This document shows positions 1 to 64,000 of a DNA stretch of 64,000 bases, piece after piece. The first letter of the stretch is position 1; each line of letters begins with the position of its first letter. A program made the translations under genes and the position numbers. The notes below the pieces were generated by a model. The model saw only the letters and a program-made list of their open reading frames with translations. It ran no database searches and was not told the origin of the DNA. The stretch is taken from assembly GCA_949878575.1 (NCBI GenBank), contig CATLAX010000001.1, forward strand, positions 202,752 through 266,751. Reading direction: 5' to 3'. The stretch comes from an uncultured Alphaproteobacteria bacterium. Lineage in GTDB: Bacteria > Pseudomonadota > Alphaproteobacteria > Rs-D84.

Positions 1-117
1 GCGCGGAATGCGCATGTTTATTACGCAATCCGATTTGTTAAAGGTCTTGTATGCGGCGTACTCCTTTAACAGGGTTTCCATGTTCATAATAAACAATTGT
101 TGCATCACGTTGGGCAT
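1..117 (-). CDS. possible 5-prime end of an unidentified gene running off the window start
   Basis: ATG at 117-115 opens a frame with no stop down to position 1 (MPNVMQQLFIMNMETLLKEYAAYK...). Only 39 codons are visible and there is no recognisable motif. Confidence 0.25.
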   Translation of the reverse strand, partial: MPNVMQQLFIMNMETLLKEYAAYKTFNKSDCVINMRIPR

Positions 118-428
118 AGGCAATCCTCTATACCGACGGCAATACCGCCGTCTTTACAAGTGACTATAACATTGTATTGTCGTTTGTCAATACAAATGTA
201 AATGCCGTGGTATGTGCCGATGTGATGGCGGTTGTGTGTATGTTTGTGTTGTATGGTGTGTTATGATCATGCCGGGTATGTTTTTTGTTGGTTCGTTTTT
301 TTGTTTGCCGGGTGAATTTTGTCGTGAATTTTTTTGTGTTGCCGGATTGGCGGACTTGCTTTTTGTTTGTGATGCGGCTAAAATTAATCAAATATTTTAT
401 ATATTCACACAGGAACAGGGGACAAATC

Positions 429-1742
429 ATGCTGAAAAAAATTATACTTGCATGCGTGTTTATTATATGCGCCGGCACCGCCCGGGCAGAGTTAAAGGTG
501 GATATTATCGCCGGTGCCGCGTCGCCGATACCGGTCGCCATTCAAAAGTTTGAGGTGGCGTCTGGCGCGGGCGCGCGCGATGCCGCCATGATACGCGAGG
601 TTGTGGAAAAAGACCTGAAATCAACGGGGCTGTTCCGTATTGTAAATCATGACGCGTTTCCGGAGTTTGTAAAAATGGGGGAAATGCCGAATTTCAAATC
701 ATGGATGGCGATAAAGACGCAGGTTCTGGTGCAAAGCAAACTGTCCATGGAAGACGGCAAGTATAAGCTGGAATTTTATGTCTGGGATGTCAACGGCAAG
801 GAACAGATAGAGGCCCAGTCGCTGGTGGCGTCAAAAAAATCCGCGCGTCGTCTGGCACATATCATGGCCGATGCGATATATGAGCGCTTAACCGGGGAAA
901 TCGGATATTTTGACACGCAGATAGTGTTTATCGCCGAAACGGGGCCGATTAAAAACCGTGTAAAGCGCATGGCCATCATGGATCAGGACGGCTACGGCCT
1001 GCGCTATCTGTCGGACAAGAAAACCTTTGTTATGTCGCCGCATTTTTCACCAAATATGCAGTCGGTTGTTTTCCTGTCGTATCGTGATGACGATCCGATG
1101 GTCTGGACGCTGGATTTGGATACGGGGGCGGCGCGCAGACTGGGGCAGTTTGGCGGAATGAATTTTGCGCCGCGATTCTCGCCGGATGGAAAAAGAATTG
1201 CGCTGTCTTTGGTCAAAGGCGGAATAACGCATATATACGAGTATGATATAGAATCAAAGACACTGCGTCAGCTGACCTTTGGCAATTCGTTGAACACCAG
1301 TCCGTCTTATTCACCGGACGGCAAAAAGCTGGCGTTTAATTCCGACCGTTCGGGGCGCCAGCAGATTCATGTGCTTGACCTGGCCACGGGTACGGAAGAG
1401 CGGATTACATACGGCAACGGCCGCTATGCCACGCCGGCATGGTCGCCGGACGGCCAGTTTATTGCGTTTACCAAAATGGCGGACGATACGTTTTATGTAG
1501 GCATCATGGATCCGCGCGGCCGTAATGAAAAGATTCTGGCCGGCGGTTGGTTTATGGAGGCCCCGTCATGGGCGCCGGGCAGCCGTCGTCTGGTTTACTA
1601 TGAAACGGAAAAGGCGCTGGACGGGATAGAGCGCACCAGCCATATCCGCAGTGTGGATATTACCGGGCAAAACGTATATGATATAGAGCTGCCGGATAAT
1701 GTAAACGGACTGGAACCGACATGGTCGCCTAAATTGCCATAG
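429..1742 (+). CDS. tolB: TolB, periplasmic beta-propeller component of the Tol-Pal system
   Basis: Internal ATG at 429 is preceded by AGGGGA and starts a signal peptide MLKKIILACVFIICAGTARA. Repeated beta-propeller units (FSPDGKRIA, YSPDGKKLAF, WSPDGQFIAF, SWAPGSRRLVY) are typical of TolB. Confidence 0.92.
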   Translation: MLKKIILACVFIICAGTARAELKVDIIAGAASPIPVAIQKFEVASGAGARDAAMIREVVEKDLKSTGLFRIVNHDAFPEFVKMGEMPNFKSWMAIKTQVLVQSKLSMEDGKYKLEFYVWDVNGKEQIEAQSLVASKKSARRLAHIMADAIYERLTGEIGYFDTQIVFIAETGPIKNRVKRMAIMDQDGYGLRYLSDKKTFVMSPHFSPNMQSVVFLSYRDDDPMVWTLDLDTGAARRLGQFGGMNFAPRFSPDGKRIALSLVKGGITHIYEYDIESKTLRQLTFGNSLNTSPSYSPDGKKLAFNSDRSGRQQIHVLDLATGTEERITYGNGRYATPAWSPDGQFIAFTKMADDTFYVGIMDPRGRNEKILAGGWFMEAPSWAPGSRRLVYYETEKALDGIERTSHIRSVDITGQNVYDIELPDNVNGLEPTWSPKLP

Positions 1743-1757
1743 TGCAGGGCGGGGCGG

Positions 1758-2168
1758 ATGAAAAAGTGTATATCGTTCTTGGCAATGATTTTTGTCGCCG
1801 GTTCGGTGCATGCCGCGCCGGCGGTTGTTGACTATATATTTGACGGTGATACCTTTGCCGCATATGTGCAGCTGCAGGACGATGTTCGGATTTCCGTTCG
1901 GGTGCGCTTAATGAATGTTGACACGCCGGAACTGCACGGCGAATGCGAGTATGAGATAACGCGTGCAAACATGGCGCGCGAACGTTTGGCGGAACTGATT
2001 CCGGTCGGCAGTGTGGTTGAGCTGTCCAAAATAAAAGATGACAAATATCTGGGCCGGATAGACGCGTACGTTAAAACCCCGGATGGGCGCGATGTTGGCG
2101 AAATATTGATTTCAGAAAAATTGGGCCGGCCGTATAAGGGCGGCCGGCGTGCGGGCTGGTGTGAATAG
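1758..2168 (+). CDS. secreted staphylococcal-nuclease-like (thermonuclease/SNase fold) protein
   Basis: Signal peptide MKKCISFLAMIFVAGSVHA. SNase-type motifs DGDTF and RLMNVDTPE, plus KYLGRIDAYV. Confidence 0.75.
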   Translation: MKKCISFLAMIFVAGSVHAAPAVVDYIFDGDTFAAYVQLQDDVRISVRVRLMNVDTPELHGECEYEITRANMARERLAELIPVGSVVELSKIKDDKYLGRIDAYVKTPDGRDVGEILISEKLGRPYKGGRRAGWCE

Positions 2169-2433
2169 CTGTTTATCCATATAAGGGTGCGCGTTTCGTC
2201 GGCGTCACTCTCTGGCCTGCCTATTGAAACGGTGTTTGAATTTTTTTCTATTTCGTTTTTTACGGCTTTGGCTGTTGGGATTGTCTTGTTTTCATTTTCC
2301 GTTGACTGGTTAATCGTTTGTAACGATTGTCAGCTTGTTTTTTATATAACCCGGTTCGTTTGCTGATGCATTGCGTTATAAGAGAGGTTTTAAGTCTTTG
2401 TCCGGGTGCACCGGATGCATTCAAAAATGCTTA

Positions 2434-2473
2434 ACTAGTAAAAAATCCGCATTATGCGGATTTTTTACTAGTT
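2434..2473. terminator. bidirectional rho-independent terminator (long palindrome) between the nuclease gene and plsC
   Basis: actagtaaaaaatccgcat t atgcggattttttactagt: 19-nt inverted arms with A/T runs on both sides. Confidence 0.7.
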
Positions 2474-3179
2474 ATGCGCTGTGTTCATTTATTGCATCGC
2501 GTATTTCATCCAGTGACGCGTTGCACGGCAACAGTGGTTCAAAATATACGTTTGCCGTGCCCGGTTTCATTTTACCGCGTTTTGGCCAGTACAGGCCGGC
2601 GTCTGTTCCAACCGGCATTATCGGCAGTTTTAACTGATGTGCCAGGTATAACAGGCCGCGTTTTAACGCCGGGCGGCTGCCTGGTTTTACACGTGTTCCT
2701 TCGGGGAATATAACCAAAACCTGGCCGTTCATTATTTTTTTTGCAACAGCGTTTGCCAGCTTGTTCATGTTTGTTTTTCCGCGTGTGCGGTTTACAGGCT
2801 GCAGTCCCATGCGCCAGAACGCCCAACCGTAAATCGGAATCCACAGCAGTTCGCGCTTTATTATAAAGAATGAATTCGGAATGTTTGTGGATAAAATCGC
2901 AACCTCCAGCATGGACATGTGTTTTGCGGCAATAATGGCCTTGCCGTCCAGACGTATGTTTTCGTTCGGCTTTAACGGCACGCCGTTTTCTTCCAGCGGG
3001 GGATAGTGTATTTCATACTTTATTCCCGCAATCAGCCGCGCCAGCAACAGGACGCCGCGTGCGTCCGTTATCACAAAAAAATCGTTCAGGCGTTTGTTTA
3101 CCAGTCCTATTAGCAACAGCGGCGACCACAGCAGAAAATAAATTGCCAGAACCGTCTTAAACAAAATTGTACGAAACAT
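2472..3179 (-). CDS. plsC: 1-acyl-sn-glycerol-3-phosphate acyltransferase
   Basis: N-terminal TM helix. Acyltransferase blocks AAKHMSMLE (HX4D-like position) and VIFPEGTR. Confidence 0.85.
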   Translation of the reverse strand: MFRTILFKTVLAIYFLLWSPLLLIGLVNKRLNDFFVITDARGVLLLARLIAGIKYEIHYPPLEENGVPLKPNENIRLDGKAIIAAKHMSMLEVAILSTNIPNSFFIIKRELLWIPIYGWAFWRMGLQPVNRTRGKTNMNKLANAVAKKIMNGQVLVIFPEGTRVKPGSRPALKRGLLYLAHQLKLPIMPVGTDAGLYWPKRGKMKPGTANVYFEPLLPCNASLDEIRDAINEHSA

Positions 3180-3189
3180 TTTTACCCTT

Positions 3190-3699
3190 TTACTCTTTTA
3201 TTCCGAACATTGTTACAATGTATTTTACATATTCTGTTGCCCAACGTTCAAGTCTTTTCGCCGCCGGCATGTCTGTTAAGCGCACGGGGCAGGCGACAAC
3301 CTCAACCTCCGGCAGTTCCTGGCGTACCAGGTATTGTGCGCGGTTCATGTGATCTTCTGTAGTGACAAGCACAATCCTGTCCAGGCCTGTTTTTTGTGCG
3401 ATGTCGCGAATTGCAACCGCGTTTTGATATGTGGATTTCGAATCGGATTCCACCGTTACCTTGCGCGCCGTTTCATAGGAACCCTGGGCGCCGGCGCCGA
3501 TAATGTACAGGTCCGCGTCCGGGTATTTGCGCATTTGCCGCATGGCGAACGGAATACGGCGCGCGTCACCGGTCAGAACAAATATGCTGTCGTCCGGCAT
3601 TATTGTTCCGCATGCAGGCGGCGTCATTGACTTGAACATCATTCCGCCCAAGACAAACAGTGCAACAATTAGAAAAGACGGTGTAAAAAATCTTATCAT
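3190..3699 (-). CDS. DUF218 (YdcF/ElyC-like) membrane-anchored protein
   Basis: MIRFFTPSFLIVALFVLGGMMF TM anchor. DUF218-like blocks FVLTGD, LYIIGAG, KSTYQNAV and IVLVTTEDHMNRA. The ATG at 3699 overlaps the ftsX stop (ATGA). Confidence 0.7.
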   Translation of the reverse strand: MIRFFTPSFLIVALFVLGGMMFKSMTPPACGTIMPDDSIFVLTGDARRIPFAMRQMRKYPDADLYIIGAGAQGSYETARKVTVESDSKSTYQNAVAIRDIAQKTGLDRIVLVTTEDHMNRAQYLVRQELPEVEVVACPVRLTDMPAAKRLERWATEYVKYIVTMFGIKE

Positions 3700-4535
3700 G
3701 TGTTCTGCAGCATTTTTAGTGTGGTGCGGCGTGTAATCCATATTGCGAATACTGTTATACCAACCGGCATCAGTGCCAGTACTATCCACGCCGCGGCCCC
3801 CAGCCCCATCATAGCCATTAGGCCGACGCGCGCATGATGCGCCGCCGACAGTATCAGCAGCAATACCGGCGCCGCGGCGACAAAACCCGCAAATGCGGCG
3901 GTAATGGAAATTTTTCCGACGATTATCTGCATCTGGCGGGCGACAAAGTCGTCGCGTGCGCCAACCTGGTTTAAAATTTCCAGTTCACGCCGGTGCAGCT
4001 GCGCCGTGTTTCGGGCGATAAACGATATGCATACCGTAATCGCGCCCAGGGCCATGGCCAGAATCAGGCCGGCGATTCCGATCATGCGCCATCCGGCGCC
4101 GGTCGCACCGCGCAACGCTGACGCGTGCGACAAAAACCGTGCGTTGCCCGCAAATTTGTCCGCCAGGAATTTCATGTCCGATTTTTTATTAACCTTTACC
4201 TCATACATTTCCGGCAGATAGTTTTTCATTGCCGCGCCGCCGCCGGATATCCACGGCGACATCAATTCCGTCATTTCATCCGCGGAAACTTTTTTTATGG
4301 AGGCTATTTTGTCCTTGTTCGCATTTAGAATTTTCTGGGCGGTGTCCGCACTTTGGCCAGGCATTACCTGCACGGTCGCCATTAATTCCCACTGGTTGTT
4401 CCAACGGGCGACGCCGCTGCCGATGGCGATTGCAACCCCCAGGGCTATAACCGATAAAAACGTCAGCAGTGCCATAATGGCCGTCATAAACGCCGACTGT
4501 TCACGAACCAGAGAAAATACAACGGGTGTTTTCAT
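3696..4535 (-). CDS. ftsX: cell-division ABC transporter permease FtsX
   Basis: Four hydrophobic segments with a large first periplasmic loop. It directly follows and overlaps ftsE. Confidence 0.85.
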   Translation of the reverse strand: MKTPVVFSLVREQSAFMTAIMALLTFLSVIALGVAIAIGSGVARWNNQWELMATVQVMPGQSADTAQKILNANKDKIASIKKVSADEMTELMSPWISGGGAAMKNYLPEMYEVKVNKKSDMKFLADKFAGNARFLSHASALRGATGAGWRMIGIAGLILAMALGAITVCISFIARNTAQLHRRELEILNQVGARDDFVARQMQIIVGKISITAAFAGFVAAAPVLLLILSAAHHARVGLMAMMGLGAAAWIVLALMPVGITVFAIWITRRTTLKMLQNT

Positions 4536-5323
4536 TACGCGTTCCCAATATCGTCAAATTGTTTTGATAATTCTGCAAAATAATTCTGGGGTTTGGGGCC
4601 CTTCCATACTTTGGCGGATTCGCCCTTGGCCGGTTTGGTGGGGGCGTTGACCACAAATCCGACACGGTGATTTTCAACCTTTATAACCGGGAACTTATAC
4701 GTATCCATCAGTTTATGGTTATGGGTTGCCAAAATAACCGTTGTGCCGAACAGGCGGTTCATCTGAATAAACAGTTCCATTAAGCGCGATGCGTTTTCAT
4801 CGTCCAGATTTCCTGTGGGTTCGTCGGCCAGCAGAATGGACGGCTGTACTATGATTGCACGTGCGACCGATACGCGCTGCTGTTGGCCGCCGGACAGCGA
4901 CCGCGGATCTGCATCCGCATACTTGCCAAGGCCGACCCATTCCAAAACCTTTGCCACCAGCTTTTTTATCTTTGCCTCTGGCAGGCCGCGCACACGCAGT
5001 GGCAGTGCAATATTGTCAAACACCGTCAGGTGCGACAACAGGGAATATTCCTGAAAAACTATTGCCATTTTTTGACGCAGTGCCGCAATTTCATCACGCG
5101 AAATTCCATCTGTTGGTTTTCCGAACAGTTTTATCTGACCGGCCGACGGCGCGTGCAGCTGGTATATAAGCCGCAACAGTGTCGTTTTACCCGCGCCGGA
5201 TGCCCCGGACAGAAAATAAAACGCGCCTGCGCTGATGTTAAATGATACGTCTGTCAAAACATCGGCGCCGTGTTCATACCTGGCGGCGACATTTGCAAAA
5301 GATATAGCGGTATTGTCTTCCAT
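4535..5323 (-). CDS. ftsE: cell-division ATP-binding protein FtsE, with a ~50-aa C-terminal extension
   Basis: Walker A GASGAGKTTLL, signature LSGGQQQRVSVARA, Walker B ILLADEPTGNLD. Start is uncertain: ATG at 5323 is preferred, TTG at 5359 is possible. Confidence 0.9.
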   Translation of the reverse strand: MEDNTAISFANVAARYEHGADVLTDVSFNISAGAFYFLSGASGAGKTTLLRLIYQLHAPSAGQIKLFGKPTDGISRDEIAALRQKMAIVFQEYSLLSHLTVFDNIALPLRVRGLPEAKIKKLVAKVLEWVGLGKYADADPRSLSGGQQQRVSVARAIIVQPSILLADEPTGNLDDENASRLMELFIQMNRLFGTTVILATHNHKLMDTYKFPVIKVENHRVGFVVNAPTKPAKGESAKVWKGPKPQNYFAELSKQFDDIGNA

Positions 5324-5370
5324 GATTCGGATGGTAGTAAAATTTTTTATTAGGGTCAAGGGTGCGATAA

Positions 5371-5396
5371 AAAAATCCCCCGTCGGGGGATTTTAT
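5371..5396 (-). terminator. rho-independent terminator overlapping the pal stop codon
   Basis: aaaaatcccccgtcgggggatttt. GC stem followed on the minus strand by a T-run. Confidence 0.6.
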
Positions 5397-5797
5397 TTGT
5401 CAACACGGGTCGTGGTATTGCGGTTTTTTGCCCATACCTCTTCGCCTGTGCCAAAATACTGCGGGCGTTCCTTGCCGTATGATATTGTTTTCACGCGTGA
5501 CGGTTCAATTCCATCCTTGGTCAGCACGTGCGCCGCGTTGCCCGCACGCAATGCCCCCAGTGCCAGATTGTATTCCGTTGAGCCGCGTTCGTCACAGTGA
5601 CCTTCCATGGTGACGTTTATGTCTGGATGCTTTTTCATGTACAGCGCCTGGCCCTGCAGGTTGCGTGCCATTTCCGGTTGCACTTCGGCGGAATCAAATG
5701 CAAAGAATACTTTTTCTTCATTTAAGTTTGCCGGCATTTTTGTGCCGCCGCATGCGGCCAGTGTCAGTACGCCCGCTAAAAATAAAAATTTTTTCAT
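5393..5797 (-). CDS. pal: peptidoglycan-associated lipoprotein Pal (OmpA-like C-terminal domain)
   Basis: Lipobox LTLAAC|GG. OmpA-like blocks FAFDSAEV, GHCDERGSTEYNLALGALRA and ISYGKERP. Confidence 0.92.
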   Translation of the reverse strand: MKKFLFLAGVLTLAACGGTKMPANLNEEKVFFAFDSAEVQPEMARNLQGQALYMKKHPDINVTMEGHCDERGSTEYNLALGALRAGNAAHVLTKDGIEPSRVKTISYGKERPQYFGTGEEVWAKNRNTTTRVDK

Positions 5798-5938
5798 GAT
5801 TTTTATCCTTTTCTACACATGTAAACAGTACGTTAATAACTTAGCAAAAAAATAAAAATCATGTCAATAAATGTTTTTGTTTTTGGATGAGGGCGTTTTT
5901 TATGATATACTATAGGAAAAATTGGAGGGAAATCAATT

Positions 5939-6673
5939 ATGCAAAAGTTAGTAAGTTTGAGTGTGATGATGGCTTTGATTGCGGCACCTGCGTTTGCGGC
6001 GCCCGGAAATGCCGTGCCGAGCCATATTTCCAAAGATGGCCGCGGTGGTTATGATGTTACGTACAGTTATAAGGACAAGACGAAAACCGGATGGTATATA
6101 ACCGGCCGGGCAGAGCTTAGCTTGCTAAACTTTAAAAACAAATACAGTGCGGATGAGCGCTGGATGGCGGATGAAAGCCATAACGAGGACAAATATTCGT
6201 TTGAACCGGTGTTTGGCGGATCTATTGCGGCCGGTAAAAAAATCAATTATTTCTGGCGTGCCGAACTGGAAGGCGGTTATCTGGGCTATTTCAGCGACGA
6301 AGACGTTGCGGCCAAATTTTCCATTTCAATGCCTTACCTGATGGCAAGCGGATATTATGATTTTACAAACGGTCTGTATGTGGGTGCCGGTGTGGGCGCG
6401 TCGCTGGCCAGTTATAAGATAAGCGGTGATTATTTCAACGGCTATGACAAGAAAAAAACAACGCTGTCGCCGATGGCCGGGCTGATGTTTGGCTGGACGC
6501 ATGCGCTGGATGACAATCTGGTGGTTGATCTGCGTTACCGCTTGGCCGGAATGACGGGTACGGAATTGAAACTGCATTTCCAGGATACGGATGACAACAC
6601 ATACTGGTTTAAATCCAAAACCGGCATGATATTGGACAACTCCGTGTCGCTGGGTATCAGGTATGAGTTTTAG
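5939..6673 (+). CDS. small outer-membrane beta-barrel protein (OmpA/Opa-like barrel family)
   Basis: Signal peptide ending AFA|AP. Alternating hydrophobic beta-strand pattern with aromatic girdles. C-terminal ...LGIRYEF has the terminal Phe typical of BAM substrates. Confidence 0.75.
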   Translation: MQKLVSLSVMMALIAAPAFAAPGNAVPSHISKDGRGGYDVTYSYKDKTKTGWYITGRAELSLLNFKNKYSADERWMADESHNEDKYSFEPVFGGSIAAGKKINYFWRAELEGGYLGYFSDEDVAAKFSISMPYLMASGYYDFTNGLYVGAGVGASLASYKISGDYFNGYDKKKTTLSPMAGLMFGWTHALDDNLVVDLRYRLAGMTGTELKLHFQDTDDNTYWFKSKTGMILDNSVSLGIRYEF

Positions 6674-6685
6674 CACTAAAAGGTG

Positions 6686-6714
6686 TTGACCCGATTCGCG
6701 TAAATTGTTAGCAT
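6686..6714 (+). promoter_or_regulatory. candidate sigma70-type promoter of the fibre-gene array
   Basis: TTGACC, 17 nt, TAGCAT, with TG just upstream of the -10. Lies 19 nt upstream of the F1 ATG. Confidence 0.35.
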
Positions 6715-6732
6715 GTAGGTGTAGAGAGAGTC

Positions 6733-8745
6733 ATGAAATACGAAGTTCAAATATCAAAGCTGGCGATTGTTTGTGTGTTGTGTACGTCGGCTGTGTCCGG
6801 TGCGTTTGCGGCGGCCTCTGTGCGGTCGCTGGGTGGTGCCGGCACGTATTCCGGAACGTCGTCCGCGGCAAATGCGACCGGTGCGCCCAGCAAGGCTATA
6901 AACGCCGTGCGTGCGGGGTCCATGCGCGTGTCGCCGTCGGGCACGTCCGCGAACCGGGCGCCGGCGGGGGGCACGACAACAACCGGGCGTGTTGCAACGT
7001 CACCGCGTTTGTCTATCGGAAAATATTTGGGGGGCGGCACATCGGTCAGCGGTGGCAGTTCCATTAAAAATCAAAAGCCCGGCAGCGGGACGTCAATCAG
7101 CAACGGGGGGAATTCGTCTGTTGATCCCGGCGTGATGAGTGAGCTGGAAGGGCGCGTATCCCATTTAGAAAACAATGTTTATGAACAGCAGGAAATAGAT
7201 TCCCTGTTAAGTGAAAAGCAGGGGGTGTTGTCCGGGGATGAATTCATTATGGTAGAAGATGACCAGATAATGCTAAATGTTGACAAACTGCAGGAAAATT
7301 TGGATGCGGTTGTCGGCAAAGACGGCAAGCAGGTTGTTATTGGGACTAATAAAGACTATATCCTGTGGCAGTATGAGGGTGACGGCGACAAGTGGAACAC
7401 GCTGGTTGCGCTGGAAGATTTGCGCGGTCCGCAGGGATTGCAAGGTCTGCAGGGTGAACAGGGGTTGCAGGGGCCCGCAGGTCCGCAGGGGCCGGCCGGT
7501 GAAAAGGGTGAAAAGGGTGAAAAGGGTGACAAAGGTGACCCGGGCGAGGGCGTGGATACCAGCAAATATTCCACGACCGAGCAGATGAATGAGAAAATTG
7601 CTCTTGCGATTGCTAATGCAAATTATGTCACGCCGGAAGAGATGAACGAGGCATTGGCCGGCAAACTTGATTCAACGGCACTGGCGGGTTATGCAACACA
7701 GTCTTATGTTGAAACCAGTGTGTCAAACGCCACTGAAAACCTGGCGTCTAAGGATGATATTCCGGTTGTTCCGACAAAGGTCAGCGCATTTGAAAACGAT
7801 GCGGGCTATCTGACACAGCATCAGTCGTTGGAAAATCTGGCGACCAAGGCGGAACTGGCGGGCAAGGCGAATGTGGCCGATGTGTACACCAAGACAGATG
7901 TGGATACAAAAATTAAGGATGTTGTTGCCGGCGACATGAGCGATGCTTTAAAAGAATATGCGAAAACGTCTGATGTTACAACAGCGCTGGCGGGCAAGGC
8001 CGATACGTCTGTAACGGACGGTCTGAACACGCGCTTAACCGCGGCAGAGGGTGAAATTTCCGAGATTAACGATTTGGCGACTGATGCGGCCACGGCTGCG
8101 GCCGATGCCTTGACGGCGGCCGGCAATGCCCAGACGACGGCGAATTCTGCGGCCACGACCGCAGAAGGGGCGGCGTCACTGGCCACAACTGCGAAAACTG
8201 CGGCGGATTCTGCCAAAACTGCGGCTGATGCGGCCACAGCGACGGCAAATTCTGCAACCAGTGTTGCGAATGCGGCCAAAACTGCGGCGGACAATGCTGT
8301 GGCCGGGTTGGCGGACAAAGCGGACAAGGCGGATGTTTATAATAAAACCGAATCCGATGACCGCTTTGCGGCAAAGGGCGGCGTTTACACTAAAGCAGAG
8401 GTTGACAAGAAAATTGAGGATGCCGGCATTGGCGATATTAATTTAGAGGAATATGCCAAAACGGATTACGTAAATACGGAACTGGCCAAAAAAGCCGATG
8501 CGTCCGCGCTGGGCTCGTATGCAAAAACGGCGGATTTGGGGGCGTTGGCCACAAAAGACAAAATTGAAGATGCGGATGTTGCGGATGGCGCGGCAATCGC
8601 AAAATCAAAACTGGCCACAGATGTGCAAACATCTTTGACCAGGGCGGACCAAGCGGTAACAGCACAGGATGCTCCACCTGAGGGCGACTATGTTCTGGCG
8701 GTCAGCAATGGTAAAAAGGAATGGTTCCAGGTGGTTGTAGAATAG
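6733..8745 (+). CDS. secreted fibrous protein F1: basic low-complexity N-region, collagen-like G-X-Y tract, Ala/Thr-rich tail-fibre-like shaft
   Basis: Signal peptide ...[10 protein letters not shown]|AA. Contains 14 G-X-Y triplets. Shaft repeats include [26 protein letters not shown]. Shares [21 protein letters not shown] and YSTTEQMN with F3. Confidence 0.85.
7426..7551 (+). repeat. collagen-like triple-helix tract (14 uninterrupted G-X-Y triplets) containing a 3x tandem 9-bp unit
   Basis: [42 protein letters not shown]. The unit gaaaagggt is repeated exactly at 7501-7527. Confidence 0.9.
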
Positions 8746-8816
8746 CCATTTCTGCGGTCATTGCTTGTAAAACATAGCCCCTCGGGTCTTAACAAGGGAT
8801 AAGGAAAGGAAAACAA

Positions 8817-9878
8817 ATGAAAGTAAAAAATATTGCTTTTTCTGGTTTTGCTGCAGCGGTTATGCTGAGTGCTGGCGTCGCAAATGCCGCCACCACAACA
8901 CAAATCGCCAGCAAGACGTATGTTGACAATACGGTTGGCGCGGTTGACGACAAGGTTACGACGTTGAACACGACGTTGACCGAACAGTACACGAAAACCA
9001 ATGATATGGGTACTGTCATCAATCAAAACATTACAAATGCCATTAATAATGAAGATGGGGCAATAAAGACCGCGTTGGATTCAAAGGCCGATGCGTCCGA
9101 TGTGCAAACTTTGACATCGCAGGTTGGAACAAATACCACCAACATCACGAACCTGACGTCACAGCAGACGACAAATACCGGCGATATTAGCCAGTTAAAG
9201 ACGGATGTTGCGGGCAAGGCGGACAAGTTAACCGGTGAAAATATCAAGGCCGGCAATATCGCAACAATCAGCGCAGATGGTAATTATACTGCCGGTACCG
9301 TTGCCGCATCAGACTTGGTGACAAATGCAACCGTTACTGAAAAAATTACCGCCGCGTTGGAAGGCAATGATTCCGTCAAAGAAATAATTACCAACATCGT
9401 TGGCAACGGCGACGTTGTAAAGGATGCGATTGACAACTCTGTTAAAGAGGGGACGCTGAAAACAGAGCTGGGCAAAAAGGCGGACAAAATCACCGTTACA
9501 GCGGAACAGGCGGGCAATTTGACCATGGTTGATGCCAACGGCCAGTATCAGGTTGTTGACGGTGTAAAGGCCGCTGATGTTGCCACAACGTCAGATGTTA
9601 CGACCATTATAAACAGCGCAATTACCGCCGATGATGGTGCTATCAAGACAGAGTTGGATAAAAAAGCCGATGCGGCGACCACGCTGGCGGGTTATGGTAT
9701 AACCGATGCGTATACCAAGACGGAAACGGATGCAAAAATTATTGATTTGGCGATTCCAAGGCCCACAGGCAACTGTGCGTCTGAATCCGGCCGCTGTGTA
9801 TTGTCTGTTGATACAGAAGGCAGTGGTCTGATGTGGCTGGATGTAACGTCACCGCTGGAACCGACGACTGGCGACTAA
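8817..9878 (+). CDS. secreted tail-fibre-like fibrous protein F2
   Basis: Signal peptide ...SAGVANA|ATT. Mature N-terminus IASKTYVDNTV. TLAGYGITDAYTKTETDAKI motif. C-terminal CASESGRCVLSVDTEGSGLMWLDV module. Confidence 0.85.
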   Translation: MKVKNIAFSGFAAAVMLSAGVANAATTTQIASKTYVDNTVGAVDDKVTTLNTTLTEQYTKTNDMGTVINQNITNAINNEDGAIKTALDSKADASDVQTLTSQVGTNTTNITNLTSQQTTNTGDISQLKTDVAGKADKLTGENIKAGNIATISADGNYTAGTVAASDLVTNATVTEKITAALEGNDSVKEIITNIVGNGDVVKDAIDNSVKEGTLKTELGKKADKITVTAEQAGNLTMVDANGQYQVVDGVKAADVATTSDVTTIINSAITADDGAIKTELDKKADAATTLAGYGITDAYTKTETDAKIIDLAIPRPTGNCASESGRCVLSVDTEGSGLMWLDVTSPLEPTTGD

Positions 9879-9916
9879 AGTTTTATAAATAAAAAAGAGA
9901 AGGAAAGGAACAAAAC

Positions 9917-10801
9917 ATGAAAAAACTAACAACCGGTATTTTTACAGTGCTGTTGGGAATGGTTGCCGTTGAAGCGAACGCGGCCGTTACGTCAAAGGCA
10001 TATGTTGATAACAAGTTTGATGCGGTTAAGGCGACGGCAGACGCTAACACCACGTCCATCGGTGCGTTGCAAACAACTGTGGCGGGCAAGGCTGACAAGT
10101 CTGTAACGGACGGTTTAACCACGCGTTTAACCGCGGCAGAGGGCGATATTGACGGCCTGCAGGGAACAGTTGGAAATGCAACTTCCGGCTTGGTAAAAGA
10201 CGTGGCAGATTTACAAGAGAATATGAAAAATGTTGCGACAACAGAAGGCTTGGGTGAATTAACGAAAACAGTTGAAGGTCATACAACATCTATAACTACA
10301 TTGACCGGCAGCGCGGACACAACGGGTTCTGTTGCGAATTCTATTAAGAATGCCTTGACCTCGTATTCCACAACCGAACAAATGAACACTGCGATTTCAG
10401 ACGCCACCAGTGACAAGGCGACAACAGAGGCTTTGACAACAGGTCTGGCTGGCAAGCAGGACAAGTCCAAGGCTGCGTATTCTGTCGGTGCCGCTGATGG
10501 TACATGGCAGGCATTGACCCAGGCACAGATTGATGCGTTGGATTCCACGATTACTGCAGCCAAAGTTTCCACATATGATGGTTATTCCGCAAAGATTACT
10601 GCAAATGAAACAGCTGCAGCCAATGCGCAAACCGCGGCAGAGGCGGCCCAAACAACTGCAAATGCGGCAATTCCAAAGGTAAATGCAGAGGGCGGCAACG
10701 GTAAGTATGTTTTGACTGCAACAGCAGTGGACGGAACCGCCACATATGCATGGGAAATTATAGAACGTGCCGGTGAGGGCTCTGAAAACGCCGGGCAATA
10801 A
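9917..10801 (+). CDS. secreted tail-fibre-like fibrous protein F3
   Basis: Signal peptide ...VAVEANA|AVT. N-terminus VTSKAYVDNKF. Modules are shared with F1 ([29 protein letters not shown]) and F5 (KVSTYDGY). C-terminal GKYVLTATAVDGTATYAWEII. Confidence 0.85.
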   Translation: MKKLTTGIFTVLLGMVAVEANAAVTSKAYVDNKFDAVKATADANTTSIGALQTTVAGKADKSVTDGLTTRLTAAEGDIDGLQGTVGNATSGLVKDVADLQENMKNVATTEGLGELTKTVEGHTTSITTLTGSADTTGSVANSIKNALTSYSTTEQMNTAISDATSDKATTEALTTGLAGKQDKSKAAYSVGAADGTWQALTQAQIDALDSTITAAKVSTYDGYSAKITANETAAANAQTAAEAAQTTANAAIPKVNAEGGNGKYVLTATAVDGTATYAWEIIERAGEGSENAGQ

Positions 10802-10891
10802 ACAAATATTTCGGGTTGCCGGTGGTCCGGCAACCCGGGAAAAATGAAAGCGCGGGCATTTTGCGGATAAAAATAAAGATTGAGTAAAGAT

Positions 10892-12466
10892 ATGAAAAAG
10901 AATGGAATTTTGGCGATTTCTCTGGTTGCAGTATTTGCGGTTAGCAATGCATATGCGGATATCGCGTCAACTACTTATGTTCAAAAAGCGGCGTCTGTAT
11001 CTAATGGTGACGGTATTATTTCAACAATTTCGGTGGCCGATGACGGCACGCCGACAGTTACGCGCAGACAGTTGGCAAATACAGATATAGCGGACCGTGG
11101 AATTGATGCGGGCAAGGTTGCGACCACAAAAGCCGGAACAGAATATGATAACATGGGTGAAGAAGCCAAGGAAACGGCCATCCCCACGGTAACGTTGGTG
11201 GAAAATATTGCTGATACCGCCGCAGGTACCGCTGTTAGCAGTGCAATAAAGAATTATGCCACAAAATCTGCGTTGGATGCCGAAATAGCAGCCCGTACAA
11301 GTGCAGATGAAGCGTTGGGTGACAGAATTGATGCAGAGGCCACTGCCCGTCAGACCGCGGATAACAACATAACCGCTAAATTCGGTGATTTGGGAACCAA
11401 GACAGTTGCGCAGGCGATTGCAGACGCCAAAACATCCGCTACATATGACGATACTGCTTTGAAAGGTCGGGTTTCGGCTAATGAAACAGCAATTTCCAAT
11501 ATACAAAGCAGTGCTGCGATGACCTCTGGTGTGACAAAGGCCATAGTTGACAGTGTAACGAATGCGACCACCGGTTTGGCTGCGACACGTACGCTGGCAC
11601 AACAGGGGGTTGTTGACGCGGCCGCTGCGCAAGAGGCTGCCGATGATGCTGCTGCCGCTGCCGCAACAGCGGATGGCAAGGCTGTTGCTGCGCAGAATAC
11701 CGCGAATACGGCCAAAACAACGGCAGAAGCTGCATTGCCAAAGGCAAGTGCCAATGTTGCCGCGGACGGCACGTATATTAAGGCCGGTACTGATGTAAAG
11801 GCGAACTTAGGCTTGCTGGATACTGCAACGAAGGCAGCAAAAGACCAGGCTGATAAAGGCGTGGCGGATGCTGCTGCGGCAAGCTCTGCGGCAAGTGCGG
11901 CCCAAAGCACAGCTAATACGGCAAATTCCACCGCAAATGCAAACAAGGCGGCGATAGAAAATGCGACAACGGGGCTTGCCGCTACTAAAAAGATTGCCGA
12001 CGCCGCATTACCAACGGCTACATATAATGCGGATACGACCGTTACAGATGGTAATTATGTAAAAGCTGCTAATAAAGTAAATGCGAACTTAAAAGCGTTG
12101 GATACCGCGGTAAAGGCGGCGGCGGATGCGGCCACATCATCGTCCAATACGGCTTTGGATAGCGCCAAGGCATATACGGATACGAAAGTGAACGCGTTGG
12201 ATTTGGCAACACAGACAGGTAACGGTGTTATCAAAACCGTGACACAGACAGATGGTAAGGTTACGGTAACACGCGGAACGGTTGCAACTGCGGAAATTAC
12301 AGATGGTGCTGTGACCAATGAAAAGATTACCTCTGTTGCATCCAGCAAGGTTACAGGCTTAACAGAACTGGCAACCTTGGCAATGCCTGCGGCATGTGCG
12401 ACAAATGAATGTGCTTTGGTATATGACAAAACTACAAAAGCACCGAAATGGGAGGTTGTTAGATAA
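10892..12466 (+). CDS. secreted tail-fibre-like fibrous protein F4
   Basis: The ATG at 10892 is preferred over the TTG at 10880. Signal peptide ...AVSNAYA|DIA. N-terminus IASTTYVQKA. Contains the TKAGTEYDNMGEEAKETAIPTV cassette and Ala-rich AAQNTANTAKTTAEAA runs. C-terminal CATNECALVYDKTTKAPKWEVV. Confidence 0.85.
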   Translation: MKKNGILAISLVAVFAVSNAYADIASTTYVQKAASVSNGDGIISTISVADDGTPTVTRRQLANTDIADRGIDAGKVATTKAGTEYDNMGEEAKETAIPTVTLVENIADTAAGTAVSSAIKNYATKSALDAEIAARTSADEALGDRIDAEATARQTADNNITAKFGDLGTKTVAQAIADAKTSATYDDTALKGRVSANETAISNIQSSAAMTSGVTKAIVDSVTNATTGLAATRTLAQQGVVDAAAAQEAADDAAAAAATADGKAVAAQNTANTAKTTAEAALPKASANVAADGTYIKAGTDVKANLGLLDTATKAAKDQADKGVADAAAASSAASAAQSTANTANSTANANKAAIENATTGLAATKKIADAALPTATYNADTTVTDGNYVKAANKVNANLKALDTAVKAAADAATSSSNTALDSAKAYTDTKVNALDLATQTGNGVIKTVTQTDGKVTVTRGTVATAEITDGAVTNEKITSVASSKVTGLTELATLAMPAACATNECALVYDKTTKAPKWEVVR

Positions 12467-12587
12467 CACCCGGTGATTTATGTGGCGTGATAAAATCAAA
12501 TTGCGCCACATAATGGCTTGTCTTGTATGGGCGATTTGTGATATTATATAGAAAGTAAAGATTGGATTAGTAGAGAGTTTGTAAGAT

Positions 12588-14597
12588 ATGAGGCGTTTTG
12601 TTGGCATTTTTTCTGTCTCTGTTATCGCGATAATGGCGGCTTGTAATGTTTTTGCGGCCACGTCTGATGATGTTGCTGATTCTAATATCGCATCAGTTGG
12701 GTATGTAAAAGGGGCTATTGAAGACTTGGATGTTACAGATACAGCTGTTACAGGCCAGGTTGTAACCAAGGTCAGTCAGACAGATGGTAAAATTGCTGTG
12801 AGCCGCGGCACGGTTTCTTATAACAATTTGACTGATAAACCGGCATTAAAGACTGTTGCGACAACCGGTTCTTATAATGATTTGACAAATAAGCCTACTA
12901 TTCCCGCGGCTCAGGTACAACCGGACTGGAATGCAACAACGGGTATGGGGGCCATAAAAAATAAACCGACATTGGGCTCTCTTGCGGCTAAAAGTTCTGT
13001 GACAAATGCAGATATTGCGGATGGTGCTAATATTGCCGCCGCTAAGATTGCAACGACAAAAGCTGGAACAGGATATGATAACATGGGTGAAGAAGCCAAG
13101 AAAACGGCTGTTCCCACGGTAGAATTGACTGAAAATATCGCCGATACCGCCGCAGGTACCGCTGTTACCAGCGCCTTAAAAAATTATCAGCCGAAGGCAA
13201 CCGCAAATTATCAGATGGGTAATTCTGAGGGTAAGTGGACAACAATGTCGGCGAATCAACAGAATGCTTTGAATTCCGGTATTACCAGTGGAAAAGTATC
13301 AACATATGACGGATATGCCACAGGTAAGGTAAATGTAGCGCAAGGGACCAGCGCGGCCAGCAAGGCGGTTGTGACGGATGCATCTGGAAATGTTACAACC
13401 GGGCAGGTTGTCTCCGGTATGATAGCGGACAATGCCGTTACCAGTGCAAAGATAGCAAATAGAACAATTACAACATCCGATATAAGTGCGAGCGCTGGGA
13501 TAACAAAGGGTCAGTTGGCGTCAGCGGTTCAGGCATCTTTGGATAAAGCGGACAAGGCGTTGCAGGCGCATCAGGATATTTCCGGTAAGGTAAATGTGGC
13601 ACAGGGAAGTACTGCGGCCAGCAAGGCGGTTATAACAAATGCATCCGGAAATATAACAACTGGACAGGTTGCCACTGGTATGATAGCGGACAATGCTGTT
13701 ACAAGCGCAAAGATAGCGGACGAGGCTGTTACCAGTGCAAAGATAGCAAATGGAACGATTACGACATCCGATATAAGTGCGAGCGCTGGGATAACAAAGG
13801 GTCAGTTGGCGTCAGCGGTTCAGGCATCTTTGGATAAAGCGGACAAGGCGTTGCAGGCGCATCAGGATATTTCCGGTAAGGTAAATGTGGCACAGGGAAG
13901 TACTGCGGCCAGCAAGGCGGTTATAACAAATGCATCCGGAAATATAACAACTGGACAGGTTGCCACCGGTATGATAGCGGACAATGCCGTTACAAGCGCA
14001 AAGATAGCAAGTGATGCTGTCACCAGTGCAAAGATAAAAGACGGTACTATTACAAATGCAGATATTGCGGCGGCTGCGGCAATAGCCCCTACTAAGGTTG
14101 CGGCCACAAAGGCTGGAACAGAATATGATAACATGGGCGAAACGGCTAAGGAAACAGCTATTCCCACGGTACAGTTGGCGGAAAATATTGCTGATACCGC
14201 CGCCGGTGTTGCCGTTAGCAGTGCCTTAAAAAGTTATCAGCCGACGTCAACCGCGGTGACCCATACGGCAAATACTGCGGTCGGGTCTGAGGATCTTCCT
14301 GTATATGTTCAAGCATCTGGAGCGGCTGCAACGATAAAAGTTGATACGCAGCCGAATGTAGAGAGTAAAAAACTTATTACGAGTGGAGGGGTCTATCAGG
14401 CAATAAAAGATGTAAGAGGTGGTCTTGATCTTGACTCTACTGTAATTGGGGTTACGGGTGGGGCGGCCGCCACGGGTAAGGTTGTTACATCTGTTACAAA
14501 AAGCGGACGAAATGTTGCTGCTACGATGGATTATGTAAAGATTCCGGTTGGATCCGCGACCGCGCCAACCAGTGTAGCGTCAATATGGGTTGAATAA
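12588..14597 (+). CDS. secreted tail-fibre-like fibrous protein F5 with internal 87/97-aa tandem repeats
   Basis: Signal peptide ...AACNVFA|ATS. N-terminus IASVGYVKGA. SYNDLTNKPT and NNLTDKPAL motifs. Two TKAGT(E/G)YDNMGE cassettes. Three GKVNVAQG... repeat units. Confidence 0.85.
   Translation: MRRFVGIFSVSVIAIMAACNVFAATSDDVADSNIASVGYVKGAIEDLDVTDTAVTGQVVTKVSQTDGKIAVSRGTVSYNNLTDKPALKTVATTGSYNDLTNKPTIPAAQVQPDWNATTGMGAIKNKPTLGSLAAKSSVTNADIADGANIAAAKIATTKAGTGYDNMGEEAKKTAVPTVELTENIADTAAGTAVTSALKNYQPKATANYQMGNSEGKWTTMSANQQNALNSGITSGKVSTYDGYATGKVNVAQGTSAASKAVVTDASGNVTTGQVVSGMIADNAVTSAKIANRTITTSDISASAGITKGQLASAVQASLDKADKALQAHQDISGKVNVAQGSTAASKAVITNASGNITTGQVATGMIADNAVTSAKIADEAVTSAKIANGTITTSDISASAGITKGQLASAVQASLDKADKALQAHQDISGKVNVAQGSTAASKAVITNASGNITTGQVATGMIADNAVTSAKIASDAVTSAKIKDGTITNADIAAAAAIAPTKVAATKAGTEYDNMGETAKETAIPTVQLAENIADTAAGVAVSSALKSYQPTSTAVTHTANTAVGSEDLPVYVQASGAAATIKVDTQPNVESKKLITSGGVYQAIKDVRGGLDLDSTVIGVTGGAAATGKVVTSVTKSGRNVAATMDYVKIPVGSATAPTSVASIWVE
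13323..14040 (+). repeat. in-frame tandem direct repeat inside F5 (units of 261 and 291 bp plus a partial third)
   Basis: Units start at 13323, 13584 and 13875. Segment 13473-13675 is identical by eye to 13764-13966 (offset 291), with near-identity continuing for about 30 bp more. Confidence 0.9.
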
Positions 14598-14657
14598 ACA
14601 AGTTTCCCGAAAGGGATGGAGAGGAGAAGACGGGTAATCGTCTGACCGAGGAGAGTA

Positions 14658-14690
14658 AAACAGCGGCATTGCCGCTGTTTTATGTTTCTT
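14658..14690. terminator. bidirectional rho-independent terminator between F5 and yqaA
   Basis: aaacagcggc att gccgctgttt followed by a T-rich run. An A-run precedes it and serves the opposite strand. Confidence 0.7.
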
Positions 14691-14720
14691 TGTGCTTTGC
14701 TGCAAACCGGGGACGGGGCC

Positions 14721-15293
14721 TTATAACATCATCATTAATGTAATGCCCAGGCCCGCCGCGACAATTGCGGCAACGGTTATCCACCAGAAATATTTTTTTA
14801 CAATCTGGTTGGCTGTTTCCTGAAAACGCCACAGCAATGCCGCCACAACGGCAAAGCGCGCCGTGCGGAATATTGCCGATACACCCAAAAACAGCACCGC
14901 AGGGAAGCCCATAAATCCGGCGCATATTGCCATTAACTTGTACGGTATGGGGGTAAATGCGGTCAAAACTATTATAAACAGGCCGTGTTTTATAAACAGC
15001 TGTTGCGCCATTTCAAATTTTTCCATTGTGGCAAAATTCTGTACCAGCCACATGCCGACGGAATCAAACAGCCAGAACCCGATTAAGTACGCGATTGCGC
15101 CGCCGACCAGCGACCCGGCCGCCGCCGCGATTGTAATAGGCACCGCCCGGCGCCGGTTTGCTATTATTGGCGGGGTCATAAATACTTCCGGTGGAACGAA
15201 TAGAAATATGGATTCGCATACCGTTAAAATGAATACTATCCATGAATAGCCGGGCTGTTCCGATTTGTTTAATATTGATTCCACCAGTTTCAT
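14721..15293 (-). CDS. YqaA/DedA-type (VTT/SNARE-associated domain) inner-membrane protein
   Basis: Multi-TM protein with FVPPEVFMTPPII...GSLVGGAIAYLIGFWLF, typical of YqaA-like proteins. Start chosen at MKLVESIL. Confidence 0.65.
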   Translation of the reverse strand: MKLVESILNKSEQPGYSWIVFILTVCESIFLFVPPEVFMTPPIIANRRRAVPITIAAAAGSLVGGAIAYLIGFWLFDSVGMWLVQNFATMEKFEMAQQLFIKHGLFIIVLTAFTPIPYKLMAICAGFMGFPAVLFLGVSAIFRTARFAVVAALLWRFQETANQIVKKYFWWITVAAIVAAGLGITLMMML

Positions 15294-15383
15294 TTTTCCC
15301 CCAAAAATGTCCGTTTTTTTAAAAATTTTCTTGATTGTACACAAATTTAAGATACTTTACAAATATATAATATATGAAAAAAG

Positions 15384-15749
15384 ATGGCAAAAATGCAGAA
15401 AAAGCGCCTTAATTCAAATCGGCCGGACCGTATCGCGGCAAAGGTTCAGACACTGGTTGCGGAAATTTTGCGCGACAATTACAGTGATGACGAACTGGTT
15501 GCCGGGGTGTCTTTGGTCGGGTCGGTGGCGCATGGCGGACTGCAGTTTGTGCGATTGTATTATTATTCGCGTAATGCGGATACGGGTGCCGTGCAGCGGC
15601 GTTTGGATGAAATAGTGCGCAGTGTGCGTTTTGAACTGGCCGCAAGAATGAACCAGAAATATGTTCCGGATATTCGCTTTGTTTATGATGATACTTTGGA
15701 ACGGGCGTCGCGCATTGACGAATTGTTGGAGAAGATTGCAAATGAATAA
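15384..15749 (+). CDS. rbfA: ribosome-binding factor A
   Basis: RIAAKVQTLVAEILRDN... and the C-terminal acidic tail fit RbfA in size and pattern. Confidence 0.8.
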   Translation: MAKMQKKRLNSNRPDRIAAKVQTLVAEILRDNYSDDELVAGVSLVGSVAHGGLQFVRLYYYSRNADTGAVQRRLDEIVRSVRFELAARMNQKYVPDIRFVYDDTLERASRIDELLEKIANE

Positions 15750-16194
15750 AGACAACATAAAGATTGTGCGTATCAACAATGTAACAGATGAAATATTGCT
15801 GGACTGCTATCAGATTGCAAATCAGACGCGGCCGGAAAATGCGTCGCAGATTTATTGCACTTTAAAGCAGAATGTAAATAACCGCGGGCATGTTTTGTTT
15901 GTATGTACGATTAATGAAATTATATATGGGTTTATTGCCGGGGGAACGGCTTTTGCTAAAAATCATGATGAACCGCTGACTGCAAATGTTGAATGGCTGT
16001 TCGTGGATGTGTGGCATCATCGCAAAGGCATAGGAAGACGTCTGCTGGCGAAATGCGAGGAACATTTTCGCGCAAACGGATTTAAACGCATGACGGTTGA
16101 ACGCGCCCCGACGATTAAGGCGAAAGAATTTTATATTTCCGGCGGCTTTATGCCAATAGCCGCGTATAAACACGCCAAAGATTTAAGCCGCTGA
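15742..16194 (+). CDS. GNAT-family N-acetyltransferase
   Basis: The ATG at 15742 overlaps the rbfA stop. Acetyl-CoA motif A: VDVWHHRKGIGRRLLAKCEEH. Confidence 0.75.
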   Translation: MNKDNIKIVRINNVTDEILLDCYQIANQTRPENASQIYCTLKQNVNNRGHVLFVCTINEIIYGFIAGGTAFAKNHDEPLTANVEWLFVDVWHHRKGIGRRLLAKCEEHFRANGFKRMTVERAPTIKAKEFYISGGFMPIAAYKHAKDLSR

Positions 16195-16274
16195 TTTTTA
16201 CATAGATTCTTATAAAAAACCGATTGCATGTTTTGATATACTGGTGTATCATTGCCGCATATCGGATTTTTTAT

Positions 16275-18065
16275 ATGAGCCAGAAATACATCAGAAACTT
16301 TGCAATAGTCGCGCATATTGACCATGGAAAGTCAACTTTGTCCGACCGCCTGATTGAATATACCGGCGGACTGCAATCGCGCGAGATGAAGGCCCAGGTT
16401 CTGGATTCCATGGATATAGAGCGCGAACGCGGAATCACCATAAAGGCCCAGACGGTGCGTTTGAATTACAAGGCCAAAGACGGCCAGACATATCAGTTGA
16501 ATCTGATGGATACACCCGGGCATGTTGATTTTTCGTATGAGGTGTCGCGCAGCCTGGCCGCATGCGAAGGGGCGTTGGTACTGGTTGATGCAACCCAGGG
16601 GGTTCAGGCGCAGACGCTGGCGAATGCGTATCTGGCGCTGGATAACGATTTGGAAATGTTGCCGGTGTTGAACAAGGTTGACCTGCCGTCAAGCGATGTT
16701 GTGGCCACGCGTGAACAGATTTCCGATGTGATAGGATTGGATGCATCAAACGCCATTGCCGTTTCCGGCAAAACAGGGCAGGGCGTGCCGGATCTGTTGG
16801 AAGAGATTGTTCATAAACTGCCCGCGCCGCGCGGTGATGAAACAGCGCCCACGCGCGCGTTGCTGGTGGATTCCTGGTACGATTCGTATTTGGGCGTTGT
16901 CATACTGGTGCGTGTGGTTGACGGAACGTTGGCGCGCGGCCAGAAAATAAAATTTATGGCGACCGGCGCGGAATATGTGGTTGATAAAATTGGCTATTTT
17001 ACCCCGAAAATGGTAGATACTGATGCGCTGGCGACGGGGGAAATCGGGTTTATTATAACCGGAATGAAAACAATACACGATTGCAAGGTGGGCGACACTA
17101 TTGTTGACGCGCGCTGCGGCGGTGCGGCTTTGCCCGGGTTTAAGCCGTCAATTCCCGTGGTGTTTTCATCCTTTTTCCCGGTGGAGGCGGACGATTACCC
17201 GGCGTTGCGTGAAAGTGCGGAAAAGCTGGCGTTAAACGATGCGTCGTTTATGTTTACAACGGAAAAGTCCAGTGCGCTGGGCTTTGGGTTGCGGTGCGGC
17301 TTTTTGGGCCTGCTGCATATGGAGATTATTAGTGAGCGTCTGTCGCGGGAATTTAATCTGACACTGATTAACACGGTGCCCAGCGTGCTGTACAAACTGT
17401 ACATGCGCGGTGGTGATGTGCTGGATCTGGAAAATCCGGCCGATATGCCGGAACCAACAAAAATAGAACACATAGAGGAACCCTGGGTGCGCGCCACAAT
17501 CATGATGCCTGACAAATATATGGGCGGCATTATGGCACTGTGTTCGGAACGCCGCGGAATTCAAGAAAATATTTCTTATGTCGGGAACCGGGCGGTGCTG
17601 GTTTATCTGCTGCCGCTGGCGGAAATCGTATTTGATTTTTACGACCGTGTGAAGTCCATATCTTCGGGTTACGCGTCGTTTGACTATGTCTTGCACGGAT
17701 ACCAGGCGTCTGATTTGGTTAAGGTTTCCATTCTGGTAAACGATGAAAATGTAGAGCCTTTGTCTTTCATGTGCCACCGCAGTTTTGCAGAAAAACGCGG
17801 CCGCCAGATTGTTGAAAAATTAAAAGACTTAATACCGCGTCATCAGTTCAAGATTCCATTGCAGGCGGCAATCGGCGGTAAAATAATAGCGAGAGAGACC
17901 ATTGCGGCATATCGCAAAGACGTTACCGCAAAGTGTTACGGGGGGGATATAACCCGCAAGCGCAAATTGCTGGAAAAACAAAAGGAAGGCAAAAAACGCA
18001 TGCGAACATTCGGCAGTGTTGAAATCCCGCAAAGCGCGTTTATCAATGCATTAAAAGTCAGCTAA
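16275..18065 (+). CDS. lepA: translation elongation factor 4 (LepA)
   Basis: [29 protein letters not shown] and NKVDLP G-motifs. LepA-specific C-terminal ...[24 protein letters not shown]. Confidence 0.95.
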
Positions 18066-18076
18066 AGAGGCTCGAT

Positions 18077-18499
18077 ATGAAAAAATTTAACATTATCCAA
18101 AAATGGAACGAATTCAAATCCAACTGCATGGAATATAGAAAGCTGCGCAAGGCGTGTCGTCTGGCCGGTGACAAATGCATTGAACTGAAGCTGGCCATAA
18201 CAAGTTTTTATGATTGTGGTGAAAAGAAAAAAAATCTGCGCTGTATTAGAAATGAATTTATGGACATGCCCTATATCTCTCATTTGAAAGATACCGGGGT
18301 GCGGGATTTGGTGCCGTTGATGGTTGTGTCATATTGTCCTGATTATAGGGTTAAGAAAGAAGAGGACTACGGGGTGTGCAATAACACAGAATGCCCCTGG
18401 CACAGACAGAATTCCGAATACAACGATGCATGCCGTGAATACAGGCGCATGGAGGAAGTGCGGCGCAGATTCTGGGAACGCGGTGGTCGTACAAAATAA
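18077..18499 (+). CDS. hypothetical cytoplasmic Cys-containing protein, possibly cargo of an integrase-associated relic
   Basis: 140-aa ORF 12 nt after lepA. No signal peptide and no motif I recognise. Confidence 0.45.
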   Translation: MKKFNIIQKWNEFKSNCMEYRKLRKACRLAGDKCIELKLAITSFYDCGEKKKNLRCIRNEFMDMPYISHLKDTGVRDLVPLMVVSYCPDYRVKKEEDYGVCNNTECPWHRQNSEYNDACREYRRMEEVRRRFWERGGRTK

Positions 18500-18514
18500 T
18501 ATGCAGGTGAAACC

Positions 18515-19522
18515 GTGGCGCATCAGTTCTATTTTAATCCGTATATTCTGGACAACCTGCCGGCGCCGAATGCCGGGTTTGATGTGGTTCAGGATATATC
18601 AGAACCGCGCCTGCGGATGTATGTGACCAGTCGTGGGGTTAAGACCTTTTTTGTGCGGAAACGTGTCGGCGGCCGCGACCGCCGCCTGATAATAGGCAAC
18701 TATCCTGATATGGATATAGAACAGGCGCGCGCCGCCGTGCAAAATGTGTTGGATGTGGCCGCGCAGAAACCGCGCGTGCGCCGCCGCCAGATTACGTTCG
18801 GGCGCCTGGTTCAAATGTATCTGGACGCGCGCGTGCGCCGCAGTGAAGACGGCATGGTAAAACTACGGCGCGCCATTGCGCGTCATCTGTCGGAAATTAT
18901 GGATAAAAATGTTTCATCCATAACGGGCGACGATTTAAGCAATGTTATTTCCAAAATATCCGGCCCGGCCATTGCCGCGCGCATGCAGGAGTTGCTGCAG
19001 AGCATATTTAAATACGCCATTGAGGCCGGGTATGTAAAAAGCAATCCTGCGGCGGACTTGCACAGGGTTGAACAGCGCCGGCGCGTGCGCCCGTTGACGC
19101 GTGCCGGCATGGTTCGTCTGATAGAGGCAATAGAACGGGAACCGTCGCCTGTTCTGCGTGCGGCGTTTTTGATGCTGGTGTACGGTTTCGCGCCAAAATC
19201 ACAGGTGTTTGCGATGCGCTGGTCTGATTTGGATTTTAATCATTACATGTGGGGCGCACGCCCGCTGTCCGATGCGGCGGTTGTGTTGCTGCAGGATTTG
19301 CCCCAGGATGGCAACTGGGTTTTTTCTGTGCGGGGAAAAATGCGCCTAACAGATCCCAGAACCAGCTGGCGCCGTGTGGCGGCGGATGCCGGAATTCCAA
19401 ATTTGACAATGGATGACGTGCATAAGTTTATGATGCGACATCTGGTCTGGGCGTCCGGGGCAGAAGATTTGCGCGAGAATATGAACGCATTGATTGAAGA
19501 GATAAACGGCCTAAACATATAA
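18515..19522 (+). CDS. P4-like tyrosine-recombinase (integrase) homolog that has lost catalytic residues, a probable relic
   Basis: GTG start. The N-terminus (LPAPNAGFDVVQDISEPRLRMYVTSRGVKTFFVRKRVGG...IGNYPDMDIEQARAAV) is classic DUF4102/P4-integrase. Box I reads VYGFAPKSQVFAMRWSDLD with no Arg. The HxLRHT-like box is degenerate (DDVHKFMMRHL). There is no C-terminal LGH...Y nucleophile region. Confidence 0.65.
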   Translation: MAHQFYFNPYILDNLPAPNAGFDVVQDISEPRLRMYVTSRGVKTFFVRKRVGGRDRRLIIGNYPDMDIEQARAAVQNVLDVAAQKPRVRRRQITFGRLVQMYLDARVRRSEDGMVKLRRAIARHLSEIMDKNVSSITGDDLSNVISKISGPAIAARMQELLQSIFKYAIEAGYVKSNPAADLHRVEQRRRVRPLTRAGMVRLIEAIEREPSPVLRAAFLMLVYGFAPKSQVFAMRWSDLDFNHYMWGARPLSDAAVVLLQDLPQDGNWVFSVRGKMRLTDPRTSWRRVAADAGIPNLTMDDVHKFMMRHLVWASGAEDLRENMNALIEEINGLNI

Positions 19523-19649
19523 AGTATGATTTGTCAAGCGTTGTTATAATTTGTTATAATTTCTTGACACCATTGCCATAAAATGATAGTTTTAAGTAAT
19601 GACACGCCCAAAGCAGGGCCACACATTTAACTGAAACAAAGGAAAAAAA

Positions 19650-19883
19650 ATGACAACTTTTGAAAAAGTAAAAAAAATCGTAGCTGACAAGCTGGGCGTT
19701 GATGAAGCAAAAGTCACCGAAACAGCGGCATTTGTAAACGATTTGGGTGCTGATTCTTTGGACGTTGTTGAATTCGTTATGGAAGTGGAAAAAGAATTTG
19801 ATATTACAATTCCGGACGAAGAAGCTGCAAAACTGGCGACTGTCGGTGATGCGGTTAAATATATTGAAGCCCACAAGAAATAA
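19650..19883 (+). CDS. acpP: acyl carrier protein
   Basis: [20 protein letters not shown] phosphopantetheine-attachment motif. 77 aa. Confidence 0.97.
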
Positions 19884-19915
19884 TTTTTTGTGAAGGTTTT
19901 TATCGTGAGATAATC

Positions 19916-19952
19916 AAATCCGCCGCCGTATTTTTTGACGGCGGATTTTTTT
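19916..19952 (+). terminator. rho-independent terminator/attenuator after acpP
   Basis: aaatccgccg ... cggcggattt followed by tttt. Confidence 0.7.
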
Positions 19953-20020
19953 CTGTATTTTATGCGGCCAAAGGTTTATTATAATGGCCATATGACAATA
20001 AGTATAAAGGAATATAGAAA

Positions 20021-21274
20021 ATGAGAAGAGTAGTCATAACAGGCATGGGAATTGTATCGCCGGTCGGAACCGGAATTGAACATGCATGGAAAAATATTTT
20101 GGCCGGTCGGTCAGGTGTCCGTAAAATAGATACTTTTGATGCGTCCGACTGCGCGTCACAGATTGCCGGGTTGCCGGTATGCGGAACGGAACCGGGCCAG
20201 TTCAATCCGGACAGTGTGATAGAACCCCGCGACCAGCGCAAGATGGACAAGGGTATAATATACGGCGTTGTCGCCGCGGACGAGGCGATGCAGGACGCTG
20301 GGCTGTCTGATTACACCGGCGACAAGGAGCGCATCGGCGTTTCCGTCGGCATGGGGATTGGCGGATTGAATACAATCTATGATAATTGTGTTGAACTGTA
20401 TACCGGGGGGCCGCGCCGCATCAGTCCGTTCTTTATACCAAAGGCCATTATCAATATGACCGCCGGGCATATTTCCATTCGTTACGGATTAAAGGGGCCG
20501 AATTTGTCTGTTGTTACGGCATGTGCATCGGCCGCCCATTCCATTGGCGAGGCCGCGCGTCTGATTCAGCACGGCGACGCGGACATAATGCTGGCCGGCG
20601 GGTCAGAGGCGGCGGTCGGCAAAATCGGTGTTGCGGGCTTTTCGGCGATGAAGGCGCTGTCCACGCGCAATGATGCGCCGGAAAAGGCATCCCGTCCATG
20701 GGACAAGGGCCGCGACGGTTTCATCATGGCAGAGGGCGCCGGTATTTTGGTGTTGGAAGAGTATGAGCATGCAAAGGCGCGCGGTGCAAAAATTTACGCC
20801 GAGGTTGCAGGGTACGGTCTGTCGGGCGACGCGTATCATATTACCGCCCCGGCCGAAGGCGGTGAAGGCGGTCTGCGTGCGATGAAGGCGGCCTTAAAGG
20901 ATGCCGGATTAACCCCGGCCGATGTGGACTATATAAATGCGCACGGCACTTCCACAGGCCTGGGTGATATTGGCGAGCTGACGGCGGTAAAAGAGCTGTT
21001 CGGTGATCTGCCGGTTTCCATGTCTTCTACAAAATCAATGACCGGACACCTGTTGGGGGCCGCCGGCGCGGTAGAGGCGATATTTTCCACACTGGCCATT
21101 CGTGATGGAATCGCGCCCGCGACAATCAATTTGGACGATCCCGTGGACGAGGTTGGAAACTTTGACCTGGTTCCGAACAAGGCCAAAAAGCGTAAGCTGG
21201 ATGTGGCAATCAGCAACAGTTTCGGCTTTGGTGGCACGAATGCGTCACTGGTTTTGAAAAAGGTATCCAAATAA
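20021..21274 (+). CDS. fabF: 3-oxoacyl-ACP synthase II
   Basis: MRRVVITGMGIVSPVG. Active-site VVTACASAAHSIG. HGTSTGLGD and NSFGFGGTNASLV blocks. Confidence 0.95.
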   Translation: MRRVVITGMGIVSPVGTGIEHAWKNILAGRSGVRKIDTFDASDCASQIAGLPVCGTEPGQFNPDSVIEPRDQRKMDKGIIYGVVAADEAMQDAGLSDYTGDKERIGVSVGMGIGGLNTIYDNCVELYTGGPRRISPFFIPKAIINMTAGHISIRYGLKGPNLSVVTACASAAHSIGEAARLIQHGDADIMLAGGSEAAVGKIGVAGFSAMKALSTRNDAPEKASRPWDKGRDGFIMAEGAGILVLEEYEHAKARGAKIYAEVAGYGLSGDAYHITAPAEGGEGGLRAMKAALKDAGLTPADVDYINAHGTSTGLGDIGELTAVKELFGDLPVSMSSTKSMTGHLLGAAGAVEAIFSTLAIRDGIAPATINLDDPVDEVGNFDLVPNKAKKRKLDVAISNSFGFGGTNASLVLKKVSK

Positions 21275-21279
21275 ATATA

Positions 21280-21308
21280 ATCCCGCCGTTTTGGCGGGAT
21301 GTTTTTTT
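21280..21308. terminator. rho-independent terminator after fabF, also downstream of the convergent GH73-like gene
   Basis: atcccgcc gtttt ggcgggat gttttttt. Confidence 0.75.
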
Positions 21309-21313
21309 ATACT

Positions 21314-22123
21314 TTATTTTGAACTTTGTAAAATTGCGTTGTAATTGCGGTATAATGTTCTGGCAATAGAGCGCACGTCGGCCGCCCATTTTGATGCGAC
21401 GTATTTGGCACAGTAATGGCCGGAATTTGCCAGTCCGTTCAATTCTTTGGTATAGCTTAATTTTTGTACGGTTGCGGCCTGACTGGCGATGCTGTCCGGT
21501 ACATTGTTAAATTTTATGTATCCGTTGGCGCCCTGCAGGCCGGCGATATTATTTATCTCGCGTGCTTTTTTTGATGTTCCGTATGTGGATTCGTACATTG
21601 ATATTGCCACGGTGATAAACGGGTTCAGCTGTTTTTGTTTCGCCTGTTCCAAGAATACCAAGCCCATATCCTGCAGCTTGCTTTGGATGTGCTTGTCGCG
21701 GCGGCGTGCAAGTGTCTTGTTTACAGCCTGTGCGAATGCAGTCGGGTTGATGTCGTCAAAGTCTTTTTTGGTCAGCACGCCGGAATATTCCAGTACGGCA
21801 TAATTGTTTTGGCGTGGCGGGGTCATGATTTCGTATATAAACGCCTCACACATTTCTGTATCGTCATTCCATACGTTTTTGCATATTTGCGCCAAATCCT
21901 GTTGGGTGACGCATCCGGCGTTTTCTATCCCGCCTGATTCATTCTTTGTCGTCAGGATGTTAAACAGTTCATTGTATGCGCGTTGCATTTCTGGCGCCAG
22001 CTGCGACAAACTGTTGCGCATTTCCGTTAATTTTGCCGAGGAGATACAGTAACGGTCCGTCTGGGCAAATGCCGATACCGTGGGGCAGGTCAACAATATT
22101 AGCAATAGTATTTTACGAATCAT
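21314..22123 (-). CDS. secreted protein with C-terminal glucosaminidase (GH73/FlgJ-like) peptidoglycan hydrolase domain
   Basis: Signal peptide MIRKILLLILLTCPTVSAFA. C-terminal ...FITVAISMYESTYGTSKKAREINNIAGLQG resembles the E-S-x-x-G-x-S ... N-N-x-x-G-I GH73 core. The ATG overlaps the upstream stop (ATGA). Confidence 0.6.
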   Translation of the reverse strand: MIRKILLLILLTCPTVSAFAQTDRYCISSAKLTEMRNSLSQLAPEMQRAYNELFNILTTKNESGGIENAGCVTQQDLAQICKNVWNDDTEMCEAFIYEIMTPPRQNNYAVLEYSGVLTKKDFDDINPTAFAQAVNKTLARRRDKHIQSKLQDMGLVFLEQAKQKQLNPFITVAISMYESTYGTSKKAREINNIAGLQGANGYIKFNNVPDSIASQAATVQKLSYTKELNGLANSGHYCAKYVASKWAADVRSIARTLYRNYNAILQSSK

Positions 22124-23049
22124 TGATTTAGTGCCTCGCTGCATTGGGTTGCGATTTTTTGCGCCGTGTTAAGCGTGCTTATTTGCTGGGCGTTGAATAC
22201 GGTCGCAATGCCGCTGGTAACTGTTGCACCCGCCGCCAAAACATTGCTGGCGGTGTTTAGATTTTTTTCACGTGTGTCGTCGCCATTGCGGACGCTGTCG
22301 CTGTTGGCGGCCGCGCTGGTTATTGTGCCGGCGGTGCCGACCGCAATGCCGACACCGCTGGATATGGCGGCGCCGGTCGCCTTGCTGTCAATTTTGCCCA
22401 CGTCCAGCGTGTCATATTCACGGCATGCGGTTATGATGTTGTCCATTCTTTGCAGTACGGCCGGGTCGGCATTGTTTATCTGAGCCTGCATTCTGGAATC
22501 CTGCAGATCGCGGATTGATTTAATGCAGTTGTCCAGCTGGGTGCGCAAATCCTGGTCGGTGCGGTTGTTTGCGGCGATAATTGTCCCCGCAACGTTTGTT
22601 GCAGTGTTGGTCGCCAGCAGTCCCGTGCGCAGGTTGCCCAGATTTTTGGAACGCTGTTCCAGTTTGCTTTTCTGGCCGTCGTTTTTTGTTGTGCCGTGTA
22701 CCAGTTCCATTGTGCTGTCAATAAAATCCTGGCCGTCGTCAATGGTGGGGGCGGGGATGTCTGCCATTGTTTCGCGCTGGCGGACATCATGAATTAGTTT
22801 TTCAATTTGCTGGTCTGTGCTCGCCTTGGCGATTCCGGCAATTGTTGCGCCCGCACCGACGGCGGTGCCGACACCGGTCACGGCCGTGTTAACCTGGGCC
22901 ATTGTTTTCATGGATTTAAAAGACTGGGATATTGTATCACAATGCATGCGCGCGTTTGCTATCGCAACGTCCGGTGCCAGTGGCGTCGCATCGCACGAAA
23001 ATATCATGCACATGGGCGCAATGTACAAAATATTATGTAACTTTTTCAT
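22120..23049 (-). CDS. hypothetical lipoprotein with glycine-zipper-like G/A/T/V segments
   Basis: Lipobox-like MCMIFSC|DA. Segments AVTGVGTAVGAGATIAGIA, GAAISSGVGIAVGTAGTITSAAA and LAAGATVTSGIATV. No family recognised. Confidence 0.6.
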   Translation of the reverse strand: MKKLHNILYIAPMCMIFSCDATPLAPDVAIANARMHCDTISQSFKSMKTMAQVNTAVTGVGTAVGAGATIAGIAKASTDQQIEKLIHDVRQRETMADIPAPTIDDGQDFIDSTMELVHGTTKNDGQKSKLEQRSKNLGNLRTGLLATNTATNVAGTIIAANNRTDQDLRTQLDNCIKSIRDLQDSRMQAQINNADPAVLQRMDNIITACREYDTLDVGKIDSKATGAAISSGVGIAVGTAGTITSAAANSDSVRNGDDTREKNLNTASNVLAAGATVTSGIATVFNAQQISTLNTAQKIATQCSEALNQ

Positions 23050-23122
23050 GATGTTGATATTGTGCCATAAAAATGTAAAAAAATAAACATTTTAATAATC
23101 GCGGCGGCATGCAGTATATTGT

Positions 23123-23151
23123 AAAAAACAAACGGGGCGGCAGCCCCGTTT
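23123..23151 (-). terminator. rho-independent terminator after the acyl-CoA synthetase gene
   Basis: aaacggggc ggca gccccgttt. The A-run on the plus strand gives a T-run on the minus strand. Confidence 0.7.
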
Positions 23152-23154
23152 GCT

Positions 23155-24834
23155 TTATTTTTCTTCTTTGTTTATGCCCAGCGTGTCCTTTACCGGTTCA
23201 ATGATAGTGGTTTTTGCGCTGTCCAGCGTGCGTATCAGCGCGCGGCGTATTTTTCCACTGATAGTCATCGGCAGGCTGTCCACAAATTCAATCACGCGCG
23301 GGTATTTGTAGGATGCGGTCCGGCTGCGTACATGATTCTGCAGCTGGCGGACCAAAACGTCGCCCGGCTGAAAGTATTTGTTTAATACAATCGTCGCCTT
23401 TACGGCCTGGCCGCGGGCGGCGTCCGGAATGCCGGTAACCGCAACCTCGCGTACGGCGGGATGTTCCAGCAGAACACTTTCAACCTCAAAGGGGCTGATG
23501 CGATAACCGCTGCTTTTTATAAGGTCGTCGTTGCGTCCGACAAACCAGAAATAACCGTCCGCATCACGGAATGCCACGTCGCCCGTGTGATAGTATCCGT
23601 CGCGGTATGCCGCGGCCGTCATTTTTTCGTTTTTATGATAACCCTGGAACAGGCCGACCGGACGGCGTTCTTTTAGATTTACGCATATTTCACCAACCGT
23701 GCCGGTGGGAACCGGCCGGCCGCGTTCATCCAGCAATTCCACATCCCAGCCGGCCGCAGGCATTCCCATGCTGCCGGGTTTGGGTTCAATCCATTCGTTG
23801 TTAAACAGCATTACGCAGGTTTCCGTCTGGCCGAACCCTTCGCGCATTTTTATGCCGGTGGCTTTTAAGAATCTTTCGTATACCTCCGGATTCAATGCCT
23901 CGCCGGCGATGTCCGCCTTTTTTAGCGCCGACAGGTCGTATTTTGTAAAGTCCGCATGCAGCAGCATTTTGTACACAGTCGGCGGCGCGCAGAAAGACGT
24001 GACATGATTTTCCGATATTGCCTTTAACAAATCGTGCGCGGTAAAGCGTCCCGAAAAATCAAACACGAACACCGCGGCTCCCGCCAGCCATTGGCCGTAC
24101 ATTTTTCCCCATGAACATTTCGCCCAGCCCGATTCGGACAGGGTAAAGTGTATGTCGCCGTCGTGCAGGCGCTGCCAGAACATGGCGGTGTTGATGTGGC
24201 CCAGCGGATATGCATATGTATGCGCCACCATCTTAGGCAAATCGGTGGTGCCGCTGGTAAAGTACAAAACCATGGTGTCGCTGGTCTCGTTTGGCACGCG
24301 GGTAAATGTTGTCGGCGAAGACGTTATACCGCTGTCAACCTCTGCACAGGATATTAATTGAATGTCATCCTCGCCAATGGCGGTCTTTATTTCATTTAAG
24401 ATATATCCGTCGTCAAATGCGATGATGTTTTTCACGTCCGCCGTCTGAATGCGGTATTTTATATCCTCTGCCTTTAACTGGTTCGTGGACGGAATTGGAA
24501 TCGCCCCCAGTTTGTGCATCGCCATCATTAAAATCCAGTATTCCCAGCGGCGGCGCATAAACAACAAAACCGTGTCGCCTTTCTTTATTCCGCGCGATGC
24601 CAGAAAATTGGCCGCCGCATTTGATGCGCGTGCCATGTCGCGAAACGTGAATGTTTTTTTATCCCCCGCGTCGTCGTTCCAGATAAGTGCGACCTTGTCC
24701 GGGCTTTCAATCGCCAGTGCGTCAATAACGTCATATGCAAAATTAAAGTTGTCCGGCACGTTCGGCACAGCGTTTTTTACATAATCTTCATAATTATCAA
24801 ATGTGGCCTTTGGCAAGAATTTTAATGCGAACAT
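23155..24834 (-). CDS. AMP-forming acyl-CoA synthetase (medium-chain-like)
   Basis: AMP-binding motif YFTSGTTDLPKMV. Also YHTGD, GRNDDLIKSSGYRISPFEVE and the terminal SGKIRR. Confidence 0.88.
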   Translation of the reverse strand: MFALKFLPKATFDNYEDYVKNAVPNVPDNFNFAYDVIDALAIESPDKVALIWNDDAGDKKTFTFRDMARASNAAANFLASRGIKKGDTVLLFMRRRWEYWILMMAMHKLGAIPIPSTNQLKAEDIKYRIQTADVKNIIAFDDGYILNEIKTAIGEDDIQLISCAEVDSGITSSPTTFTRVPNETSDTMVLYFTSGTTDLPKMVAHTYAYPLGHINTAMFWQRLHDGDIHFTLSESGWAKCSWGKMYGQWLAGAAVFVFDFSGRFTAHDLLKAISENHVTSFCAPPTVYKMLLHADFTKYDLSALKKADIAGEALNPEVYERFLKATGIKMREGFGQTETCVMLFNNEWIEPKPGSMGMPAAGWDVELLDERGRPVPTGTVGEICVNLKERRPVGLFQGYHKNEKMTAAAYRDGYYHTGDVAFRDADGYFWFVGRNDDLIKSSGYRISPFEVESVLLEHPAVREVAVTGIPDAARGQAVKATIVLNKYFQPGDVLVRQLQNHVRSRTASYKYPRVIEFVDSLPMTISGKIRRALIRTLDSAKTTIIEPVKDTLGINKEEK

Positions 24835-24912
24835 ATTTATTCCTTATATATACTTATGGTAAAATAGGTGCATAAAGTGATAATTACAAGTAATTTTTAT
24901 AAATAAAAGTAG

Positions 24913-24941
24913 TTGCATTTTATAAAAAAGAGGTGCATAAT
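24913..24941 (+). promoter_or_regulatory. candidate sigma70 promoter of tRNA-Pro
   Basis: TTGCAT, 17 nt, CATAAT. The -10 ends 11 nt before the mature tRNA 5-prime end. Confidence 0.5.
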
Positions 24942-24952
24942 CGGCCGGTAAT

Positions 24953-25029
24953 CGGAGTGTAGCTCAGTCTGGTAGAGCGCTGCGTTCGGGTCGCAGAGGT
25001 CGTAGGTTCGAATCCTGTCACTCCGACCA
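24953..25029 (+). tRNA. tRNA-Pro (anticodon CGG) with encoded CCA
   Basis: Acceptor CGGAGTG/CACTCCG. D-arm TAGCTCAGTCTGGTAGAGC. Anticodon stem CTGCG/CGCAG with loop TTCGGGT (CGG, G37). T-arm GTAGGTTCGAATCCTGT. Discriminator A plus CCA. Confidence 0.93.
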
Positions 25030-25037
25030 GATATTTT

Positions 25038-25068
25038 ACCGCCCCATGCGTGGGGCGGTGTTTTATTA
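25038..25068 (+). terminator. rho-independent terminator after tRNA-Pro
   Basis: accgcccca tgcg tggggcggt gttttatt. Confidence 0.75.
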
Positions 25069-25109
25069 AAGTTTGCAAATTGATTTTTATCTGTAATAAT
25101 GCGCTGGTT

Positions 25110-26117
25110 ATGAAGTATAGAAGTTTTAAACAGAAAAAATTTATGATATTTTTCAGCCTGGCGCTGTTGGCGGCCTCGCTTGTGGGAATATATGGGTTTG
25201 GCATTCGTTCCGTATTACGGGAAACAATTGTTGTTACCGTGCCGCGCGGGGTCAGTGTGGGCGCTGTTGCAAAAAAATTGGAGGCGCGCGGGGCGATTGA
25301 TTCTGTTGCCATGTTCAAGGCCTGTGTCCGGGCGCGCGGCGGCCGCGTGCAAAGTGGCGAGTATGAAATCCCGCGCGGCGCCAGCGTATGGAAAATAGCA
25401 GGCATGCTGTCGGTTGGCGATGTCGCCGCGACCACCATTGTTATTCCGGAGGGGTTAACAATAATGCAGACAAAGCAGCTGTTGCTGCAAACGCCGGGGT
25501 TAACCGGCCCGGTTGAATGCGACCGCGGGGGCGACATGCCGGTATGCAATCTGCGTGACGGGGATATTTTCCCGGACACTTATCGCGTTGCGCGCGGGAC
25601 ATCGCGGCTGGCGCTGTTGGATTTGGCTCGTAAAAAGATGGATGATATACACGCCGCCTGGGACAAGGCGGGGCAGATTGCGCCACATCCGTTAAAAACC
25701 TGGAACGAGGTTGTGACACTGGCCTCTATTGTTCAAAAGGAGACCCCGCGAGAGGACGAGATGCCGATTGTCGCCAGTGTTTACGTTAACCGTTTGCGCA
25801 AGAACATGCGTCTGCAGGCGGATCCGACGGTGGTTTATGCATTAACGGACGGGCTGGGCGATATGCGTGGGGAACCGTTGTTGCGCGGGCATTTGAAAAT
25901 AGAGAGTCCTTATAATACTTATACTCATGGCGGACTGCCGCCGGCACCGATTGCAAATGTCGGCCAGGCGGCAATTCGGGCCGTATTGAAACCCGCGGAT
26001 ACAAATTATTTGTTTTTTGTGGCAGACGGTCGCGGCGGTCATCATTTTTCAAAATCATACGAACAGCATATGCAGCATCACGCCGACTGGCGCGCGATAA
26101 AAAAAAGTAGAAATTAA
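25110..26117 (+). CDS. mltG: endolytic murein transglycosylase MltG (YceG-like)
   Basis: N-terminal TM anchor. YceG blocks GEYEIPRGASVWKI, LASIVQKET, DPTVVYAL and YNTYTHGGLPPAPIANVG. Confidence 0.9.
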   Translation: MKYRSFKQKKFMIFFSLALLAASLVGIYGFGIRSVLRETIVVTVPRGVSVGAVAKKLEARGAIDSVAMFKACVRARGGRVQSGEYEIPRGASVWKIAGMLSVGDVAATTIVIPEGLTIMQTKQLLLQTPGLTGPVECDRGGDMPVCNLRDGDIFPDTYRVARGTSRLALLDLARKKMDDIHAAWDKAGQIAPHPLKTWNEVVTLASIVQKETPREDEMPIVASVYVNRLRKNMRLQADPTVVYALTDGLGDMRGEPLLRGHLKIESPYNTYTHGGLPPAPIANVGQAAIRAVLKPADTNYLFFVADGRGGHHFSKSYEQHMQHHADWRAIKKSRN

Positions 26118-26187
26118 TTGTCGTGACATGCAAATTCATTAAAAAGTATAATAATTGTTGTTTTTAACAAAAAATGAACATGTAAAT

Positions 26188-26216
26188 AAAAATCCCCGAA
26201 TTTCCGGGGATTTTTT
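26188..26216 (+). terminator. rho-independent terminator after mltG
   Basis: aaaaatccccg aatttc cggggattttt. Confidence 0.75.
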
Positions 26217-26378
26217 AATGTGCTGTAGGAAGTGTTTCCGATTCGCATGGTGCAAACCATATCATAAAAAGGGTGTTTTTGCAAAAATCTTTTCCCTTGC
26301 GGGGGGGTAAATGAGGATAGTAAAATATTCTTAAGCTAGAACACAAGTCTAGTTGTTAACTAAAAGAAAGGATAGAGT

Positions 26379-27155
26379 ATGAAAAAATTAGCTTTGACTT
26401 CTTTGCTGGCCGTTTTTGCGGTATCCGGCGCGCATGCGGCTAATGTGATTAATAATAATCCGTTATATCGTCCGGAAGCGGGACAGTTTTACAGCGTAAC
26501 AGATCTGGGTTCGGATTCCCGTAACACCAGCCGCGTTTTGCTGGATGAAGAATTCGGCTATGGCCTGACAAATTACCTGTCTGCGACTATTACCACATCG
26601 GCGTCCCAGACAGACTGGTTTGACAATGGTGCGTGGGATCATGTCGGTGTCGGCCTGAACTGGCGCGCGGTTGACATGGGCAACTGGAAGGGGGATATCT
26701 TTGGCTCTTATAATGCATTGTCATTGGGAACATGGGGTGATGACGATTCCTGGTTTGACGAAGATGTAACTGCTTATAAATGGACGGCCGGCGTGCGTGC
26801 GGGTTATGCGACAGCAGGCTGGACTGTTGCCGGTCATGTCGCGTTTGACTATTACAACACAGAATCCTTTAACTGGGATGATTCCGGTCTGCACATGTTG
26901 CGCTTTGGCTTGGACGGCCAGTTGGTGCTGAACCAAAACTGGAACCTGATCGCTGGTGTTGAATACAACGCCGATTATGACAACTGGTCTGACAATGTCG
27001 GCTATTGGACAGGAAAGTTTGGTGCAAACTATAACTTTGATGCCAACAAGTTCCTGGGTGCCTATATTACCAAGACAATGGATCACAATGGTGCCGGCAA
27101 CTGGGAAGTTGATGACGGCTTTGGCTTTGGCGCCACATTTGGTGTTCAATTCTAA
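26379..27155 (+). CDS. outer-membrane beta-barrel protein (porin-like, unknown family)
   Basis: Signal peptide ...AVSGAHA|AN. Aromatic/Gly/Asn/Asp-rich alternating strands. C-terminal GFGATFGVQF with terminal Phe. Confidence 0.7.
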   Translation: MKKLALTSLLAVFAVSGAHAANVINNNPLYRPEAGQFYSVTDLGSDSRNTSRVLLDEEFGYGLTNYLSATITTSASQTDWFDNGAWDHVGVGLNWRAVDMGNWKGDIFGSYNALSLGTWGDDDSWFDEDVTAYKWTAGVRAGYATAGWTVAGHVAFDYYNTESFNWDDSGLHMLRFGLDGQLVLNQNWNLIAGVEYNADYDNWSDNVGYWTGKFGANYNFDANKFLGAYITKTMDHNGAGNWEVDDGFGFGATFGVQF

Positions 27156-27338
27156 TTTGAATATCATGTTAAAAAAACATTCCCGGCCTATGGTCGGGAT
27201 GTTTTTATACAAACATAAAAAAAGTATGCGTACAAACATGTACAAAATTATGTTTTTGTAATGTTACTTTGTGGATTAAATTCCCTAAAATGTGGGGTTT
27301 TTGCATCGGTTTCTTTATTATTTTTTCCTAGATTTTTC

Positions 27339-27367
27339 TTGACAATATTCGGGTACGCGGTTATAGT
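27339..27367 (+). promoter_or_regulatory. strong sigma70-type promoter of the str operon (rpsL-rpsG-fusA-tuf)
   Basis: TTGACA (27339-27344), exactly 17 nt, then TATAGT (27362-27367). Lies about 150 nt upstream of the rpsL ATG. Confidence 0.6.
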
Positions 27368-27515
27368 ATGTTCGCTTTCCGTGTAAATAAGGAAAGAAAA
27401 AACACAGAAATCTGATAAATCTGACAGATTTATAATCGCTGGCATGCCTGCGAAATAAGTCTGGAGGGCAGGTTTTGTGCAGACAAAAGTTGTAAGGAAA
27501 ACAAAGAGATTTTGA

Positions 27516-27887
27516 ATGCCAACAGTAAACCAACTGATTCGGAAACCACGTAAGAAGGTCGTCGTTAAATCCACGGCGCCGGATATGGTGGAATGTCCGC
27601 AAAAGCGTGGTGTTTGCACTCGCGTGTACACAACCACACCTAAGAAACCTAACTCGGCTCAGCGTAAGGTGGCTCGTGTTAAACTGGCCAATGGACGCGA
27701 AGTAACGGCGTATATTCCGGGCGAAGGTCACAATCTGCAGGAACACAGTGTTGTTATGATTCGTGGCGGTCGTGTAAAGGACTTGCCTGGTGTAAAATAT
27801 CACATCATCCGCGGTGTTCTGGATACCAAGGGTGTTGACAGCCGTAAACAGGGTCGTTCTTTGTATGGTGCAAAGGTAAAGAAATAA
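27516..27887 (+). CDS. rpsL: 30S ribosomal protein S12
   Basis: [14 protein letters not shown]...[16 protein letters not shown]... Confidence 0.98.
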
Positions 27888-27956
27888 TAACATACATGCG
27901 GTGATGCCGCGTGAGTAATCCGGGAAAGCCGGGTGAAGAATAAAAGGGAAAAGAAA

Positions 27957-28430
27957 ATGTCAAGACGTAAAAGCGCAGCTAAACGTGAAATTTTACCAGA
28001 TTCCAAGTACAACAATCTGGTTGTTGCAAAATTAATAAATAATATTATGTGGGACGGCAAAAAGGAAGTTGCCGAAAATATCGTTTACGGCGCGATGGAT
28101 GAACTGAAGAAAATCGCAAAAGACGGCGACGAACTGGCGGCATTGTTAGAGGCGATTGATGCCTTGAAGCCCTCTGTTGAGGTTAAGGGTCGTCGTGTCG
28201 GTGGTGCGACATATCAGGTTCCGGTAGAGGTAAGACCCGCACGTCAGCAGACATTGGCTATCCGTTGGTTGGTTATGTTTGCGCGCAAGCGTGGCGAACG
28301 TACGATGAAAGACCGTCTGTTCGGCGAATTGCGCGATGCGTTGAACGGCCAGGGCGGCGCGTTCAAAAAGAAAGTTGACACGCATAAAATGGCTGATGCG
28401 AACAAGGCGTTTGCCCATTTCCGCTGGTAA
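27957..28430 (+). CDS. rpsG: 30S ribosomal protein S7
   Basis: [18 protein letters not shown]... ending AFAHFRW. Internal ATG chosen at 27957. Confidence 0.97.
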
Positions 28431-28475
28431 TACACAAGGCATAAAAGAAAGACAATTTAAAATAAGGAAAGACAC

Positions 28476-30557
28476 ATGTCTGTTGGAAAAACCGCTCCTT
28501 TGCATATGTACCGCAATATCGGCATTATGGCCCATATTGACGCGGGCAAAACCACAACTTCTGAACGTATTTTGTTCTATACCGGTAAAAGCTATAAAAT
28601 TGGTGAAGTGCACGACGGTGCCGCGACCATGGACTGGATGGCCCAGGAACAGGAACGCGGTATCACCATTACGTCTGCGGCAACAACGTGCTTTTGGCGT
28701 GATCATCGTATTAACCTGATTGACACCCCCGGCCACGTTGACTTTACAATGGAAGTAGAGCGCAGTCTGCGTGTTCTGGACGGTGCTGTTGCGGTGTTTG
28801 AATCCGTGTCCGGTGTTCAGCCCCAGACGGAAACCGTATGGCGCCAGGCCGACCGTTACAATGTTCCGCGTATTTGCTTTATTAACAAGATGGACCGTAT
28901 CGGCGGGAATTTCTTCCGCTGCGTTGACATGATTCGCGAACGTCTGGGTGCAAATCCGTTGGTCTTGAATTTCCCGATTGGTGCGGAATCCGATTTCAAG
29001 GGCGTTGTTGACGTTCTGGAAATGAAGGGGATTGTTTGGGAAGATGAAAACGGCAGCAACCCCGTTACGATAGACATACCCGAAGATTTAAAGGCAAAGG
29101 CGGAAGAACTGCACAATGCTCTGATTGAAGAGGTTGTGACCCTGGACGACGATGTCATGGAAGCCTATATGGAAGGCAAAGAGCCTGATCATGACACAAT
29201 CAAAAAATTACTGCGCAAGGGCACCATTGCACAAAACTTTGTGCCGGTAATGTGCGGTTCTGCGTTTAAAAACAAGGGTGTTCAGCCGTTGTTGGATGCC
29301 ATTGTTGACTATTTGCCGTCACCGTTGGATATTCCTGCGATTAAGGGTACAAAGATGGACGGCGAAACTGTTGCAGAACGCCACCCGAGCGCCAACGAAC
29401 CGTTTAGTGCACTGGCCTTTAAGGTTGCCAACGACCCGTTCGTCGGAAACCTGATGTTTATCCGTATATATTCCGGTAAACTGACATCCGGTTCGTATAT
29501 TTACAACTCCAACCGCGACAAGCGCGAACGTGTTGGCCGTATGTTGCTGATGCATGCAAACAACCGTGAAGAAATCAAGGAAGCGTCCGCTGGAGACATT
29601 GTGACGCTGGTCGGTATGAAGGAAACTATTACCGGCGATACGCTGTGTGATGAGTCCAATCCGATTATTCTGGAAAACATTCATGTCCCGGAACCGGTTA
29701 TCAGTATTGCGGTTGAGCCGAAGACAAAGGCCGATATTGAAAAAATGTCGCTGGGTCTGCAGGCGCTGGCCAAAGAGGATCCGTCTTTCCGCGTATCTGT
29801 TGACGAAGAATCCGGTCAGACCATTCTGGCGGGTGTTGGTGAATTGCACCTGGAAATTCTGGTTGACCGTCTGCTGCGTGAATTCAAGGTTGACGTTGCT
29901 GTTGGCGAACCGCGTATTGCGTATCGTGAAACATTCCGTAAACCGATTACAGAAGAATATACTCACAAAAAGCAGTCCGGCGGTTCCGGTCAGTACGCCC
30001 AGGTTAAGATTGAATTCCAGCCGTTGGAACCTGGCCAGGGATACGAATTTGAAAACAAGATTGTCGGCGGGGCCATTCCGAAAGAATATATCCCCGGCGT
30101 AGAAAAGGGTTTGAAGATAGCGCAGCAGACCGGTGTTCTGATTGGCTATCCCACAGTGGATTTCAAGGCCACGTTGGTAGATGGTAAGTACCACGAAGTT
30201 GACTCCAACGTGCTGTGCTTTGAAATTGCGGCGCGTGCCTGCTTCCGCGAAGCGATGAAAAAGGCCTCGCCAAAGTTGTTGGAACCGATTATGAAGCTTT
30301 CGGTAAACACGCCGGAAGAATACGTCGGTGACATCATCGGGGACCTGAACAGTCGCCGCGGTCAGATTAACGGTATTGAAACCCAGTTCGGCAATCAGCT
30401 GATATCTGCGTTCGTGCCGCTGGCTAACCTGTTCGGATACGTTAAGACATTGCGTTCTTTGTCGCAGGGGCGTGCAAATCCTTATATGGAATTGTCGCAC
30501 TATGCCGAAGTTCCGTCTAACGTTGCAGACGAAGTTATCAAGAAGCTGACAAAATAA
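28476..30557 (+). CDS. fusA: elongation factor G
   Basis: [30 protein letters not shown] and NKMDR. 693 aa. Confidence 0.98.
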
Positions 30558-30603
30558 AAAATAGAGTTTTAAACCTAAACAAGCCAAGCCTAAGGAGAAA
30601 ACC

Positions 30604-31791
30604 ATGGCAAAAGAAAAGTATGTAAGAACCAAGCCGCATGTTAACATCGGTACCATCGGTCACGTTGACCACGGTAAAACGACGCTGACAGCCGCTATTG
30701 TTCATTATTACGGCGTCGGTGCCGATGCCGCCAAGGGTGTTGACCAGATTGACAACGCTCCGGAAGAAAAAGCGCGTGGTATAACAATTAACACTGCGCA
30801 CGTTGAATATGAAACGGAACATCGCCACTATGCTCACGTTGACTGCCCGGGCCACGCGGACTATGTTAAAAACATGATTACCGGTGCCGCGCAGATGGAC
30901 GGTGCTATTTTGGTGGTTGCCGCGACAGACGGTCCGATGCCTCAGACACGCGAACACATCCTGTTGGCGCGCCAGGTGGGTATTCCGAAAATCGTTGTAT
31001 ACTTAAACAAGTGCGATTTGGCCAATGATCCGGAATTGCTGGAATTGGTTGAAATGGAAATTCGTGAACTGTTGTCTGCGAACGATTTCGATGGCGACAA
31101 TGCTCCGATTATCCGTGGTTCCGCTATTTCTGCCCTGGAAGGCAAAAGCGACGGTCTGGGCAAGGAATCCATTGACGCGTTGTTGAAGGCTTGCGATGAA
31201 TTCATCCCGATGCCGGAACGTCCGGTTGACAAACCGTTCCTGATGCCGATTGAAGACGTGTTCTCTATCACCGGTCGTGGTACCGTTGTGACAGGCCGTA
31301 TTGAATCCGGTACCATCAAGGTTGGTGATGAATGCGAAATTGTTGGTCTGCGTCCGACACAGAAAACAACTGTAACCGGTGTTGAAATGTTCCGCAAACT
31401 GCTGGATCAGGGTGAAGCCGGCGACAACGTAGGTCTGTTGCTGCGTGGTACAAAGAAAGAAGATGTTGAACGTGGTCAGATTATCTGCAAACCGGGTTCC
31501 ATCACACCGCACACAGAATTTGAAGCTGAGGTTTATATCTTGACGAAGGAAGAGGGTGGTCGTCATACGGCGTTCTTCTCTAACTATCGTCCGCAGTTCT
31601 ACTTCAGCACAACTGACGTAACTGGTACAATCACATTGCCGGCTGACAAAGAAATGGTTCTGCCGGGTGACAACGTTCGTATCACGGTGCAGCTGATTGC
31701 CCCGATTGCTATGAACGAAGGTCGTCGCTTTGCTATCCGCGAAGGCGGACGCACGGTTGGCGCCGGTGTTGTATCTAAGATTATCAAATAA
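30604..31791 (+). CDS. tuf: elongation factor Tu
   Basis: [40 protein letters not shown] and NKCD. 395 aa. Confidence 0.98.
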
Positions 31792-31869
31792 TACAACCAA
31801 CGGGTCGGTGTAACTGGATGAAATAGCGCCAGTGATTACCGGCCCGGATAAAAATAAGGAAACGAACAA

Positions 31870-32181
31870 ATGGTACCTGCATCTAAAATTCGCATCAAGT
31901 TGACGGCGTTTGACCACAGAGTCTTGATGGAATCTGTGGAAGAAATTGTCAAAACTGCAAAGCGCACTGGCGCGGATGTCGTTGGACCCGTTCGCTTGCC
32001 GACTTTGATTCAGAAATTTACGGTGAACCGTTCGCCGCACGTTGACAAGAAGTCGCGTGAGCAGTTTGAAATCCGCAATCACAAAGCGGTAATTGATATT
32101 GTTAATCCAACCCCTCAGACTGTTGATGCTTTGATGAAGTTGGATTTGGCGTCTGGTGTTGACGTAAAGATTAAATTGTAA
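31870..32181 (+). CDS. rpsJ: 30S ribosomal protein S10
   Basis: [22 protein letters not shown]...GPVRLPT...[13 protein letters not shown]. Confidence 0.97.
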
Positions 32182-32251
32182 GGCTGTTAGGTTGGTGTGG
32201 GATGCAAACAATAAAACGCGCCAACCTCTGACATAAAAAAAGGCAACAAAA

Positions 32252-32959
32252 ATGAAACGTAGCGGATTAATTACAACAAAAATAGGAATGACGCGTCTGT
32301 ATGACGACGCGGGGGCGGCCCATGCGGTGACGGTCCTGGCGGTCGGCGATTGCACTGTTATCGGAAATCGTACGGCGGACAAGAACGGTTATGTCGCAAA
32401 TATTGTCGGTATGCGCGAGGCCAAGGCAAAACATATTGCAAAACCCCAGGCGGTTGCAGCAGAAAAGGCGGGTGTAAAACCTTTCCGCAAAGTTGTTGAG
32501 TTCCGCGTATCTGATGACTGCATTATCCCGGCGGGAACTGCGTTGTCGGCGGAGCATTTTGTTGCCGGTCAATTTGTTGACGTCCAGGCGACAAGCAAAG
32601 GTAAGGGATTCCAGGGCGCGATGAAGCGTCACAACTTTGGCGGTAAAGAAGCGACACACGGTGTTTTGAAAGCTCATCGTTCCATCGGTGGTACCGGTAT
32701 GCGCGAATGGCCGGGCCGTGTTTTGAAAGGCAAAAAGATGGCCGGTCAGATGGGTAATGAAACCGTTACGGTTCAGAACTTGAAAGTGTTTGGCACTGAT
32801 GCCGCAGAAAATCTGATTTTTGTTGAAGGCGCGGTTCCGGGGGCAAACGGAACATTCGTGTTGGTTACGGACGCGGTTAAGAAAGAACACAAAGACCTGC
32901 CGATGCCGACCAAAATGCGTGACGCAAAAGCAACCGAAACAGAAGCTGTTGCGGAATAA
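32252..32959 (+). CDS. rplC: 50S ribosomal protein L3
   Basis: GLITTKIGMTRLY...SKGKGFQGAMKRHNFGG... Confidence 0.97.
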   Translation: MKRSGLITTKIGMTRLYDDAGAAHAVTVLAVGDCTVIGNRTADKNGYVANIVGMREAKAKHIAKPQAVAAEKAGVKPFRKVVEFRVSDDCIIPAGTALSAEHFVAGQFVDVQATSKGKGFQGAMKRHNFGGKEATHGVLKAHRSIGGTGMREWPGRVLKGKKMAGQMGNETVTVQNLKVFGTDAAENLIFVEGAVPGANGTFVLVTDAVKKEHKDLPMPTKMRDAKATETEAVAE

Positions 32960-32996
32960 TAAATAAAAGAGTAACAGCAAGAGTAAGGTGATAAAA

Positions 32997-33617
32997 ATGC
33001 AAATAGATATCGTAAATTTTGATGGAAAATCGGTCGGCAAGGTTGAATTGGCTGACCAGATATTCGGATTGGAACCCCGTGCGGACATCTTGCATCGTGT
33101 CGTAACATGGCAGCGCGCGAAATCTCGTGCCGGCACACATGCGGTAAAGACCGTGTCAGATGTGGAAGGCAGCGGCAAGAAAGCCTTTAAGCAGAAAAAG
33201 ACCGGTAACGCGCGTCAGGGTGAAAAATATAATGTTCACATGCGTGGCGGTGGTGTTGTTCATGGGCCGGTTGTTCGCGACCACTCTATTGACCTGCCGA
33301 AAAAGGTACGCGCGCTTGGTCTGAAAATGGCTTTGTCTTCAAAGGCGAAAGAGGGCGACCTGATTGTTATTGATTCCGAAAAGCTGAATGCGGCCAAAAC
33401 AGGCGCGTTTGCAAAACAGCTGAAGAATCTGGGGCTGACATCGGCGCTGTTTGTTGGTGCGGATACGCTGGATGAAAACTTTAAGAAATCTGCGGCAAAC
33501 ATTGCAAACATTGATGCTTTGCCGACGATTGGTCTGAATGTTTTGGATATTCTGAAACATGACAAGTTGGTTTTGACAGCAGACGCGGTCAAAGCGGTAG
33601 AAGCAAGATTGGCATAA
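32997..33617 (+). CDS. rplD: 50S ribosomal protein L4
   Basis: The ATG at 32997 follows TAAGG (a GTG at 32988 is possible). ...VVTWQRAKSRAGTHAVKT...KKAFKQKKTGNARQG. Confidence 0.95.
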   Translation: MQIDIVNFDGKSVGKVELADQIFGLEPRADILHRVVTWQRAKSRAGTHAVKTVSDVEGSGKKAFKQKKTGNARQGEKYNVHMRGGGVVHGPVVRDHSIDLPKKVRALGLKMALSSKAKEGDLIVIDSEKLNAAKTGAFAKQLKNLGLTSALFVGADTLDENFKKSAANIANIDALPTIGLNVLDILKHDKLVLTADAVKAVEARLA

Positions 33618-33635
33618 TAAAGAAAGGTCAATAAA

Positions 33636-33968
33636 ATGGCAGAAAAAAAAGTTAGTACAGAGAAAAAAATCGTTGCGACCGCCGGTACTTATGGTATACT
33701 GCGTCGGCCGATAATCTCGGAAAAGGCAGCAAAACTGTCTGAAAACAACGGCGTAGCATTTGAAGTTGCGGCGAATGCCACAAAAGAAGATGTTGCGCGT
33801 GCGGTTCTGGCGATTTACAATGTGAAACCGACCAAGGTTAACATTGTGGTTGTCAAAGGTAAGGTTAAGACCTTCCGTGGCCGCAGCACGGGCACACAGC
33901 GCACTGTGAAAAAGGCATATGTTTCATTGCCGGCAGATGCAAAACTGGACTTGTCCGCAAACATATAA
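33636..33968 (+). CDS. rplW: 50S ribosomal protein L23
   Basis: ILRRPIISEKAAKL...FEVAANATKEDVARAV...VNIVVVKGK. Confidence 0.95.
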   Translation: MAEKKVSTEKKIVATAGTYGILRRPIISEKAAKLSENNGVAFEVAANATKEDVARAVLAIYNVKPTKVNIVVVKGKVKTFRGRSTGTQRTVKKAYVSLPADAKLDLSANI

Positions 33969-34044
33969 TACAAGCAAACCGTTCTGGCAGAGAATCCGGG
34001 GTACTGGACGTTAGTGTCAGAACAGAAACAAAGGTAAGAAAAAA

Positions 34045-34878
34045 ATGGCATTAAAGCATTATAAGCCGAATACGCCGGGTATGCGCGGGTTGACACAGGT
34101 TGACCGTAGCGAGCTGCACCGTGGCGCGCCGGAAAAATCGCTGACCGTTGGTTTGAAATCCAAGGGTGGTCGTAATAATTTCGGACATGTTACCGTCATG
34201 CATCAGGGCGGCGGTCACAAACGCAAATATCGTCTGATTGATTTTAAACGTAAAAAGACCGGTGTTCCGGCGAAAGTTGTGCGTTTGGAATATGATCCGA
34301 ACCGTACCGCATTTATTGCATTGATTGAATATACGGACGGTGTTCGTTCCTATATTTTGGCACCGCGTGATTTGAATGTTGGCGATGTTGTTATTTCCGG
34401 TATCCGTGAAGATATTAAGCCGGGTAATGCAATGCCGTTGAAAAACATGCCGATCGGTACGATTGTTCACAATGTTGAACTGAAACCGGGTGCAGGCGGC
34501 CAGTTGGCGCGCAGTGCCGGTTGCTATGCCCAGTTGATGGGTAAAGACGGTGTATATGCCCAGATTAAGATGAACAGTGGCGAACTGCGCAAGGTTCATT
34601 CTGATTGTTTGGCGACTGTTGGCAGCGTTTCCAATCCGGATCAGCGCAATGTCAACCTGGGCAAGGCCGGTCGTGCGCGTTGGTTGGGTATCCGCCCGTC
34701 CGTACGCGGTATGGCGATGAACCCGAACGACCATCCGATGGGTGGTGGTAACGGTCACTCTAAGGGCCATGAACCTGTGTCTCGTACAGGTATCCCGGCA
34801 AAGGGTTATCGTACGCGCAGCAACAAACGTACTGCTAAGATGATTATCCGTAGCAGACATTTGGCAAAGAAGAAATAA
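34045..34878 (+). CDS. rplB: 50S ribosomal protein L2
   Basis: [15 protein letters not shown]...[15 protein letters not shown]...[11 protein letters not shown]. Confidence 0.98.
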
Positions 34879-34933
34879 TAAAATAGGCCGGTGATCTATA
34901 TGGTGGCCGGCCAAAGAAAAAACGGAGTTATTA

Positions 34934-35218
34934 ATGTCTCGTTCTGTTTGGAAAGGTCCGTATGTTCATCCCTCTGTCTTGAAAAAGACGGCTGCGGCGA
35001 TTGAAAAAGACGACCACAAGCCGATTAAAACATGGTCTCGCGGCAGCACGATTGTGCCGCCGATGGTTGGGCTGACCTTTGAGGTTCACAACGGTAACAA
35101 ATTTATCCCTGTGTCAATCGTGGAAGATATGATTGGTCACAAGCTGGGTGAATTTGCGCCGACCCGTACGTTTAAGGGTCACGCTGCTAATAAAAAGGCC
35201 GCGGCCGGCAAGAAATAA
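34934..35218 (+). CDS. rpsS: 30S ribosomal protein S19
   Basis: [11 protein letters not shown]...[12 protein letters not shown]...[16 protein letters not shown]. Confidence 0.97.
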
Positions 35219-35230
35219 AGGTAAGTAGTT

Positions 35231-35635
35231 ATGACAACGACAAGATATGGAATTAAAGAAAATCAGGTTCGCGCCTTTAACAAGATGATTCGCGTCAGCC
35301 ACCAGAAACTGAATCTGGTTTGCGACATGGTTCGCGGTTTGCCGGTTGAACGTGCGGTTGATGTCTTGAAGTTTTCCAAAAAGCGTGTTGCCGGCGAAGT
35401 TTTAAAGACTTTGCTGTCTGCGGTTGCAAATGCGGAACACAACAAGAATCTGCCGGTGGAAACCTTGTTCATCAAGGAAATCTGGTGTGGCAAGGCGCTG
35501 ACGATGAAGCGTATTATGGCCGGTCCGCGCGGCAGTGCGCGTCCGATTTTAAAGCCGTTCTCTAACCTGACGATTGTTCTGGAATCGGGAACTGCGCCGG
35601 TAAAAAAAGCAAAAAAAGAAACAAAAGCAAAATAA
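35231..35635 (+). CDS. rplV: 50S ribosomal protein L22
   Basis: IRVSHQKLNLVCDMVRG...VLKFSKKRVAGEVLK...ANAEHN. Confidence 0.95.
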   Translation: MTTTRYGIKENQVRAFNKMIRVSHQKLNLVCDMVRGLPVERAVDVLKFSKKRVAGEVLKTLLSAVANAEHNKNLPVETLFIKEIWCGKALTMKRIMAGPRGSARPILKPFSNLTIVLESGTAPVKKAKKETKAK

Positions 35636-35723
35636 TAAAGCCGGGGTCGGTGGTATGGAGTAATCCTGAATAAAACCTCAAAGGTTTCAAGAACACGGAC
35701 CCTTAAAATAAGGAAAAAAGAAA

Positions 35724-36425
35724 ATGGGACAGAAAGTATCGCCAATTTCACAGCGTCTGGGTATCAACAAGACTACTGATTCACGCTGGATTGCGGGCAA
35801 GAAAGATTATGCCGCGTTGGTTGCAGAGGATATTAAAATCCGCAAATTTATAGAAAAGAAACTGAAGAAAGCCGGATTGGCCAAAGTCGTTGTTGAACGC
35901 TTTGCAAAAAAGGTTGTGGTTACAATCCACACATCCCGTCCGGGTATGATTATCGGCAAAAACGGTGCTGATATTGAAGCTCTGCGTAATGACATCAAGA
36001 AATTGGTAAAAAATGATCAGGTTGTCGTGAATATTTATGAGGTTCGCCGTCCTGACTTGAATGCCCACTTGGTTGCGCAAAACATGGCCCAGCAGATAGA
36101 GGGCCGCGTATCGCCGAAGCGCGCCATGAAAAAGGCTGTTCAAAATGCCCAGAAAGCGGGCGCCCAGGGTATCAAGGTTATGTGCTCTGGCCGTTTGAAT
36201 GGTGCGGAAATCGCACGCAGCGAACAGATCCGCGAAGGACGTATTCCGTTGCACACACTGCGTGCGGACATTGACTATGCGTCCATACAGGCGAAAACAA
36301 CATACGGCGTTATCGGTGTAAAGGTTTGGATTTACACAGGTGATGTTGTAAACAAGGAAAAGCTGGCATCGGAAATGGCAAGACCTGCAGAATATGCCGG
36401 CAGCAGCGAAAGAAGAAACAAGTAA
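35724..36425 (+). CDS. rpsC: 30S ribosomal protein S3
   Basis: MGQKVSPISQRLGINKTTDSRW...GIKVMCSGRLNGAEIAR. Confidence 0.97.
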   Translation: MGQKVSPISQRLGINKTTDSRWIAGKKDYAALVAEDIKIRKFIEKKLKKAGLAKVVVERFAKKVVVTIHTSRPGMIIGKNGADIEALRNDIKKLVKNDQVVVNIYEVRRPDLNAHLVAQNMAQQIEGRVSPKRAMKKAVQNAQKAGAQGIKVMCSGRLNGAEIARSEQIREGRIPLHTLRADIDYASIQAKTTYGVIGVKVWIYTGDVVNKEKLASEMARPAEYAGSSERRNK

Positions 36426-36494
36426 ATTTTTGCCGGCATCTATATGGTGTCGGGCGGACAAAAATTGAATAAAAGTAATAAAAGGTAGTTAATT

Positions 36495-36908
36495 ATGTTG
36501 ATGCCAACAAAAACAAAATTTCGCAAACAGCACAAAGGCCGCATTCATGGTGTGGCCAAAGGCGGCAGCGAATTGGCGTTCGGCTCGTTTGGGTTGAAGG
36601 CCATGAGTCCGGAACGTGTTACCGCCCGTCAGATAGAGGCGGCACGTCGTGCGATTACACGTCATATGAAGCGTATGGGTAAACTGTGGATTCGCGTATT
36701 CCCGGATGTTCCCGTAACCAAAAAGCCCGCGGAAGTCCGTATGGGTAAAGGTAAGGGTGCGGTTGAATACTGGATTTGCCGTGTAAAACCGGGGCGCATC
36801 ATGTTTGAACTGGACGGTGTCAAACCGGAGGTTGCATATGAAGCATTCGCCCTGGCGGCGGCCAAATTGCCGGTAAAGACAAAGATTGTGGAACGCAAGG
36901 TTAACTAA
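36495..36908 (+). CDS. rplP: 50S ribosomal protein L16
   Basis: [19 protein letters not shown]...[11 protein letters not shown]. Confidence 0.97.
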
Positions 36909-36958
36909 AACAAACAGGTTGCGCACCCCGATGGGGTAATGCAAAAAAGGTAGCTAAG

Positions 36959-37153
36959 ATGGCAGACAAGAAAGTTGAAAAAGAATCTTTGACGATGGAA
37001 GCTTTGCAGAGCAAGCTGGTTGATTTGAAAAAAGAGCAGATGAATCAGCGTTTCCAGCATGCTGCGGGCCAGTTGCCCAAAACGCATGTTATGCGTCAGA
37101 CGCGTCGTGAAATTGCGCGTGTCAAGACAAAACTGCGCGATGCAAAAAAATAA
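36959..37153 (+). CDS. rpmC: 50S ribosomal protein L29
   Basis: [24 protein letters not shown]...RREIARVKT. Confidence 0.9.
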
Positions 37154-37310
37154 ATAAAATTGCTGATTTTTGTTGAGATTTCTAAATTTTTAGTTATCAT
37201 ATGCCGAAATCGGTTAAAAAAACAAGCAAGTAGCCCGTGGGTCCGGCATTATGGCAGAATGCTGTAAACGGCCGGAAACTGGGGGTTAAAACAGGTAAGG
37301 GACTAAAGTT

Positions 37311-37577
37311 ATGCCAAGACGTATACTGCAGGGAACAGTAACAAGTACAGCGAATGACAAAACAGTTGTCGTTGAAGTGGAACGTCGTTTCCGCCACCCG
37401 CTGTATGGTAAGTTCGTAAAGCAGAACAAAAAGTATAAAGCGCACGATGAAAACAACGAGTTTAAGGTTGGGGACATTGTCGCAATAGAAGAACATCGGC
37501 CGATATCCAAGACAAAGTCATGGATTGTTAAGGGACGCGTTGGCGTTTCCAAGAACGATGAGGTTGAAGTGGCCTAA
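37311..37577 (+). CDS. rpsQ: 30S ribosomal protein S17
   Basis: [36 protein letters not shown]...RPISKTKSW. Confidence 0.95.
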
Positions 37578-37697
37578 CGGCCGAAACCATGGGGTTCTTT
37601 GAGGTCTGGTGTCTGGAACATTCGGCACTGTGACAGTCGGAACCCGTAACAAAGCGGCGGGGGATTGCCCCGTCTGCAGGATAAAGGTAGAAAAACT

Positions 37698-38072
37698 ATG
37701 ATTCAGAATGAAACAGTTATGACGGTTGCCGACAACTCTGGTGCGCGTAAAGCCATGTGCATCAAGGTTTTGGGCGGTTCTCATCGTCGGTATGCGACGG
37801 TGGGTGACAAAATTGTCGTTGCCATCAAGGAAGCCATTCCCCGCGGCAAGGTTCAGAAAGGTACGGTTCAGCGTGCGATTATTGTACGTACAAAATTCCC
37901 GGTAAAGCGTCCGGATGGTTCTATTATCCGTTTTGACGACAATGCGGTTGTTTTGATTAACAAAAACAATTTTGAACCGATTGGCACGCGTATCTTTGGG
38001 CCGATTGCCCGTGAAGTGCGCCGCAAGTACGACGTTCAGAAGATTGTCTCCCTGGCGCCAGAGGTAATATAA
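37698..38072 (+). CDS. rplN: 50S ribosomal protein L14
   Basis: [30 protein letters not shown] at 37698 follows AAGGTAG. Confidence 0.97.
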
Positions 38073-38114
38073 TATTTGGACGACAGGCAACATCAAAGAC
38101 AAAAGGCAAGCAAA

Positions 38115-38417
38115 ATGAAAATAAAGAAAGGCGACGAAGTCGTAGTTATTTCCGGGAAATACAAGGGCGTTAAGGGCAAAGTTCTGGAAGCGCGCCCGAC
38201 AGAATCCCGTGTTGTTGTAGAAGGTGTGAATCGCCGTAAATGGCATATAAAGCCGACACAGGAACAGCCGGGACACATAGTTGACCGCGAGGCGCCGGTT
38301 CATGTATCCAATGTTGCGCTGATTGACCCGAAAACCAAAAAGGCCACACGTGCCGGTTATAAAATGGAACAGGGCAAGAAAGTTCGCATTGCAAAGAAAT
38401 CCGGGGTTGAAATCTAA
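38115..38417 (+). CDS. rplX: 50S ribosomal protein L24
   Basis: [24 protein letters not shown] (KOW motif). Confidence 0.95.
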
Positions 38418-38464
38418 GAATGGTTTCCCGCTGTTACGGGAACAAAACATGTAAGGAAAACAAA

Positions 38465-39010
38465 ATGCAAAGCAGATTGCGTGAAATTTATGAAAAGAAC
38501 ATTGTGCCGGAACTGGTAAAAGAGTTCGGTTATACAAACAAACTGGCGGTGCCAAAGCTGACGAAAATTGTGTTAAACATGGGTGTCGGCGAGGCTGTGT
38601 CCGATAAAAAGAAGCTGGATGCGGCGGCGGCGGATTTGACAGCTATTGCAGCACAGAAATCCGTTATCACACGCGCCAAAAAGTCTATTGCGACATATCG
38701 TCTGCGCGAAGGTCAGCCTATCGGTACAAAGGTGACGCTGCGTGGTAAAAGAATGTACGATTTCCTGGACAAGCTGATTACGGTTGCGTTGCCGCGCGTA
38801 AAGGATTTTCGCGGATTGTCAAAATCAAAGTTTGACGGTCGCGGCAATTATGCTTTCGGTATTAAAGAACACCTGATTTTCCCGGAAATCTCTGTTGACA
38901 AGATTGATGCGATTCGCGGTATGGATATTGTTATCGCCACAACCGCAAAGACTGACGAAGAAGCGCGCGCACTGCTGACGAAAATCGGCCTGCCGCTGGT
39001 GTTGAAATAA
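38465..39010 (+). CDS. rplE: 50S ribosomal protein L5
   Basis: [25 protein letters not shown]...[15 protein letters not shown]. Confidence 0.97.
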
Positions 39011-39028
39011 TAAGAGTAAGGAAAAAAA

Positions 39029-39331
39029 ATGGCTAAGTTAGCGTTGATAAACAAACAGAAAAGACGTGAAAAACTGGTCGCGCAGTACGCCAAAAAGCGT
39101 GAGGCGATAAAGGCCAAGATGTCCGTCAATGCCACGCCTGACGAACGTATGGATGCGATGAAAAAGCTGGCAAAACTGCCGCGTAATGCAAATCCGACAC
39201 GTCTGCGCAACCGTTGCAGTGTTACCGGTCGTTCACGCGGTTTTTCCCGCATGTTCGGTCTGTGCCGCCAGCAGGTTCGTACAATGGCGTCCGAAGGCAA
39301 GCTGCCGGGCGTTCGTAAGTCAAGCTGGTAA
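39029..39331 (+). CDS. rpsN: 30S ribosomal protein S14 (long form)
   Basis: ...[43 protein letters not shown]. Confidence 0.96.
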
Positions 39332-39401
39332 ACAAAAACTAACGCAGCTGTGGACAATGCAGCTGTTTGCGCCGGATTTCCCGGCATAATAGGAGTAAAA
39401 G

Positions 39402-39800
39402 ATGTCATTATCACACCCGATAGGAGATATGGTAACCCGCATTCGCAATGGTCAGAATGCAGGCAAGGAAACCATTTCCGTTCCGGCCAGCAATCTGCGT
39501 GCGGCCGTACTGTCCGTCTTGAAAGACGAAGGTTTTATCACTGATTTTCGCAAGGAACAGATTGACGAACATCGTTCCAATTTGATTGTTGAATTGAAAT
39601 ATGTCGGCGGCAATGGTGCGATTCAGGAAATTTCCGTTGTATCCAAACCCGGTCGCCGTGTTTATTCCGGCAGTGCAAAAATGCCGAAAGTTTTGAACGG
39701 TCTGGGTATTGCAATCGTATCCACGCCCAACGGCGTCATGACCGACCACAAGGCGCGCCTGATGAATGTCGGCGGTGAAGTATTGTGCAAGGTTATATAA
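39402..39800 (+). CDS. rpsH: 30S ribosomal protein S8
   Basis: PIGDMVTRIRNGQNAGKETISVPAS...LKDEGFI. Confidence 0.97.
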   Translation: MSLSHPIGDMVTRIRNGQNAGKETISVPASNLRAAVLSVLKDEGFITDFRKEQIDEHRSNLIVELKYVGGNGAIQEISVVSKPGRRVYSGSAKMPKVLNGLGIAIVSTPNGVMTDHKARLMNVGGEVLCKVI

Positions 39801-39819
39801 TTGAAGTGAGGAACAAGTT

Positions 39820-40371
39820 ATGTCACGTGCAGGAAAATATCCAGTAAAAATTAAGGACGGCGTTTCCGTTGCTATTGCAGACGCTGTTCTGACAGTAAAG
39901 GGCCCGAAGGGCGAAGTTAAATTGCCGTTGGACACAAAGCATGCCGGCTTGGTAGATATTGCCGTTGAAGACGGTCATGTCGTTGTTGCGCCGAAGGATG
40001 CCGAAGACAAAACATCCCGTGCTATGTGGGGAACCATGGCCCGCAATGTTCGCGCGGCGATAGAGGGCGTGTCTGATGGATTCAAAAAAGCCATGTATAT
40101 GAAAGGTGTTGGTTACAAGGCATCCGTCAAGGGCAATGATTTGGTTCTGGTTGCGGGGTACTCGCATGATGTTGTTATGCCGATACCGGCGGGGTTGTCT
40201 GTCCAGATGGGTGAAACACCGACAGAATTTACCATATGCGGTGTTGACAAGTGCCTGGTAGGCCAGTTTGCCGACAAAATCCACAAGGTTCGCAAGGCGG
40301 ATCCGTACAAGGGCAAGGGCATCTTCTATAAGGGCGAAAGAATCCGCCGCAAGGAAGGCAAGAAGAAATAA
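39820..40371 (+). CDS. rplF: 50S ribosomal protein L6
   Basis: MSRAGKYPVKIKDGVSV...KGVGYKASVKGNDLVL...DPYKGKGI. Confidence 0.96.
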   Translation: MSRAGKYPVKIKDGVSVAIADAVLTVKGPKGEVKLPLDTKHAGLVDIAVEDGHVVVAPKDAEDKTSRAMWGTMARNVRAAIEGVSDGFKKAMYMKGVGYKASVKGNDLVLVAGYSHDVVMPIPAGLSVQMGETPTEFTICGVDKCLVGQFADKIHKVRKADPYKGKGIFYKGERIRRKEGKKK

Positions 40372-40418
40372 TAATTGTTAATTCCCGCTGTTACGGGAAT
40401 TGGAAAAGAGGAAGAAAA

Positions 40419-40775
40419 ATGTTGAAACATTTGTCTACAGAAGAAAGACGCACGCTGGCGAATCGCAGTGCGCTGAAAAGAAAGAATCCCGGTAAAATCC
40501 GTTTGTCGGTTTTCCGTTCCGGTCGTCATATTGAAATACAGGCTATTGATGATGTAAAGGGTCACACTGTTTGCGCCGCGTCGTCAAAAGAAAAAGATTT
40601 CAAAGGCCAGGGTTGGAATATTGCTGGTGCGGAGTTGGTCGGCAAGACCTTCGCAGAACGCGCGGTAAAGGCGAAAATCGCCGACAACTGCTATTTTGAT
40701 CGCGGCGGTTATCGCTATCATGGTCGCGTCAAGGCACTGTGCGAGGCTATTCGCGCCGGTGGCGTCAGAATCTAA
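40419..40775 (+). CDS. rplR: 50S ribosomal protein L18
   Basis: [18 protein letters not shown]...[23 protein letters not shown]. Confidence 0.95.
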
Positions 40776-40799
40776 TTGGAATATACGGAGTACATAAAA

Positions 40800-41354
40800 A
40801 TGGCACGTTTTGATGATAAAAAATTGCAGACGGATAATCTGGTAGACAAGCTGGTTTCCATTAATCGCGTCTCTAAAACAGTTAAGGGCGGCCGCAACAT
40901 GTCTTTCTCGGCATTGGTTGTGGTTGGCGACAAGGCAGGCCGCGTAGGCTTTGGCAAGGGCAAGGCACTGGAAGTACAGTCCGCCGTTCAAAAAGCGACC
41001 AAGGCCGCAAAGGCAAAAATGATTCGCGTTCCGTTGAAAGAAGGACGCACGCTGCATCATGATGTTGATGCAAAATACGGCGCCAGCAAACTGGTTGTGC
41101 GCAGTGCGGTTCCCGGTACCGGAATTATCGCCGGTGGTGCGTTGCGTGCGGTGTTTGAATGCCTGGGCGTTCAGGACGTTGTTGTAAAATCACAGGGTTC
41201 CAACAACCCCAACAATATGATTCGTGCGGCGTTTCTGGCGTTTGCGAAGATGAATTCTCCGAAGACTGTTGCGGCGCGCCGCGGCAAGTCTGTTGCGGAA
41301 ATCATCGCGGGTCGTGACGGCAAAAAACTGGAAGATGCGGCGGAAGAAAAATAA
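40800..41354 (+). CDS. rpsE: 30S ribosomal protein S5
   Basis: [27 protein letters not shown]...[13 protein letters not shown]. Confidence 0.96.
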
Positions 41355-41377
41355 CGCTAAGAAAGGTAAATGTAGTT

Positions 41378-41560
41378 ATGTCAAGAGTGTGGCTTAGGCA
41401 AGTTAAAAACAGTATGTCCTGTTCTGTAGAAGAACGCAGGGCTTTGTTAAAACTGGGCTTGGGCCATATCGGCATGACCAACGAAATTGACGACAATACA
41501 ACGGCGACACGTATGGCGCTTGCTAAAGTGCGTTTTGCTGTTAAAAAACGTTGTCGCTAA
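41378..41560 (+). CDS. diverged second copy of 50S ribosomal protein L30 (paralog or decaying duplicate)
   Basis: MSRVWLRQVKNSMSCSVEERRALLKLGLGHIGMTNEIDDNTTATRMALAKVRFAV aligns colinearly with the canonical copy downstream (QVK...R...LGLG.IG.T.E..D....R...AKV...V). The conserved DTPxxRGM reads DNTTATRMA here. Confidence 0.55.
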   Translation: MSRVWLRQVKNSMSCSVEERRALLKLGLGHIGMTNEIDDNTTATRMALAKVRFAVKKRCR

Positions 41561-41606
41561 GGATACTAAACGCTGTTGCGTTATTTAAAAAACGGAGAAT
41601 ACTGTT

Positions 41607-41786
41607 ATGTCTAAAATAATTGTAAAGCAAGTCAAAAGCTTAATCGGCCGTCCGGAATCGCAGCGCAAGGTTGTTGCGGCACTGGGGCTGGGGCGTATCG
41701 GCAAGACCAAAGAGCTGAGCGATACACCGGCTGTTCGCGGCATGATTGCCAAGGTTTCACATCTGGTTGAGATTGTGGAAAAATAA
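41607..41786 (+). CDS. rpmD: 50S ribosomal protein L30 (canonical copy; 59 aa, absent from the supplied ORF track)
   Basis: The ATG at 41607 follows GGAG. MSKIIVKQVKSLIGRPESQRKVVAALGLGRIGKTKELSDTPAVRGMIAKVSHLVEIVEK. TAA at 41784-41786. Confidence 0.92.
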   Translation: MSKIIVKQVKSLIGRPESQRKVVAALGLGRIGKTKELSDTPAVRGMIAKVSHLVEIVEK

Positions 41787-41867
41787 ATATTATAAACCGA
41801 GTGGCGCGGGACTTGCCGTGCTGCGAAAAAAGACTATATAATGGTCGTAGGACAAAAGGAAAATATT

Positions 41868-42326
41868 ATGAAATTAAATGCATTGATGGATAATTTCGGT
41901 GCGCGCGCCGACGTAAAGCGTGTTGGGCGCGGTATCGGCAGTGGTATGGGTAAAACATCCGGCCGTGGTAACAAGGGTCAGAAATCCCGCAGCGGTTCGC
42001 GCAAGCAGGCGACGTTCCAGGGTGGACAGATGCCGATTTTGCGTCGTTTCCCGAAATTCGGGTTTAACAATCCGTTTGCAAAGGAATATGTTACTATCAA
42101 TTTGGGCGATATTGAAAAATTTATCGCGTCCGGTAAGATTGATGCAAAGTCACCGATTACGATTGATTCTTTGATGACCGCGAAAATCATCAACCGCAGA
42201 ATGTCCGGGCTGAAGGTTCTGGCCAAGGGCGAAATCAAGTCCAAGGTTGAAATTGTTGCGGCAAAATGGTCCAAGGCGGCCGAAGAGGCGATTGTAAAGG
42301 CCGGCGGTTCTATTAAGGCGAAATAA
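41868..42326 (+). CDS. rplO: 50S ribosomal protein L15
   Basis: MKLNALMDNFGARADVKRVGRGIGSGMGKTSGRGNKGQKSRSG. Confidence 0.96.
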   Translation: MKLNALMDNFGARADVKRVGRGIGSGMGKTSGRGNKGQKSRSGSRKQATFQGGQMPILRRFPKFGFNNPFAKEYVTINLGDIEKFIASGKIDAKSPITIDSLMTAKIINRRMSGLKVLAKGEIKSKVEIVAAKWSKAAEEAIVKAGGSIKAK

Positions 42327-42328
42327 TA

Positions 42329-42631
42329 ATGAACGGCACCATAACACCGTCACAGTATCTTAAAGCGGCAAGGCAGGATTTTAAAAACCTGCCTGCCGAT
42401 GCTTGTGATGAACTGCTTGATATGATGGATTCAAACAGCGGGTGGCATGAGTTGTTTATTCCCGACTATATACCCCAAAAATATCATGCGCGCATGCAGA
42501 AAACATGGACGCTTATGGTGTTTCTTATTCTGACAAGAAACGCCACGCGCAAGTATTCACTGGTACGGCGTCATAACATGTTGAAAAACGCCCTGATATT
42601 TCGGGACGCATTAGCAACAGCGGAGAGATAG
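42329..42631 (+). CDS. orphan 100-aa ORF embedded between rplO and secY
   Basis: The ATG is 2 nt after the rplO stop and the stop is 4 nt before the secY ATG. One hydrophobic segment (TWTLMVFLILT). No recognisable motif. Confidence 0.5.
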   Translation: MNGTITPSQYLKAARQDFKNLPADACDELLDMMDSNSGWHELFIPDYIPQKYHARMQKTWTLMVFLILTRNATRKYSLVRRHNMLKNALIFRDALATAER

Positions 42632-42635
42632 GCAG

Positions 42636-43955
42636 ATGAAGTTTATAAAAAACTTGTTTGGTAATTTGACAGACCTGCAAAAACGCATACTGTTTACTTT
42701 GGGTGCGTTGGTTGTATACCGTGTTGGGTCGTTTATTCCGTTGCCTGGGGTTAACGCATCGGCGGTTCTGCATCTGTTTACCGGCGAAGGCAGCGGGATG
42801 ATGGGCATGTTTGACATGTTTTCCGGCGGGTCTTTGTCCCGTATGTCGGTGCTGGCATTGAACATATTCCCGTATATTTCCGCATCCATTGTTATCCAGC
42901 TGTTGACCGCGACCAGCAAGTCTTTGTCTGAGCTGCGCAAGGAAGGCGAATCGGGCCGCATCAAAATCAATCAGTATACGCGTTATCTGGCGGTGTTCCT
43001 GGCGGTGGTTCAGGGATGGGCCGTTGTTTGCGGTTTGGAATCCATGGCGCCGGTAAACGGTGTCGCGGCGGTTGTGAATCCCGGATTTGCGTTTGAATTG
43101 TCGGCAATTATAGCTTTGGTTGGCGGTACGGTGTTTGTAATGTGGCTGGCGGAACAGATTACTGCGCGCGGCATAGGGCAGGGTGCGTCGCTGTTGATTT
43201 TTGCAGGTATTATTGCAGAGGTTCCGGGTGGAATCGCAAAGATATTTTCTTTGGGATCCGTCGGCCAGATGTCGCCTGCGATGATTGCTCTGGTTGTCGG
43301 CTTTGTTGTCGGAATTATCGCGCTGATTGCGTTCTTTGAACAGGCGCAGCGTCGTATTCAGATTTTATATCCGCGCCAGGTTATGTCAAACGGCATCGTT
43401 AATACAAACGCGTCATATTTGCCGATAAAGGTAAACATGTCGGGTGTTATGGGACCCGTATTCGCCGCCAGTATTATGATGTTGCCGGCATTTGTTCAGC
43501 GCTTTGTTCAAAGTGAAAACCTGGTTGTTCAGAATATCATGGCTTTCTTTACGTACGGCGCGTGGTCTTATATCATCATGTATACGATACTGATTGCGTT
43601 CTTTGCGTATTTTCAGACGGCGGTTATATTTAACTCTGAGGAAACAAGCAACAATTTGAAAAATGCGGGTGGCTATATCCCCGGCGTGCGTCCCGGCGAA
43701 CAGACTGTCCATTATCTGGATTCTGTTGTGTCGCGTACGACCGCAATAGGTGTTATGTACCTGATTGTTGTCTGTGTCGTGCCGATTATTTTGAACACGC
43801 ATCTGGGAATGCCGTTGGCGATAGGCGGCACCAGTGTTCTGATTGTGGCGGGCGTTGTTCTGGATACTATGACCCAGGTTCAGTCGTATCTGGTTGCAAA
43901 GCAGTATGGCGGCGTTATTAAAAAGGCGCAAAAGAAGGGACGTTTCCGCGGTTGA
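42636..43955 (+). CDS. secY: preprotein translocase subunit SecY
   Basis: LQKRILFTLGALVVYRVGSFIPLPGV...ALNIFPYISASIVIQLL. Ten-TM pattern, 439 aa. Confidence 0.97.
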   Translation: MKFIKNLFGNLTDLQKRILFTLGALVVYRVGSFIPLPGVNASAVLHLFTGEGSGMMGMFDMFSGGSLSRMSVLALNIFPYISASIVIQLLTATSKSLSELRKEGESGRIKINQYTRYLAVFLAVVQGWAVVCGLESMAPVNGVAAVVNPGFAFELSAIIALVGGTVFVMWLAEQITARGIGQGASLLIFAGIIAEVPGGIAKIFSLGSVGQMSPAMIALVVGFVVGIIALIAFFEQAQRRIQILYPRQVMSNGIVNTNASYLPIKVNMSGVMGPVFAASIMMLPAFVQRFVQSENLVVQNIMAFFTYGAWSYIIMYTILIAFFAYFQTAVIFNSEETSNNLKNAGGYIPGVRPGEQTVHYLDSVVSRTTAIGVMYLIVVCVVPIILNTHLGMPLAIGGTSVLIVAGVVLDTMTQVQSYLVAKQYGGVIKKAQKKGRFRG

Positions 43956-43984
43956 TTAAAATCGCGTGCAGACGTAAACAGAAT

Positions 43985-44012
43985 TTGACTTTTGCCGAAT
44001 TTTGTATAAAAT
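43985..44012 (+). promoter_or_regulatory. candidate promoter for rpsM-rpsK
   Basis: TTGACT, 16 nt, TAAAAT. Same TTGACT...TATAAAAT architecture as the site upstream of rpoA. Confidence 0.4.
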
Positions 44013-44120
44013 AATTTGGCAAAATAAAATACCCGGATTATCAGCTGTTTGATTATTCGGTGTTTATACCCGGGGCGGGAATGCCCGCGCCCGGCAGTAA
44101 AATAAAAAGGAAAGTAAAAG

Positions 44121-44498
44121 ATGGCACGTATAGCAGGTGTGAACATTCCGACAGAAAAGCGTATAGAGGTTGCGTTGCGTTACATTCATGGTATCGGACC
44201 GGCCAAAGCCGCCCAGATTTGTGAAGCCTTGAAATTAAAGGACGGTCTGCGCGCGAAAGACTTGACTGACGAGGATGTTGTTAAAATTTCAAACTATATT
44301 GAACAGAACTTTAAAGTGGAAGGCGATGTGCGTCGTGAAGTTGCGATGAATATCAAACGTCTGCAGGATTTGAAGGCGTATCGCGGCATTCGTCACCGCA
44401 ACCGTTTGCCGGTTCGCGGTCAGCGCACCCAGACCAACGCCCGCACCCGTAAGGGTAAGCGAGTAGTGGTTGCCGGTTCCGCGACCAAGGGAAAATAA
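44121..44498 (+). CDS. rpsM: 30S ribosomal protein S13
   Basis: [26 protein letters not shown]...[17 protein letters not shown]. Confidence 0.97.
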
Positions 44499-44661
44499 AT
44501 TCAACCTAATGCCGTATCCGCCTAATGTTGGGGTGTCTGTATAGTATTTATACATTTCGCATACCGGCATCGGTGCATTTGCAGCATTATCTTGGGTTTA
44601 TAAAATAAGGTAGAGATTAACACGATAGTTAATTGAAGACATCAAAAAAGGTAAAAAAATA

Positions 44662-45045
44662 ATGGCAGTAACAAAAGCAAAAAAGAAAGTTGTTAAGAAA
44701 GTATCGCACGGCATTGCGCATGTTGTTGCGACGAATAACAACACACGTATCACCATCACAGACCAGTCGGGCGCTGTTTTGACCTGGGCGACGGCCGGTG
44801 CGAATAATTTTAAGGGTGCGAAAAAGTCAACCCCGTATGCGGCGACAATTGTTGCGGATGCGGTTGGCAAGAAAGTTGCCGAAATGGGCATGAAAACGGT
44901 TGATGTTCTGATGCGTGGTATCGGTCAGGGCCGTGAATCCGCAGTGCGCGGTTTGGCGAACGCCGGCCTGATTGTGCAATCCATTACGGATACGACACGT
45001 ATTCCGCACAATGGCTGCCGTCCGAAAAAGGTTCGCCGCGTTTAA
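44662..45045 (+). CDS. rpsK: 30S ribosomal protein S11
   Basis: GIAHVVATNNNTRITITDQSG...GAKKSTPYAA...IPHNGCRPKKVRRV. Confidence 0.97.
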   Translation: MAVTKAKKKVVKKVSHGIAHVVATNNNTRITITDQSGAVLTWATAGANNFKGAKKSTPYAATIVADAVGKKVAEMGMKTVDVLMRGIGQGRESAVRGLANAGLIVQSITDTTRIPHNGCRPKKVRRV

Positions 45046-45060
45046 TAACGTGCATCTTAA

Positions 45061-45097
45061 AACAACGTCCCCGGCGGGGACGTTGTTTTTTATTTTT
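45061..45097 (+). terminator. strong rho-independent terminator directly after rpsK
   Basis: aacaacgtcccc ggc ggggacgttgtt ttttattttt. Confidence 0.8.
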
Positions 45098-45231
45098 AAA
45101 TAGGCAATGCTTGTTTTCCCGTGCGGAAAATAACAGTATTTTCGACCGGTCGCCTATGGACATACAAGATGTTGCCAATATTTATTTATAGTGTGATTGA
45201 ATAAAAAAATCCCGTATGACACGGGATTTTT

Positions 45232-45558
45232 TTATTCGTTGCAGCCACAGCGCGGTCTTGTTATTTCGCGGCGGGTTGTGTATGTGCCGACAGGAATGTA
45301 TTCAACAACCGGCTGATACATCTGATAATGCTCAATAACCTCTGTATGGGTTTTTATTGCAACAGCCGGGGCCGCACATGGGCGACGACCAACAATCACG
45401 CGACGGGCCGATGTGCGCGGGGCGCGTGCGTATTCGGCCGTACCATAATATTTGTTGCTTTCGTAACGCTGGGTTTCCATGTAAACGCCGCCGTCTGACG
45501 CATTCGCGCCAAAGCAGGCAAATATCGCTGTTAAGCTGACAAACAGTATTTTTTTCAT
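45232..45558 (-). CDS. small secreted hypothetical protein
   Basis: Signal peptide MKKILFVSLTAIFACFGANA|SD. 108 aa, ending RPRCGCNE. Flanked by its own hairpin terminator (45203-45233). Confidence 0.55.
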   Translation of the reverse strand: MKKILFVSLTAIFACFGANASDGGVYMETQRYESNKYYGTAEYARAPRTSARRVIVGRRPCAAPAVAIKTHTEVIEHYQMYQPVVEYIPVGTYTTRREITRPRCGCNE

Positions 45559-45627
45559 TTTATTCCTCGTTATGGTTACAAGAAATATAGTACAAATTAT
45601 GTAAATGTCAACAATAGAATTCCTCCC

Positions 45628-45656
45628 TTGACAAAAAAGTGTAATGGGTATAGGAT
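45628..45656 (+). promoter_or_regulatory. candidate sigma70 promoter of the 45689 orphan gene
   Basis: TTGACA, 17 nt, TAGGAT. AGGAG lies 8 nt before the ATG at 45689. Confidence 0.45.
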
Positions 45657-45688
45657 TTCCCCGCTAATATTATGCAGGAGATAAAAGT

Positions 45689-46294
45689 ATGCCAAGAAAA
45701 AATAGCGACCGGCAGGTTAATGTTGATGGGGTGGAATATACGCTTTCTCGGCGGGATTATGATTTGCTTTATGATATTTTGACACGTGCGCGCATATTAA
45801 AAAATGAGAAATTAACCGAAACACGTGCAAAACGTCTGTTGGCGGATTTGTATCCGAACGTGTTGTATTACAATCATGACACCGGCATGTGGAATCGCAG
45901 AGTATATAACGGATATGATATAGAATGGCAGGATGTCGCCACAAAGTTTTCCAAAGACTTGAAAGCCGTACTTGAAAGGGTTCCTGTTTTTGGAAATTTT
46001 TATGAGCTGGTCGCTAATATTATCATAACGGTTGATGGTGACGTTTTTTCCGGAAACGGCAGGTGGGTGGATAATGTAAGGTACAGTCCAAATGGCGCGG
46101 GCGTGCTGGGGAACATGATTGTTAGAAATAAAAAATACAAGAATCTGGAGCTGTGGAACAAATCATCATGGCTCGGGGTGGACATATACGCCGGGGCGCG
46201 TGATGCGGTATGCTGTGGCGCGGCCGGTTTCGCGGTTGACGGCGCCAGCGTTGCCAGATTTCAGGAAGCGCTGTTGGCGGCACGCAATAGATAG
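45689..46294 (+). CDS. hypothetical protein (201 aa) inserted between rpsK and rpoA
   Basis: Good RBS (AGGAG) and its own promoter-like site. No signal peptide and no recognisable motif. Confidence 0.55.
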   Translation: MPRKNSDRQVNVDGVEYTLSRRDYDLLYDILTRARILKNEKLTETRAKRLLADLYPNVLYYNHDTGMWNRRVYNGYDIEWQDVATKFSKDLKAVLERVPVFGNFYELVANIIITVDGDVFSGNGRWVDNVRYSPNGAGVLGNMIVRNKKYKNLELWNKSSWLGVDIYAGARDAVCCGAAGFAVDGASVARFQEALLAARNR

Positions 46295-46315
46295 AAGATT
46301 TATATCTTTAACATA

Positions 46316-46344
46316 TTGACTTTTTTATATTATTGATATAAAAT
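46316..46344 (+). promoter_or_regulatory. candidate promoter for rpoA
   Basis: TTGACT, 17 nt, TAAAAT. Confidence 0.5.
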
Positions 46345-46394
46345 GCGCGTTGCCGAAATGGTGAAAATGATAAACTAAGCCAAAAGGACTTTTT

Positions 46395-47423
46395 ATGATT
46401 GAAAAAAACTGGATGACTTTGATTAAGCCTAAAAAGTTGAATATCAAGGTTGACGAACATAATCCAAATCTGGCGACATTGGTTGCCGAACCCCTGGAAA
46501 AAGGATATGGTTTAACACTGGGCACCGCGCTGCGCCGCGTGTTGTTGTCGTCGTTGCAGGGATGTGCGCCGATTTATATCAAGATTGACGGGGTACAGCA
46601 TGAATTTTCCAGCGTTCAAGGTATTCGTGAAGATGTGACAGACATCATCTTGAACCTGAAGGGCGTGTATTTCAAAGCCCTGACAGAAGGCCAGCACAAG
46701 GCTGTTTTAAAAGTAAAAGGTCCCGCGGTTGTCACGGCCGGTATGATTGAAACATCCGGCAGTGTTGAGGTTATGAACAAAGACGTGGAAATCTGCACGC
46801 TGGACAAGGGCGCGGTTCTGGATATGGAAATCACACTGGCGACGGGTCGCGGTTATGTTCCGGCGTCACAGCATGCGGATGGTCTGCCGCTGGGTGTGAT
46901 TCCGGTTGATTCCATCTTTTCGCCGATTTTGAACGTCGCGACAGAGGTTTCGGCCACACGTGTCGGCCAGTCAACGGATTACGACAAACTGGAACTGACC
47001 GTTAAAACAAACGGCAGCGTTTCCCCAGAAGATGCCATTGCGTTTGCCGCGCGTATTCTGACGGACCAGCTGGTTGTGTTTATCAACTTTGAAGATCCGG
47101 CGCAGATTAACGCCCCGACAGAAGAAGAAAAGGCCAAAGACGCATTGCCGTTTGATCCGAAACTGTTAAAGCATGTTGATGAACTGGAACTGTCGGTTCG
47201 TGCGAACAACTGCCTGAAAAACGACAAAATCAACTGGCTGGGCGAACTGGTTCAAAAGACCGAGGCGGATATGTTGAAAACGCCGAATTTTGGCCGCAAG
47301 TCTTTGAATGAAATCAAGGTTCAACTGGAAGCGATGGGCCTGGGCCTGGGTATGGAAGTACCGGGATGGCCGCCGGAAAATATCGCAGAGTTGGCAAAGA
47401 AATACGAAGATCCGTATAAATAA
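46395..47423 (+). CDS. rpoA: DNA-directed RNA polymerase alpha subunit
   Basis: ...[25 protein letters not shown]... C-terminal-domain [24 protein letters not shown]...[11 protein letters not shown]. Confidence 0.97.
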
Positions 47424-47557
47424 ATTTATTATAGCACGTCATTTGGTGCGTTTGCCGATGGCTCATGTAGGTTTACTACACTACGTCATCGGCAAACATT
47501 GTCATCTGGCGCACTCTAATAAATTTCCAATTAAATTCTGTGGATTTTTGTTAACAG

Positions 47558-47588
47558 GCAAGGGGTAAAAATCCCTTGCTTTTTTTTG
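47558..47588 (+). terminator. rho-independent terminator or attenuator between rpoA and rplQ
   Basis: gcaaggg gtaaaaat cccttgc ttttttttt. Confidence 0.65.
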
Positions 47589-47703
47589 AAAATAAACTAT
47601 TATTTAATCCGGTTGCGTTGCTGAAAAATATTTTTTAGGGCGTAATGTAACAAAATAATCCCCGGTATACGGGGCGGAAACAAAAGATAATAAGGAGTAG
47701 TCA

Positions 47704-48213
47704 ATGAGACACGCGAAAGCAGGTCGCACGTTTAACCGTGACACCAATGCACGCAAGGCGCTGTTTGTGGGCCTGGCGAAAAATTTAATTGAAAAAGAAC
47801 AGATTAAAACGACTCTGCCAAAGGCAAAGGATTTGCGCCGCGTGGTTGAAAAATTGATTACCCGCGCCAAGAACGACACTGTTGCAAATCGTCGTTTGAC
47901 GGCATCTGAGTTGGGCAATTCATCAGACAAGGCCGTAAAGAAATTGTTTGAAGTTTTGGGCCCGCGTTATGCAAAGCGTCCGGGCGGATACACCCGCGTG
48001 TTAAAGGCCGGGTTCCGCTATGGTGATGCGGCGCCGATGGCGATAATTGAACTGGTTGACCGCGATGAAAACGCCAAAAAGGCGGCGGCTCCGGCGGCGG
48101 AACCGGTTGCGGATAATGCACCGGCGGCAGAGGCAGAAACGGCGGCCGCGGAAAAGCCGGCCAAGGCGGCGAAAAAGACCGCTGTGAAAAAAGCGGCAAA
48201 GGCCGACAAATAA
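47704..48213 (+). CDS. rplQ: 50S ribosomal protein L17 with Ala/Pro/Lys-rich C-terminal tail
   Basis: [21 protein letters not shown]...[21 protein letters not shown]. Tail [19 protein letters not shown]...[13 protein letters not shown]. Confidence 0.96.
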
Positions 48214-48235
48214 TCGTTAGGATTAGTGATTGTTT

Positions 48236-48261
48236 AATCCCGCCATCGGCGGGATTTTTTT
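48236..48261 (+). terminator. rho-independent terminator ending the ribosomal superoperon
   Basis: aatcccgcc atc ggcgggatt ttttt. Confidence 0.8.
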
Positions 48262-48468
48262 ATGGCACTGTTGGCCCGTGTGTGTTTGCAATTAGTATTT
48301 ATTGTGCATGCAGTTTGGAATATTATACCTGTTGATATTGCAGGGCGGATGCCAAAGCAGGGCGGTCCTTGTCATTGGAATTTTTTCTTTATTCCGGATT
48401 GCCATGTCTGCGCGGTGCGTTAAGTTGCAATGACAGCGAAGACACGTTCGCACGCGACATGGGGGCGA

Positions 48469-51459
48469 TTAAAATTGTGTGTCACTGCATTCTTCGGTTG
48501 ATTCCGCCCACTGTTTACATTTTGGCATGCCGAACAGGGGATAAGACTGTTTTATGCATTTTGTTGATTTTACGCATTTGTGACAGTTTAACGAATCCCA
48601 GTTAAAACTGGTGTCAATTACCTGCTTGTAATTCCACTGGTCTAACTCGTGATGTCCCGTCAGTTCGCGTTGTGCGGCTGATGTTCCGCCTTTGCTATGG
48701 TCGGCGGTGGCCTGGGCAATGGTTCCGCCAACCAGTGCCGCGGCACCGACACCGGCAGCTGCAACGGTTGCAATGCCTGTTGCCGTAAGGGCAGAACCTG
48801 CCGCGAATATAGATGCAGCAGTGGTTGTAGTTATTGTTGCAGTTGATGTTATGGTGGCTGCTGGTATTGTTATAGCAACCCCAGTGATTGCGGGCATTTC
48901 TGCTGTCAAAGATATTGTAGTGGTAGCTGCAGCTGTTGCCAATGGGGCTCCTGTTCCAAGGGTTAACACGGTTACAGCAACAGAGGCGGCGACAACGACT
49001 CCGACAACCAGCCACATTCCCCAGCCGCTGGGTGGCGGCGGCGACATGGGCAGGGATGCCGCATCAGCCAAGCTGACACATGATATTCGTGCTGCCTCAC
49101 GCCGAACATCCTTGGCATTTTCTCCTTTTATTTTCGCTTGGCGCTCGGCCATGGTTATGTAATCTTTCATTTGTTGATTATATGCAATATCATATTTTTT
49201 ATAATAATTTGCTTTGGCGGCATTAAGTGCAGATGTGGCGATAATATTACGCATTTGTTTGGTAAGCTCTGGGAAACGTGCAATCTTTTCTCCGCTGACC
49301 GGAGCGTCTTTCATTCCCTGAACTCTGCGCCCGGTCATACAGAATTGTACAGTTGGATCTGATTCAATGGCTGCTACCGCGGTATTGATTTGAGATTTTA
49401 ATTTTGTTATTTCTCGGGCGACTTTTTCTTTTGTGGACGGTTGCATTTTGGATGCATCAATTGATTTAAAATATTCTTCGGCGCTGGGAATATTGCCGTT
49501 GACGTCTATGTTTAACTGCTCCCAAAACATGATGCCGTCAATTACAGACACGAATGGCACAACAGGTCCCAGCTCACCTGTGGTTGAACCCGGTACACGA
49601 CCCAATTCAATATCTTGGATTTGATCAATGCTGGTGCGACATTGTGAATAGTCAATTTCAGCGTTATCGCCATTAATTTTATAATAACAAATACCATAGC
49701 TTAGACTACCTGTACCTATATGGTCGTCTGTTGCTATGGCGTTACAGTTTTCTGTATCGCCGCAGACCTTAATCATGGCTTCATCGGCGGCGTTCTGGCA
49801 GAATTCCATCATATTATTATCAATACCGAGCATGATACCCTGTACCATTCGGTCCAGTTCGTCGTACACCGCATCGCCGCGTATGTCCTTGCCTTCTTTC
49901 TGATACACCTGCTGGCAACCGGTTAGTTTGTCATACGGGCACATGCGGATGATGGTATCCGTATCCAGTCCGACGCACTGTGTGTAATCCTTGCCACAGC
50001 GGTCGTCAGACTGCAGACACTGTTTTACCTCATTGGTGCAGCTGTCAACACGCATGGACGCCAGGCGGGCGTAAACATAGTCCATGATAAGTGGTTCTGC
50101 GGCCTCGCACGGGTCTATTTGAACCTTGCACAAAGAACGCACTGTTTCGGGCCGCGACAGGCACATGTCGTATGAGCCGTCAGGATCGTTAGGATCCATG
50201 GTGTCCTTGCACGCTTTTTGGAAACATGCGGATATGTTGGATATGCAGGATGTTCTTAAATCGGATTCCGCCAAGAGTTCCGCAGTTTTGATTTGCGGTG
50301 CAACCTCACGCAAAAAAGTGTCCCAGACCTGGTCTTTGACGGCGACGCAGGAATTGGTAATGCTCATGCACATGGGCTTTTTTGATTCCAGAGCATCATA
50401 AGAGGAAGCGGCGATGGAGATTTTGGTTGCGCTGCCCTTAATGTCGTACATTTTCATTTTGGATTTTGCGCCGACGGACTGTTTTGCGTTTTCAGCGGCG
50501 GCAATACCGACACAACCCTTGAAATCGTCACCGCATCCGGCCGTTGTTGCCATGCACTTTTTAAATTCCACCGTGCACTGGCCCAAATCGTACTTGTTCG
50601 CCGTCCGCAGCTGCTCGTACGCGGATGTGCGCATTGCGCGCTGGGCCTCTGATAAACGTGTTTCCGCCGTGCGGCGCTGTTCTTTGATGGCGTTTTCATA
50701 TGCGGCGCAGTCCCCGCGAATTTTCCCGTTATATATTGTGCGCAGCATTGTTTCAGATTGCTTGCATTCCGGCATGCGTTCCATGCATATTGCAATTGCG
50801 CTGCCATAAAGTTCTTCACCGGTTTTATTTTTTTCATCACTGTTATCGGATGTGTCAGTATCCGTTTGCTGGTTCCACAGTGCCGTGTCTATTTTTTTAC
50901 GGGTCGTGCTGGGGGCGGATAGATTTGAAATGGAGACACCTGTTTCTATGGCCTCAACGCCGACAGTCGCCAATGAATAGCTTTGCTGGTCCAGTTTTTC
51001 TATTTCCGCCAATACAGCATCCAGTTCGGCGTTTCTGTTACTGCATAAACAGCGGCCGCCGTTGACATTTTCCATCATGCAAAAAGCGTCCAGGCATCCG
51101 TTGAATTTTTCCTGACAGTTGTCGGCAACAACAGTGTTTTGGCCGGCGGCGGCGACTTTTGTTCCCGTGCCGATAACCTTTTGTGTTGCGCCCGCGCGGG
51201 CCGCGACGGTGTTTGCGGTGCCACTGTTTGCCGGGGTGCCGCGTTGAACGGTTGTGCGTCCGGCGGTTGCACTGCGCACTGCGGATGGCGCGCCCGTCAC
51301 GGGTGCGGTTCGTGTGGCACTGCGTGCAGATACGGATTTTGTGCCCGCCACCGGCGCCGCGGTACCCGCGCCGCCGCCCCGCCGCTGTTGCGGCGTGGCG
51401 GAAAAGCCTTGCAAGGTAAATAATGTAATGGAAACAGCAACGGCTATATATTTGTGCAT
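48469..51459 (-). CDS. large secreted cysteine-rich protein, paralog A (CRP-A), with a C-terminal hydrophobic A/T/G/V-rich insert
   Basis: 996-aa ORF. Signal peptide MHKYIAVAVSITLFTLQGFS|AT. Basic R/S/A/T/G low-complexity region. Many spaced Cys residues (CQEKFNGCLDAFCMMENVNGGRCLCSNRNAELD...). Conserved C-terminus ...ECSDTQF. Unknown family. Confidence 0.8.
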   Translation of the reverse strand: MHKYIAVAVSITLFTLQGFSATPQQRRGGGAGTAAPVAGTKSVSARSATRTAPVTGAPSAVRSATAGRTTVQRGTPANSGTANTVAARAGATQKVIGTGTKVAAAGQNTVVADNCQEKFNGCLDAFCMMENVNGGRCLCSNRNAELDAVLAEIEKLDQQSYSLATVGVEAIETGVSISNLSAPSTTRKKIDTALWNQQTDTDTSDNSDEKNKTGEELYGSAIAICMERMPECKQSETMLRTIYNGKIRGDCAAYENAIKEQRRTAETRLSEAQRAMRTSAYEQLRTANKYDLGQCTVEFKKCMATTAGCGDDFKGCVGIAAAENAKQSVGAKSKMKMYDIKGSATKISIAASSYDALESKKPMCMSITNSCVAVKDQVWDTFLREVAPQIKTAELLAESDLRTSCISNISACFQKACKDTMDPNDPDGSYDMCLSRPETVRSLCKVQIDPCEAAEPLIMDYVYARLASMRVDSCTNEVKQCLQSDDRCGKDYTQCVGLDTDTIIRMCPYDKLTGCQQVYQKEGKDIRGDAVYDELDRMVQGIMLGIDNNMMEFCQNAADEAMIKVCGDTENCNAIATDDHIGTGSLSYGICYYKINGDNAEIDYSQCRTSIDQIQDIELGRVPGSTTGELGPVVPFVSVIDGIMFWEQLNIDVNGNIPSAEEYFKSIDASKMQPSTKEKVAREITKLKSQINTAVAAIESDPTVQFCMTGRRVQGMKDAPVSGEKIARFPELTKQMRNIIATSALNAAKANYYKKYDIAYNQQMKDYITMAERQAKIKGENAKDVRREAARISCVSLADAASLPMSPPPPSGWGMWLVVGVVVAASVAVTVLTLGTGAPLATAAATTTISLTAEMPAITGVAITIPAATITSTATITTTTAASIFAAGSALTATGIATVAAAGVGAAALVGGTIAQATADHSKGGTSAAQRELTGHHELDQWNYKQVIDTSFNWDSLNCHKCVKSTKCIKQSYPLFGMPKCKQWAESTEECSDTQF
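49907..50616 (-). repeat. near-identical tract shared with CRP-B (copy 1)
   Basis: Matches 52538-53247 at a constant offset of 2631 bp. I saw only two mismatches (49927, 49954). The flanks are clearly diverged. Reverse-frame ORFs 50126-50401 and 52757-53032 are identical. Confidence 0.9.
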
Positions 51460-51471
51460 TTTGTATCCTGG

Positions 51472-54198
51472 CTAAAATTGTATGTCGTTACATGTTTCGT
51501 GTTCTTCGCCCCATGTTCTGCAGTTTTTGCCTTTCATCTTAGAGCAGGGCTGTTTACGTATGCATCTGTGGCAAACCAGTGTTTCCCAGTTAAACGTTGA
51601 TGTCACGTTTTCTTTGTAGCTGCGCGTATTGGTGGTTGAGTATCCGATTAATATTTTATTTTCGTTGTCGGTGTTTTTATCCCATCCTTTGGATGACACG
51701 TTAATAGATGTTTTTCCGTAATTTACGCATGCCTGGCGCGCAATTTCACGACGTGCGTCCAGTTCGTTGTCGGCGCTGGCCTGGGCAACGCGTTCGGCCA
51801 GGGCAATCATGTCTTTGGAAATATTTTTGTCTATTTCGTCATATTTCTTGTAATAGTTCTCTTTTGCGGCCGCAATTGCGCCTGCGGCAACAATCATGCG
51901 CATTTGAGCGGTTAATTGCGGGAATCGTGCAATGTCGTTGCGGCCGAATGTGTCAACTGTGCGACCGTCTGTTCCGGTTCTGCGCATTCCCTGGACCTGG
52001 CGGCCGGTCATGCAGTACTGAACGGTCGGGTCTGTTTCAATGGCCTGGATTGCCATGTTGATGCTGTTGGTTACGACGGCCAGCTCAGATTTTAGCTTGT
52101 TTTTTTCTTCCTCTGTTATATTGGGGGAAAATTTGGAAATTGCCTCGTCTATGTTTGTAATTTTGCCGTTTTCGTCAAAATCCAGCATTTCCCATGCAAT
52201 CTGACCATCAACCTTGGCGCCGAATAGTTTTACGGCGTTGTTGTTGCGTCCCAGCGATGTATCCGGTATTTGCGCGGTGTTTGTATAACATCTGCTGGTT
52301 GGCTGATTGTTTTCATATTCACAAATCTTGTAATCCAGGCTGCGGGAACCGATGTTGTCGTCCACGGCCAGTCCGTTACAGTTTTCTGTATCGCCGCAGA
52401 CCTTAATCATGGCTTCATCGGCGGCATTCTGGCAATATTGCATCATATTGTTGTCAATGCCAAGCATGATGCCCTGAATCATTTCTGAAATATTGTCATA
52501 AACATTATTTCCTTTGATGTCATCTTCTTTGCCGTAGACCTGCTGGCAACCGGTTAGCTTGTCATACGGGCACATGCGGATGATTGTATCCGTATCCAGT
52601 CCGACGCACTGTGTGTAATCCTTGCCACAGCGGTCGTCAGACTGCAGACACTGTTTTACCTCATTGGTGCAGCTGTCAACACGCATGGACGCCAGGCGGG
52701 CGTAAACATAGTCCATGATAAGTGGTTCTGCGGCCTCGCACGGGTCTATTTGAACCTTGCACAAAGAACGCACTGTTTCGGGCCGCGACAGGCACATGTC
52801 GTATGAGCCGTCAGGATCGTTAGGATCCATGGTGTCCTTGCACGCTTTTTGGAAACATGCGGATATGTTGGATATGCAGGATGTTCTTAAATCGGATTCC
52901 GCCAAGAGTTCCGCAGTTTTGATTTGCGGTGCAACCTCACGCAAAAAAGTGTCCCAGACCTGGTCTTTGACGGCGACGCAGGAATTGGTAATGCTCATGC
53001 ACATGGGCTTTTTTGATTCCAGAGCATCATAAGAGGAAGCGGCGATGGAGATTTTGGTTGCGCTGCCCTTAATGTCGTACATTTTCATTTTGGATTTTGC
53101 GCCGACGGACTGTTTTGCGTTTTCAGCGGCGGCAATACCGACACAACCCTTGAAATCGTCACCGCATCCGGCCGTTGTTGCCATGCACTTTTTAAATTCC
53201 ACCGTGCACTGGCCCAAATCGTACTTGTTCGCCGTCCGCAGCTGCTCTAATGCGGCGTCGCGCAGAGCCTTTTCTGCGGCGGATAATTTTTGCTGGCTGG
53301 CATTTCTTTGCTGTTTAAGGCTGTTTTCATATGCCGTGCAATCGGATTTTATACGCTGGCTGTACATCATTTGCAACATTGACATTTCGCCGCCGCATTC
53401 CGGTATTTGGGCGGCACATATTTCCGCCGCCGCACGATGCAGTGCGTCGCCTTCTTTGCCTTCTATGGGGTCGTTTGAGCTGTCAAATATATTGTCATCA
53501 CTATCATCCGTAAATACGGCGGTTGTGTCCCACAGTGACATATCCAGTTTGCGGCGGGTTGTCTTTTTGTCTTCATCCTTGCCGTTTATTACAGATTGTG
53601 CAACAGCGTTTGCATTTGCGATGGCCTGTTCGGCATCCGTGCCCATTTCTATTTTTTCAACGCCGACGGTTGCCATTTGATAGCTTTGCTGGTCCAGTTT
53701 TTCTATTTCCGCCAATACAGCATCCAGTTCGGCGTTTCTGTTACTGCATATGCAGCGACCGCCGCTGGCGTTGTCTATCATGCAGAAAGAATCCATACAG
53801 CCGTCGTATTTTTGTTGGCACGCTTCGCTGACGACCACATTTTTTGCGGCGGCTGTGACTTTTGTTCCAGTGCCTATAACCTTTTGTGTCGCGCCCGCGC
53901 GTGCCGCGACGGTTGCGCTGCGTGCTGCTACGCTGGTGGTGTTCCCGGTGGCGGCGGGGGCGCCGCGCTGAACGGTTGTGCGTCCGGCGGTTGCACTGCG
54001 CGCCGCGGACGAGTTGCCCGCCACAGGTGCGGTTCGTGTGGCACTGCGTGCAGATACAGCACTGCGTGCCGATACGGCGGTATTATCGCCGCTGCCGGCA
54101 TTTGTCGTGACGCCGCCGCGCCGCTGCTGTGGCGCCGCCCCAAAAGCATTGGAAAGTATTCCAGATAACACAAGAACGCAAACAGTCAGTTTTTGCAT
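51472..54198 (-). CDS. large secreted cysteine-rich protein, paralog B (CRP-B)
   Basis: The ATG at 54198 follows AAGGGA. Signal peptide MQKLTVCVLVLSGILSNAFG|AA. ARSA-repeat basic region. Same Cys scaffold as CRP-A. C-terminus ...ETCNDIQF. Its stop is 12 nt before the CRP-A start. Confidence 0.8.
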   Translation of the reverse strand: MQKLTVCVLVLSGILSNAFGAAPQQRRGGVTTNAGSGDNTAVSARSAVSARSATRTAPVAGNSSAARSATAGRTTVQRGAPAATGNTTSVAARSATVAARAGATQKVIGTGTKVTAAAKNVVVSEACQQKYDGCMDSFCMIDNASGGRCICSNRNAELDAVLAEIEKLDQQSYQMATVGVEKIEMGTDAEQAIANANAVAQSVINGKDEDKKTTRRKLDMSLWDTTAVFTDDSDDNIFDSSNDPIEGKEGDALHRAAAEICAAQIPECGGEMSMLQMMYSQRIKSDCTAYENSLKQQRNASQQKLSAAEKALRDAALEQLRTANKYDLGQCTVEFKKCMATTAGCGDDFKGCVGIAAAENAKQSVGAKSKMKMYDIKGSATKISIAASSYDALESKKPMCMSITNSCVAVKDQVWDTFLREVAPQIKTAELLAESDLRTSCISNISACFQKACKDTMDPNDPDGSYDMCLSRPETVRSLCKVQIDPCEAAEPLIMDYVYARLASMRVDSCTNEVKQCLQSDDRCGKDYTQCVGLDTDTIIRMCPYDKLTGCQQVYGKEDDIKGNNVYDNISEMIQGIMLGIDNNMMQYCQNAADEAMIKVCGDTENCNGLAVDDNIGSRSLDYKICEYENNQPTSRCYTNTAQIPDTSLGRNNNAVKLFGAKVDGQIAWEMLDFDENGKITNIDEAISKFSPNITEEEKNKLKSELAVVTNSINMAIQAIETDPTVQYCMTGRQVQGMRRTGTDGRTVDTFGRNDIARFPQLTAQMRMIVAAGAIAAAKENYYKKYDEIDKNISKDMIALAERVAQASADNELDARREIARQACVNYGKTSINVSSKGWDKNTDNENKILIGYSTTNTRSYKENVTSTFNWETLVCHRCIRKQPCSKMKGKNCRTWGEEHETCNDIQF
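52538..53247 (-). repeat. near-identical tract shared with CRP-A (copy 2)
   Basis: See 49907-50616. Confidence 0.9.
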
Positions 54199-54394
54199 AA
54201 AATATCCCTTCAACATTCATTTGATTTTATCATATTTTCATGCTTTTTAAAAATTGTTTTTTTCTTATTATTACAGTATGTGACAAATAAATCAGTTGGC
54301 TGATGCTTTGTGTAAAAAAACGGGGCAACGGCTCCGATTTTTGTAGACGTTTGTCTGGGGATGAAAGAAAACAGTGCTTATACTCTGCCGGGAC

Positions 54395-55453
54395 TTAATC
54401 GGCCAGGGCGCCCAGGTCCGTAATTACGCGCACGCCGTCTGATTCCCAGGCGGCAATGCGTTCTTCTAAATCCATTATGTTTGTTGCGCCCAGGTATAGT
54501 ACGGGGCTTAAGTTTAATTCCGCGGCGCGCGCCCGTACTGCGGCAACCGGACTGGGGCATGTGCGGCCGGTGGCAAACCATGTTTCGTCATCGGCAATCC
54601 AAAAGTCCGTGTCAACATGTGCGGCTATTATAACATCGTCAGATATTATGAATTCCCCGTCGGTGTTTGCGTTTCGGCCCATTGCGACAAGTGTGCCGAT
54701 TAAGTCATTGTTTGTGGATGTCTGTTGTGGCGGCGGCGGTGTTTCGGAATCTTTTCCTGTGGCAGGTTGTTCCGGTACAGGCTTGTCATCCGTGGTGTCA
54801 AAGCTGATTTCTGTGAATTCCGGCATGGCGGATAAAGGCGTGGCGAAATCTGATGCGCCGTCGGTATCAAAGTCTGTCGGCAGGGGGAAATCTGAAGCAT
54901 TTTCCTCTATCGTGCGCATGTCGTCAGCCGGGGCGGGTTCTGGTTTTGTGACCGCAGACACGTCAAACGCGGATATTGCGTGGCGTATACTGTCGCCGCG
55001 GCGTATGCGGATAAATGCCTGGCGCAGTTCTGTGGGCATTTCCGGGGGCAGGGGTGGTTCGACCGCAGGCTTTGTCTCGGGGGCGGGGGGCTCGGGCTGC
55101 GCGGGTGGTACCGGTGCCGGCGCCGGTGTCGGCGGCGGTGGGACAAATGCACGTTTTATAATGTTGGGCATGGAAATGGAAAACAGAAATTTTTTGTTGC
55201 GCATTATAACCGTGGTTGTTGCAATGTACATCGGAATGGCGGCAAGAATTAAAATTCCGAATACAAATCCGCCAAATCCGTGCAGATGCGACGATGCCAG
55301 CTTTGTCCATGCCGCGATGGAAAACATGTTGAAATTAAACAGCCATGTCAATATTGCCCACATTATGCATACATAGCATGCTGTCCATGTTATGGCATAA
55401 AAATGGCTCTTGATAAAATCTCTGATTGATTTCATGTGATGAATTATGGACAA
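54395..55453 (-). CDS. hypothetical membrane protein: N-terminal TM bundle, proline-rich linker, acidic C-terminal domain
   Basis: TM segments AITWTACYVCIMWAILTWLF and GGFVFGILILAAIPMYIATTTVI. Linker PPPPTPAPAPVPPAQPEPPAPETKPAVEPPLPPEMP. No family recognised. Confidence 0.65.
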   Translation of the reverse strand: MSIIHHMKSIRDFIKSHFYAITWTACYVCIMWAILTWLFNFNMFSIAAWTKLASSHLHGFGGFVFGILILAAIPMYIATTTVIMRNKKFLFSISMPNIIKRAFVPPPPTPAPAPVPPAQPEPPAPETKPAVEPPLPPEMPTELRQAFIRIRRGDSIRHAISAFDVSAVTKPEPAPADDMRTIEENASDFPLPTDFDTDGASDFATPLSAMPEFTEISFDTTDDKPVPEQPATGKDSETPPPPQQTSTNNDLIGTLVAMGRNANTDGEFIISDDVIIAAHVDTDFWIADDETWFATGRTCPSPVAAVRARAAELNLSPVLYLGATNIMDLEERIAAWESDGVRVITDLGALAD

Positions 55454-55551
55454 AATTAATTAATTTGTCAATATAATAAAATGTCCTAAAAAACACTTTT
55501 TTTTAACGCGCATTTGCGGTATAATAAAACAGATAGAAAGGGAGAGTTTTC

Positions 55552-57831
55552 ATGCGGTGTTTGCTGAAAGTGTTTGGTGTATCATTTGTTGCCGCGGGCA
55601 TATTCGGGGGGGCTTGTTCCGTGCATGCCGCGGATTCTGTGGGGCGTGGGTATAACAATCCGGCCTATCAAAACCGCGCAGGCATGACCGGGTCGCAGCG
55701 TATGCCGACAATGCCGACGCTGTCTATAAATACTGTTGGAAATTTGTCGCCGAATTTACCGTCTGACGGCGGCTTAAACGGGGGCAATACAAATCCGGAA
55801 ACAAAATGCCCGCCAGAGGCAACAGGGGTGTATCCTGATTGCGAATGCCCTGAGGGAAAAATATACAATAAGCAGACCAATACCTGTGATGCGTGTGAAT
55901 ATGCCGGCCAGATTGTCGTGGACGGCAAGTGTGTGTGTCCGGACGGCACGCACGAAGATGCGGATACAAAATCATGTGTTAAGGATTCAGAGTGTCCCGA
56001 CGGTGGTGTGAAAAATTCCGATTATACTGTTACAGACTGTATGACGGATATATATGCATGTGTAAACAACGGCGGACTGCCCAATGGTATTAACGACTTG
56101 TTTAACGAAGACCTGCGTCACAGCATTGAAAACGGAATGGCGCTGTGCAGTGTTCAGGTTGAAAAGTGCGTCACGGAAATTCGTCGCGATTGTAAAAACA
56201 TTTACCGTTCCGCCGCGGATGTGTGGATTGATTTCAATGCCCGCCGGGTGCAGCCGGAATATTACAATTATGTGCTGCGTAAAACGGGCTTGACACCGAA
56301 CCAGGCGGAAAATACATGCCTGTTGCTGGATAGAAACACATACGGCCCGTCGTTTGCGGCGGTTGCAAATAACGGGTCCACGACCGCGGAATACAATAAT
56401 CGCGTGGGGGCCTTTAACAGCCAGCAGGGTAATGTTTTAATCAAGAAAAATCCGCAGGGGGTAAAGGTAAATTCCGGCCATGCCGGCGTTGACGGCGCAC
56501 GCGGTCATTATGCGCGATGGGATGCGGCGACGGCGGATTGCTATCTGCGCGTTGCGGCATATAACAAGGATAACCAGATTAAAAACAGCTGGCTGTTCGG
56601 GGCGGCCGGAAACGACCAACCGGCCGAGGCCTGGAAGGCCGCAGGTGACACCTTTACCTGTAACAAGGATCTGTTTGGCTTTTCTTTGATGAACGATACC
56701 AGCACGGCGGCCGTTGTCGGAATTGGCGGCGGAACACTGGTTGGGGCCGGTGTCGGCGCATTGGCGGGACATGGTGCGCGCGAATTTGACTGTACAAACG
56801 ACGGACATCGCAAAAAACTGGCCGAACAGTTGCGCAAGGCCGGCCAGGTGGCCATCTTGAACGAATACCTGATGATCCCGGTACTGGACGGTACAAGTGA
56901 TATAAGTCTGTCCCAGTGCCGTGAAATTGCCGACCTGTATCAGACTTATATCCAAATAATTGCGGCAATCGGCGAATGTGAAACCGCCGCCGGCGACGCT
57001 GTTAAGGTGACAGGGGCAACATCCTCCAAGGTAAGTATCAAGTGTCAATTTAGCGGAAATATTGCAAATGCAAGTGTTGAGCAAAAGAAAAAAGTATATG
57101 ATGAATGTTTTAAAAAATCCGGTAATTCCACTGTGGCCAAACACTGTGTCGGACGCGGCTTTACATCCGAAAAGGAATGTGCGGATTATTTGGTAAAAAA
57201 TAATCTGTTGCCGAATGTGGACAGCATGATAAAAGAGATAGAAAATGCTGATAACAGCAAGTGCAGCTTTAAACCGTTGAATTTGGCGATGGCCTCCGGC
57301 GGCAGCATATACTGCAATGAAAAATCCGGATGTGTCACGCCGGCGGAAATGCGTCGCCAGGTTGCGCGTCTGGGCGGGGTGTTCGGCAATCTGCAGATTT
57401 TGGCGGGTGAAAAAAACAACCGCGCGAAAACGACGCTGATCGGCGCCGGTGTTGGTGCGGGGGCAGGTGGAATTGCAACCGGCATCACGGCATTGATAGA
57501 ACACAACAATATTAACTGCCGCGTGGGTGACGGTTTGGCAAAGGTCGGATACGGCAAATCACACTCCATAGGGTCGCTGAAAGATTTCTATGTAAAATGG
57601 AATCTGCAGCTGCCGGATACGGTTGCGCCGACAGGGCTGGCCAACGACTGCAATTCTTGGCGTGCATTGTGCGGTGCGTTGACGGATGAACGTTCATGCA
57701 ACGCCGCCCAGATAAATTATCGCGGGCCAGAGGACAAGACCATAACGCTTATCCGGTCGGCATGCAAAATGTCTGGCAGTCGGTGTATAGAAAATTATTC
57801 CGTTGCAAAATCGTACGGCGCATGTGAATAA
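55552..57831 (+). CDS. large secreted cysteine-rich protein C (CRP-C) with two glycine-zipper-like segments
   Basis: Signal peptide ...GGACSVHA|AD. CPPEATGVYPDCECPEGKIYNKQTNTCDACEYAGQIVVDGKCVCPDGTHEDADTKSC. Glycine-zipper-like AAVVGIGGGTLVGAGVGALAGHG and LIGAGVGAGAGGIATGITAL. Confidence 0.8.
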   Translation: MRCLLKVFGVSFVAAGIFGGACSVHAADSVGRGYNNPAYQNRAGMTGSQRMPTMPTLSINTVGNLSPNLPSDGGLNGGNTNPETKCPPEATGVYPDCECPEGKIYNKQTNTCDACEYAGQIVVDGKCVCPDGTHEDADTKSCVKDSECPDGGVKNSDYTVTDCMTDIYACVNNGGLPNGINDLFNEDLRHSIENGMALCSVQVEKCVTEIRRDCKNIYRSAADVWIDFNARRVQPEYYNYVLRKTGLTPNQAENTCLLLDRNTYGPSFAAVANNGSTTAEYNNRVGAFNSQQGNVLIKKNPQGVKVNSGHAGVDGARGHYARWDAATADCYLRVAAYNKDNQIKNSWLFGAAGNDQPAEAWKAAGDTFTCNKDLFGFSLMNDTSTAAVVGIGGGTLVGAGVGALAGHGAREFDCTNDGHRKKLAEQLRKAGQVAILNEYLMIPVLDGTSDISLSQCREIADLYQTYIQIIAAIGECETAAGDAVKVTGATSSKVSIKCQFSGNIANASVEQKKKVYDECFKKSGNSTVAKHCVGRGFTSEKECADYLVKNNLLPNVDSMIKEIENADNSKCSFKPLNLAMASGGSIYCNEKSGCVTPAEMRRQVARLGGVFGNLQILAGEKNNRAKTTLIGAGVGAGAGGIATGITALIEHNNINCRVGDGLAKVGYGKSHSIGSLKDFYVKWNLQLPDTVAPTGLANDCNSWRALCGALTDERSCNAAQINYRGPEDKTITLIRSACKMSGSRCIENYSVAKSYGACE

Positions 57832-57860
57832 AAAGTCCCCCGTTATCGGGGGATTTTTAT
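57832..57860 (+). terminator. rho-independent terminator after CRP-C
   Basis: tcccccg ttat cggggga ttttt. Confidence 0.8.
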
Positions 57861-58075
57861 TGTTTGCGGCAATGCGTGTCCAATGTGTGGGCAATGTGAC
57901 GGTGGTGTGGCATTTACCGAAATGGTGCTGTATTATGTTTTTGTCGCGGGCAGGTGGCCGGCGCGCGCTTTCTGTTTGTATGCCACGCATATATGTAATT
58001 CCGGGGGGAACGATTGTTTGCAAAAATTTTGCGGTTATGTAACAAGCGCGGTCGGTGTCGTATATAATATTTCTT

Positions 58076-58107
58076 TTTATAAAAATCCCCGCGCATATGC
58101 GCGGGGG
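58076..58107 (-). terminator. rho-independent terminator after ccrM
   Basis: tccccgcgcat atgcgcgggga palindrome. On the minus strand it is followed by tttttataaaaa. Confidence 0.7.
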
Positions 58108-58133
58108 ACAGACCAAACTTTGTTTTTGCCGGA

Positions 58134-59234
58134 TTACGCGGCTTTTTTCATATCCTGTTTTATGCCGCGCAGATATTTGCGCAGTTCGTCAATCGGAACC
58201 AGCGTGCCGTCACGGCGTTCTGCCGACCAGTAATCCCATCCGTTAAAGCTGACACTGTGTTGCAGACGCGCCGCCATTACGTGAATTGAGGCCTTGCCGT
58301 GCAGTGTGTGGGTTAATTGGCCGTCGCGTGTTATCATGACGCGCGCGCCGCGCGGGGATACCAGTGTCTGGCCCACATACAGCAGGCCGGCGTCAATTAG
58401 TTCCTTAAAGGCGATGCGTGCCTCGGCCCGTTTGGGGGCGGCAACCTCTATTTCAGACAGATCGGCCGGTATTGTGTTTTCAACACGGCGGCGTGCGGCC
58501 GCAACGTATGATTCTTCGCGTTCAAATCCTATGAAATTGCGCCCCAGTTCGCGTGCGGCGGCGGCGGTGGTGCCACTGCCCATGAACGGGTCAAGGATAA
58601 TGTCACCCGGTCTGGTTGAAGACAGTATTACACGCCGCAACAAATCCATGGGTTTCTGGGTGTTGTGCAAACTTTTGCCGTCGGCGCCTTTGACGCGTTC
58701 TTCGCCCAGGCAGATGTTTATGTCCCAGTCGGAACGCATCTGTTTGCCGCCGTTCATTTTTTTCATTGTTTCATAATTAAATGTGTATTTTCCGGTTTTC
58801 TGCGGTGTCGCCCATATCAAGGTTTCATGGGCGTTTGTAAAACGCGTTCCGCGAAAGTTTGGCATGGGATTTGTTTTTACCCATACTATGTCGTTTAAAA
58901 TCCAAAAGCCTAAATCTTGCAATATTGCGCCAACGCGGAAAATATTGTGATAGCTGCCGATGACCCACATGGCGCCGTCGGGCTTTAGAACGCGTTTGCA
59001 CTCGCTTAGCCAGGCGCGTGTAAATTTGTCGTATTCGGCCGGACTGTCAAATGCATCCCATGCGTCGCGTACGGCGCGCGCGGCTGTTTGGTCTTCGGGG
59101 CGGTACAGTGTTTTTGCGCCCAGTTGCAGGTTATACGGACTGTCGGCGAAAACGGCGTCAATAGAATTGTCCGGAAGCCCGCGCATCATTTCAATGCAGT
59201 CGCCCGCTAAAATCTTGTTCAGGTATTTTTCCAT
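58134..59234 (-). CDS. ccrM: CcrM-like beta-class N6-adenine DNA methyltransferase (GANTC-type family) with a DSPY variant of motif IV
   Basis: N-terminal ILAGDCIEMMRGLPDNSIDAVFADSPYNLQL. FxGxG AdoMet motif LDPFMGSGTTAAAA near the C-terminal third (beta-class order). About 80 aa of extra C-terminal domain, as in CcrM. Confidence 0.85.
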   Translation of the reverse strand: MEKYLNKILAGDCIEMMRGLPDNSIDAVFADSPYNLQLGAKTLYRPEDQTAARAVRDAWDAFDSPAEYDKFTRAWLSECKRVLKPDGAMWVIGSYHNIFRVGAILQDLGFWILNDIVWVKTNPMPNFRGTRFTNAHETLIWATPQKTGKYTFNYETMKKMNGGKQMRSDWDINICLGEERVKGADGKSLHNTQKPMDLLRRVILSSTRPGDIILDPFMGSGTTAAAARELGRNFIGFEREESYVAAARRRVENTIPADLSEIEVAAPKRAEARIAFKELIDAGLLYVGQTLVSPRGARVMITRDGQLTHTLHGKASIHVMAARLQHSVSFNGWDYWSAERRDGTLVPIDELRKYLRGIKQDMKKAA

Positions 59235-59404
59235 CTCTCTCTGCTTGATTTAATTTTATCATATTTTGATGTATAAAAAAATGCAGGCTGGCGGGGTGGC
59301 GGGTAAAAAATGTCTTGATTTTTATAAAAAGGTGATTTTTTTAATGTTTTTGATTTGCAAATTGTTCTTGCACCGGCGGCTTTAGATTGCTACCGTACCA
59401 TAAT

Positions 59405-59905
59405 ATGAGATGCCCATACTGCAATTCAACCGACAGCCGGGTTACGGATTCCCGCCCGGATACAGAGGATGCGATTATCCGCCGCCGCCGTGTATGCAAC
59501 GATTGCGGTGCCAAATTTACCACGGTGGAACGTGTTCAAATGCGTGATTTGATGGTGCGCAAGAACAGTGGCAAGACAGAGGCGTTTGATCGTGAAAAAC
59601 TGCGTCGCAGTATAAAGCTGGCGTGCAGAAATCGTGATGTGGGCGATGAACAGATTGAAAAGCTGGTGACGTCAATTCACCGGCGGTTGGAAACAGAAAC
59701 GGCCGATGATACGGTGACAAGCGCCATGGTCGGCCAGATGGTCTCTGATTCTTTGTTGAATCTGGACCCCATTGCGTTTGTGCGGTTTGCATCCGTATAT
59801 CGCAAGTTTTCGCGTATTTCCGACTTTAAAAAGATTATAGAGCAAATTCCAGAGGCGGACGATGACGCGGTTGTGTGCCAACTGCCAAAAACATCGCTGT
59901 TTTAA
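59405..59905 (+). CDS. nrdR: transcriptional repressor NrdR
   Basis: MRCPYCNSTDSRVTDSRP...RRRRVCNDCGAKFTTVE zinc ribbon plus an ATP-cone. Confidence 0.93.
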   Translation: MRCPYCNSTDSRVTDSRPDTEDAIIRRRRVCNDCGAKFTTVERVQMRDLMVRKNSGKTEAFDREKLRRSIKLACRNRDVGDEQIEKLVTSIHRRLETETADDTVTSAMVGQMVSDSLLNLDPIAFVRFASVYRKFSRISDFKKIIEQIPEADDDAVVCQLPKTSLF

Positions 59906-59908
59906 ATT

Positions 59909-61633
59909 ATGAGAAAGATTTTTGCATTTTTATTTGCTATAATAATGCCGGTGACAGCCATGGCTGTTGGAACGGCGGATGTCTTGGATGATGAAAACGC
60001 CAGTCTGTACAGCCAGATTTTTGCCTTACAGGACAAAGAAAAGATTGACGCCGCGATGCGTCTTGAAAAGCAGCTTAGCGATGATTTACTGATGGGTGAG
60101 GTATTGTATCAGCGCTATATTTCCAAAACGTATCATACAAAGGGGCGCGAGGTTGCCGCGTGGCAGGAAAAGTATTACAATACCCCCGGTGCAGAACGCA
60201 TGGAAAAACTGGCTAAAATCAAAAAGGTTAAGGTGCGGTCGGCAAAATTGCCGCGCACGATAACCGGTACGGCATCAATAGAGGCAGCGCAGTCGGAAAC
60301 ATGGACTGCGAAAAAATATTCCGGGGTGACGGCCAAAAAAATAAACAAATTCAAAAGTGCCATCCGCGGCGGCAGTACAAAGGCGGCCCGTAATATTTTG
60401 GAGGACGGTGCATTCCGCAAAAAATTAACAGAATCGGATTACGGCCGTTTGGCCGGTCGCCTGGCATATGTTTATTATACGAACGGCGAATACGAACTGG
60501 CAAAAAAATGGGGATTTGTCGCATCTGATGCAGAATCGGAATACGGATTGTGGACGATGGGGCTGCTGTATTTTAAGGAAGAAAACTTTGCGGAAAGTGA
60601 AAAATATTTCAGCCGTATTTTGGATTTGGGACAAATAAATAACGCGCGCAAGACAGAGGCGGCGTTCTGGGCCGGCCGTGCCGCGGATTCAAACGGTGAT
60701 AATGCGGCGGCGCGTGAATACTGGGCGGTGGCCTCTGCGCATCCGATGGCTTTTTACGGGGCCCTGTCGGCAACAATGCTGGGGCAGGTGCCGCAGTATG
60801 AATTTTTTGAGCAGGATTGCACCGATGATGACTTTGACGCCCTGCGTGAAACAAAATACGGCAAGATTGGACTGGCTTTGTTGCAGGTGGGCCAGACCGG
60901 GCGTGCCGAACAGTATTTGAAACTGTTAATCACATCCAGTGTTTCCGACAGGACGCTGCATGCGGTAAACTCTGTGGCGACGGCATACGGAATGCCGCGT
61001 CTGGCAATTCAAGCGTCAGGGGTTGTGCGCGACCGCGGTATTTTGGAAATTGATGACAATATTATTTATTCTGCTCAATATCCGTTGCCGGACTGGGAAC
61101 CCATGGGCGGATGGTCCATTGACAGGGCTCTGCTGCTGGCGATTACGAAACAGGAAAGCAATTTCCGGGCAAATGCGAAATCCGTCGCCGGGGCCAGCGG
61201 TGTTATGCAGCTAATGCCCAGCACGGCGCGTTTGGTTGCACGCAACAACAATGTTTCAATGGCCAGCATTGATATTTCCAACCCGGAACACAATATGTTT
61301 TTAGGACAGCAGTATATTGTGGATCTGCTGGCGCATCCAAATGTTGAAAACAATATAATCAAGATGCTGGTTGCGTATAATGCCGGCATGGGAACGCTGG
61401 TAAAGTTTGAAAAGGGGTTTGATACATATGATCCGCTGTTGTATATAGAAAGTTTCCCGGCATATGAAACCCGTGGTTATATCAAGCGCGTGATGTCAAA
61501 CATGTGGCTGTATCGTGCGCGATTAAATCAGCCGTTAACGTCAATGCGTGAACTGGCCGATGGTGACTGGCCACTGTATAACAGCGAGGATGAATACGTT
61601 CAAAAGCAAATTGCCGACCGCATGGCGATATAA
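59909..61633 (+). CDS. soluble lytic murein transglycosylase (Slt family)
   Basis: Signal peptide. Superhelical repeat region. Catalytic block LLLAITKQESNFRANAKSVAGASGVMQLMPSTA and AYNAG. Confidence 0.88.
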   Translation: MRKIFAFLFAIIMPVTAMAVGTADVLDDENASLYSQIFALQDKEKIDAAMRLEKQLSDDLLMGEVLYQRYISKTYHTKGREVAAWQEKYYNTPGAERMEKLAKIKKVKVRSAKLPRTITGTASIEAAQSETWTAKKYSGVTAKKINKFKSAIRGGSTKAARNILEDGAFRKKLTESDYGRLAGRLAYVYYTNGEYELAKKWGFVASDAESEYGLWTMGLLYFKEENFAESEKYFSRILDLGQINNARKTEAAFWAGRAADSNGDNAAAREYWAVASAHPMAFYGALSATMLGQVPQYEFFEQDCTDDDFDALRETKYGKIGLALLQVGQTGRAEQYLKLLITSSVSDRTLHAVNSVATAYGMPRLAIQASGVVRDRGILEIDDNIIYSAQYPLPDWEPMGGWSIDRALLLAITKQESNFRANAKSVAGASGVMQLMPSTARLVARNNNVSMASIDISNPEHNMFLGQQYIVDLLAHPNVENNIIKMLVAYNAGMGTLVKFEKGFDTYDPLLYIESFPAYETRGYIKRVMSNMWLYRARLNQPLTSMRELADGDWPLYNSEDEYVQKQIADRMAI

Positions 61634-61758
61634 ATAAAGGCAATAACCATTTTGAAATAATGATGTAATAAATATTGCCACAAGCATGCGTTCATGGAAC
61701 GCGTTAGGGGTCAAATAAAGATCTGATTTTTGACTGTAAATTGTCCGGGACAATCAAT

Positions 61759-61787
61759 AAAAAAGCATACGTTTGGTATGCTTTTTA
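61759..61787. terminator. bidirectional rho-independent terminator
   Basis: aaaagcatac gtttg gtatgcttttt between convergent genes. Confidence 0.65.
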
Positions 61788-61806
61788 TGTTCTTTGCCTT
61801 GAATGG

Positions 61807-62301
61807 TTATTTTTGGTTGCGGTTATCCGAATACACCCGGTATGCGCGCACGACGCAGTATATTGCCGCGGCAAGTGAACTTAAACCGGCGGCGGCGGAT
61901 GATGCGGGTTGTGTGTCCCCTGTCATAATGTTCTTAATCATTTGAACCGTGTATCCGGTGGCGATACCGCTTAATGTCAAATATGCGATAATAAGGCCTG
62001 TTGTTCCGTGGGCGGACCGTGATTTTGCCGCCCGGTTCTGTGGCGTGATATTCATTGTCGCCATCAGTCTGTTTAAATTCTGTTTCGCCGTGCGCGCCTG
62101 CTTTAGATGGCCCCGGCCGTTGTTTAGAAAAAAGCCGCCAACGCACCCCAACAACAACGCCTGAGGCAGCTGATTTGTTGTCGCCATATATACCGCCATC
62201 GGCATCATACAGGCAAATACCGCAAATTCACACAGAGCGTACACCCTGGATGATCGTACGGTTGCCATCAGCCGTTTTATATCACTTGGTGTATTTTTCA
62301 T
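61807..62301 (-). CDS. hypothetical multi-TM membrane protein (164 aa)
   Basis: About four hydrophobic segments. The start is 7 nt after the upstream stop. Confidence 0.5.
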   Translation of the reverse strand: MKNTPSDIKRLMATVRSSRVYALCEFAVFACMMPMAVYMATTNQLPQALLLGCVGGFFLNNGRGHLKQARTAKQNLNRLMATMNITPQNRAAKSRSAHGTTGLIIAYLTLSGIATGYTVQMIKNIMTGDTQPASSAAAGLSSLAAAIYCVVRAYRVYSDNRNQK

Positions 62302-62308
62302 TTTATAG

Positions 62309-62521
62309 TTATTTTTGTTTCTGATTATATTTTTCGCGCATTATTGCAAGAATTCTGTGTGCGGACAGGCAAAACGCCCCCGTCGTCATAATAAGCAATG
62401 CCGCCGTGTTGTCATCCAGACCGTGTTCATTAACGTATTTGATTAATTTTGCCAATATGCCGACGGACATGCCGTTGCCAAAAATATACAAGCATAAAAA
62501 GTAATTGTTTCTATTTTTCAT
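62309..62521 (-). CDS. hypothetical small two-TM membrane protein (70 aa from the internal ATG)
   Basis: MKNRNNYFLCLYIFGNGMSVGILAKL...LLIMTTGAFCLSA. The internal start avoids overlap with the CRP-D 3-prime end. Confidence 0.4.
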   Translation of the reverse strand: MKNRNNYFLCLYIFGNGMSVGILAKLIKYVNEHGLDDNTAALLIMTTGAFCLSAHRILAIMREKYNQKQK

Positions 62522-62564
62522 GCCCGTATTATTGACATTTATTTTTGTGTTTGTCAACGGTTCC

Positions 62565-63221
62565 TTACCAGTCACTCTGATAGCATGCCGGTGAATACTT
62601 AAAACTGCCGGTTCCGTCACTGCCGGTCGTGCCAGATGGAATATAGCATTTTGCTATGGTGGAATTATTATTTACAGCTGACGTTGTAGTCTCACCGTTG
62701 GGGCCGCTGGGACATTTTGTGCATCCGGATGTTCCGTTAGAGGTTGTGCCGTAATACCCGGCCGCGCATTTATATGTTGTTGATGATTTGCATGTTGCAA
62801 CACCGGTACTGCAACTACAATATCTGTTAATATCTTTTAAATACCCTGTTCCGTTTGTCACATTGTATTGTGGCTCACAATTGCTGCATATGCATTCACA
62901 GTTGCGGCATGTTATATTTGAACATGATGTACTAATATTCGTCATTGTATATCCCGCCGGACAAGAAACACAGTCTTGCTTGTAATATGTTTTACCTCCA
63001 CTTGTATAACATGTCTTGCTGCTTAGGGTACACTCTGCATAAACGGCACATAGCGCAAATTCATTCACCGTGTTTCCACTTGGACATGTTGTTGAGGAAC
63101 ATGAACCAGCGACCGGCTGCAGCTCCCCCAGATTTCCTGGATCAATGACTGCCGTGGTCGCAAATGCTGGCAACTGCAGCAATGCTATTGCGGTTATTAC
63201 AAACAATGACTGTATTTTCAT
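62565..63221 (-). CDS. secreted cysteine-rich protein D with CxxCPxG(Y) furin/ephrin-receptor-like repeats
   Basis: Signal peptide MKIQSLFVITAIALLQLPAFA|TT. CVSCPAGYT, CAAGYYGTTSNGTSGCTKCPSGPNG, CRNCECICSNCEP. Confidence 0.75.
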   Translation of the reverse strand: MKIQSLFVITAIALLQLPAFATTAVIDPGNLGELQPVAGSCSSTTCPSGNTVNEFALCAVYAECTLSSKTCYTSGGKTYYKQDCVSCPAGYTMTNISTSCSNITCRNCECICSNCEPQYNVTNGTGYLKDINRYCSCSTGVATCKSSTTYKCAAGYYGTTSNGTSGCTKCPSGPNGETTTSAVNNNSTIAKCYIPSGTTGSDGTGSFKYSPACYQSDW

Positions 63222-63402
63222 TTCTTACCCCCCGGATATTTTGCCCACAAAAAAGGAACGTTTTTTTTGGTTGTTTTTTACCGTTGACAACACTTGAATT
63301 TCTGGGATAAACTTAACTCATAAAAAAAACGTTCCCTTTTATTAGGCATATTCAAAAAACAATAATTTTTTGTTATTACTTAATAAACATCCCTGTTGTA
63401 AC

Positions 63403-63436
63403 AATAAAAAATACGCCCAAAAAAATTTGGGCGTAT
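63403..63436 (-). terminator. rho-independent terminator after clpX
   Basis: atacgcccaaa ... tttgggcgtat. T-run on the minus strand. Confidence 0.65.
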
Positions 63437-63453
63437 TGTATTCATGGTATTAT

Positions 63454-64000
63454 TTATGCCGCTTTTTTTGCGTCTTTTAAAATTTCAACCGGCGGTTTGG
63501 TGCCTGTCACCACGTCTTTGTCTACCACAATTTCAGCCAGGTCTTCCTTGTCCGGGGCATCAAACATGACAGGCATTAAAATCTTTTCCAGAATACTGCG
63601 CAGACCGCGGGCCCCCGTTTTGCGCGCAACCGCCATTTTTGCAATTTGGCGCAGACCGTCGTCCGTGATGTTTAAACGAACATCGTCCATTTCCAGCATT
63701 GCCGCAAATTGTTTTACCACGGCGTTTTTCGGTTGCGTCAATATTTGAACCAGCGCATCTTCGTCCAATTCGCGCAGTGTTGTTATAACAGGCAGACGAC
63801 CGACCAATTCCGGAATAATTCCAAATTTTACCAGGTCTTCGGGTTGCACGTCGGACAGGTAGCTTTTTTCCTCGCGTTCCTGTTTTGAATGAACATCCGC
63901 CCCGAATCCGATACCGGCGCGGGCGCATGTACGCGTGCCGATAACTTTGTTTAATCCGTCAAACGCACCGCCGCAAATGAACAATATTTTGCTGGTGTCC
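63454..64000 (-). CDS. clpX: ATP-dependent Clp protease ATP-binding subunit ClpX, C-terminal part (gene continues past the window end)
   Basis: ...[16 protein letters not shown]...[44 protein letters not shown]...[11 protein letters not shown]. The frame is open to position 64000. Confidence 0.93.

Follow-up and report, generated by a model that had tools for sequence, protein, structure and literature searches.

We posit, with somewhat better than even confidence, that five consecutive genes of Candidatus Enterousia, a gut alphaproteobacterium of the order Rs-D84 with a genome of ~0.9-1 Mb, constitute a fixed 'fibre locus' of this lineage, whose products would be exported, would form trimeric rods and would be displayed as surface fibrils for attachment and/or evasion. 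We infer both an extracellular site and an adhesive role; that is, they are probably cell-surface attachment fibres. For bacteria of the order Rs-D84 an obligately symbiotic or parasitic life, in which metabolites are drawn from other cells, has been predicted, and they encode 'hypothetical membrane-bound proteins' that have been without explanation so far (PMC12306168).

All five plus-strand open reading frames claimed in a preliminary description of the window (the whole 64-kb stretch of DNA analyzed) are present (Table 1), as are the neighbors it named. Upstream lies a gene for a small outer-membrane beta-barrel protein (OMP), with a signal peptide at its start and ...IRYEF at its end, and beyond it pal, whose product has a canonical LAAC lipobox; 3' of the array come a VTT/yqaA-type gene and then rbfA. 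The remainder of the window includes tolB, ftsEX, lepA, fabF and the ribosomal-protein/secY/rpoA cluster. In composition, the five proteins are dominated by Ala, Thr, Gly, Asp, Lys and Val, and each is encoded with a separate signal peptide behind a separate ribosome-binding region; F4 has an alternative TTG start at 10880. The terminator-like hairpin after F5 likely marks the 3' limit of one or more transcription units. The window also encodes further large, Cys-rich secreted proteins, and such proteins lie beside the array in other genomes as well.

Table 1. Features of the fibre array and its flanks (positions within the window; a slash in a cleavage site marks the cut, and all cleavage sites are of the small-x-small type and were read from sequence)
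Feature	Position	Strand	Remarks
pal	5393-5797	-	flanks the array beyond the OMP gene
Small outer-membrane beta-barrel protein	5939-6673	+	244 aa; Pfam OMP_b-brl 31.9 bits against a cut-off of 28.7
F1 ORF	6733-8745	+	670 aa; cleavage site AFA/AAS
F1 collagen G-X-Y triple-helix segment	7426-7551	+	residues 232-273, 14 triplets
79-nt cassette shared by F1 and F3	7980-8058 (F1), 10072-10150 (F3)	+	repeat family D7, 85% identity
F1 C-terminal beta-hairpin cap	8683-8742	+	AlphaFold2 strands 653-658 and 661-666, pLDDT 67-75
F2 ORF	8817-9878	+	353 aa; cleavage site ANA/ATT
F2 motif TLAGYGITDAYTK	9681-9719	+	sequence match
F2 Cys-loop hairpin C-terminus	9774-9848	+	
F3 ORF	9917-10801	+	294 aa; cleavage site ANA/AVT
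F3 C-terminal hairpin GKYVLTATAVDGTATYAWEIIER	10700-10768	+	
F4 ORF	10892-12466	+	524 aa; cleavage site AYA/DIA
211-nt cassette 'TKAGTEYDNMGE...IPTV...NIADTAAG'	11064-11274 (F4), 12994-13204 and 14044-14254 (F5)	+	repeat family D1, 66-79% identity
Motif TKAGTEYDNMGE	11126-11161 (F4), 14106-14141 (F5)	+	
TKAGTGYDNMGE, variant of TKAGTEYDNMGE	13056-13091 (F5)	+	
F4 Cys-loop hairpin CATNECALVYDKTTKAPKWEVVR	12395-12463	+	
F5 ORF	12588-14597	+	669 aa; cleavage site VFA/ATS
F5 motif SYNDLTNKPT	12870-12899	+	
F5 tandem repeat, two 291-nt (97-aa) units	13421-14002	+	repeat family D3, 97% identical
Terminator-like hairpin after F5	14655-14683	+	13-pair stem, then T-rich tail; consensus match only

Sec-type signal peptides had been claimed for all five proteins, and a heuristic reading of their N-terminal sequences bears this out: each begins with two K/R residues followed by a 10-residue hydrophobic core (mean Kyte-Doolittle hydropathy 2.0-3.1) and the cleavage site listed above. 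Thus read, the five look Sec-exported. Type 2 (F2) combines a signal peptide MKVKNIAFSGF... with a mature N-terminus ...TTQIASKTYVD; type 3 (F3) has MKKLTTGIF... and AVTSKAYVD, followed by a segmented helical rod; and type 4 (F4) has a signal peptide ending in ...AYA/DIASTTYV ahead of an Ala-rich helical shaft. The C-termini of the F2, F3 and F4 types carry conserved Cys pairs, which implies an oxidizing compartment. None of the array proteins has a lipobox, a match to the S-layer, SLH or RTX families or, by Pfam, an autotransporter barrel or a recognizable anchor domain. Within the 64-kb window no usher, T2SS or T1SS gene was found by Pfam, the adjacent OMP belonging to a small-barrel family, and no outer-membrane translocation device for the array is recognizable.

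The first gene in every locus encodes the type-1 fibre (F1), in which the signal peptide is followed by a region predicted to be disordered yet bearing conserved motifs (residues 27-131), a helix, a small beta domain (172-226), the collagen segment, mosaic helices including one of 105 residues (425-529), and a C-terminal beta-hairpin whose motif is kept among orthologues. Its N-terminal 230 aa are conserved (34-64% identity) in the leading gene of 65 or more loci, with the invariant motifs VRxLGGxGTY, RxGSxRV and PRLSIGxYLGG. The collagen segment is recovered by the Pfam Collagen model (30.8 bits against a cut-off of 27.2), by PDB collagen chains and by PHROG tail-fibre families, and the Pfam Alanine_zipper domain (PF11839) is precomputed on F1 homologues. 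The proteins had been described as fibrous, and the AlphaFold2 monomer models of F1 and F3 agree, in that they display long confident helices capped by a C-terminal beta-hairpin rather than disorder. In F1 the 105-residue stretch forms a single helix (pLDDT 85-88) and the model ends in the hairpin; in F3 (mean pLDDT 76.5) seven helices of up to 54 residues precede strands 263-271 and 274-282, which form a two-strand hairpin followed by a hydrophilic tail. Heptad-like hydrophobic periodicity exceeds that of shuffled controls in 13-27% of sliding windows. Though the models are monomeric, the F1 collagen triple helix together with the coiled-coil and alanine-zipper segments indirectly points to trimeric rods. 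Foldseek searches with the models returned no significant structural neighbor, and no tip domain (lectin, Ig or other) is recognizable even in the largest family members.

Comparison of the locus among relatives, as the preliminary description had proposed, revealed the same slot, the same gene order, mosaic middles and conserved ends. The array occupies the slot between pal plus the small OMP and yqaA-rbfA-lepA in ~80 species-level genomes (80 loci, each from a separate record, nearly all of them species-level MAGs, with the same flanks in nearly all). All 40 complete loci follow the type order F1, F2, F3, (F4), F5, with type-2 and type-4 orthologues at positions 2 and 4 in the loci compared and the type-5 fibre (F5) as the last gene in every locus. 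The number of genes per locus varies from 2 to ~7, including extra type-2 copies, and minimal loci have only a type-1/2 fusion and a type 3. Each type retains its own conserved signal peptide, mature N-terminal motif and C-terminal end across species; the F5 C-terminus (...IPVGSATAPTSVASIWVE), for instance, is distinct from those of the other types and conserved across loci. In the F3 type, identity averages 73% in the signal peptide and 65% in the N-motif as against 36% in the middle; it has 255 homologues, none of them named, and its family comprises 1424 clusters at 50% identity in a search of 1.84 billion proteins. Compared with the nearest species, the fibres are only 34-58% identical and change in length, as opposed to 83-94% identity for the flanking proteins, and lengths range from 230 to 1468 aa between species. 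Retained as ~8 kb of a ~0.9 Mb genome, the array may be counted as chromosomal, ancestral and important. F1-F5 are thereby five ancient positional types, constant in order and each with type-specific signal peptide and termini. Of the proposed diversifying family built by module shuffling, the mosaic and fast-diverging character stands, and the idea of five shuffled variants of one young family does not. The conservation of both ends around a variable shaft is also the reverse of the 'conserved anchor plus variable tip' plan of a receptor-binding fibre.

The mosaic make-up is apparent from several lines of evidence. Every motif quoted earlier was located in the array, motifs recur between fibre types, and the cassettes shared between genes are confirmed at the DNA level above chance; together with the identity gap to the flanks, these support a mosaic, rapidly diverging family. 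The claim of likeness to phage tail fibres holds for parts of it: the F5 repeat module, the F1 collagen region, the F1 C-terminal repeat and a handful of short motifs, TLAGYGITDA among them. F5 combines YNDLTNKP motifs with a phage-type repeat module; it matches phrog_2012 (2e-14) and phrog_892 (1e-9), and its residues ~230-486 align by tblastn with cyanophage and T7-like tail-fibre proteins (32-39% identity over ~210-255 aa, E down to 2e-12), while its relatives carry Mtd_N, PTR, Collar, Gp10_C and T4_gp9_10_N domains. In a near-identical strain, F5 has 572 aa, exactly one 97-aa unit being deleted in surrounding DNA that is 99.9% identical. The F1 C-terminal repeat unit matches a PHROG phage family and is homologous to units of the phage-tail-repeat type, and a 33-aa motif of F2 is 67% identical to one in the crAss-like phage cr52_1. 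The likeness does not extend to F2-F4 as wholes: these mostly alpha-helical rods have no phage match beyond short motifs in PHROG and phage searches, and F4 has no match in them.

On the proposed mechanism, each protein would be made with its type-specific Sec signal peptide, reach the periplasm and be oxidized there, several C-termini having a conserved Cys-x5-6-Cys loop. Three copies would then line up in parallel as a homotrimeric rod made from segmented alpha-helical coiled coils and from alanine zippers, complemented in F1 by a collagen triple helix and in both F1 and F5 by phage tail-fibre repeat modules. The C-terminal beta-hairpin would cap the rod and probably set the trimer register, like the foldon in T4 fibritin. 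The mature N-terminal (I/V)(A/T)SKxYVD is the best candidate end for export recognition or envelope anchoring, its putative counterpart in F1 being the conserved Arg-containing disordered region. The OMP, whose orthologue is always directly upstream of the array (65 loci), is a candidate partner, a constant adjacency that fits such a partnership. The rods would project from the cell surface as fibrils with the shafts as the variable, exposed part, diversifying as paralogues swap cassettes, as modules are imported from phage fibres and as repeats are gained or lost, and could serve attachment to partner or host cells, evasion of phages or immunity, or both. This surface-fibre reading draws on the divergence of the fibres, which far outpaces that of the flanks, on the loss of a 97-aa repeat in a near-identical strain, on the predicted partner-dependent lifestyle of Rs-D84 (PMC12306168) and on the precedent of phage-like mosaic trimers on the surface of Bdellovibrio (PMC10769870). 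It is weakened by the conserved ends and variable shaft, which are atypical of receptor-binding fibres, and by the want of a recognizable outer-membrane translocation device or tip domain.

The alternatives differ in where and how the rods would act. It is unlikely that the five types make up a single ordered structure rather than independent fibres, for instance by connecting end to end or stacking on F1 in the manner of gp34 to gp37 in the T4 long tail fibre, with each N-motif docking on the C-terminal hairpin of another type. Such conserved protein-protein joints would indeed yield conservation at both ends with a varying middle, and the gene order fixed in 40/40 complete loci, the type-specific termini and the persistence of a type-1/2 fusion with type 3 in minimal loci all accord with it. 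However, the conserved ends are accounted for equally well if one serves in export or anchoring and the other nucleates folding, the separate signal peptides and ribosome-binding regions mean that each protein could work alone, and the variable gene number with extra type-2 copies requires no fixed stoichiometry. Of similarly low probability is a released or loosely attached coat, matrix or decoy layer (S-layer-like, a fibrillar capsule or phage-receptor decoys) in place of anchored adhesins. A Sec signal on a rod-shaped protein with no recognizable anchor domain suits this well, as do hypervariable shafts and repeat copy-number changes under antigenic or phage-evasion pressure, and the large Cys-rich secreted proteins noted above are suggestive of a rich surface proteome; nevertheless, the invariant mature N-motifs and the F1 N-terminal region suggest specific docking, matches to S-layer, SLH and RTX families are absent, and this reading overlaps with the surface-fibre explanation rather than truly excluding it.

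We consider it very unlikely that the rods remain inside the envelope, acting in the periplasm as coiled-coil spacers or tethers like the alanine zippers of Lpp/OprI and functionally tied to tol-pal and the OMP. The adjacency of pal, tolB and the OMP in all genomes, the alanine-zipper-like helices (with PF11839 on F1 homologues) and the failure to find an outer-membrane export device would favor it, but by our own estimate the combined length of the helical and collagen segments of F1 is well in excess of 500 Angstrom, more than a periplasm could accommodate upright; moreover, the interspecies length range, the extreme divergence relative to flanking envelope genes, the modules of phage receptor-binding fibres and collagen typical of exposed proteins, and the lack of a lipobox of the kind seen in Pal all speak against it. 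Finally, we give next to no probability to the array being what remains of the tail-fibre genes of a decayed phage or of a phage-tail-like particle (tailocin). The PHROG and tblastn matches of the F5 and F1 modules and an integrase-like gene 4 kb downstream (18515-19522) could be read in this way. However, that gene is syntenic, with 60-80% conservation across ~40 species, and Pfam recognizes no catalytic domain in it, and the GC content of the array (0.47-0.52) is that of the rest of the window. The earlier statement that no phage genes are adjacent extends to the whole 64-kb window, which holds no capsid, portal, terminase, tape-measure, baseplate or lysis gene. Likewise, its view of the array as chromosomal and no prophage remnant is upheld by the identical core-gene slot in ~80 species and by IMG/VR, in which no viral contig carries the fibre family. 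Nor would one expect the fibres of a virion to bear signal peptides. For practical purposes, a prophage origin is refuted.

Among known systems, the MAT (mosaic adhesive trimer) fibres of Bdellovibrio bacteriovorus are Sec-signal-bearing, phage-like mosaic trimers whose surface location was shown experimentally (Caulton et al. 2024, PMC10769870). Like the array, they are chromosomal with no prophage nearby, bear signal peptides, form multiple paralogues, are mosaic with phage tail-fibre kinship and make elongated trimer-type rods (for the array, the trimer is presumed) in a bacterium that needs contact with other cells. The array differs in that its conserved post-signal element is only ~10 residues (in F1, a disordered motif-bearing region), its shafts have a predicted alpha-helical or collagen structure, its C-terminus is conserved, no tip domain or Peptidase_S74 was detected, and its genes lie in one ordered, syntenic array; the likeness is drawn without demonstrated sequence kinship. 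T4 fibritin (gp wac) shares a segmented alpha-helical coiled-coil rod with a small C-terminal beta-hairpin unit, its N-terminus being the attachment end and its foldon nucleating trimerization. Searches for homology to fibritin or its foldon gave an hhalign probability of 0.6%, nothing relevant in a PDB profile search and no Pfam Fibritin_C; in addition, the predicted hairpins of the array are longer and often closed by the Cys-x5-6-Cys loop, and its proteins are signal-peptide-bearing cellular products rather than virion components.

The phage-tail-repeat-type fibres and receptor-binding proteins (Mtd_N, Collar, Gp10_C, T4_gp9_10; cyanophages P-GSP1 and S-TIP37) are homologous to F5 ~230-486 and the F1 C-terminal unit, and phage tail fibres also share the TLAGYGITDA and YNDLTNKP-type motifs; the array, however, has signal peptides, no virion context and no phage N-terminal adaptor or C-terminal tip domains. 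Trimeric autotransporter adhesins (YadA, BadA, UspA1) are likewise Sec-dependent, modular, repetitive coiled-coil rods with strain length variation, from which the array departs in having no C-terminal YadA-type 4-strand membrane anchor by Pfam. Streptococcal Scl, M proteins and Legionella Lcl are comparable as hypervariable rods of variable repeat number, and F1 too sets a G-X-Y segment beside coiled coils. However, this likeness is confined to the collagen repeat: there is no LPXTG motif in the array proteins, and NCBIfam scores do not come near the cut-offs (35.7 against 400 for SclA; 32.3 against 500 for Lcl). The array falls outside the MAT fibres, the trimeric autotransporters and fibritin alike, and would represent a set of cell-encoded mosaic fibres.

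The five consecutive genes of the fibre array, F1-F5, are separated by gaps of 38-121 bp, and a purine-rich stretch precedes each ORF (see table). Their products begin with two basic residues followed by a strongly hydrophobic 10-residue core and a small-x-small cleavage site (F1 AFA↓AAS, F2 ANA↓ATT, F3 ANA↓AVT, F4 AYA↓DIA, F5 VFA↓ATS), signal peptides and sites alike being rule-based readings taken directly from the sequences. The five same-strand ORFs claimed in the preliminary description are present, the motifs that it quoted were all located where it placed them, and its shared cassettes were recovered at the DNA level: a 211-nt cassette occurs once in F4 and twice in F5 (66-79% identity), and a 79-nt cassette is common to F1 and F3 (85% identity). 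F5 further contains a tandem repeat of 291-nt units (97% identity). The F3-F4 gap holds a strong GC-rich palindromic hairpin of 11 bp, which lacks a T-run on the plus strand and scores as terminator-like on the minus strand; it may serve to divide the array into transcription units or to influence mRNA stability.

Features of the fibre array and of other loci of interest in the window (↓, signal-peptide cleavage)
Feature	Position	Strand	Length	N-terminal signature	C-terminal signature
SNase-like nuclease	1758-2168	+	136 aa
OMP (OMP_b-brl)	5939-6673	+
F1 (position 1)	6733-8745	+	670 aa	MK... signal then SSVRSLGGxGTY..., about 230 conserved residues	VLGxDxxGxPxWYEI or alternative 18-residue end
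F2 (position 2)	8817-9878	+	353 aa	MKVKNIAFSGFMAAIL...↓..QIASKQYVDN	CxAESGxCVLSV...W.DVT.P
F3 (position 3)	9917-10801	+	294 aa	MKKLTAGIFTVLLG...↓A(I/V)(T/A)SK(A/G)YVD	AIPKPxxxCxxxxxKCVLTxxxxxYxWEVIER or Cys-free GxYVLTA variant
Hairpin in F3-F4 gap	10812-10837
F4 (position 4)	10892-12466	+	524 aa	MKKILTxSLVAMMAVSAA(R/N)A↓DIASTxYV	YTLTMKVV..YxWEKIGR or Cys-loop ...WEVV(K/R)
F5 (last position)	12588-14597	+	669 aa	own signal peptide	TDGKVTVTKGNVQIPVGSxTATTYAxIWVE (very end)
Integrase-like gene	18515-19522	+	335 aa
Second putative outer-membrane protein	26379-27155	+	258 aa
Cys-rich protein 1	48469-51459	-	996 aa
Cys-rich protein 2	51472-54216	-	914 aa
Cys-rich protein 3	55552-57831	+	759 aa
DNA methylase	58134-59234	-

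When gene content between the OMP and yqaA was compared locus by locus, five types emerged, each array position having its own signature, kept across species. In a rule-based classification of 40 complete loci, which left a few genes untyped, the order is constant in all but four minimal loci: type 1, type 2 (at least one copy), type 3, an optional type 4 and type 5, with additional gene copies mostly of type 2. All four minimal loci have a type-3 gene, and three of them fuse a type-1 N-terminus to a type-2 C-terminus. The N-terminal region of F1 marks the first gene in at least 65 loci, at 34-64% identity, in proteins of 300-1468 aa total length. Where the preliminary description saw one diversifying, shuffled family, these 40 complete loci point instead to five ancient types in a fixed order, conserved lineage-wide.

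Within a type, the ends are conserved and the middles vary. Among 59 F3-type proteins (230-392 aa), mean pairwise identity is 73% for the signal peptide, 65% for the mature N-motif, 42% for the C-terminal 40 residues and 36% for the middle, the last over aligned columns only. The signal peptides (e.g. F3 codons 9917-9982) are the most conserved part and keep a type-specific sequence across species, which is unusual. In the four nearest species the flanking proteins are 83-94% identical to those of the window, and the fibres, in partial alignments of proteins differing in length, 51% (F1), 45-58% (F2), 33-34% (F3), 31-41% (F4) and 45-52% (F5); the array, which occupies about 1% of the genome, evolves faster than the rest of its surroundings. 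Modules also cross type boundaries: TLAGYGITDA is carried by 14 F1-type, six F2-type, four F3-type and one F4-type proteins, STYDGY is seen in the F3, F4 and F5 types, and ADxAVTxxKI in all five. Near-clonal assemblies are 99.9-100% identical over 20 kb; in one of them, whose array locus L003 is 99.9% identical to the window, F5 is short by exactly one of the 291-nt units found at 13421-14002 (572 versus 669 aa), so that F5 repeat number is subject to strain-level copy-number variation. This repeat loss, together with the cross-type modules, argues for diversification via cassette exchange and repeat gain and loss, with the ends held constant. Its hypervariability could also make the array a marker for distinguishing strains of these uncultured bacteria.

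The locus is not confined to one assembly: it recurs in identical form in the MAG GCA_948953715.1 and in several ENA gut assemblies, and the homologues of its proteins, none of them named, all come from uncultured gut Alphaproteobacteria. When one genome per GTDB species was scanned, 80 loci were returned, most of them in records titled Candidatus Enterousia, ‘uncultured Rickettsiales’ or ‘Alphaproteobacteria bacterium’. The sources are human, chicken, ruminant and other guts, and one locus lies on a closed chromosome of 958,618 bp. A family profile searched against 1.84 billion representative proteins retrieved 1424 clusters at E<=0.001 and 492 at E<=1e-10, suggesting a sizeable yet lineage-restricted family. 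Array-bearing records titled Bacteroides fragilis and Muribaculaceae (L036 and L014), which also carry Rs-D84 flanking genes, and a record titled Clostridia (L075), a 1.5-kb contig bearing only a fibre-family gene, most likely represent Rs-D84 contigs mis-binned into assemblies named for other taxa. The lineage in question is the order Rs-D84, or Candidatus Enterousia, which is widespread in human and animal guts and has genomes of 0.75-1.0 Mb that lack the TCA cycle, respiration, flagella and the standard sugar, amino-acid and peptide transporters and encode an incomplete glycolysis; its predicted lifestyle is that of an obligate symbiont or parasite living off partner cells (PMC12306168). 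Full-text searches of the literature on Enterousia and Rs-D84 found no account of these proteins or their locus. The array is a real, non-artefactual finding, uncharacterised in the literature searched. Two further genes of the window may be recorded here. The SNase-like nuclease adjoining tolB (Pfam SNase, 24 bits against a cut-off of 21; signal peptide) is kept at the same site in 44 loci and could help an organism of reduced metabolism to scavenge nucleotides. The DNA methylase combines an N6/N4 methylase with a RAMA domain (Pfam, 225 and 37.1 bits), and no restriction enzyme was identified adjoining it.

In the window the array is flanked on one side by tolB, the SNase-like gene, plsC, a DUF218 gene, ftsX, ftsE, pal and the OMP_b-brl gene, and on the other by a VTT/yqaA-type gene, rbfA, a GNAT gene, lepA, the integrase-like gene and fabF; the remainder of the window holds the ribosomal-protein/secY/rpoA cluster. 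Essentially every locus with enough flanking DNA (about 80 genomes) has the array in the same slot, ordered tolB, nuclease, plsC(-), DUF218(-), ftsX(-), ftsE(-), pal(-), OMP(+), fibres(+), yqaA(-), rbfA, lepA, integrase-like gene, fabF; among the flanking genes, the OMP was recovered in 65 loci, FtsE in 67 and YqaA in 50. This core-gene synteny, a GC content of 0.47-0.52, similar to that of the rest of the window, and an IMG/VR scan with the family alignment, which found no viral contig encoding a relative, lead us to reject a prophage or mobile island. The other genes of the 64-kb window are housekeeping genes, with no tail, baseplate, capsid, terminase or lysis gene among them, so that both the chromosomal nature of the array and its lack of phage neighbours, as first supposed, hold. 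The integrase-like gene matches Pfam Arm-DNA-bind_3 and Phage_int_M, has no Pfam catalytic-domain match and seems by eye to lack the catalytic Tyr region at its C-terminus. It is syntenic (between lepA and acpP/fabF) and 60-80% identical over about 40 species, which suggests a domesticated or degenerate recombinase; being conserved in place and without a catalytic-domain match, it is therefore no marker of a mobile element. A diversity-generating retroelement, suggested by the presence of Mtd_N in some relatives of F5, was likewise rejected: the two 291-nt repeats of F5 differ at 8 sites, of which four are at A and which are thus not adenine-specific, and the window has no reverse transcriptase.

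The preliminary description termed these proteins phage-tail-fibre-like, and for the F5 repeat, the collagen segment and C-terminal unit of F1 and a 33-residue motif of F2 this stands; it does not for F4 or, by PHROG, for the rest of F2 and F3. The F5 repeat module matches phrog_2012 (minor tail, 2e-14) and phrog_892 (tail fibre, 1e-9), and tblastn with F5 retrieves ‘tail fiber(-like)’ proteins of cyanophages and T7-like phages and a roseophage ‘host specificity protein J’ at 31-39% identity over about 210-255 residues. Its relatives in the protein database carry Mtd_N, PTR, Phage_tail_C, T4_gp9_10_N, Collar and Gp10_C domains, and over this module F5 is clearly related to phage fibres. The PHROG matches of F1 are chiefly to its collagen segment, and a short phrog_2012 match spans its C-terminal 15-residue unit; residues 272-670 have no tblastn match in phage genomes. 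In tblastn against phage DNA the match of F2 is limited to the 33-residue TLAGYGITDAYTK region, and F4 has none in phage genomes. Since phage matches are confined to the F5 module, the F1 segments and the F2 motif, the proteins are mosaics with phage-fibre modules among their parts rather than tail fibres in their entirety. Family searches of the kind envisaged at the outset gave a similarly divided answer: the F1 collagen and the F5 phage repeat were recovered, and no tail-annotated PHROG family was found for F2-F4. In Pfam only the F1 collagen repeat exceeds its cut-off (30.8 against 27.2 bits), with nothing above cut-off in F2-F5.

Structure prediction is consistent with elongated, segmented proteins. 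The AlphaFold2 monomer of F3 (59-sequence alignment; mean pLDDT 76.5) consists of helices at 5-58, 61-106, 109-129, 139-148, 153-180, 202-209 and 214-251, many with pLDDT >90, followed by a C-terminal beta-hairpin (263-271 and 274-282) and a hydrophilic tail. That of F1 (46 sequences; mean pLDDT 53) has an unstructured region (1-132), a helix (132-166), a small beta domain (172-226; pLDDT about 62-80), a collagen stretch, whose confidence is low, as is expected of a single chain, and several more helices, including one of 105 residues (425-529; pLDDT 85-88), before a terminal hairpin (653-666). In 13-27% of sliding windows the heptad-like periodicity of hydrophobic residues lies above the 95% shuffle threshold, where 5% would be expected. 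Alanine_zipper (PF11839) is a precomputed Pfam match on some F1 homologues and was not found on the window proteins at E<=1. A Cys-x5-6-Cys loop, conserved in many C-termini, would fit folding outside the cytoplasm. From these models we infer parallel oligomeric rods; F1, given its collagen segment, would naturally be a trimer, and the architecture of F2-F5 suggests the same state. As estimated from its segments, F1 would measure well over 500 Angstrom and, if upright, would exceed the periplasm. Foldseek, which is uninformative for long helices, gave no match at E<=0.001 for the F3 model against PDB and BFVD or the F1 model against PDB, and sequence searches of PDB returned nothing for F5 and collagen chains only for F1. 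No tip domain was detected when the longest proteins of the family, which reach 1468 aa, were searched; one of them has a Phage_head_fibr match (28.5 bits).

Three Cys-rich proteins of the window carry signal peptides and match no Pfam family. A long identical block common to the first two points to probable recent duplication or gene conversion, and the mature N-termini are Arg/Ser/Thr/Ala-rich low-complexity regions that recall F1 in its N-region. In some other genomes (L007:15046-17052 and L079:14687-16825) the array is followed immediately by a homologue of the third protein, whose C-terminus reads CIENY.VAKSYGACE. The three may be further surface proteins with a common targeting or anchor region. 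The second putative outer-membrane protein is aromatic/Gly-rich, has a signal peptide, ends in FGVQF and has no Pfam match.

Building on the gene structure, conservation pattern and predicted fold documented for F1-F5, we infer their oligomeric state, location, polarity and function along the following lines. The proteins would be exported by Sec and freed of their signal peptides, would next undergo oxidative folding and would then trimerise, with the C-terminal hairpin setting the register. Attachment or export would be mediated by the conserved N-end of the mature protein or, in F1, by the disordered, motif-bearing N-region, and the outcome would be fibrils on the cell surface, their variable shafts being the part exposed and under selection. 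Passage of the outer membrane is the weakest link: no known translocator is encoded in the fibre proteins or the window, and the small-barrel OMP is the sole constant neighbour.

Composite assembly, with the five types joined end to end, is a rather unlikely alternative, favored by the conservation of both ends and the fixed gene order. A coat or decoy layer released from the cell is less likely, as is a periplasmic tether, for which an upright F1 would be too long. A more far-reaching proposal is that the ordered F1-F5 and the always-adjacent OMP form a surface-fibre system not described before and peculiar to gut Alphaproteobacteria with tiny genomes and a dependence on partners. Here service in a dedicated pathway would explain why the type-specific signal peptides surpass the mature proteins in conservation. 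The short mature N-motifs would steer export or anchoring, and the five rod types would dock via their conserved ends, either with each other or with the cell, to build an organelle for attaching to, and perhaps feeding from, host cells; we consider this rather unlikely as a whole. Returning to surface fibrils, the locus is the leading candidate for cell contact in an abundant, uncultured, partner-dependent gut lineage, given its constant site in all genomes examined, its fast evolution and its combination of rod, collagen and phage receptor-fibre parts. F1-F5 accordingly offer targets for antibodies, for FISH with immuno-EM and for identifying the partner. The initial interpretation was largely right in spirit, with phage kinship and surface-adhesin function over-called.

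Finally, the array was compared with known fibrous systems. Trimeric autotransporters (type Vc) end in a YadA-like barrel anchor, whereas the F3 model ends in a two-strand hairpin and no YadA_anchor Pfam match was found at E<=1; they are excluded for want of this membrane anchor. Lipoproteins of the Lpp/OprI kind are small and combine a lipobox Cys with one trimeric Ala-zipper helix, whereas F1-F5 have 294-670 aa, and no canonical lipobox was seen on reading their sequences. S-layer and flagellin, named at the outset as competing identities, have no Pfam or NCBIfam match, nor has pilin, and these families, like Lpp and the autotransporters, were rejected for absence of family matches. The collagen adhesins Scl1/Scl2 and Lcl share only the G-X-Y repeat with F1, which falls well short of a full-length family match with its cell-wall (LPXTG) or family-specific C-terminal domain and scores far below the NCBIfam cut-offs (SclA 35.7 versus 400, Lcl 32.3 versus 500, SclB 23 versus 325). 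The architecture of T4 fibritin, a segmented coiled coil with a C-terminal hairpin, is matched by the F3 and F1 monomer models. Homology of the hairpin to the foldon, prompted by a by-eye IPxxP...G.YV....G..W..I pattern, was rejected: a profile of 42 C-termini found no fibritin or foldon-tagged chain in PDB (sole, irrelevant match E=0.4), none of the 42 matches Pfam Fibritin_C (PF07921) and hhalign gives a probability of 0.6%; a single homologue, P0090, carries a precomputed PF07921 match. The likeness would thus be one of architectural analogy only.

The closest functional precedent is provided by the mosaic adhesive trimer (MAT) fibres of Bdellovibrio bacteriovorus, phage-like mosaic trimers with a signal peptide that have been shown on the predator surface (PMC10769870). 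The features that define MAT fibres are lacking in the array. In place of the beta-rich MAT N-domain of about 130 aa, as described for those fibres, F2-F5 share only about 10 conserved residues, F3 is modelled as helical from the start and F1 is predicted to be disordered at 27-131. The MAT shaft is a beta-prism, whereas the F1 and F3 shafts are predicted to be helical. MAT tips are variable and include an S74 protease, whereas array C-termini are conserved within each type; neither Peptidase_S74 nor another tip domain was detected by Pfam, even in the longest members, and the solved MAT tips in PDB have no sequence match. The array would represent a second, independent case, after the MAT fibres of Bdellovibrio, of cells adopting modular proteins in the style of phage fibres for cell-cell contact.

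Follow-up and report, generated by a model that had tools for sequence, protein, structure and literature searches.

A diverged uL30 paralog in tandem with canonical rpmD in the spc operon of an uncultured alphaproteobacterium: a possible re-specialised RNA-binding protein

Why would a bacterium with a strongly reduced genome carry two genes of the ribosomal protein uL30 (L30) family side by side in its spc operon, one of them strongly diverged? This question is raised by a stretch of 64,000 nucleotides (GCA_949878575.1, contig CATLAX010000001.1, positions 202,752 to 266,751 of the forward strand), which we refer to in full as the window. The spc operon of the window runs in the order rplF, rplR, rpsE, two short open reading frames (ORFs), rplO, and secY. 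A preliminary description had claimed that both short ORFs are L30-like, and we found both of them intact, on the forward strand, and where it had placed them. We call the upstream ORF L30a and the downstream ORF L30b. The features of the locus, in window coordinates, are as follows.

40776..41354, forward strand: rpsE (S5); the likely start is ATG 40800, and TTG 40776 is the first in-frame start.
41355..41377, forward strand: rpsE-L30a spacer of 23 nt, orthologous by alignment to the short rpsE-rpmD spacer of genome G076 of the same genus.
41378..41560, forward strand: L30a, diverged uL30 paralog of 60 amino acids with a pI of 10.9, carrying Cys15, His30, Cys59, and the basic tail KKRCR.
41561..41606, forward strand: L30a-L30b spacer of 46 nt with an rpsE-tail relic, a hairpin, and the canonical Shine-Dalgarno (SD) sequence ACGGAG; duplication junction.
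41607..41786, forward strand: L30b, canonical rpmD (uL30) of 59 amino acids, matching the Pfam and TIGR01308 models.
41868..42326, forward strand: rplO (L15); there is another, upstream ATG at 41841.

The neighboring S5 protein is 92 to 97% identical to S5 of the same genus, with a dN/dS of 0.02 to 0.03. No convincing promoter was found between the rpsE, L30a, and L30b genes in the locus that we examined. Further downstream, the space from rplO to secY is taken up by a forward-strand ORF of 100 amino acids (42329-42631) that has no match in Pfam. G076 has a version with 63% identity, gaps of ∼300 nt occupy this place in genomes G047 and G021, and in genomes G012, G013, G048, and G161 rplO and secY lie just ∼60 nt apart. 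With this ORF, the operon contains two lineage-specific inserts.

Are both ORFs members of the uL30 family? L30b is the textbook L30 that it had been taken for, with scores of 74.5 bits against PF00327 and 89.4 bits against TIGR01308. L30a aligns with L30b colinearly, as had been described, at an identity slightly higher than the one-third claimed (BLASTP, 22 of 56 residues, or 39%; one 1-residue gap; E value of 1e-11), a similarity far above what chance would give. The other reported changes were borne out as well. In the alignment, IGRP is replaced by MSCS and DTPAVRGM by DNTTATRM, cysteines appear at positions 15 and 59, and EIVEK at the C terminus gives way to KKRCR. The frame is intact from ATG 41378, the first start in frame, and the ribosome-binding site that had been judged plausible is present, though weakened. 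Canonical L30 proteins of the order share eight invariant positions, and only three of these (Q8, G27, and R44/45) are retained in L30a. The hallmark positions G14-R15, G45-M46, and H52-L53 are replaced, so that relative to canonical uL30 (PF00327, TIGR01308) L30a is without the IGR and RGM motifs and H52-L53. What it retains, without any added domain, is the LGLG-x-IG loop together with Q8, K10, R45, and K50-V51. Its two cysteines lie 44 residues apart and are accompanied by one invariant His (His30), with no CxxC pattern; L30b has no cysteine. With a basic tail in place of an acidic one, proteins of the L30a family (see below) carry a net charge of +7.6 to +10.7 versus +6.6 for the canonical protein.

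When the two copies were scored against L30 models, L30a fell below the cutoff of Pfam PF00327 (14.7 bits versus 23) and below the curated cutoff of TIGR01308 (12.7 bits versus 44.65). The Pfam L30 model matches at just two places in the whole 945-kb assembly, and these are L30a and L30b. When profiles were compared, the L30a family aligned with the canonical L30 proteins of its order over 54 columns (hhalign, 98.1%, E value of 9.4e-14). AlphaFold models of L30a reached a pLDDT of 87.7 when canonical rows were included in the alignment and of 87.1 when it consisted of the nine L30a-type rows alone, and the predicted structure has the beta-alpha-beta-alpha-beta fold of uL30. The top Foldseek matches of these models in the PDB were all bacterial uL30 proteins (TM score of 0.85 to 0.92, root mean square deviation of 1.0 to 1.4 Å). 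Judged by profile comparison and structure prediction, L30a is a real homologue of uL30 in the uL30 fold.

How did the second copy arise? It had been proposed that the gene was duplicated in tandem and that one copy diverged strongly, and direct evidence for this duplication is preserved in the spacer 5′ of L30b. This 46-nt spacer aligns with the last codons of rpsE, the TAA stop, the hairpin, and the ACGGAG of G047 and G021, and it still contains a relic of the rpsE 3′ tail (GGATACTAA versus GAAGATAAATAA). A small hairpin (AACGC-TGTT-GCGTT), which also appears in the RNA folds, lies after the relic and before the SD sequence. Because the spacer aligns with the tail of rpsE, its stop, and the spacer that follows, we read it as the junction of a tandem duplication in situ. 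As reconstructed from the alignment, the duplicated unit of ∼230 bp begins ∼10 nt short of the rpsE end and continues through the spacer to the stop of rpmD. All 19 genomes of the same genus that we viewed in detail have rpsE, 20 to 40 nt, a single rpmD, and then rplO.

In a maximum likelihood tree, the L30a family is monophyletic (support of 100/100) on a very long stem, and it attaches among the L30 proteins of the genus itself and not with the outgroups from other families, which have long branches. On a short branch, L30b clusters with its orthologues from G047 and G076 (95/90). The L30a family attaches beside L30 of genomes G048 and G242, a placement that, with 59 columns, is untrustworthy in detail. 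L30a may derive from rpmD of this genome itself or from an rpmD of the G048/G242 type. The canonical L30 proteins of G048 (L023:1474-1650) and G242 (L048:1486-1662) have IGCPE, not IGRPE, and thus a cysteine at the position equivalent to Cys15.

How widespread is L30a? Among 257 species representatives of the genus, L30a is present in one and absent from the 256 others; the best score of any other genome of the genus against L30a was 40 bits, compared with 140.6 bits for L30a, and the match was a canonical L30. The preliminary description had named absence of the diverged copy from all close relatives as a ground for refutation. The gene is indeed absent from these 256 species representatives, yet at least six further lineages, all uncatalogued, have conserved it. 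Failure against L30 profiles, which had been given the same weight, applies to L30a of the window, whereas four other proteins of the family pass the Pfam cutoff. We do not take either result as a refutation. A sample of 61 genomes of the order contained no other genome with a second L30 match, and neither L30a subfamily was found in GTDB representative contigs or JGI metagenomes with patterns drawn from both subfamilies. Three genomes of the same genus (G062, G065, and G074) have two canonical L30 matches each, on different contigs, and these metagenome-assembled genomes (MAGs) have a contamination of 2 to 5%. The double L30 in these genomes is probably strain redundancy and not a true second copy.

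The window sequence is carried by rat-gut metagenomes from about ten studies. No RNA data set was listed among the carriers, and the two runs labeled RNA-Seq are probably DNA. One rat-gut run, X17, contains three related strains or species over 40800-42330. The first is near-identical to the window (depth of about 5), and the second is ∼86% identical and has L30a (depth of 61). The third, also ∼86% identical, is without L30a (depth of 26 to 31): position 41364 is joined directly to 41603, so that rpsE is followed by a single rpmD.

Is L30a maintained by selection? Database searches identified eight further intact L30a-type proteins in public assemblies, which are 55 to 97% identical and fall into two subfamilies. 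Subfamily 1 (P0007, P0002, P0008, P0003, and P0004) is 78 to 97% identical to L30a of the window, and subfamily 2 (P0005, P0009, and P0010) is 55 to 58% identical to it. P0003, P0004, P0005, and P0009 score above the Pfam cutoff (25.6 to 35.1 bits), and P0002 scores below it (14.2 bits). The window protein and P0002, both with a one-residue insertion, are the most diverged members. This insertion of one codon, in frame, is the sole length difference in the family. Twenty positions are invariant in all nine proteins, including Cys15, His30, and Cys59, and the basic tail is also kept. Several of the invariant residues (Cys15, Ser16, His30, Asn40, Ala54, Lys57, and Cys59) are foreign to canonical L30, and the replacements at the hallmark positions are invariant, or nearly so, within the family. 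P0010 corresponds to NCBI MCM1294688.1, which is labeled "uL30 family ribosomal protein [Muribaculaceae bacterium]" and is called from an internal Met (49 amino acids). It lies on a 308-kb contig of a Muribaculaceae-labeled MAG, probably a mis-binned or mislabeled alphaproteobacterial contig. A further match, P0006 (E value of 2e-4), is a 306-amino-acid repeat lipoprotein that we judged to be a chance match and left out of the family.

A DNA-level comparison was provided by X17, in which a 3.6-kb contig, ∼86% identical to the window, carries rpsE-L30a-L30b. Its L30a gene differs from that of the window by 19 substitutions, and its translation is exactly P0002. For this one pair of DNA sequences, the Nei-Gojobori method gave 9.5 synonymous changes on 40.2 sites and 9.5 nonsynonymous changes on 139.8 sites, corresponding to a dN/dS of 0.25 that departs from neutrality (binomial P of 0.004 to 0.014). 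Canonical rpmD of this genome compared with relatives has a dN/dS of 0.07 to 0.13, and the L30a value is 2 to 3.5 times higher. These comparisons of coding sequence indicate that L30a is under constraint, looser than that on structural rpmD. The same comparisons, together with its short branch, indicate no relaxation of L30b, which is 74 to 92% identical to the single L30 of genomes of the same genus. Taken together, we consider it very probable that L30a is a functional gene.

Constraint at the protein level was accompanied by unusual features of the mRNA. The SD sequence of L30a is weakened (AAAGGT ∼10 nt upstream, versus ACGGAG 5′ of L30b). The mRNA segment 41355-41610 has a minimum free energy of −75.8 kcal/mol, with a z score of −3.33 and none of 200 shuffles as stable, and in the predicted fold the AUG of L30a is paired in the stem of a hairpin of ∼100 nt. 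The segments with rpmD, from this genome and from G047, are about as stable as shuffled sequence (z scores of −0.76 and −0.97). In the single X17 variant, 14 substitutions fall at paired positions of the hairpin; 7 of the pairs are kept by wobble and 7 are broken, and no compensatory change was seen in this variant. A search of 40700-42700 against Rfam gave no credible match. The dS of L30a between the window and X17 is 0.28. Around it, the X17 contig departs from the window at ∼15 to 17% of the positions in rpsE and at 16% of those in rplO, a divergence that comparisons of similar distance place at a dS of ∼0.6 to 1.2, which is an estimate because most rpsE differences were not itemized. The low dS of L30a may reflect either interspecies recombination through the conserved flanks or constrained synonymous sites. 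That the L30a mRNA folds far better than its shuffles, with the AUG buried, is in favor of the latter.

What could L30a be doing? We propose, tentatively, that it is a re-specialised, ribosome-linked RNA-binding paralog with a changed target, similar in kind to Rlp7 of yeast; taken as a whole, we rate this statement somewhat short of an even chance. After the duplication in the spc operon, one rpmD copy changed rapidly, losing most of the hallmark uL30 positions. It fixed new residues (Cys15, His30, Met33, Phe53, the basic C-terminal tail, and Cys59) and has since evolved under purifying selection; the predicted uL30 fold, the small size, and the strongly basic charge were retained. According to our proposal, the product would be a small RNA-binding protein with a re-specialised binding surface, cotranscribed with the spc operon. 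It would have a site or step of action different from the usual uL30 position in the mature 50S subunit. The target could be a pre-rRNA, an assembly intermediate, or an mRNA. L30b would go on serving as the structural uL30. We infer that L30a is translated, that it binds RNA, and that its target has changed. The coordinated loss of the hallmarks, followed by new conservation, is better explained by a changed target than by an L30a that still serves at the original site. The weakened SD sequence and the sequestered start suggest a lower output than that of a structural ribosomal protein, and translation of L30a may be substoichiometric or coupled. Several observations stand against this proposal: L30a keeps LGLG-x-IG, Q8, K10, R45, and K50-V51 and so could still dock at the uL30 site; the 23S rRNA, which L30a and L30b would both face, shows no new element that could mark an alternative site; the dN/dS comes from one pair with 19 substitutions; and 256 sister species do without the gene.

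Two more specific roles were considered and set aside. Binding of L30a to a lineage-specific rRNA expansion is unsupported, since the 23S rRNA gene has 2,750 nt in this genome (G000) and the same length in G076 and G104, which are without L30a. Compensation for a loss of bL25, the 5S-region ribosomal protein that we surveyed, was rejected because G000 has bL25, as do four relatives. Elsewhere in the genus, G266 has a 23S rRNA gene of 3,013 nt (G266:C1:86016-89028), compared with the 2,750 nt of G000, G076, and G104. This difference suggests an insertion of ∼260 nt, possibly an intervening sequence.

Could L30a instead be an alternative uL30 that occupies the normal site in some ribosomes or under some conditions, for example, in response to metal or redox state through Cys15, His30, and Cys59, giving rise to heterogeneous ribosomes? 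We consider this less probable than a changed target, but a strong rival to it. Such a role would be in keeping with the predicted fold, the size, and the operon slot, all of which L30a shares with uL30, with a positive charge that is even higher, and with LGLG-x-IG, Q8, R45, and K50-V51, which are common to all canonical L30 proteins. There is also precedent, in that alternative paralogs of bacterial ribosomal proteins are well documented (PMC3353972, PMC5912738, PMC13374519) and the uL30 paralogs Rpl7a and Rpl7b of yeast alter translation (PMC9399092). It is harder to explain, however, why most of the canonical invariant positions were replaced when the rRNA target would have stayed unchanged. 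Unlike the Zur-controlled ribosomal proteins, L30a and L30b share an operon and give no hint of being regulated separately; the Cys and His residues of L30a do not form the CxxC pattern of a zinc ribbon; and a weak SD sequence with a buried start speaks against stoichiometric output. In a more far-reaching version, L30a would be a metal- or redox-responsive alternative uL30 in which the metal or disulfide state of Cys15, His30, and Cys59 decides whether L30a or L30b enters the 50S subunit, and which has spread by recombination in the spc operon. We regard this version as improbable. If true, it would be the first case of a core ribosomal protein family outside the zinc-ribbon families with a Cys-bearing, switchable paralog.

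The remaining alternatives deny the peptide a role of importance. L30a might be a nonfunctional or nearly neutral leftover of the duplication whose frame has stayed open by chance. Its absence from the 256 other representatives of the genus and from the L30a-free relative that co-occurs in X17, its scores below the curated L30 cutoffs, and its elevated dN/dS relative to rpmD would all be expected of such a leftover. However, nine versions are intact, the most distant at 55% identity, and have 20 invariant positions in common, of which several are new acquisitions; the lone indel is in frame, the dN/dS is significantly below 1 (in one pair), and the gene has been retained in a reduced genome of 0.95 Mb. 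A decaying duplicate, which had been listed among the options, is therefore disfavored, and we consider a leftover of any kind to be scarcely probable. Alternatively, the segment might act mainly as RNA, with the hairpin and the translated ORF tuning translation of rpmD, rplO, and secY and the peptide itself of little matter. The stability of the L30a segment with its sequestered start, next to rpmD segments that fold like shuffles, points in this direction, as does a dS lower than the flanks predict. A role mainly as RNA is difficult to reconcile with the selection against amino acid changes relative to synonymous ones, with the hairpin of the X17 variant, in which half of the substitutions within stems disrupt a pair and no compensatory change occurs, or with the lack of an Rfam match. 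We think it very improbable.

How does L30a compare with known systems? It shares with canonical uL30 its homology, predicted fold, length, and rpsE-rplO slot, but it coexists with an intact canonical copy. The human protein RPL7L1 is a ribosome biogenesis factor derived from uL30/L7. Yeast has Rlp7, also a biogenesis factor derived from uL30/L7 (PMC3814368, PMC3884665, PMC5425277); this homologue of uL30/L7 binds ITS2, and its site differs from that of L7 (PMC3814368, PMC3884665). Like L30a beside L30b, Rlp7 is a diverged duplicate of the uL30 family that coexists with the structural ribosomal protein. Unlike L30a, it is eukaryotic, much larger, and nucleolar, and the relation between the two is by analogy only. 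The yeast pair Rpl7a and Rpl7b (PMC9399092) likewise represents duplicated uL30 genes with differential function, but these two are nearly identical, whereas L30a and L30b share 39%. Among bacteria, alternative ribosomal proteins include zinc-dependent and zinc-independent pairs of L31, L33, L36, S14, and S18 and the bS21 paralogs of Francisella (PMC3353972, PMC5912738, PMC7363858, PMC13374519). The resemblance lies in a diverged second copy that is kept by selection in some lineages and in a Cys content that differs between the copies. In contrast to the zinc-switch pairs, uL30 is not a zinc-ribbon protein, it is the derived copy that gained Cys, without CxxC, and L30a follows rpsE after 23 nt, as a tandem copy within the spc operon, rather than residing at a separately regulated locus.

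Diverged duplicates of ribosomal protein genes hardly ever persist in bacteria, zinc-ribbon families excepted. According to Yutin et al. (2012), paralogy of ribosomal proteins is rare in bacteria, zinc-motif families account for all of the highly diverged paralogs, and L30 is among the proteins that are often lost (PMC3353972). In the literature available to us, we found uL30 paralogs in eukaryotes only and no description of a bacterial one. The uL30 homology as such is known already, through the name that the NCBI pipeline gave to P0010; of the remodeled, conserved family and of the duplication scar, we found no description. In Escherichia coli, uL30 is dispensable, as rpmD deletions show. 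Here, the gene of a core ribosomal protein outside the zinc families was doubled within the operon that is most conserved, in a genome that is strongly reduced, and the copy has been remodeled and held by selection. The scar is still legible, and with so small a family the path of change should be reconstructable. L30a would represent a clean natural example of neofunctionalization of a bacterial ribosomal protein, parallel to Rlp7 in eukaryotes, if its role has changed as we propose.

What the first reader, a model, noticed from the sequence alone, without database searches (positions are those of the whole stretch)
48469..54198. Tandem pair of ~900-1000-aa secreted cysteine-rich proteins of no recognisable family
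Two adjacent minus-strand genes, CRP-B (51472-54198) and then CRP-A (48469-51459), are separated by 12 nt. They encode paralogs with the same architecture:
- a signal peptide
- an Arg-rich low-complexity leader
- a long region studded with regularly conserved Cys residues interleaved with predicted helical stretches, for example C(Q)(E/Q)K(F/Y)(N/D)GC(L/M)D(A/S)FCM(M/I)(E/D)N..GGRC(L/I)CSNRNAELDAVLAEIEKLDQQSY
- a conserved Cys-rich C-terminus ending FNW(D/E)(S/T)L.CH(K/R)C...C(S/N)D(T/I)QF

The terminal Phe resembles the BAM beta-signal position, but the proteins do not look like beta-barrels. I cannot assign them to any family from memory.

Large disulfide-rich envelope proteins are rare in proteobacteria. 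The best-known analogues are the cross-linked cysteine-rich envelope proteins of chlamydial infectious forms. Hypothesis: these form a disulfide-cross-linked surface or periplasmic lattice, or act as a secreted effector/toxin pair.
Basis: partly seen in the sequence, partly recalled or inferred. Interest (0 to 1): 0.8.

Follow-up and report, generated by a model that had tools for sequence, protein, structure and literature searches.

The report
Disulfide-stapled helical envelope protein pair
Two neighbouring genes of an uncultured, genome-reduced gut alphaproteobacterium (Candidatus Enterousia / order Rs-D84) encode exported, mostly helical proteins of about 900-1000 residues, braced by some 19 internal disulfide bonds, that belong to a large, uncharacterised, lineage-restricted family with no detectable relative or fold match among known proteins.

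Summary
Two minus-strand genes sit 12 nt apart: CRP-A (48469-51459, 996 aa) and CRP-B (51472-54198, 908 aa). They are 63% identical paralogs, each with a signal peptide, an Ala/Thr/Gly/Arg leader, 38 Cys in the mature protein and a C-terminal Phe.

- **No known family.** Pfam, NCBIfam, PDB sequence profiles and Foldseek on a confident AlphaFold model (pLDDT 78.7) all returned nothing significant. One distant paralog carries an automatic "TraN" label in UniRef; that label failed every test I ran.
- **Distribution.** The family has at least 908 clusters at 50% identity. Every hit that could be placed comes from Rs-D84/Enterousia gut MAGs with genomes of 0.75-1.0 Mb. A genome can hold several paralogs.
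- **Cys are disulfide pairs.** In divergent homologs they are lost two at a time, and their positions fit nested ladders across helical hairpins (CX6C spacing: 11 observed against about 1.5 expected). A related genome encodes a DsbA-family protein.
- **Two forms.** CRP-A carries a hydrophobic Gly/Ala-rich hairpin that CRP-B lacks. The order "free B, then anchored A" recurs in 12 of 15 multi-copy loci, and gene conversion homogenises the core.
- **Context.** The locus is syntenic: rpoA, rplQ, CRP, a membrane protein, then a second Cys-rich protein.

Most likely these are a periplasm-facing, membrane-anchored structural scaffold or tether. That role is inferred. An intermolecular lattice or a toxin role has no support.

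The parts
51472..54198 (-). CRP-B gene: 908 aa, 38 Cys in the mature protein, no membrane anchor ('B-type'). An alternative upstream ATG lies at 54216.
   Evidence: ORF. SD GAAGGGA lies upstream of 54198. More than 1000 homologs. AlphaFold model pLDDT 78.7.
48469..51459 (-). CRP-A gene: 996 aa, 38 Cys, with a C-proximal hydrophobic hairpin ('A-type').
   Evidence: ORF. 63% identical to CRP-B. The exact protein is carried by 13 contigs in public assemblies.
51460..51471 (-). 12-nt spacer between CRP-B and CRP-A containing AGGA. It implies co-transcription in the order B then A.
   Evidence: Sequence. The B-then-A order recurs in 12 of 15 multi-copy loci.
54136..54198 (-). CRP-B signal peptide (MQKLTVCVLVLSGILSNAFGA|AP), Sec/SPase I type. 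The Cys at position 7 is not conserved, so this is not a lipobox.
   Evidence: Read from the sequence. Only 7 of 49 homologs have Cys in that alignment column.
51397..51459 (-). CRP-A signal peptide (MHKYIAVAVSITLFTLQGFSA|TP).
   Evidence: Read from the sequence.
53824..54135 (-). CRP-B leader of about 100 aa, Ala/Thr/Val/Gly/Ser/Arg-rich and predicted disordered. It ends in the near-invariant linear motif VAARAG-TQKVIGTGTKV..A..N.VV just before the first Cys.
   Evidence: Composition. pLDDT below 50 for residues 17-118. Motif conservation.
53137..53214 (-). First copy of the internal 4-Cys repeat C-x6-C-x6-C-x6-C in CRP-B (aa 329-354). The same motif lies at 50506-50583 in CRP-A.
   Evidence: hhalign of segment against segment: 92.5%, E 5e-7. 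Coordinates.
52600..52677 (-). Second copy of the 4-Cys repeat in CRP-B (aa 508-533). The same motif lies at 49969-50046 in CRP-A.
   Evidence: Cys517 is lost together with Cys543 in 6 of 6 cases.
52586..53247 (-). Gene-conversion tract, CRP-B copy: 662 nt exactly identical to 49955-50616 in CRP-A, within a block of about 700 nt at 98-100% identity flanked by 45-60% identity.
   Evidence: Similar tracts occur in L005 (1714 nt, 99.9%) and L024 (869 nt, 99.7%). Concerted evolution of the core.
49955..50616 (-). Gene-conversion tract, CRP-A copy.
48709..49029 (-). CRP-A hydrophobic Gly/Ala/Thr/Val-rich insertion (aa 811-917). It holds a strongly hydrophobic segment (WGMWLVVGVVVAASVAVTVLTLG, Kyte-Doolittle 2.49), further Ala/Thr/Ile-rich stretches and a glycine-zipper-like segment (GIATVAAAGVGAAALVGG). 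This is the putative membrane hairpin. It is absent from CRP-B.
   Evidence: Most family members have it, preceded by LPKSPNPPK..FGK. A/B typing of related loci.
48472..48636 (-). CRP-A C-terminal small beta-sheet Cys domain ending ...CSDTQF. The CRP-B equivalent is 51475-51624.
   Evidence: The AlphaFold model of CRP-B shows strands 850-907. Pairs 879+903 and 885+893 are lost together. Terminal Phe in 75 of 91 related ORFs.
54224..54251 (-). Promoter-like site (TTTAAA-16-TAAAAT with TG) upstream of CRP-B. A hairpin plus T7 at 54321-54336 would terminate the upstream gene, mem352.
   Evidence: These are consensus matches only.
54395..55453 (-). mem352: conserved neighbour, 352 aa. It has N-terminal transmembrane segments, a Pro-rich linker and a conserved C-terminal domain. 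No known family.
   Evidence: Found in 59 of 77 related loci. Always divergent from and adjacent to CRPC, 56 of 56 loci. No Pfam, NCBIfam or PDB hit.
55552..57831 (+). CRPC: a second, unrelated secreted Cys-rich protein (759 aa, 36 Cys) with two glycine-zipper-like segments. Conserved neighbour.
   Evidence: Not homologous to CRP-A/B (hhalign probability 2%). Weak glycine-zipper hits only.

Best explanation
CRP-B and CRP-A form a two-gene operon. They belong to a family restricted to the gut alphaproteobacterial order Rs-D84 (Candidatus Enterousia and relatives).

Both proteins are exported by Sec. Outside the cytoplasm they fold into elongated, mostly alpha-helical structures, rigidified by about 19 intramolecular disulfides. 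Many of these form nested ladders across antiparallel helix hairpins (CX6C on one helix paired with CX6C on the other). A DsbA-type oxidoreductase probably makes the bonds.

CRP-A is held in a membrane by a two-segment hydrophobic Gly/Ala-rich hairpin, most simply the inner membrane. That topology leaves both its large N-terminal rod and its small C-terminal disulfide-bonded beta domain on the periplasmic side. CRP-B is the same protein without the anchor.

I infer that the free and anchored forms work together as a structural scaffold or tether of the cell envelope, probably with the neighbouring membrane protein mem352 and the glycine-zipper protein CRPC. The conserved basic N-terminal linear motif would be the contact point for another envelope component.

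**Shown:** the genes, their paralogy, order-wide conservation, a helical fold with no known match, pairwise behaviour of the Cys, the anchored/free dichotomy, gene conversion and synteny.

**Inferred:** location, topology, complex formation and the structural role.
For: - **Real, conserved genes.** More than 1000 homologs. 908 clusters at 50% identity with E <= 1e-3. 322 confirmed stretches in species-representative genomes, all that could be placed being Enterousia or uncultured alphaproteobacterial gut MAGs.
- **Conserved Cys.** All 38 mature Cys are invariant in 49 homologs.
- **Disulfides, not metal sites.** Among 123 diverse homologs Cys disappear in pairs: 453+469 (6 of 6), 441+487 (5 of 5), 517+543 (6 of 6), 879+903 (over 50 sequences), 885+893 and 626+637. 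Position sums are equal within a hairpin (441+487 = 448+480 = 928; 510+551 and 517+543 differ by one), which fits nested antiparallel ladders.
- **CX6C spacing.** 11 observed against about 1.5 expected.
- **Oxidising machinery.** A DsbA-family gene lies near paralogs in Ca. Enterousia intestinigallinarum (L079 18741-19574).
- **Fold.** The AlphaFold model has pLDDT 78.7, with long helices (266-323, 408-455, 764-808) and a small C-terminal sheet.
- **Anchor.** Hydrophobic segments with Kyte-Doolittle values of 2.0-3.0 occur in A-type members only.
- **Same-side topology.** Disulfide-bonded domains lie on both sides of the hairpin, which requires an even number of membrane passes.
- **Pairing of forms.** B-then-A order in 12 of 15 multi-copy loci. 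In the N-terminal part B proteins from different genomes are more alike (0.64) than A and B of one genome (0.58), so the duplication is old. In the core, A and B of one genome are 0.80 identical against 0.64-0.67 between genomes, which indicates gene conversion.
- **Synteny.** rpsK, rpoA, rplQ, CRP, mem352, CRPC.
- **Diderm envelope.** OmpA-family, autotransporter and OMP beta-barrel genes are present in the lineage.
Against: - There is no experimental or expression data.
- Localisation is inferred from sequence alone. Glycine-zipper segments in known lipoproteins sit in the outer membrane, so the anchor could be there instead.
- I could not inspect model coordinates, so neither rod length nor Cys-Cys distances were measured.
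- Copy number, orientation and gene conversion vary between genomes. That pattern is more typical of surface-exposed, selected proteins than of a housekeeping scaffold.
- 24 loci show only a B-type gene and 36 only an A-type gene, so the pair is not obligatory, although some contigs are truncated.
- No DsbA was found within the 64-kb window itself.
Confidence: 0.45

Rival explanations
1. Cell-surface adhesin for attachment to a partner cell or host. This would work like F-plasmid TraN, a Cys-rich outer-membrane protein that stabilises cell-cell contact by binding outer-membrane proteins of the other cell.
For: [quoted passage not shown]
- The locus is dynamic: 1-3 copies, inversions and gene-conversion tracts.
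- The proteins evolve much faster than neighbouring housekeeping genes: 50-60% identity against 90-99%.
- One paralog is labelled TraN in UniRef.
- In TraN, too, all Cys could form intramolecular disulfides (PMC9246713).
Against: - There is no homology to TraN, and the predicted secondary structure is of a different class.
- No outer-membrane targeting feature is present: no lipobox, no beta-barrel, no autotransporter domain.
- No secretion-system genes are adjacent.
- The strongly hydrophobic segment of A-type members would be expected to stop transfer in the inner membrane.
- The Cys framework and much of the sequence are highly conserved, and no hypervariable 'tip' is evident.
Confidence: 0.22
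2. Intermolecularly disulfide-cross-linked envelope lattice, as in chlamydial OmcA/OmcB/MOMP.
For: - The proteins are large, Cys-rich and exported, in a genome-reduced, possibly host-dependent bacterium.
- Several paralogs, plus other Cys-rich secreted proteins, occur in the same genome.
Against: - The Cys count is even (38), and Cys are lost strictly in pairs with positions that fit intramolecular hairpin ladders.
- No conserved unpaired Cys is visible.
- There is no similarity to chlamydial Cys-rich proteins in Pfam.
- The lineage is reported to retain RodA, MreB and MrdA, so peptidoglycan is not replaced.
Confidence: 0.1
3. Secreted toxin or effector pair, for example an alpha-helical pore-former acting on host or competitor cells.
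For: - The proteins are long and helical, with a hydrophobic hairpin in one partner, superficially like two-component alpha-pore-forming toxins.
- Foldseek gave weak matches to SmhA and to apolipoprotein-like folds.
Against: - All structural matches are insignificant (E >= 0.08, TM about 0.1).
- The locus is core and syntenic beside rpoA and rplQ across the order, not on an island.
- There are no immunity or secretion genes nearby.
- Heavy disulfide stapling argues against the large conformational change pore-formers need.
Confidence: 0.05
4. The Cys are ligands for metals or Fe-S clusters, or are redox-active, making this a periplasmic metal-storage or redox protein.
For: - The Cys content is high in an anaerobic gut organism with no respiratory chain, where re-oxidation of a Dsb system is not obvious.
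Against: - Cys are lost in twos, not in sets of three or four.
- Only one CXXC-spaced pair occurs per protein (aa 876/879 in CRP-B), no conserved His partners are evident, and the dominant spacing is i,i+7 on helices.
- A DsbA-family gene is present in the lineage.
Confidence: 0.05

Closest known systems
F-type conjugation mating-pair stabilisation protein TraN (Pfam PF06986)
   Same: - A large Sec-exported envelope protein with more than 20 conserved Cys, all of which could form intramolecular disulfides (PMC9246713).
- It is the only functional label attached to any family member (UniRef100_A0A9D1JWE5).
- It is a possible functional analogue for cell-cell contact.
   Different: - No sequence or profile similarity: PF06986 hits 0 of 59 family members scanned; hhalign probability is 1.3%; tblastn against 72,556 plasmids found nothing.
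- TraN is mostly beta (a beta-sandwich 'tip'), whereas CRP is mostly alpha.
- There is no T4SS context, and the locus is chromosomal and core.
Chlamydial cysteine-rich envelope proteins (OmcB/OmcA)
   Same: - Cys-rich exported envelope proteins in a host-dependent bacterium with a reduced genome.
   Different: - No homology was detected.
- The chlamydial proteins act through intermolecular cross-links. Here the Cys behave as intramolecular pairs.
- The lineage keeps peptidoglycan elongation genes.
Twin CX9C / CX3C helix-hairpin proteins (CHCH domain, small Tims) of the mitochondrial intermembrane space
   Same: - The structural principle is the same: Cys spaced regularly on two antiparallel helices form nested disulfides (C1-C4, C2-C3) that staple a hairpin.
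- They fold in a compartment topologically equivalent to the alphaproteobacterial periplasm.
   Different: - Those proteins are small single hairpins of about 60-100 aa, oxidised by Mia40.
- The spacing here is CX6C, with up to three nested bonds per hairpin and many hairpins in a protein of 900-1000 aa.
- No homology. The comparison rests on my own knowledge of that family.
Helicobacter cysteine-rich proteins (Hcp) and Legionella EnhC/LpnE (Sel1-like repeats)
   Same: - Exported helical repeat proteins in which closely spaced Cys pairs bridge two helices of each repeat.
   Different: - No Sel1/TPR match in Pfam at E <= 10.
- Apart from the 28-aa 4-Cys motif that occurs twice, segment-by-segment profile comparison found no repeat.
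- The comparison rests on my own knowledge.
Glycine-zipper envelope proteins (Pfam Gly-zipper_Omp, YiaD/SlyB-type; Rickettsia 17-kDa antigen)
   Same: - The Gly/Ala-rich paired hydrophobic segments in CRP-A and in the neighbour CRPC resemble glycine-zipper membrane hairpins.
   Different: - Only sub-threshold hits (E 0.03-1.4).
- Those proteins are small lipoproteins. CRPs have no lipobox, and the first segment is far more hydrophobic.
Periplasm-spanning helical tethers (TolA domain II, Lpp)
   Same: - The proposed mode of action is similar: a membrane-anchored, elongated helical protein reaching across the periplasm.
- The neighbour mem352 has a TonB/TolA-like layout (transmembrane segments, Pro-rich linker, C-terminal domain).
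   Different: - No homology, and those proteins are not disulfide-rich.
- The analogy is inference only.

Membership tests
TraN (F-type T4SS mating-pair stabilisation, PF06986 / TIGR02750) | Sequence match to the TraN profile | tested here: not met
   PF06986 scores F TraN at 1e-79. It matches none of 49 CRP members at E <= 10 and none of 8 distant members. Neither window protein matched it either, though that scan was limited to E <= 1. NCBIfam gave no hit.
TraN (F-type T4SS mating-pair stabilisation, PF06986 / TIGR02750) | Profile-profile homology to F-like TraN proteins | tested here: not met
   hhalign of F TraN against the 123-sequence CRP profile: probability 1.3%. A 5-sequence TraN profile against the same CRP profile: probability 1.3%, 29 columns aligned. 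tblastn of P0359 against plasmids found no match.
TraN (F-type T4SS mating-pair stabilisation, PF06986 / TIGR02750) | Beta-rich N-terminal domain with a beta-sandwich tip | tested here: not met
   The CRP-B model is predominantly long alpha-helices. The TraN description comes from PMC9246713.
TraN (F-type T4SS mating-pair stabilisation, PF06986 / TIGR02750) | Encoded within an F-type tra/trb conjugation gene cluster | tested here: not met
   In the window the neighbours are rpoA, rplQ, mem352, CRPC, a CcrM-like methylase and nrdR. Around the paralog P0359 they are infA, OmpA-family, rpsF/rpsR/rplI, recO and dsbA.
Chlamydial cysteine-rich outer-membrane complex proteins (OmcB/OmcA) | Sequence match to the family | tested here: not met
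   No such Pfam family was hit at E <= 10 in 49 members or at E <= 1 in the window proteins.
Chlamydial cysteine-rich outer-membrane complex proteins (OmcB/OmcA) | Intermolecular disulfide cross-linking into a supramolecular shell | not testable with these tools
   Indirect evidence points the other way: an even Cys count and pairwise co-loss. Non-reducing gels of envelope fractions are needed.
Outer-membrane beta-barrel proteins (BAM substrates) | A membrane-spanning beta-barrel domain and a C-terminal beta-signal with alternating hydrophobic residues ending in an aromatic residue | tested here: not met
   Only about 55 residues of beta-sheet lie at the C-terminus. The tail C-[ST]-D-[TI]-Q-F lacks hydrophobic residues at -2 and -4 in both window proteins. 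Distant paralogs end in Met.
Sel1-like-repeat Cys-rich proteins (Hcp/EnhC) | Sel1/TPR-type repeats detectable by profile | tested here: not met
   No Sel1 or TPR family appears among the Pfam hits at E <= 10.
Glycine-zipper membrane-hairpin proteins (PF13488 / YiaD-type) | Profile match above threshold; lipoprotein signal | tested here: not met
   CRP-A and CRP-B gave no hit. Sub-threshold hits were seen only for CRPC (E 0.53 and 0.034) and for a paralog (E 1.4). There is no conserved lipobox.
Bacterial lipoproteins | Conserved lipobox Cys at the signal-peptide cleavage site | tested here: not met
   Only 7 of 49 homologs have Cys in the alignment column of the CRP-B signal-peptide Cys, and CRP-A has no Cys in its signal peptide.

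The most novel reading that the evidence does not exclude
These proteins, with their paralogs and the neighbours mem352 and CRPC, make up a previously unknown type of bacterial envelope apparatus. It would consist of rigid, disulfide-laddered helical rods anchored in the membrane, which set envelope architecture or form the physical contact structure through which these genome-reduced, transporter-poor gut alphaproteobacteria attach to a partner cell and draw on it. Tandem duplication, inversion and gene conversion would tune or vary the apparatus.
Probability: 0.2. Interest if true: 0.8.

Novelty: categorically new. Interest (0 to 1): 0.62.

Why it matters
Rs-D84/Enterousia bacteria are widespread in human, livestock and bird guts. 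Their genomes are about 0.75-1.0 Mb, they lack most biosynthesis and standard transporters, and they have never been cultured. How they interact with their surroundings is unknown.

One Enterousia genome region carries three paralogs of about 2-2.5 kb in a row, in addition to the CRP locus found beside rpoA in most related genomes. If a genome holds about five such genes, they take up roughly 1.5% of it. The genes sit in a conserved position, are maintained under strong structural constraint, and have no relative or fold match among known proteins. That makes them prime candidates for the envelope or contact machinery of the lineage.

The family also gives a clear bacterial example of helix hairpins stapled by ladders of disulfides, and the predicted bond map can be tested directly. 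The Cys co-loss analysis supplies concrete predictions for mass spectrometry.

Tried and rejected
- **Family libraries.** Pfam and NCBIfam scans of both proteins, their neighbours, 49 family members and 10 distant members returned only noise. The weak Ribosomal_S4 and EGF-like hits come from the Arg-rich leader and Cys spacing.
- **PDB sequence search.** Profiles for CRP, mem352 and CRPC found nothing.
- **Structure search.**
  - The first AlphaFold model, from a shallow alignment, was poor (pLDDT 61) and gave no Foldseek hits.
  - The second, from 123 diverse sequences, was good (pLDDT 78.7), but Foldseek still found nothing with E <= 1e-3 in PDB or BFVD. The best hit was Exo70 at E 0.084 and TM about 0.1, a generic helical rod.
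  - The C-terminal sheet matches small beta-meanders in methyltransferases over about 59 residues. I regard these as uninformative.
- **TraN lead.** It came from a UniRef name. I rejected it after Pfam, hhalign (single sequence and 5-sequence profile), tblastn against plasmids, gene context and a comparison of secondary-structure class.
- **CRPC and mem352 as remote homologs of CRP.** Rejected by hhalign.
- **More family members in the window.** hmmsearch found only the two genes.
- **DsbA in the window.** None was found.
- **Literature.** Searches for Enterousia, Rs-D84, CX6C and Cys-rich alphaproteobacterial envelope proteins found no description of the family.
- **Mis-assembly of the identical block.** Rejected: the identical CRP-A protein is carried by 13 contigs in public assemblies, and 9 of the places found share the same neighbouring genes.

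Full report
**1. The observation**

CRP-A runs 48469-51459 (996 aa). CRP-B runs 51472-54216, or 54198 if the second ATG is used (914 or 908 aa). The gap between them is 12 nt.

The 54198 start is preceded by GAAGGGA, and the CRP-A start by AGGA. A hairpin plus T-run ends the upstream gene at about 54321-54336. A promoter-like site lies at 54251-54224. The pair therefore looks like its own B-then-A transcription unit.

BLASTP gives 63% identity over 844 residues, plus a separately aligned C-terminal domain. Each mature protein has 38 Cys. Cys pairs at i,i+7 (CX6C) occur 11 times in each protein. In 2000 shuffles the mean was 1.4-1.65 and the maximum 6-7.

- CRP-A carries a hydrophobic Ala/Thr/Gly/Val insertion of about 105 residues (aa 811-917) that CRP-B lacks.
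- A block of about 700 nt, 662 nt of it exact, is identical between the genes, while the flanks are only 45-60% identical.
- The "Arg-rich" leader is mainly Ala/Thr/Gly/Val/Ser, with about 10% Arg.

**2. Organism and context**

The window is chromosomal. It carries secY, rpsM, rpsK, rpoA, rplQ, lepA, nrdR, a CcrM-like methylase and an SLT transglycosylase.

Homologs come from MAGs labelled Candidatus Enterousia, uncultured Alphaproteobacteria or uncultured Rickettsiales, from human and animal guts. GTDB places this group in order Rs-D84. Its genomes are 0.75-1.0 Mb, with no TCA cycle, no respiratory chain, little biosynthesis and no standard transporters. It has been proposed to depend on partner organisms (PMC12306168).

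The identical CRP-A protein is carried by 13 contigs in public assemblies. Two places were shown, and 8 more share the first one's neighbouring genes, so the arrangement is not an assembly artefact.

**3. Size and range of the family**

| Search | Result |
|---|---|
| 5.8-billion-protein collection | >1000 hits, none with a precomputed Pfam domain, all "hypothetical" |
| Exhaustive profile search, 1.84 billion representatives | 908 clusters at E <= 1e-3; 292 at E <= 1e-30 |
| GTDB species-representative genomes | 322 confirmed stretches |

Two contigs in the genome scan are labelled Bacteroides or Muribaculaceae. Of these, L005 (the Bacteroides-labelled contig) carries the same alphaproteobacterial neighbours, with rpoA about 95% identical, so it is evidently mis-binned.

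Genomes hold further, more distant paralogs (20-27% identical, 670-890 aa). Three of these lie in a row in Ca. Enterousia intestinigallinarum. The window itself holds only the two genes.

**4. No known family or fold**

- Pfam and NCBIfam gave nothing for the two proteins, for 49 family members, or for 10 distant members.
- PDB sequence profiles gave nothing.
- A first AlphaFold model from a shallow alignment was weak (pLDDT 61).
- A second model, from 123 diverse sequences, was good: pLDDT 78.7, pTM 0.54, and 393 residues at pLDDT 90 or above.

The good model shows a disordered leader (residues 17-118). After it comes a succession of long helices (149-184, 266-323, 408-455, 565-601, 696-721, 764-808). 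There is a small mixed region at 620-665, and a five-stranded sheet at 850-907.

Foldseek found nothing with E <= 1e-3 in PDB or BFVD. The best hit was Exo70 at E 0.084 and TM about 0.1, which is a generic helical rod.

**5. The TraN lead**

One distant paralog (P0359, UniRef100_A0A9D1JWE5) is named "IncF plasmid conjugative transfer protein TraN". I tested that label in six ways:
- PF06986 recognises F TraN at 1e-79 but none of the 59 family members scanned.
- hhalign of F TraN, alone or as a 5-sequence profile, against the CRP profile gives 1.3% probability.
- tblastn of P0359 against 72,556 plasmids finds nothing.
- NCBIfam TraN models do not hit.
- TraN is mostly beta with a beta-sandwich tip (PMC9246713), whereas CRP is mostly helical.
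- No tra genes flank any family member examined.

Membership is therefore rejected. TraN remains only a possible functional analogue: a Cys-rich envelope protein that stabilises cell-cell contact.

**6. What the cysteines do**

All 38 mature Cys are invariant across 49 homologs at 55-85% identity.

In the 123-sequence alignment, which reaches down to about 30% identity, the Cys that do vary are lost in pairs:

| Pair (CRP-B numbering) | Lost together |
|---|---|
| 453 + 469 | 6 of 6 cases |
| 441 + 487 | 5 of 5 cases |
| 517 + 543 | 6 of 6 cases |
| 879 + 903 | over 50 sequences |
| 885 + 893 | yes |
| 626 + 637 | yes |

Pairwise loss is what disulfide partners would show. Metal sites would be lost in sets of three or four.

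The positions also fit antiparallel helix hairpins. 441+487 and 448+480 both sum to 928, and 453+469 sums to 922. That implies three nested bonds across one hairpin. Likewise 510-551, 517-543 and 524-531 would form a second ladder.

A 28-residue motif, C-x6-C-x6-C-G-x-D-[FY]-x2-C, occurs twice (hhalign 92.5%).

The mature Cys count is even in both proteins. A DsbA-family gene lies a few kb from paralogs in a related genome (L079). None lies in this 64-kb window.

**7. Anchored and free forms**

Most family members have a characteristic segment between the last helical region and the C-terminal sheet domain. It consists of "LPKSPNPPK..FGK", then a strongly hydrophobic stretch (Kyte-Doolittle 2.0-3.0 over 19 residues), then a second Gly/Ala-rich hydrophobic stretch. 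CRP-A is of this type. CRP-B lacks the segment.

Both the N-terminal part and the C-terminal domain carry co-varying disulfide pairs, so both should lie outside the cytoplasm. That requires an even number of membrane passes, in other words a hairpin.

The hydrophobicity suggests the hairpin would stop transfer in the inner membrane. An outer-membrane glycine-zipper insertion cannot be excluded.

In related genomes with more than one copy, the order is B then A in 12 of 15 loci, as it is here.

| Region compared | Comparison | Mean identity |
|---|---|---|
| N-terminal part | B vs B, different genomes | 0.64 |
| N-terminal part | A vs B, same genome | 0.58 |
| Core (331-555) | A vs B, same genome | 0.80 |
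| Core (331-555) | between genomes | 0.64-0.67 |

The N-terminal figures show that the duplication is old. The core figures, together with near-identical tracts in this window, in L005 and in L024, show recurrent gene conversion.

**8. Neighbours**

Across 77 related loci the usual order is rpsK, a small secreted protein, rpoA, rplQ, CRP (1-3 copies), mem352, CRPC.
- mem352 has transmembrane segments, a Pro-rich linker and a conserved C-terminal domain.
- CRPC is 759 aa with 36 Cys and two glycine-zipper-like segments.
- mem352 and CRPC are divergent and adjacent in 56 of 56 loci.
- They lie in the same locus as CRP in 40 of 45 loci with enough flanking sequence.
- Neither is homologous to CRP or to anything known.

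In this window and its closest relatives the CRP block is inverted or rearranged compared with most loci.

**9. Interpretation**

- *Shown:* real, conserved, exported, helical, disulfide-paired proteins of a new family, with an anchored/free dichotomy and concerted evolution.
- *Inferred:* a periplasm-facing, membrane-anchored structural scaffold or tether, possibly acting with mem352 and CRPC. The conserved leader motif (VAARAG-TQKVIGTGTKV) would be a docking element.

I put this at about 0.45.

The main rival is a surface adhesin for partner contact, at about 0.22. It is favoured by the lineage's lifestyle and by the dynamic locus. It is weakened by the absence of any outer-membrane targeting feature or secretion system.

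| Rival | Estimate |
|---|---|
| Intermolecular lattice | about 0.1 |
| Toxin or effector pair | about 0.05 |
| Metal or redox protein | about 0.05 |

**10. Novelty and score**

No literature describes the family. It has no detectable sequence or structural relative.

The stapling principle resembles the twin-CXnC hairpins of the mitochondrial intermembrane space, and also the Helicobacter Hcp proteins. It does so without homology and on a much larger scale.

I rate the protein family and fold as categorically new. Its function is unproven. Interest is 0.62.

Noticed in passing
window 55552-57831 (+) and 54395-55453 (-): A second, unrelated secreted Cys-rich protein (759 aa, 36 Cys, two glycine-zipper-like segments, EGF-like Cys-rich N-terminus) lies next to a membrane protein with a Pro-rich linker. 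The two genes are divergent and adjacent in 56 of 56 related loci. Neither has a known family.
   Followed up: partly
window 62565-63221 (-): A 218-aa protein with a signal peptide and 21 Cys (9.6%), rich in Thr/Ser/Gly. No Pfam match. It is another small secreted Cys-rich protein in the same genome.
   Followed up: partly
window 6733-8745 (+): A 670-aa secreted protein with collagen-like GXY repeats (Pfam Collagen, 2.5e-7). Its Ala/Ser/Gly/Thr/Arg-rich leader after the signal peptide resembles the CRP leaders, which may point to a shared envelope-targeting or docking module.
   Followed up: no
window 45232-46294: Two lineage-specific genes lie between rpsK and rpoA in the ribosomal alpha operon: a 108-aa secreted protein on the minus strand, conserved in 43 of 77 loci, and a 201-aa ORF on the plus strand. 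No ORF large enough to be rpsD lies between them. Other long ORFs here are shadows of real genes.
   Followed up: partly
window 48300-54300, compared with L001, L010 and L034: The CRP block is inverted here relative to most related genomes, where CRP is on the same strand as rpoA and rplQ. Close relatives carry extra partial or inverted copies (for example L010, with copies on both strands). This suggests ongoing recombination among paralogs.
   Followed up: partly
L079 4717-12514 (Ca. Enterousia intestinigallinarum contig): A second cluster holds three distant family paralogs in a row (667, 724 and 837 aa). Within 10 kb of it lie an autotransporter, an OmpA-family gene and a DsbA-family gene. 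The 837-aa member is the one mislabelled TraN in UniRef.
   Followed up: yes
window 12588-14597 (+) and 18077-18499 (+): A 669-aa secreted protein with no Pfam match, and a 140-aa basic ORF with 9 Cys. Both are uncharacterised.
   Followed up: no
L005 (record labelled Bacteroides fragilis) and L077 (labelled Muribaculaceae): Both contigs carry the CRP locus, and L005 also shows the alphaproteobacterial neighbours, with rpoA about 95% identical to the window's. They are evidently mis-binned or mislabelled in the public genome records.
   Followed up: partly
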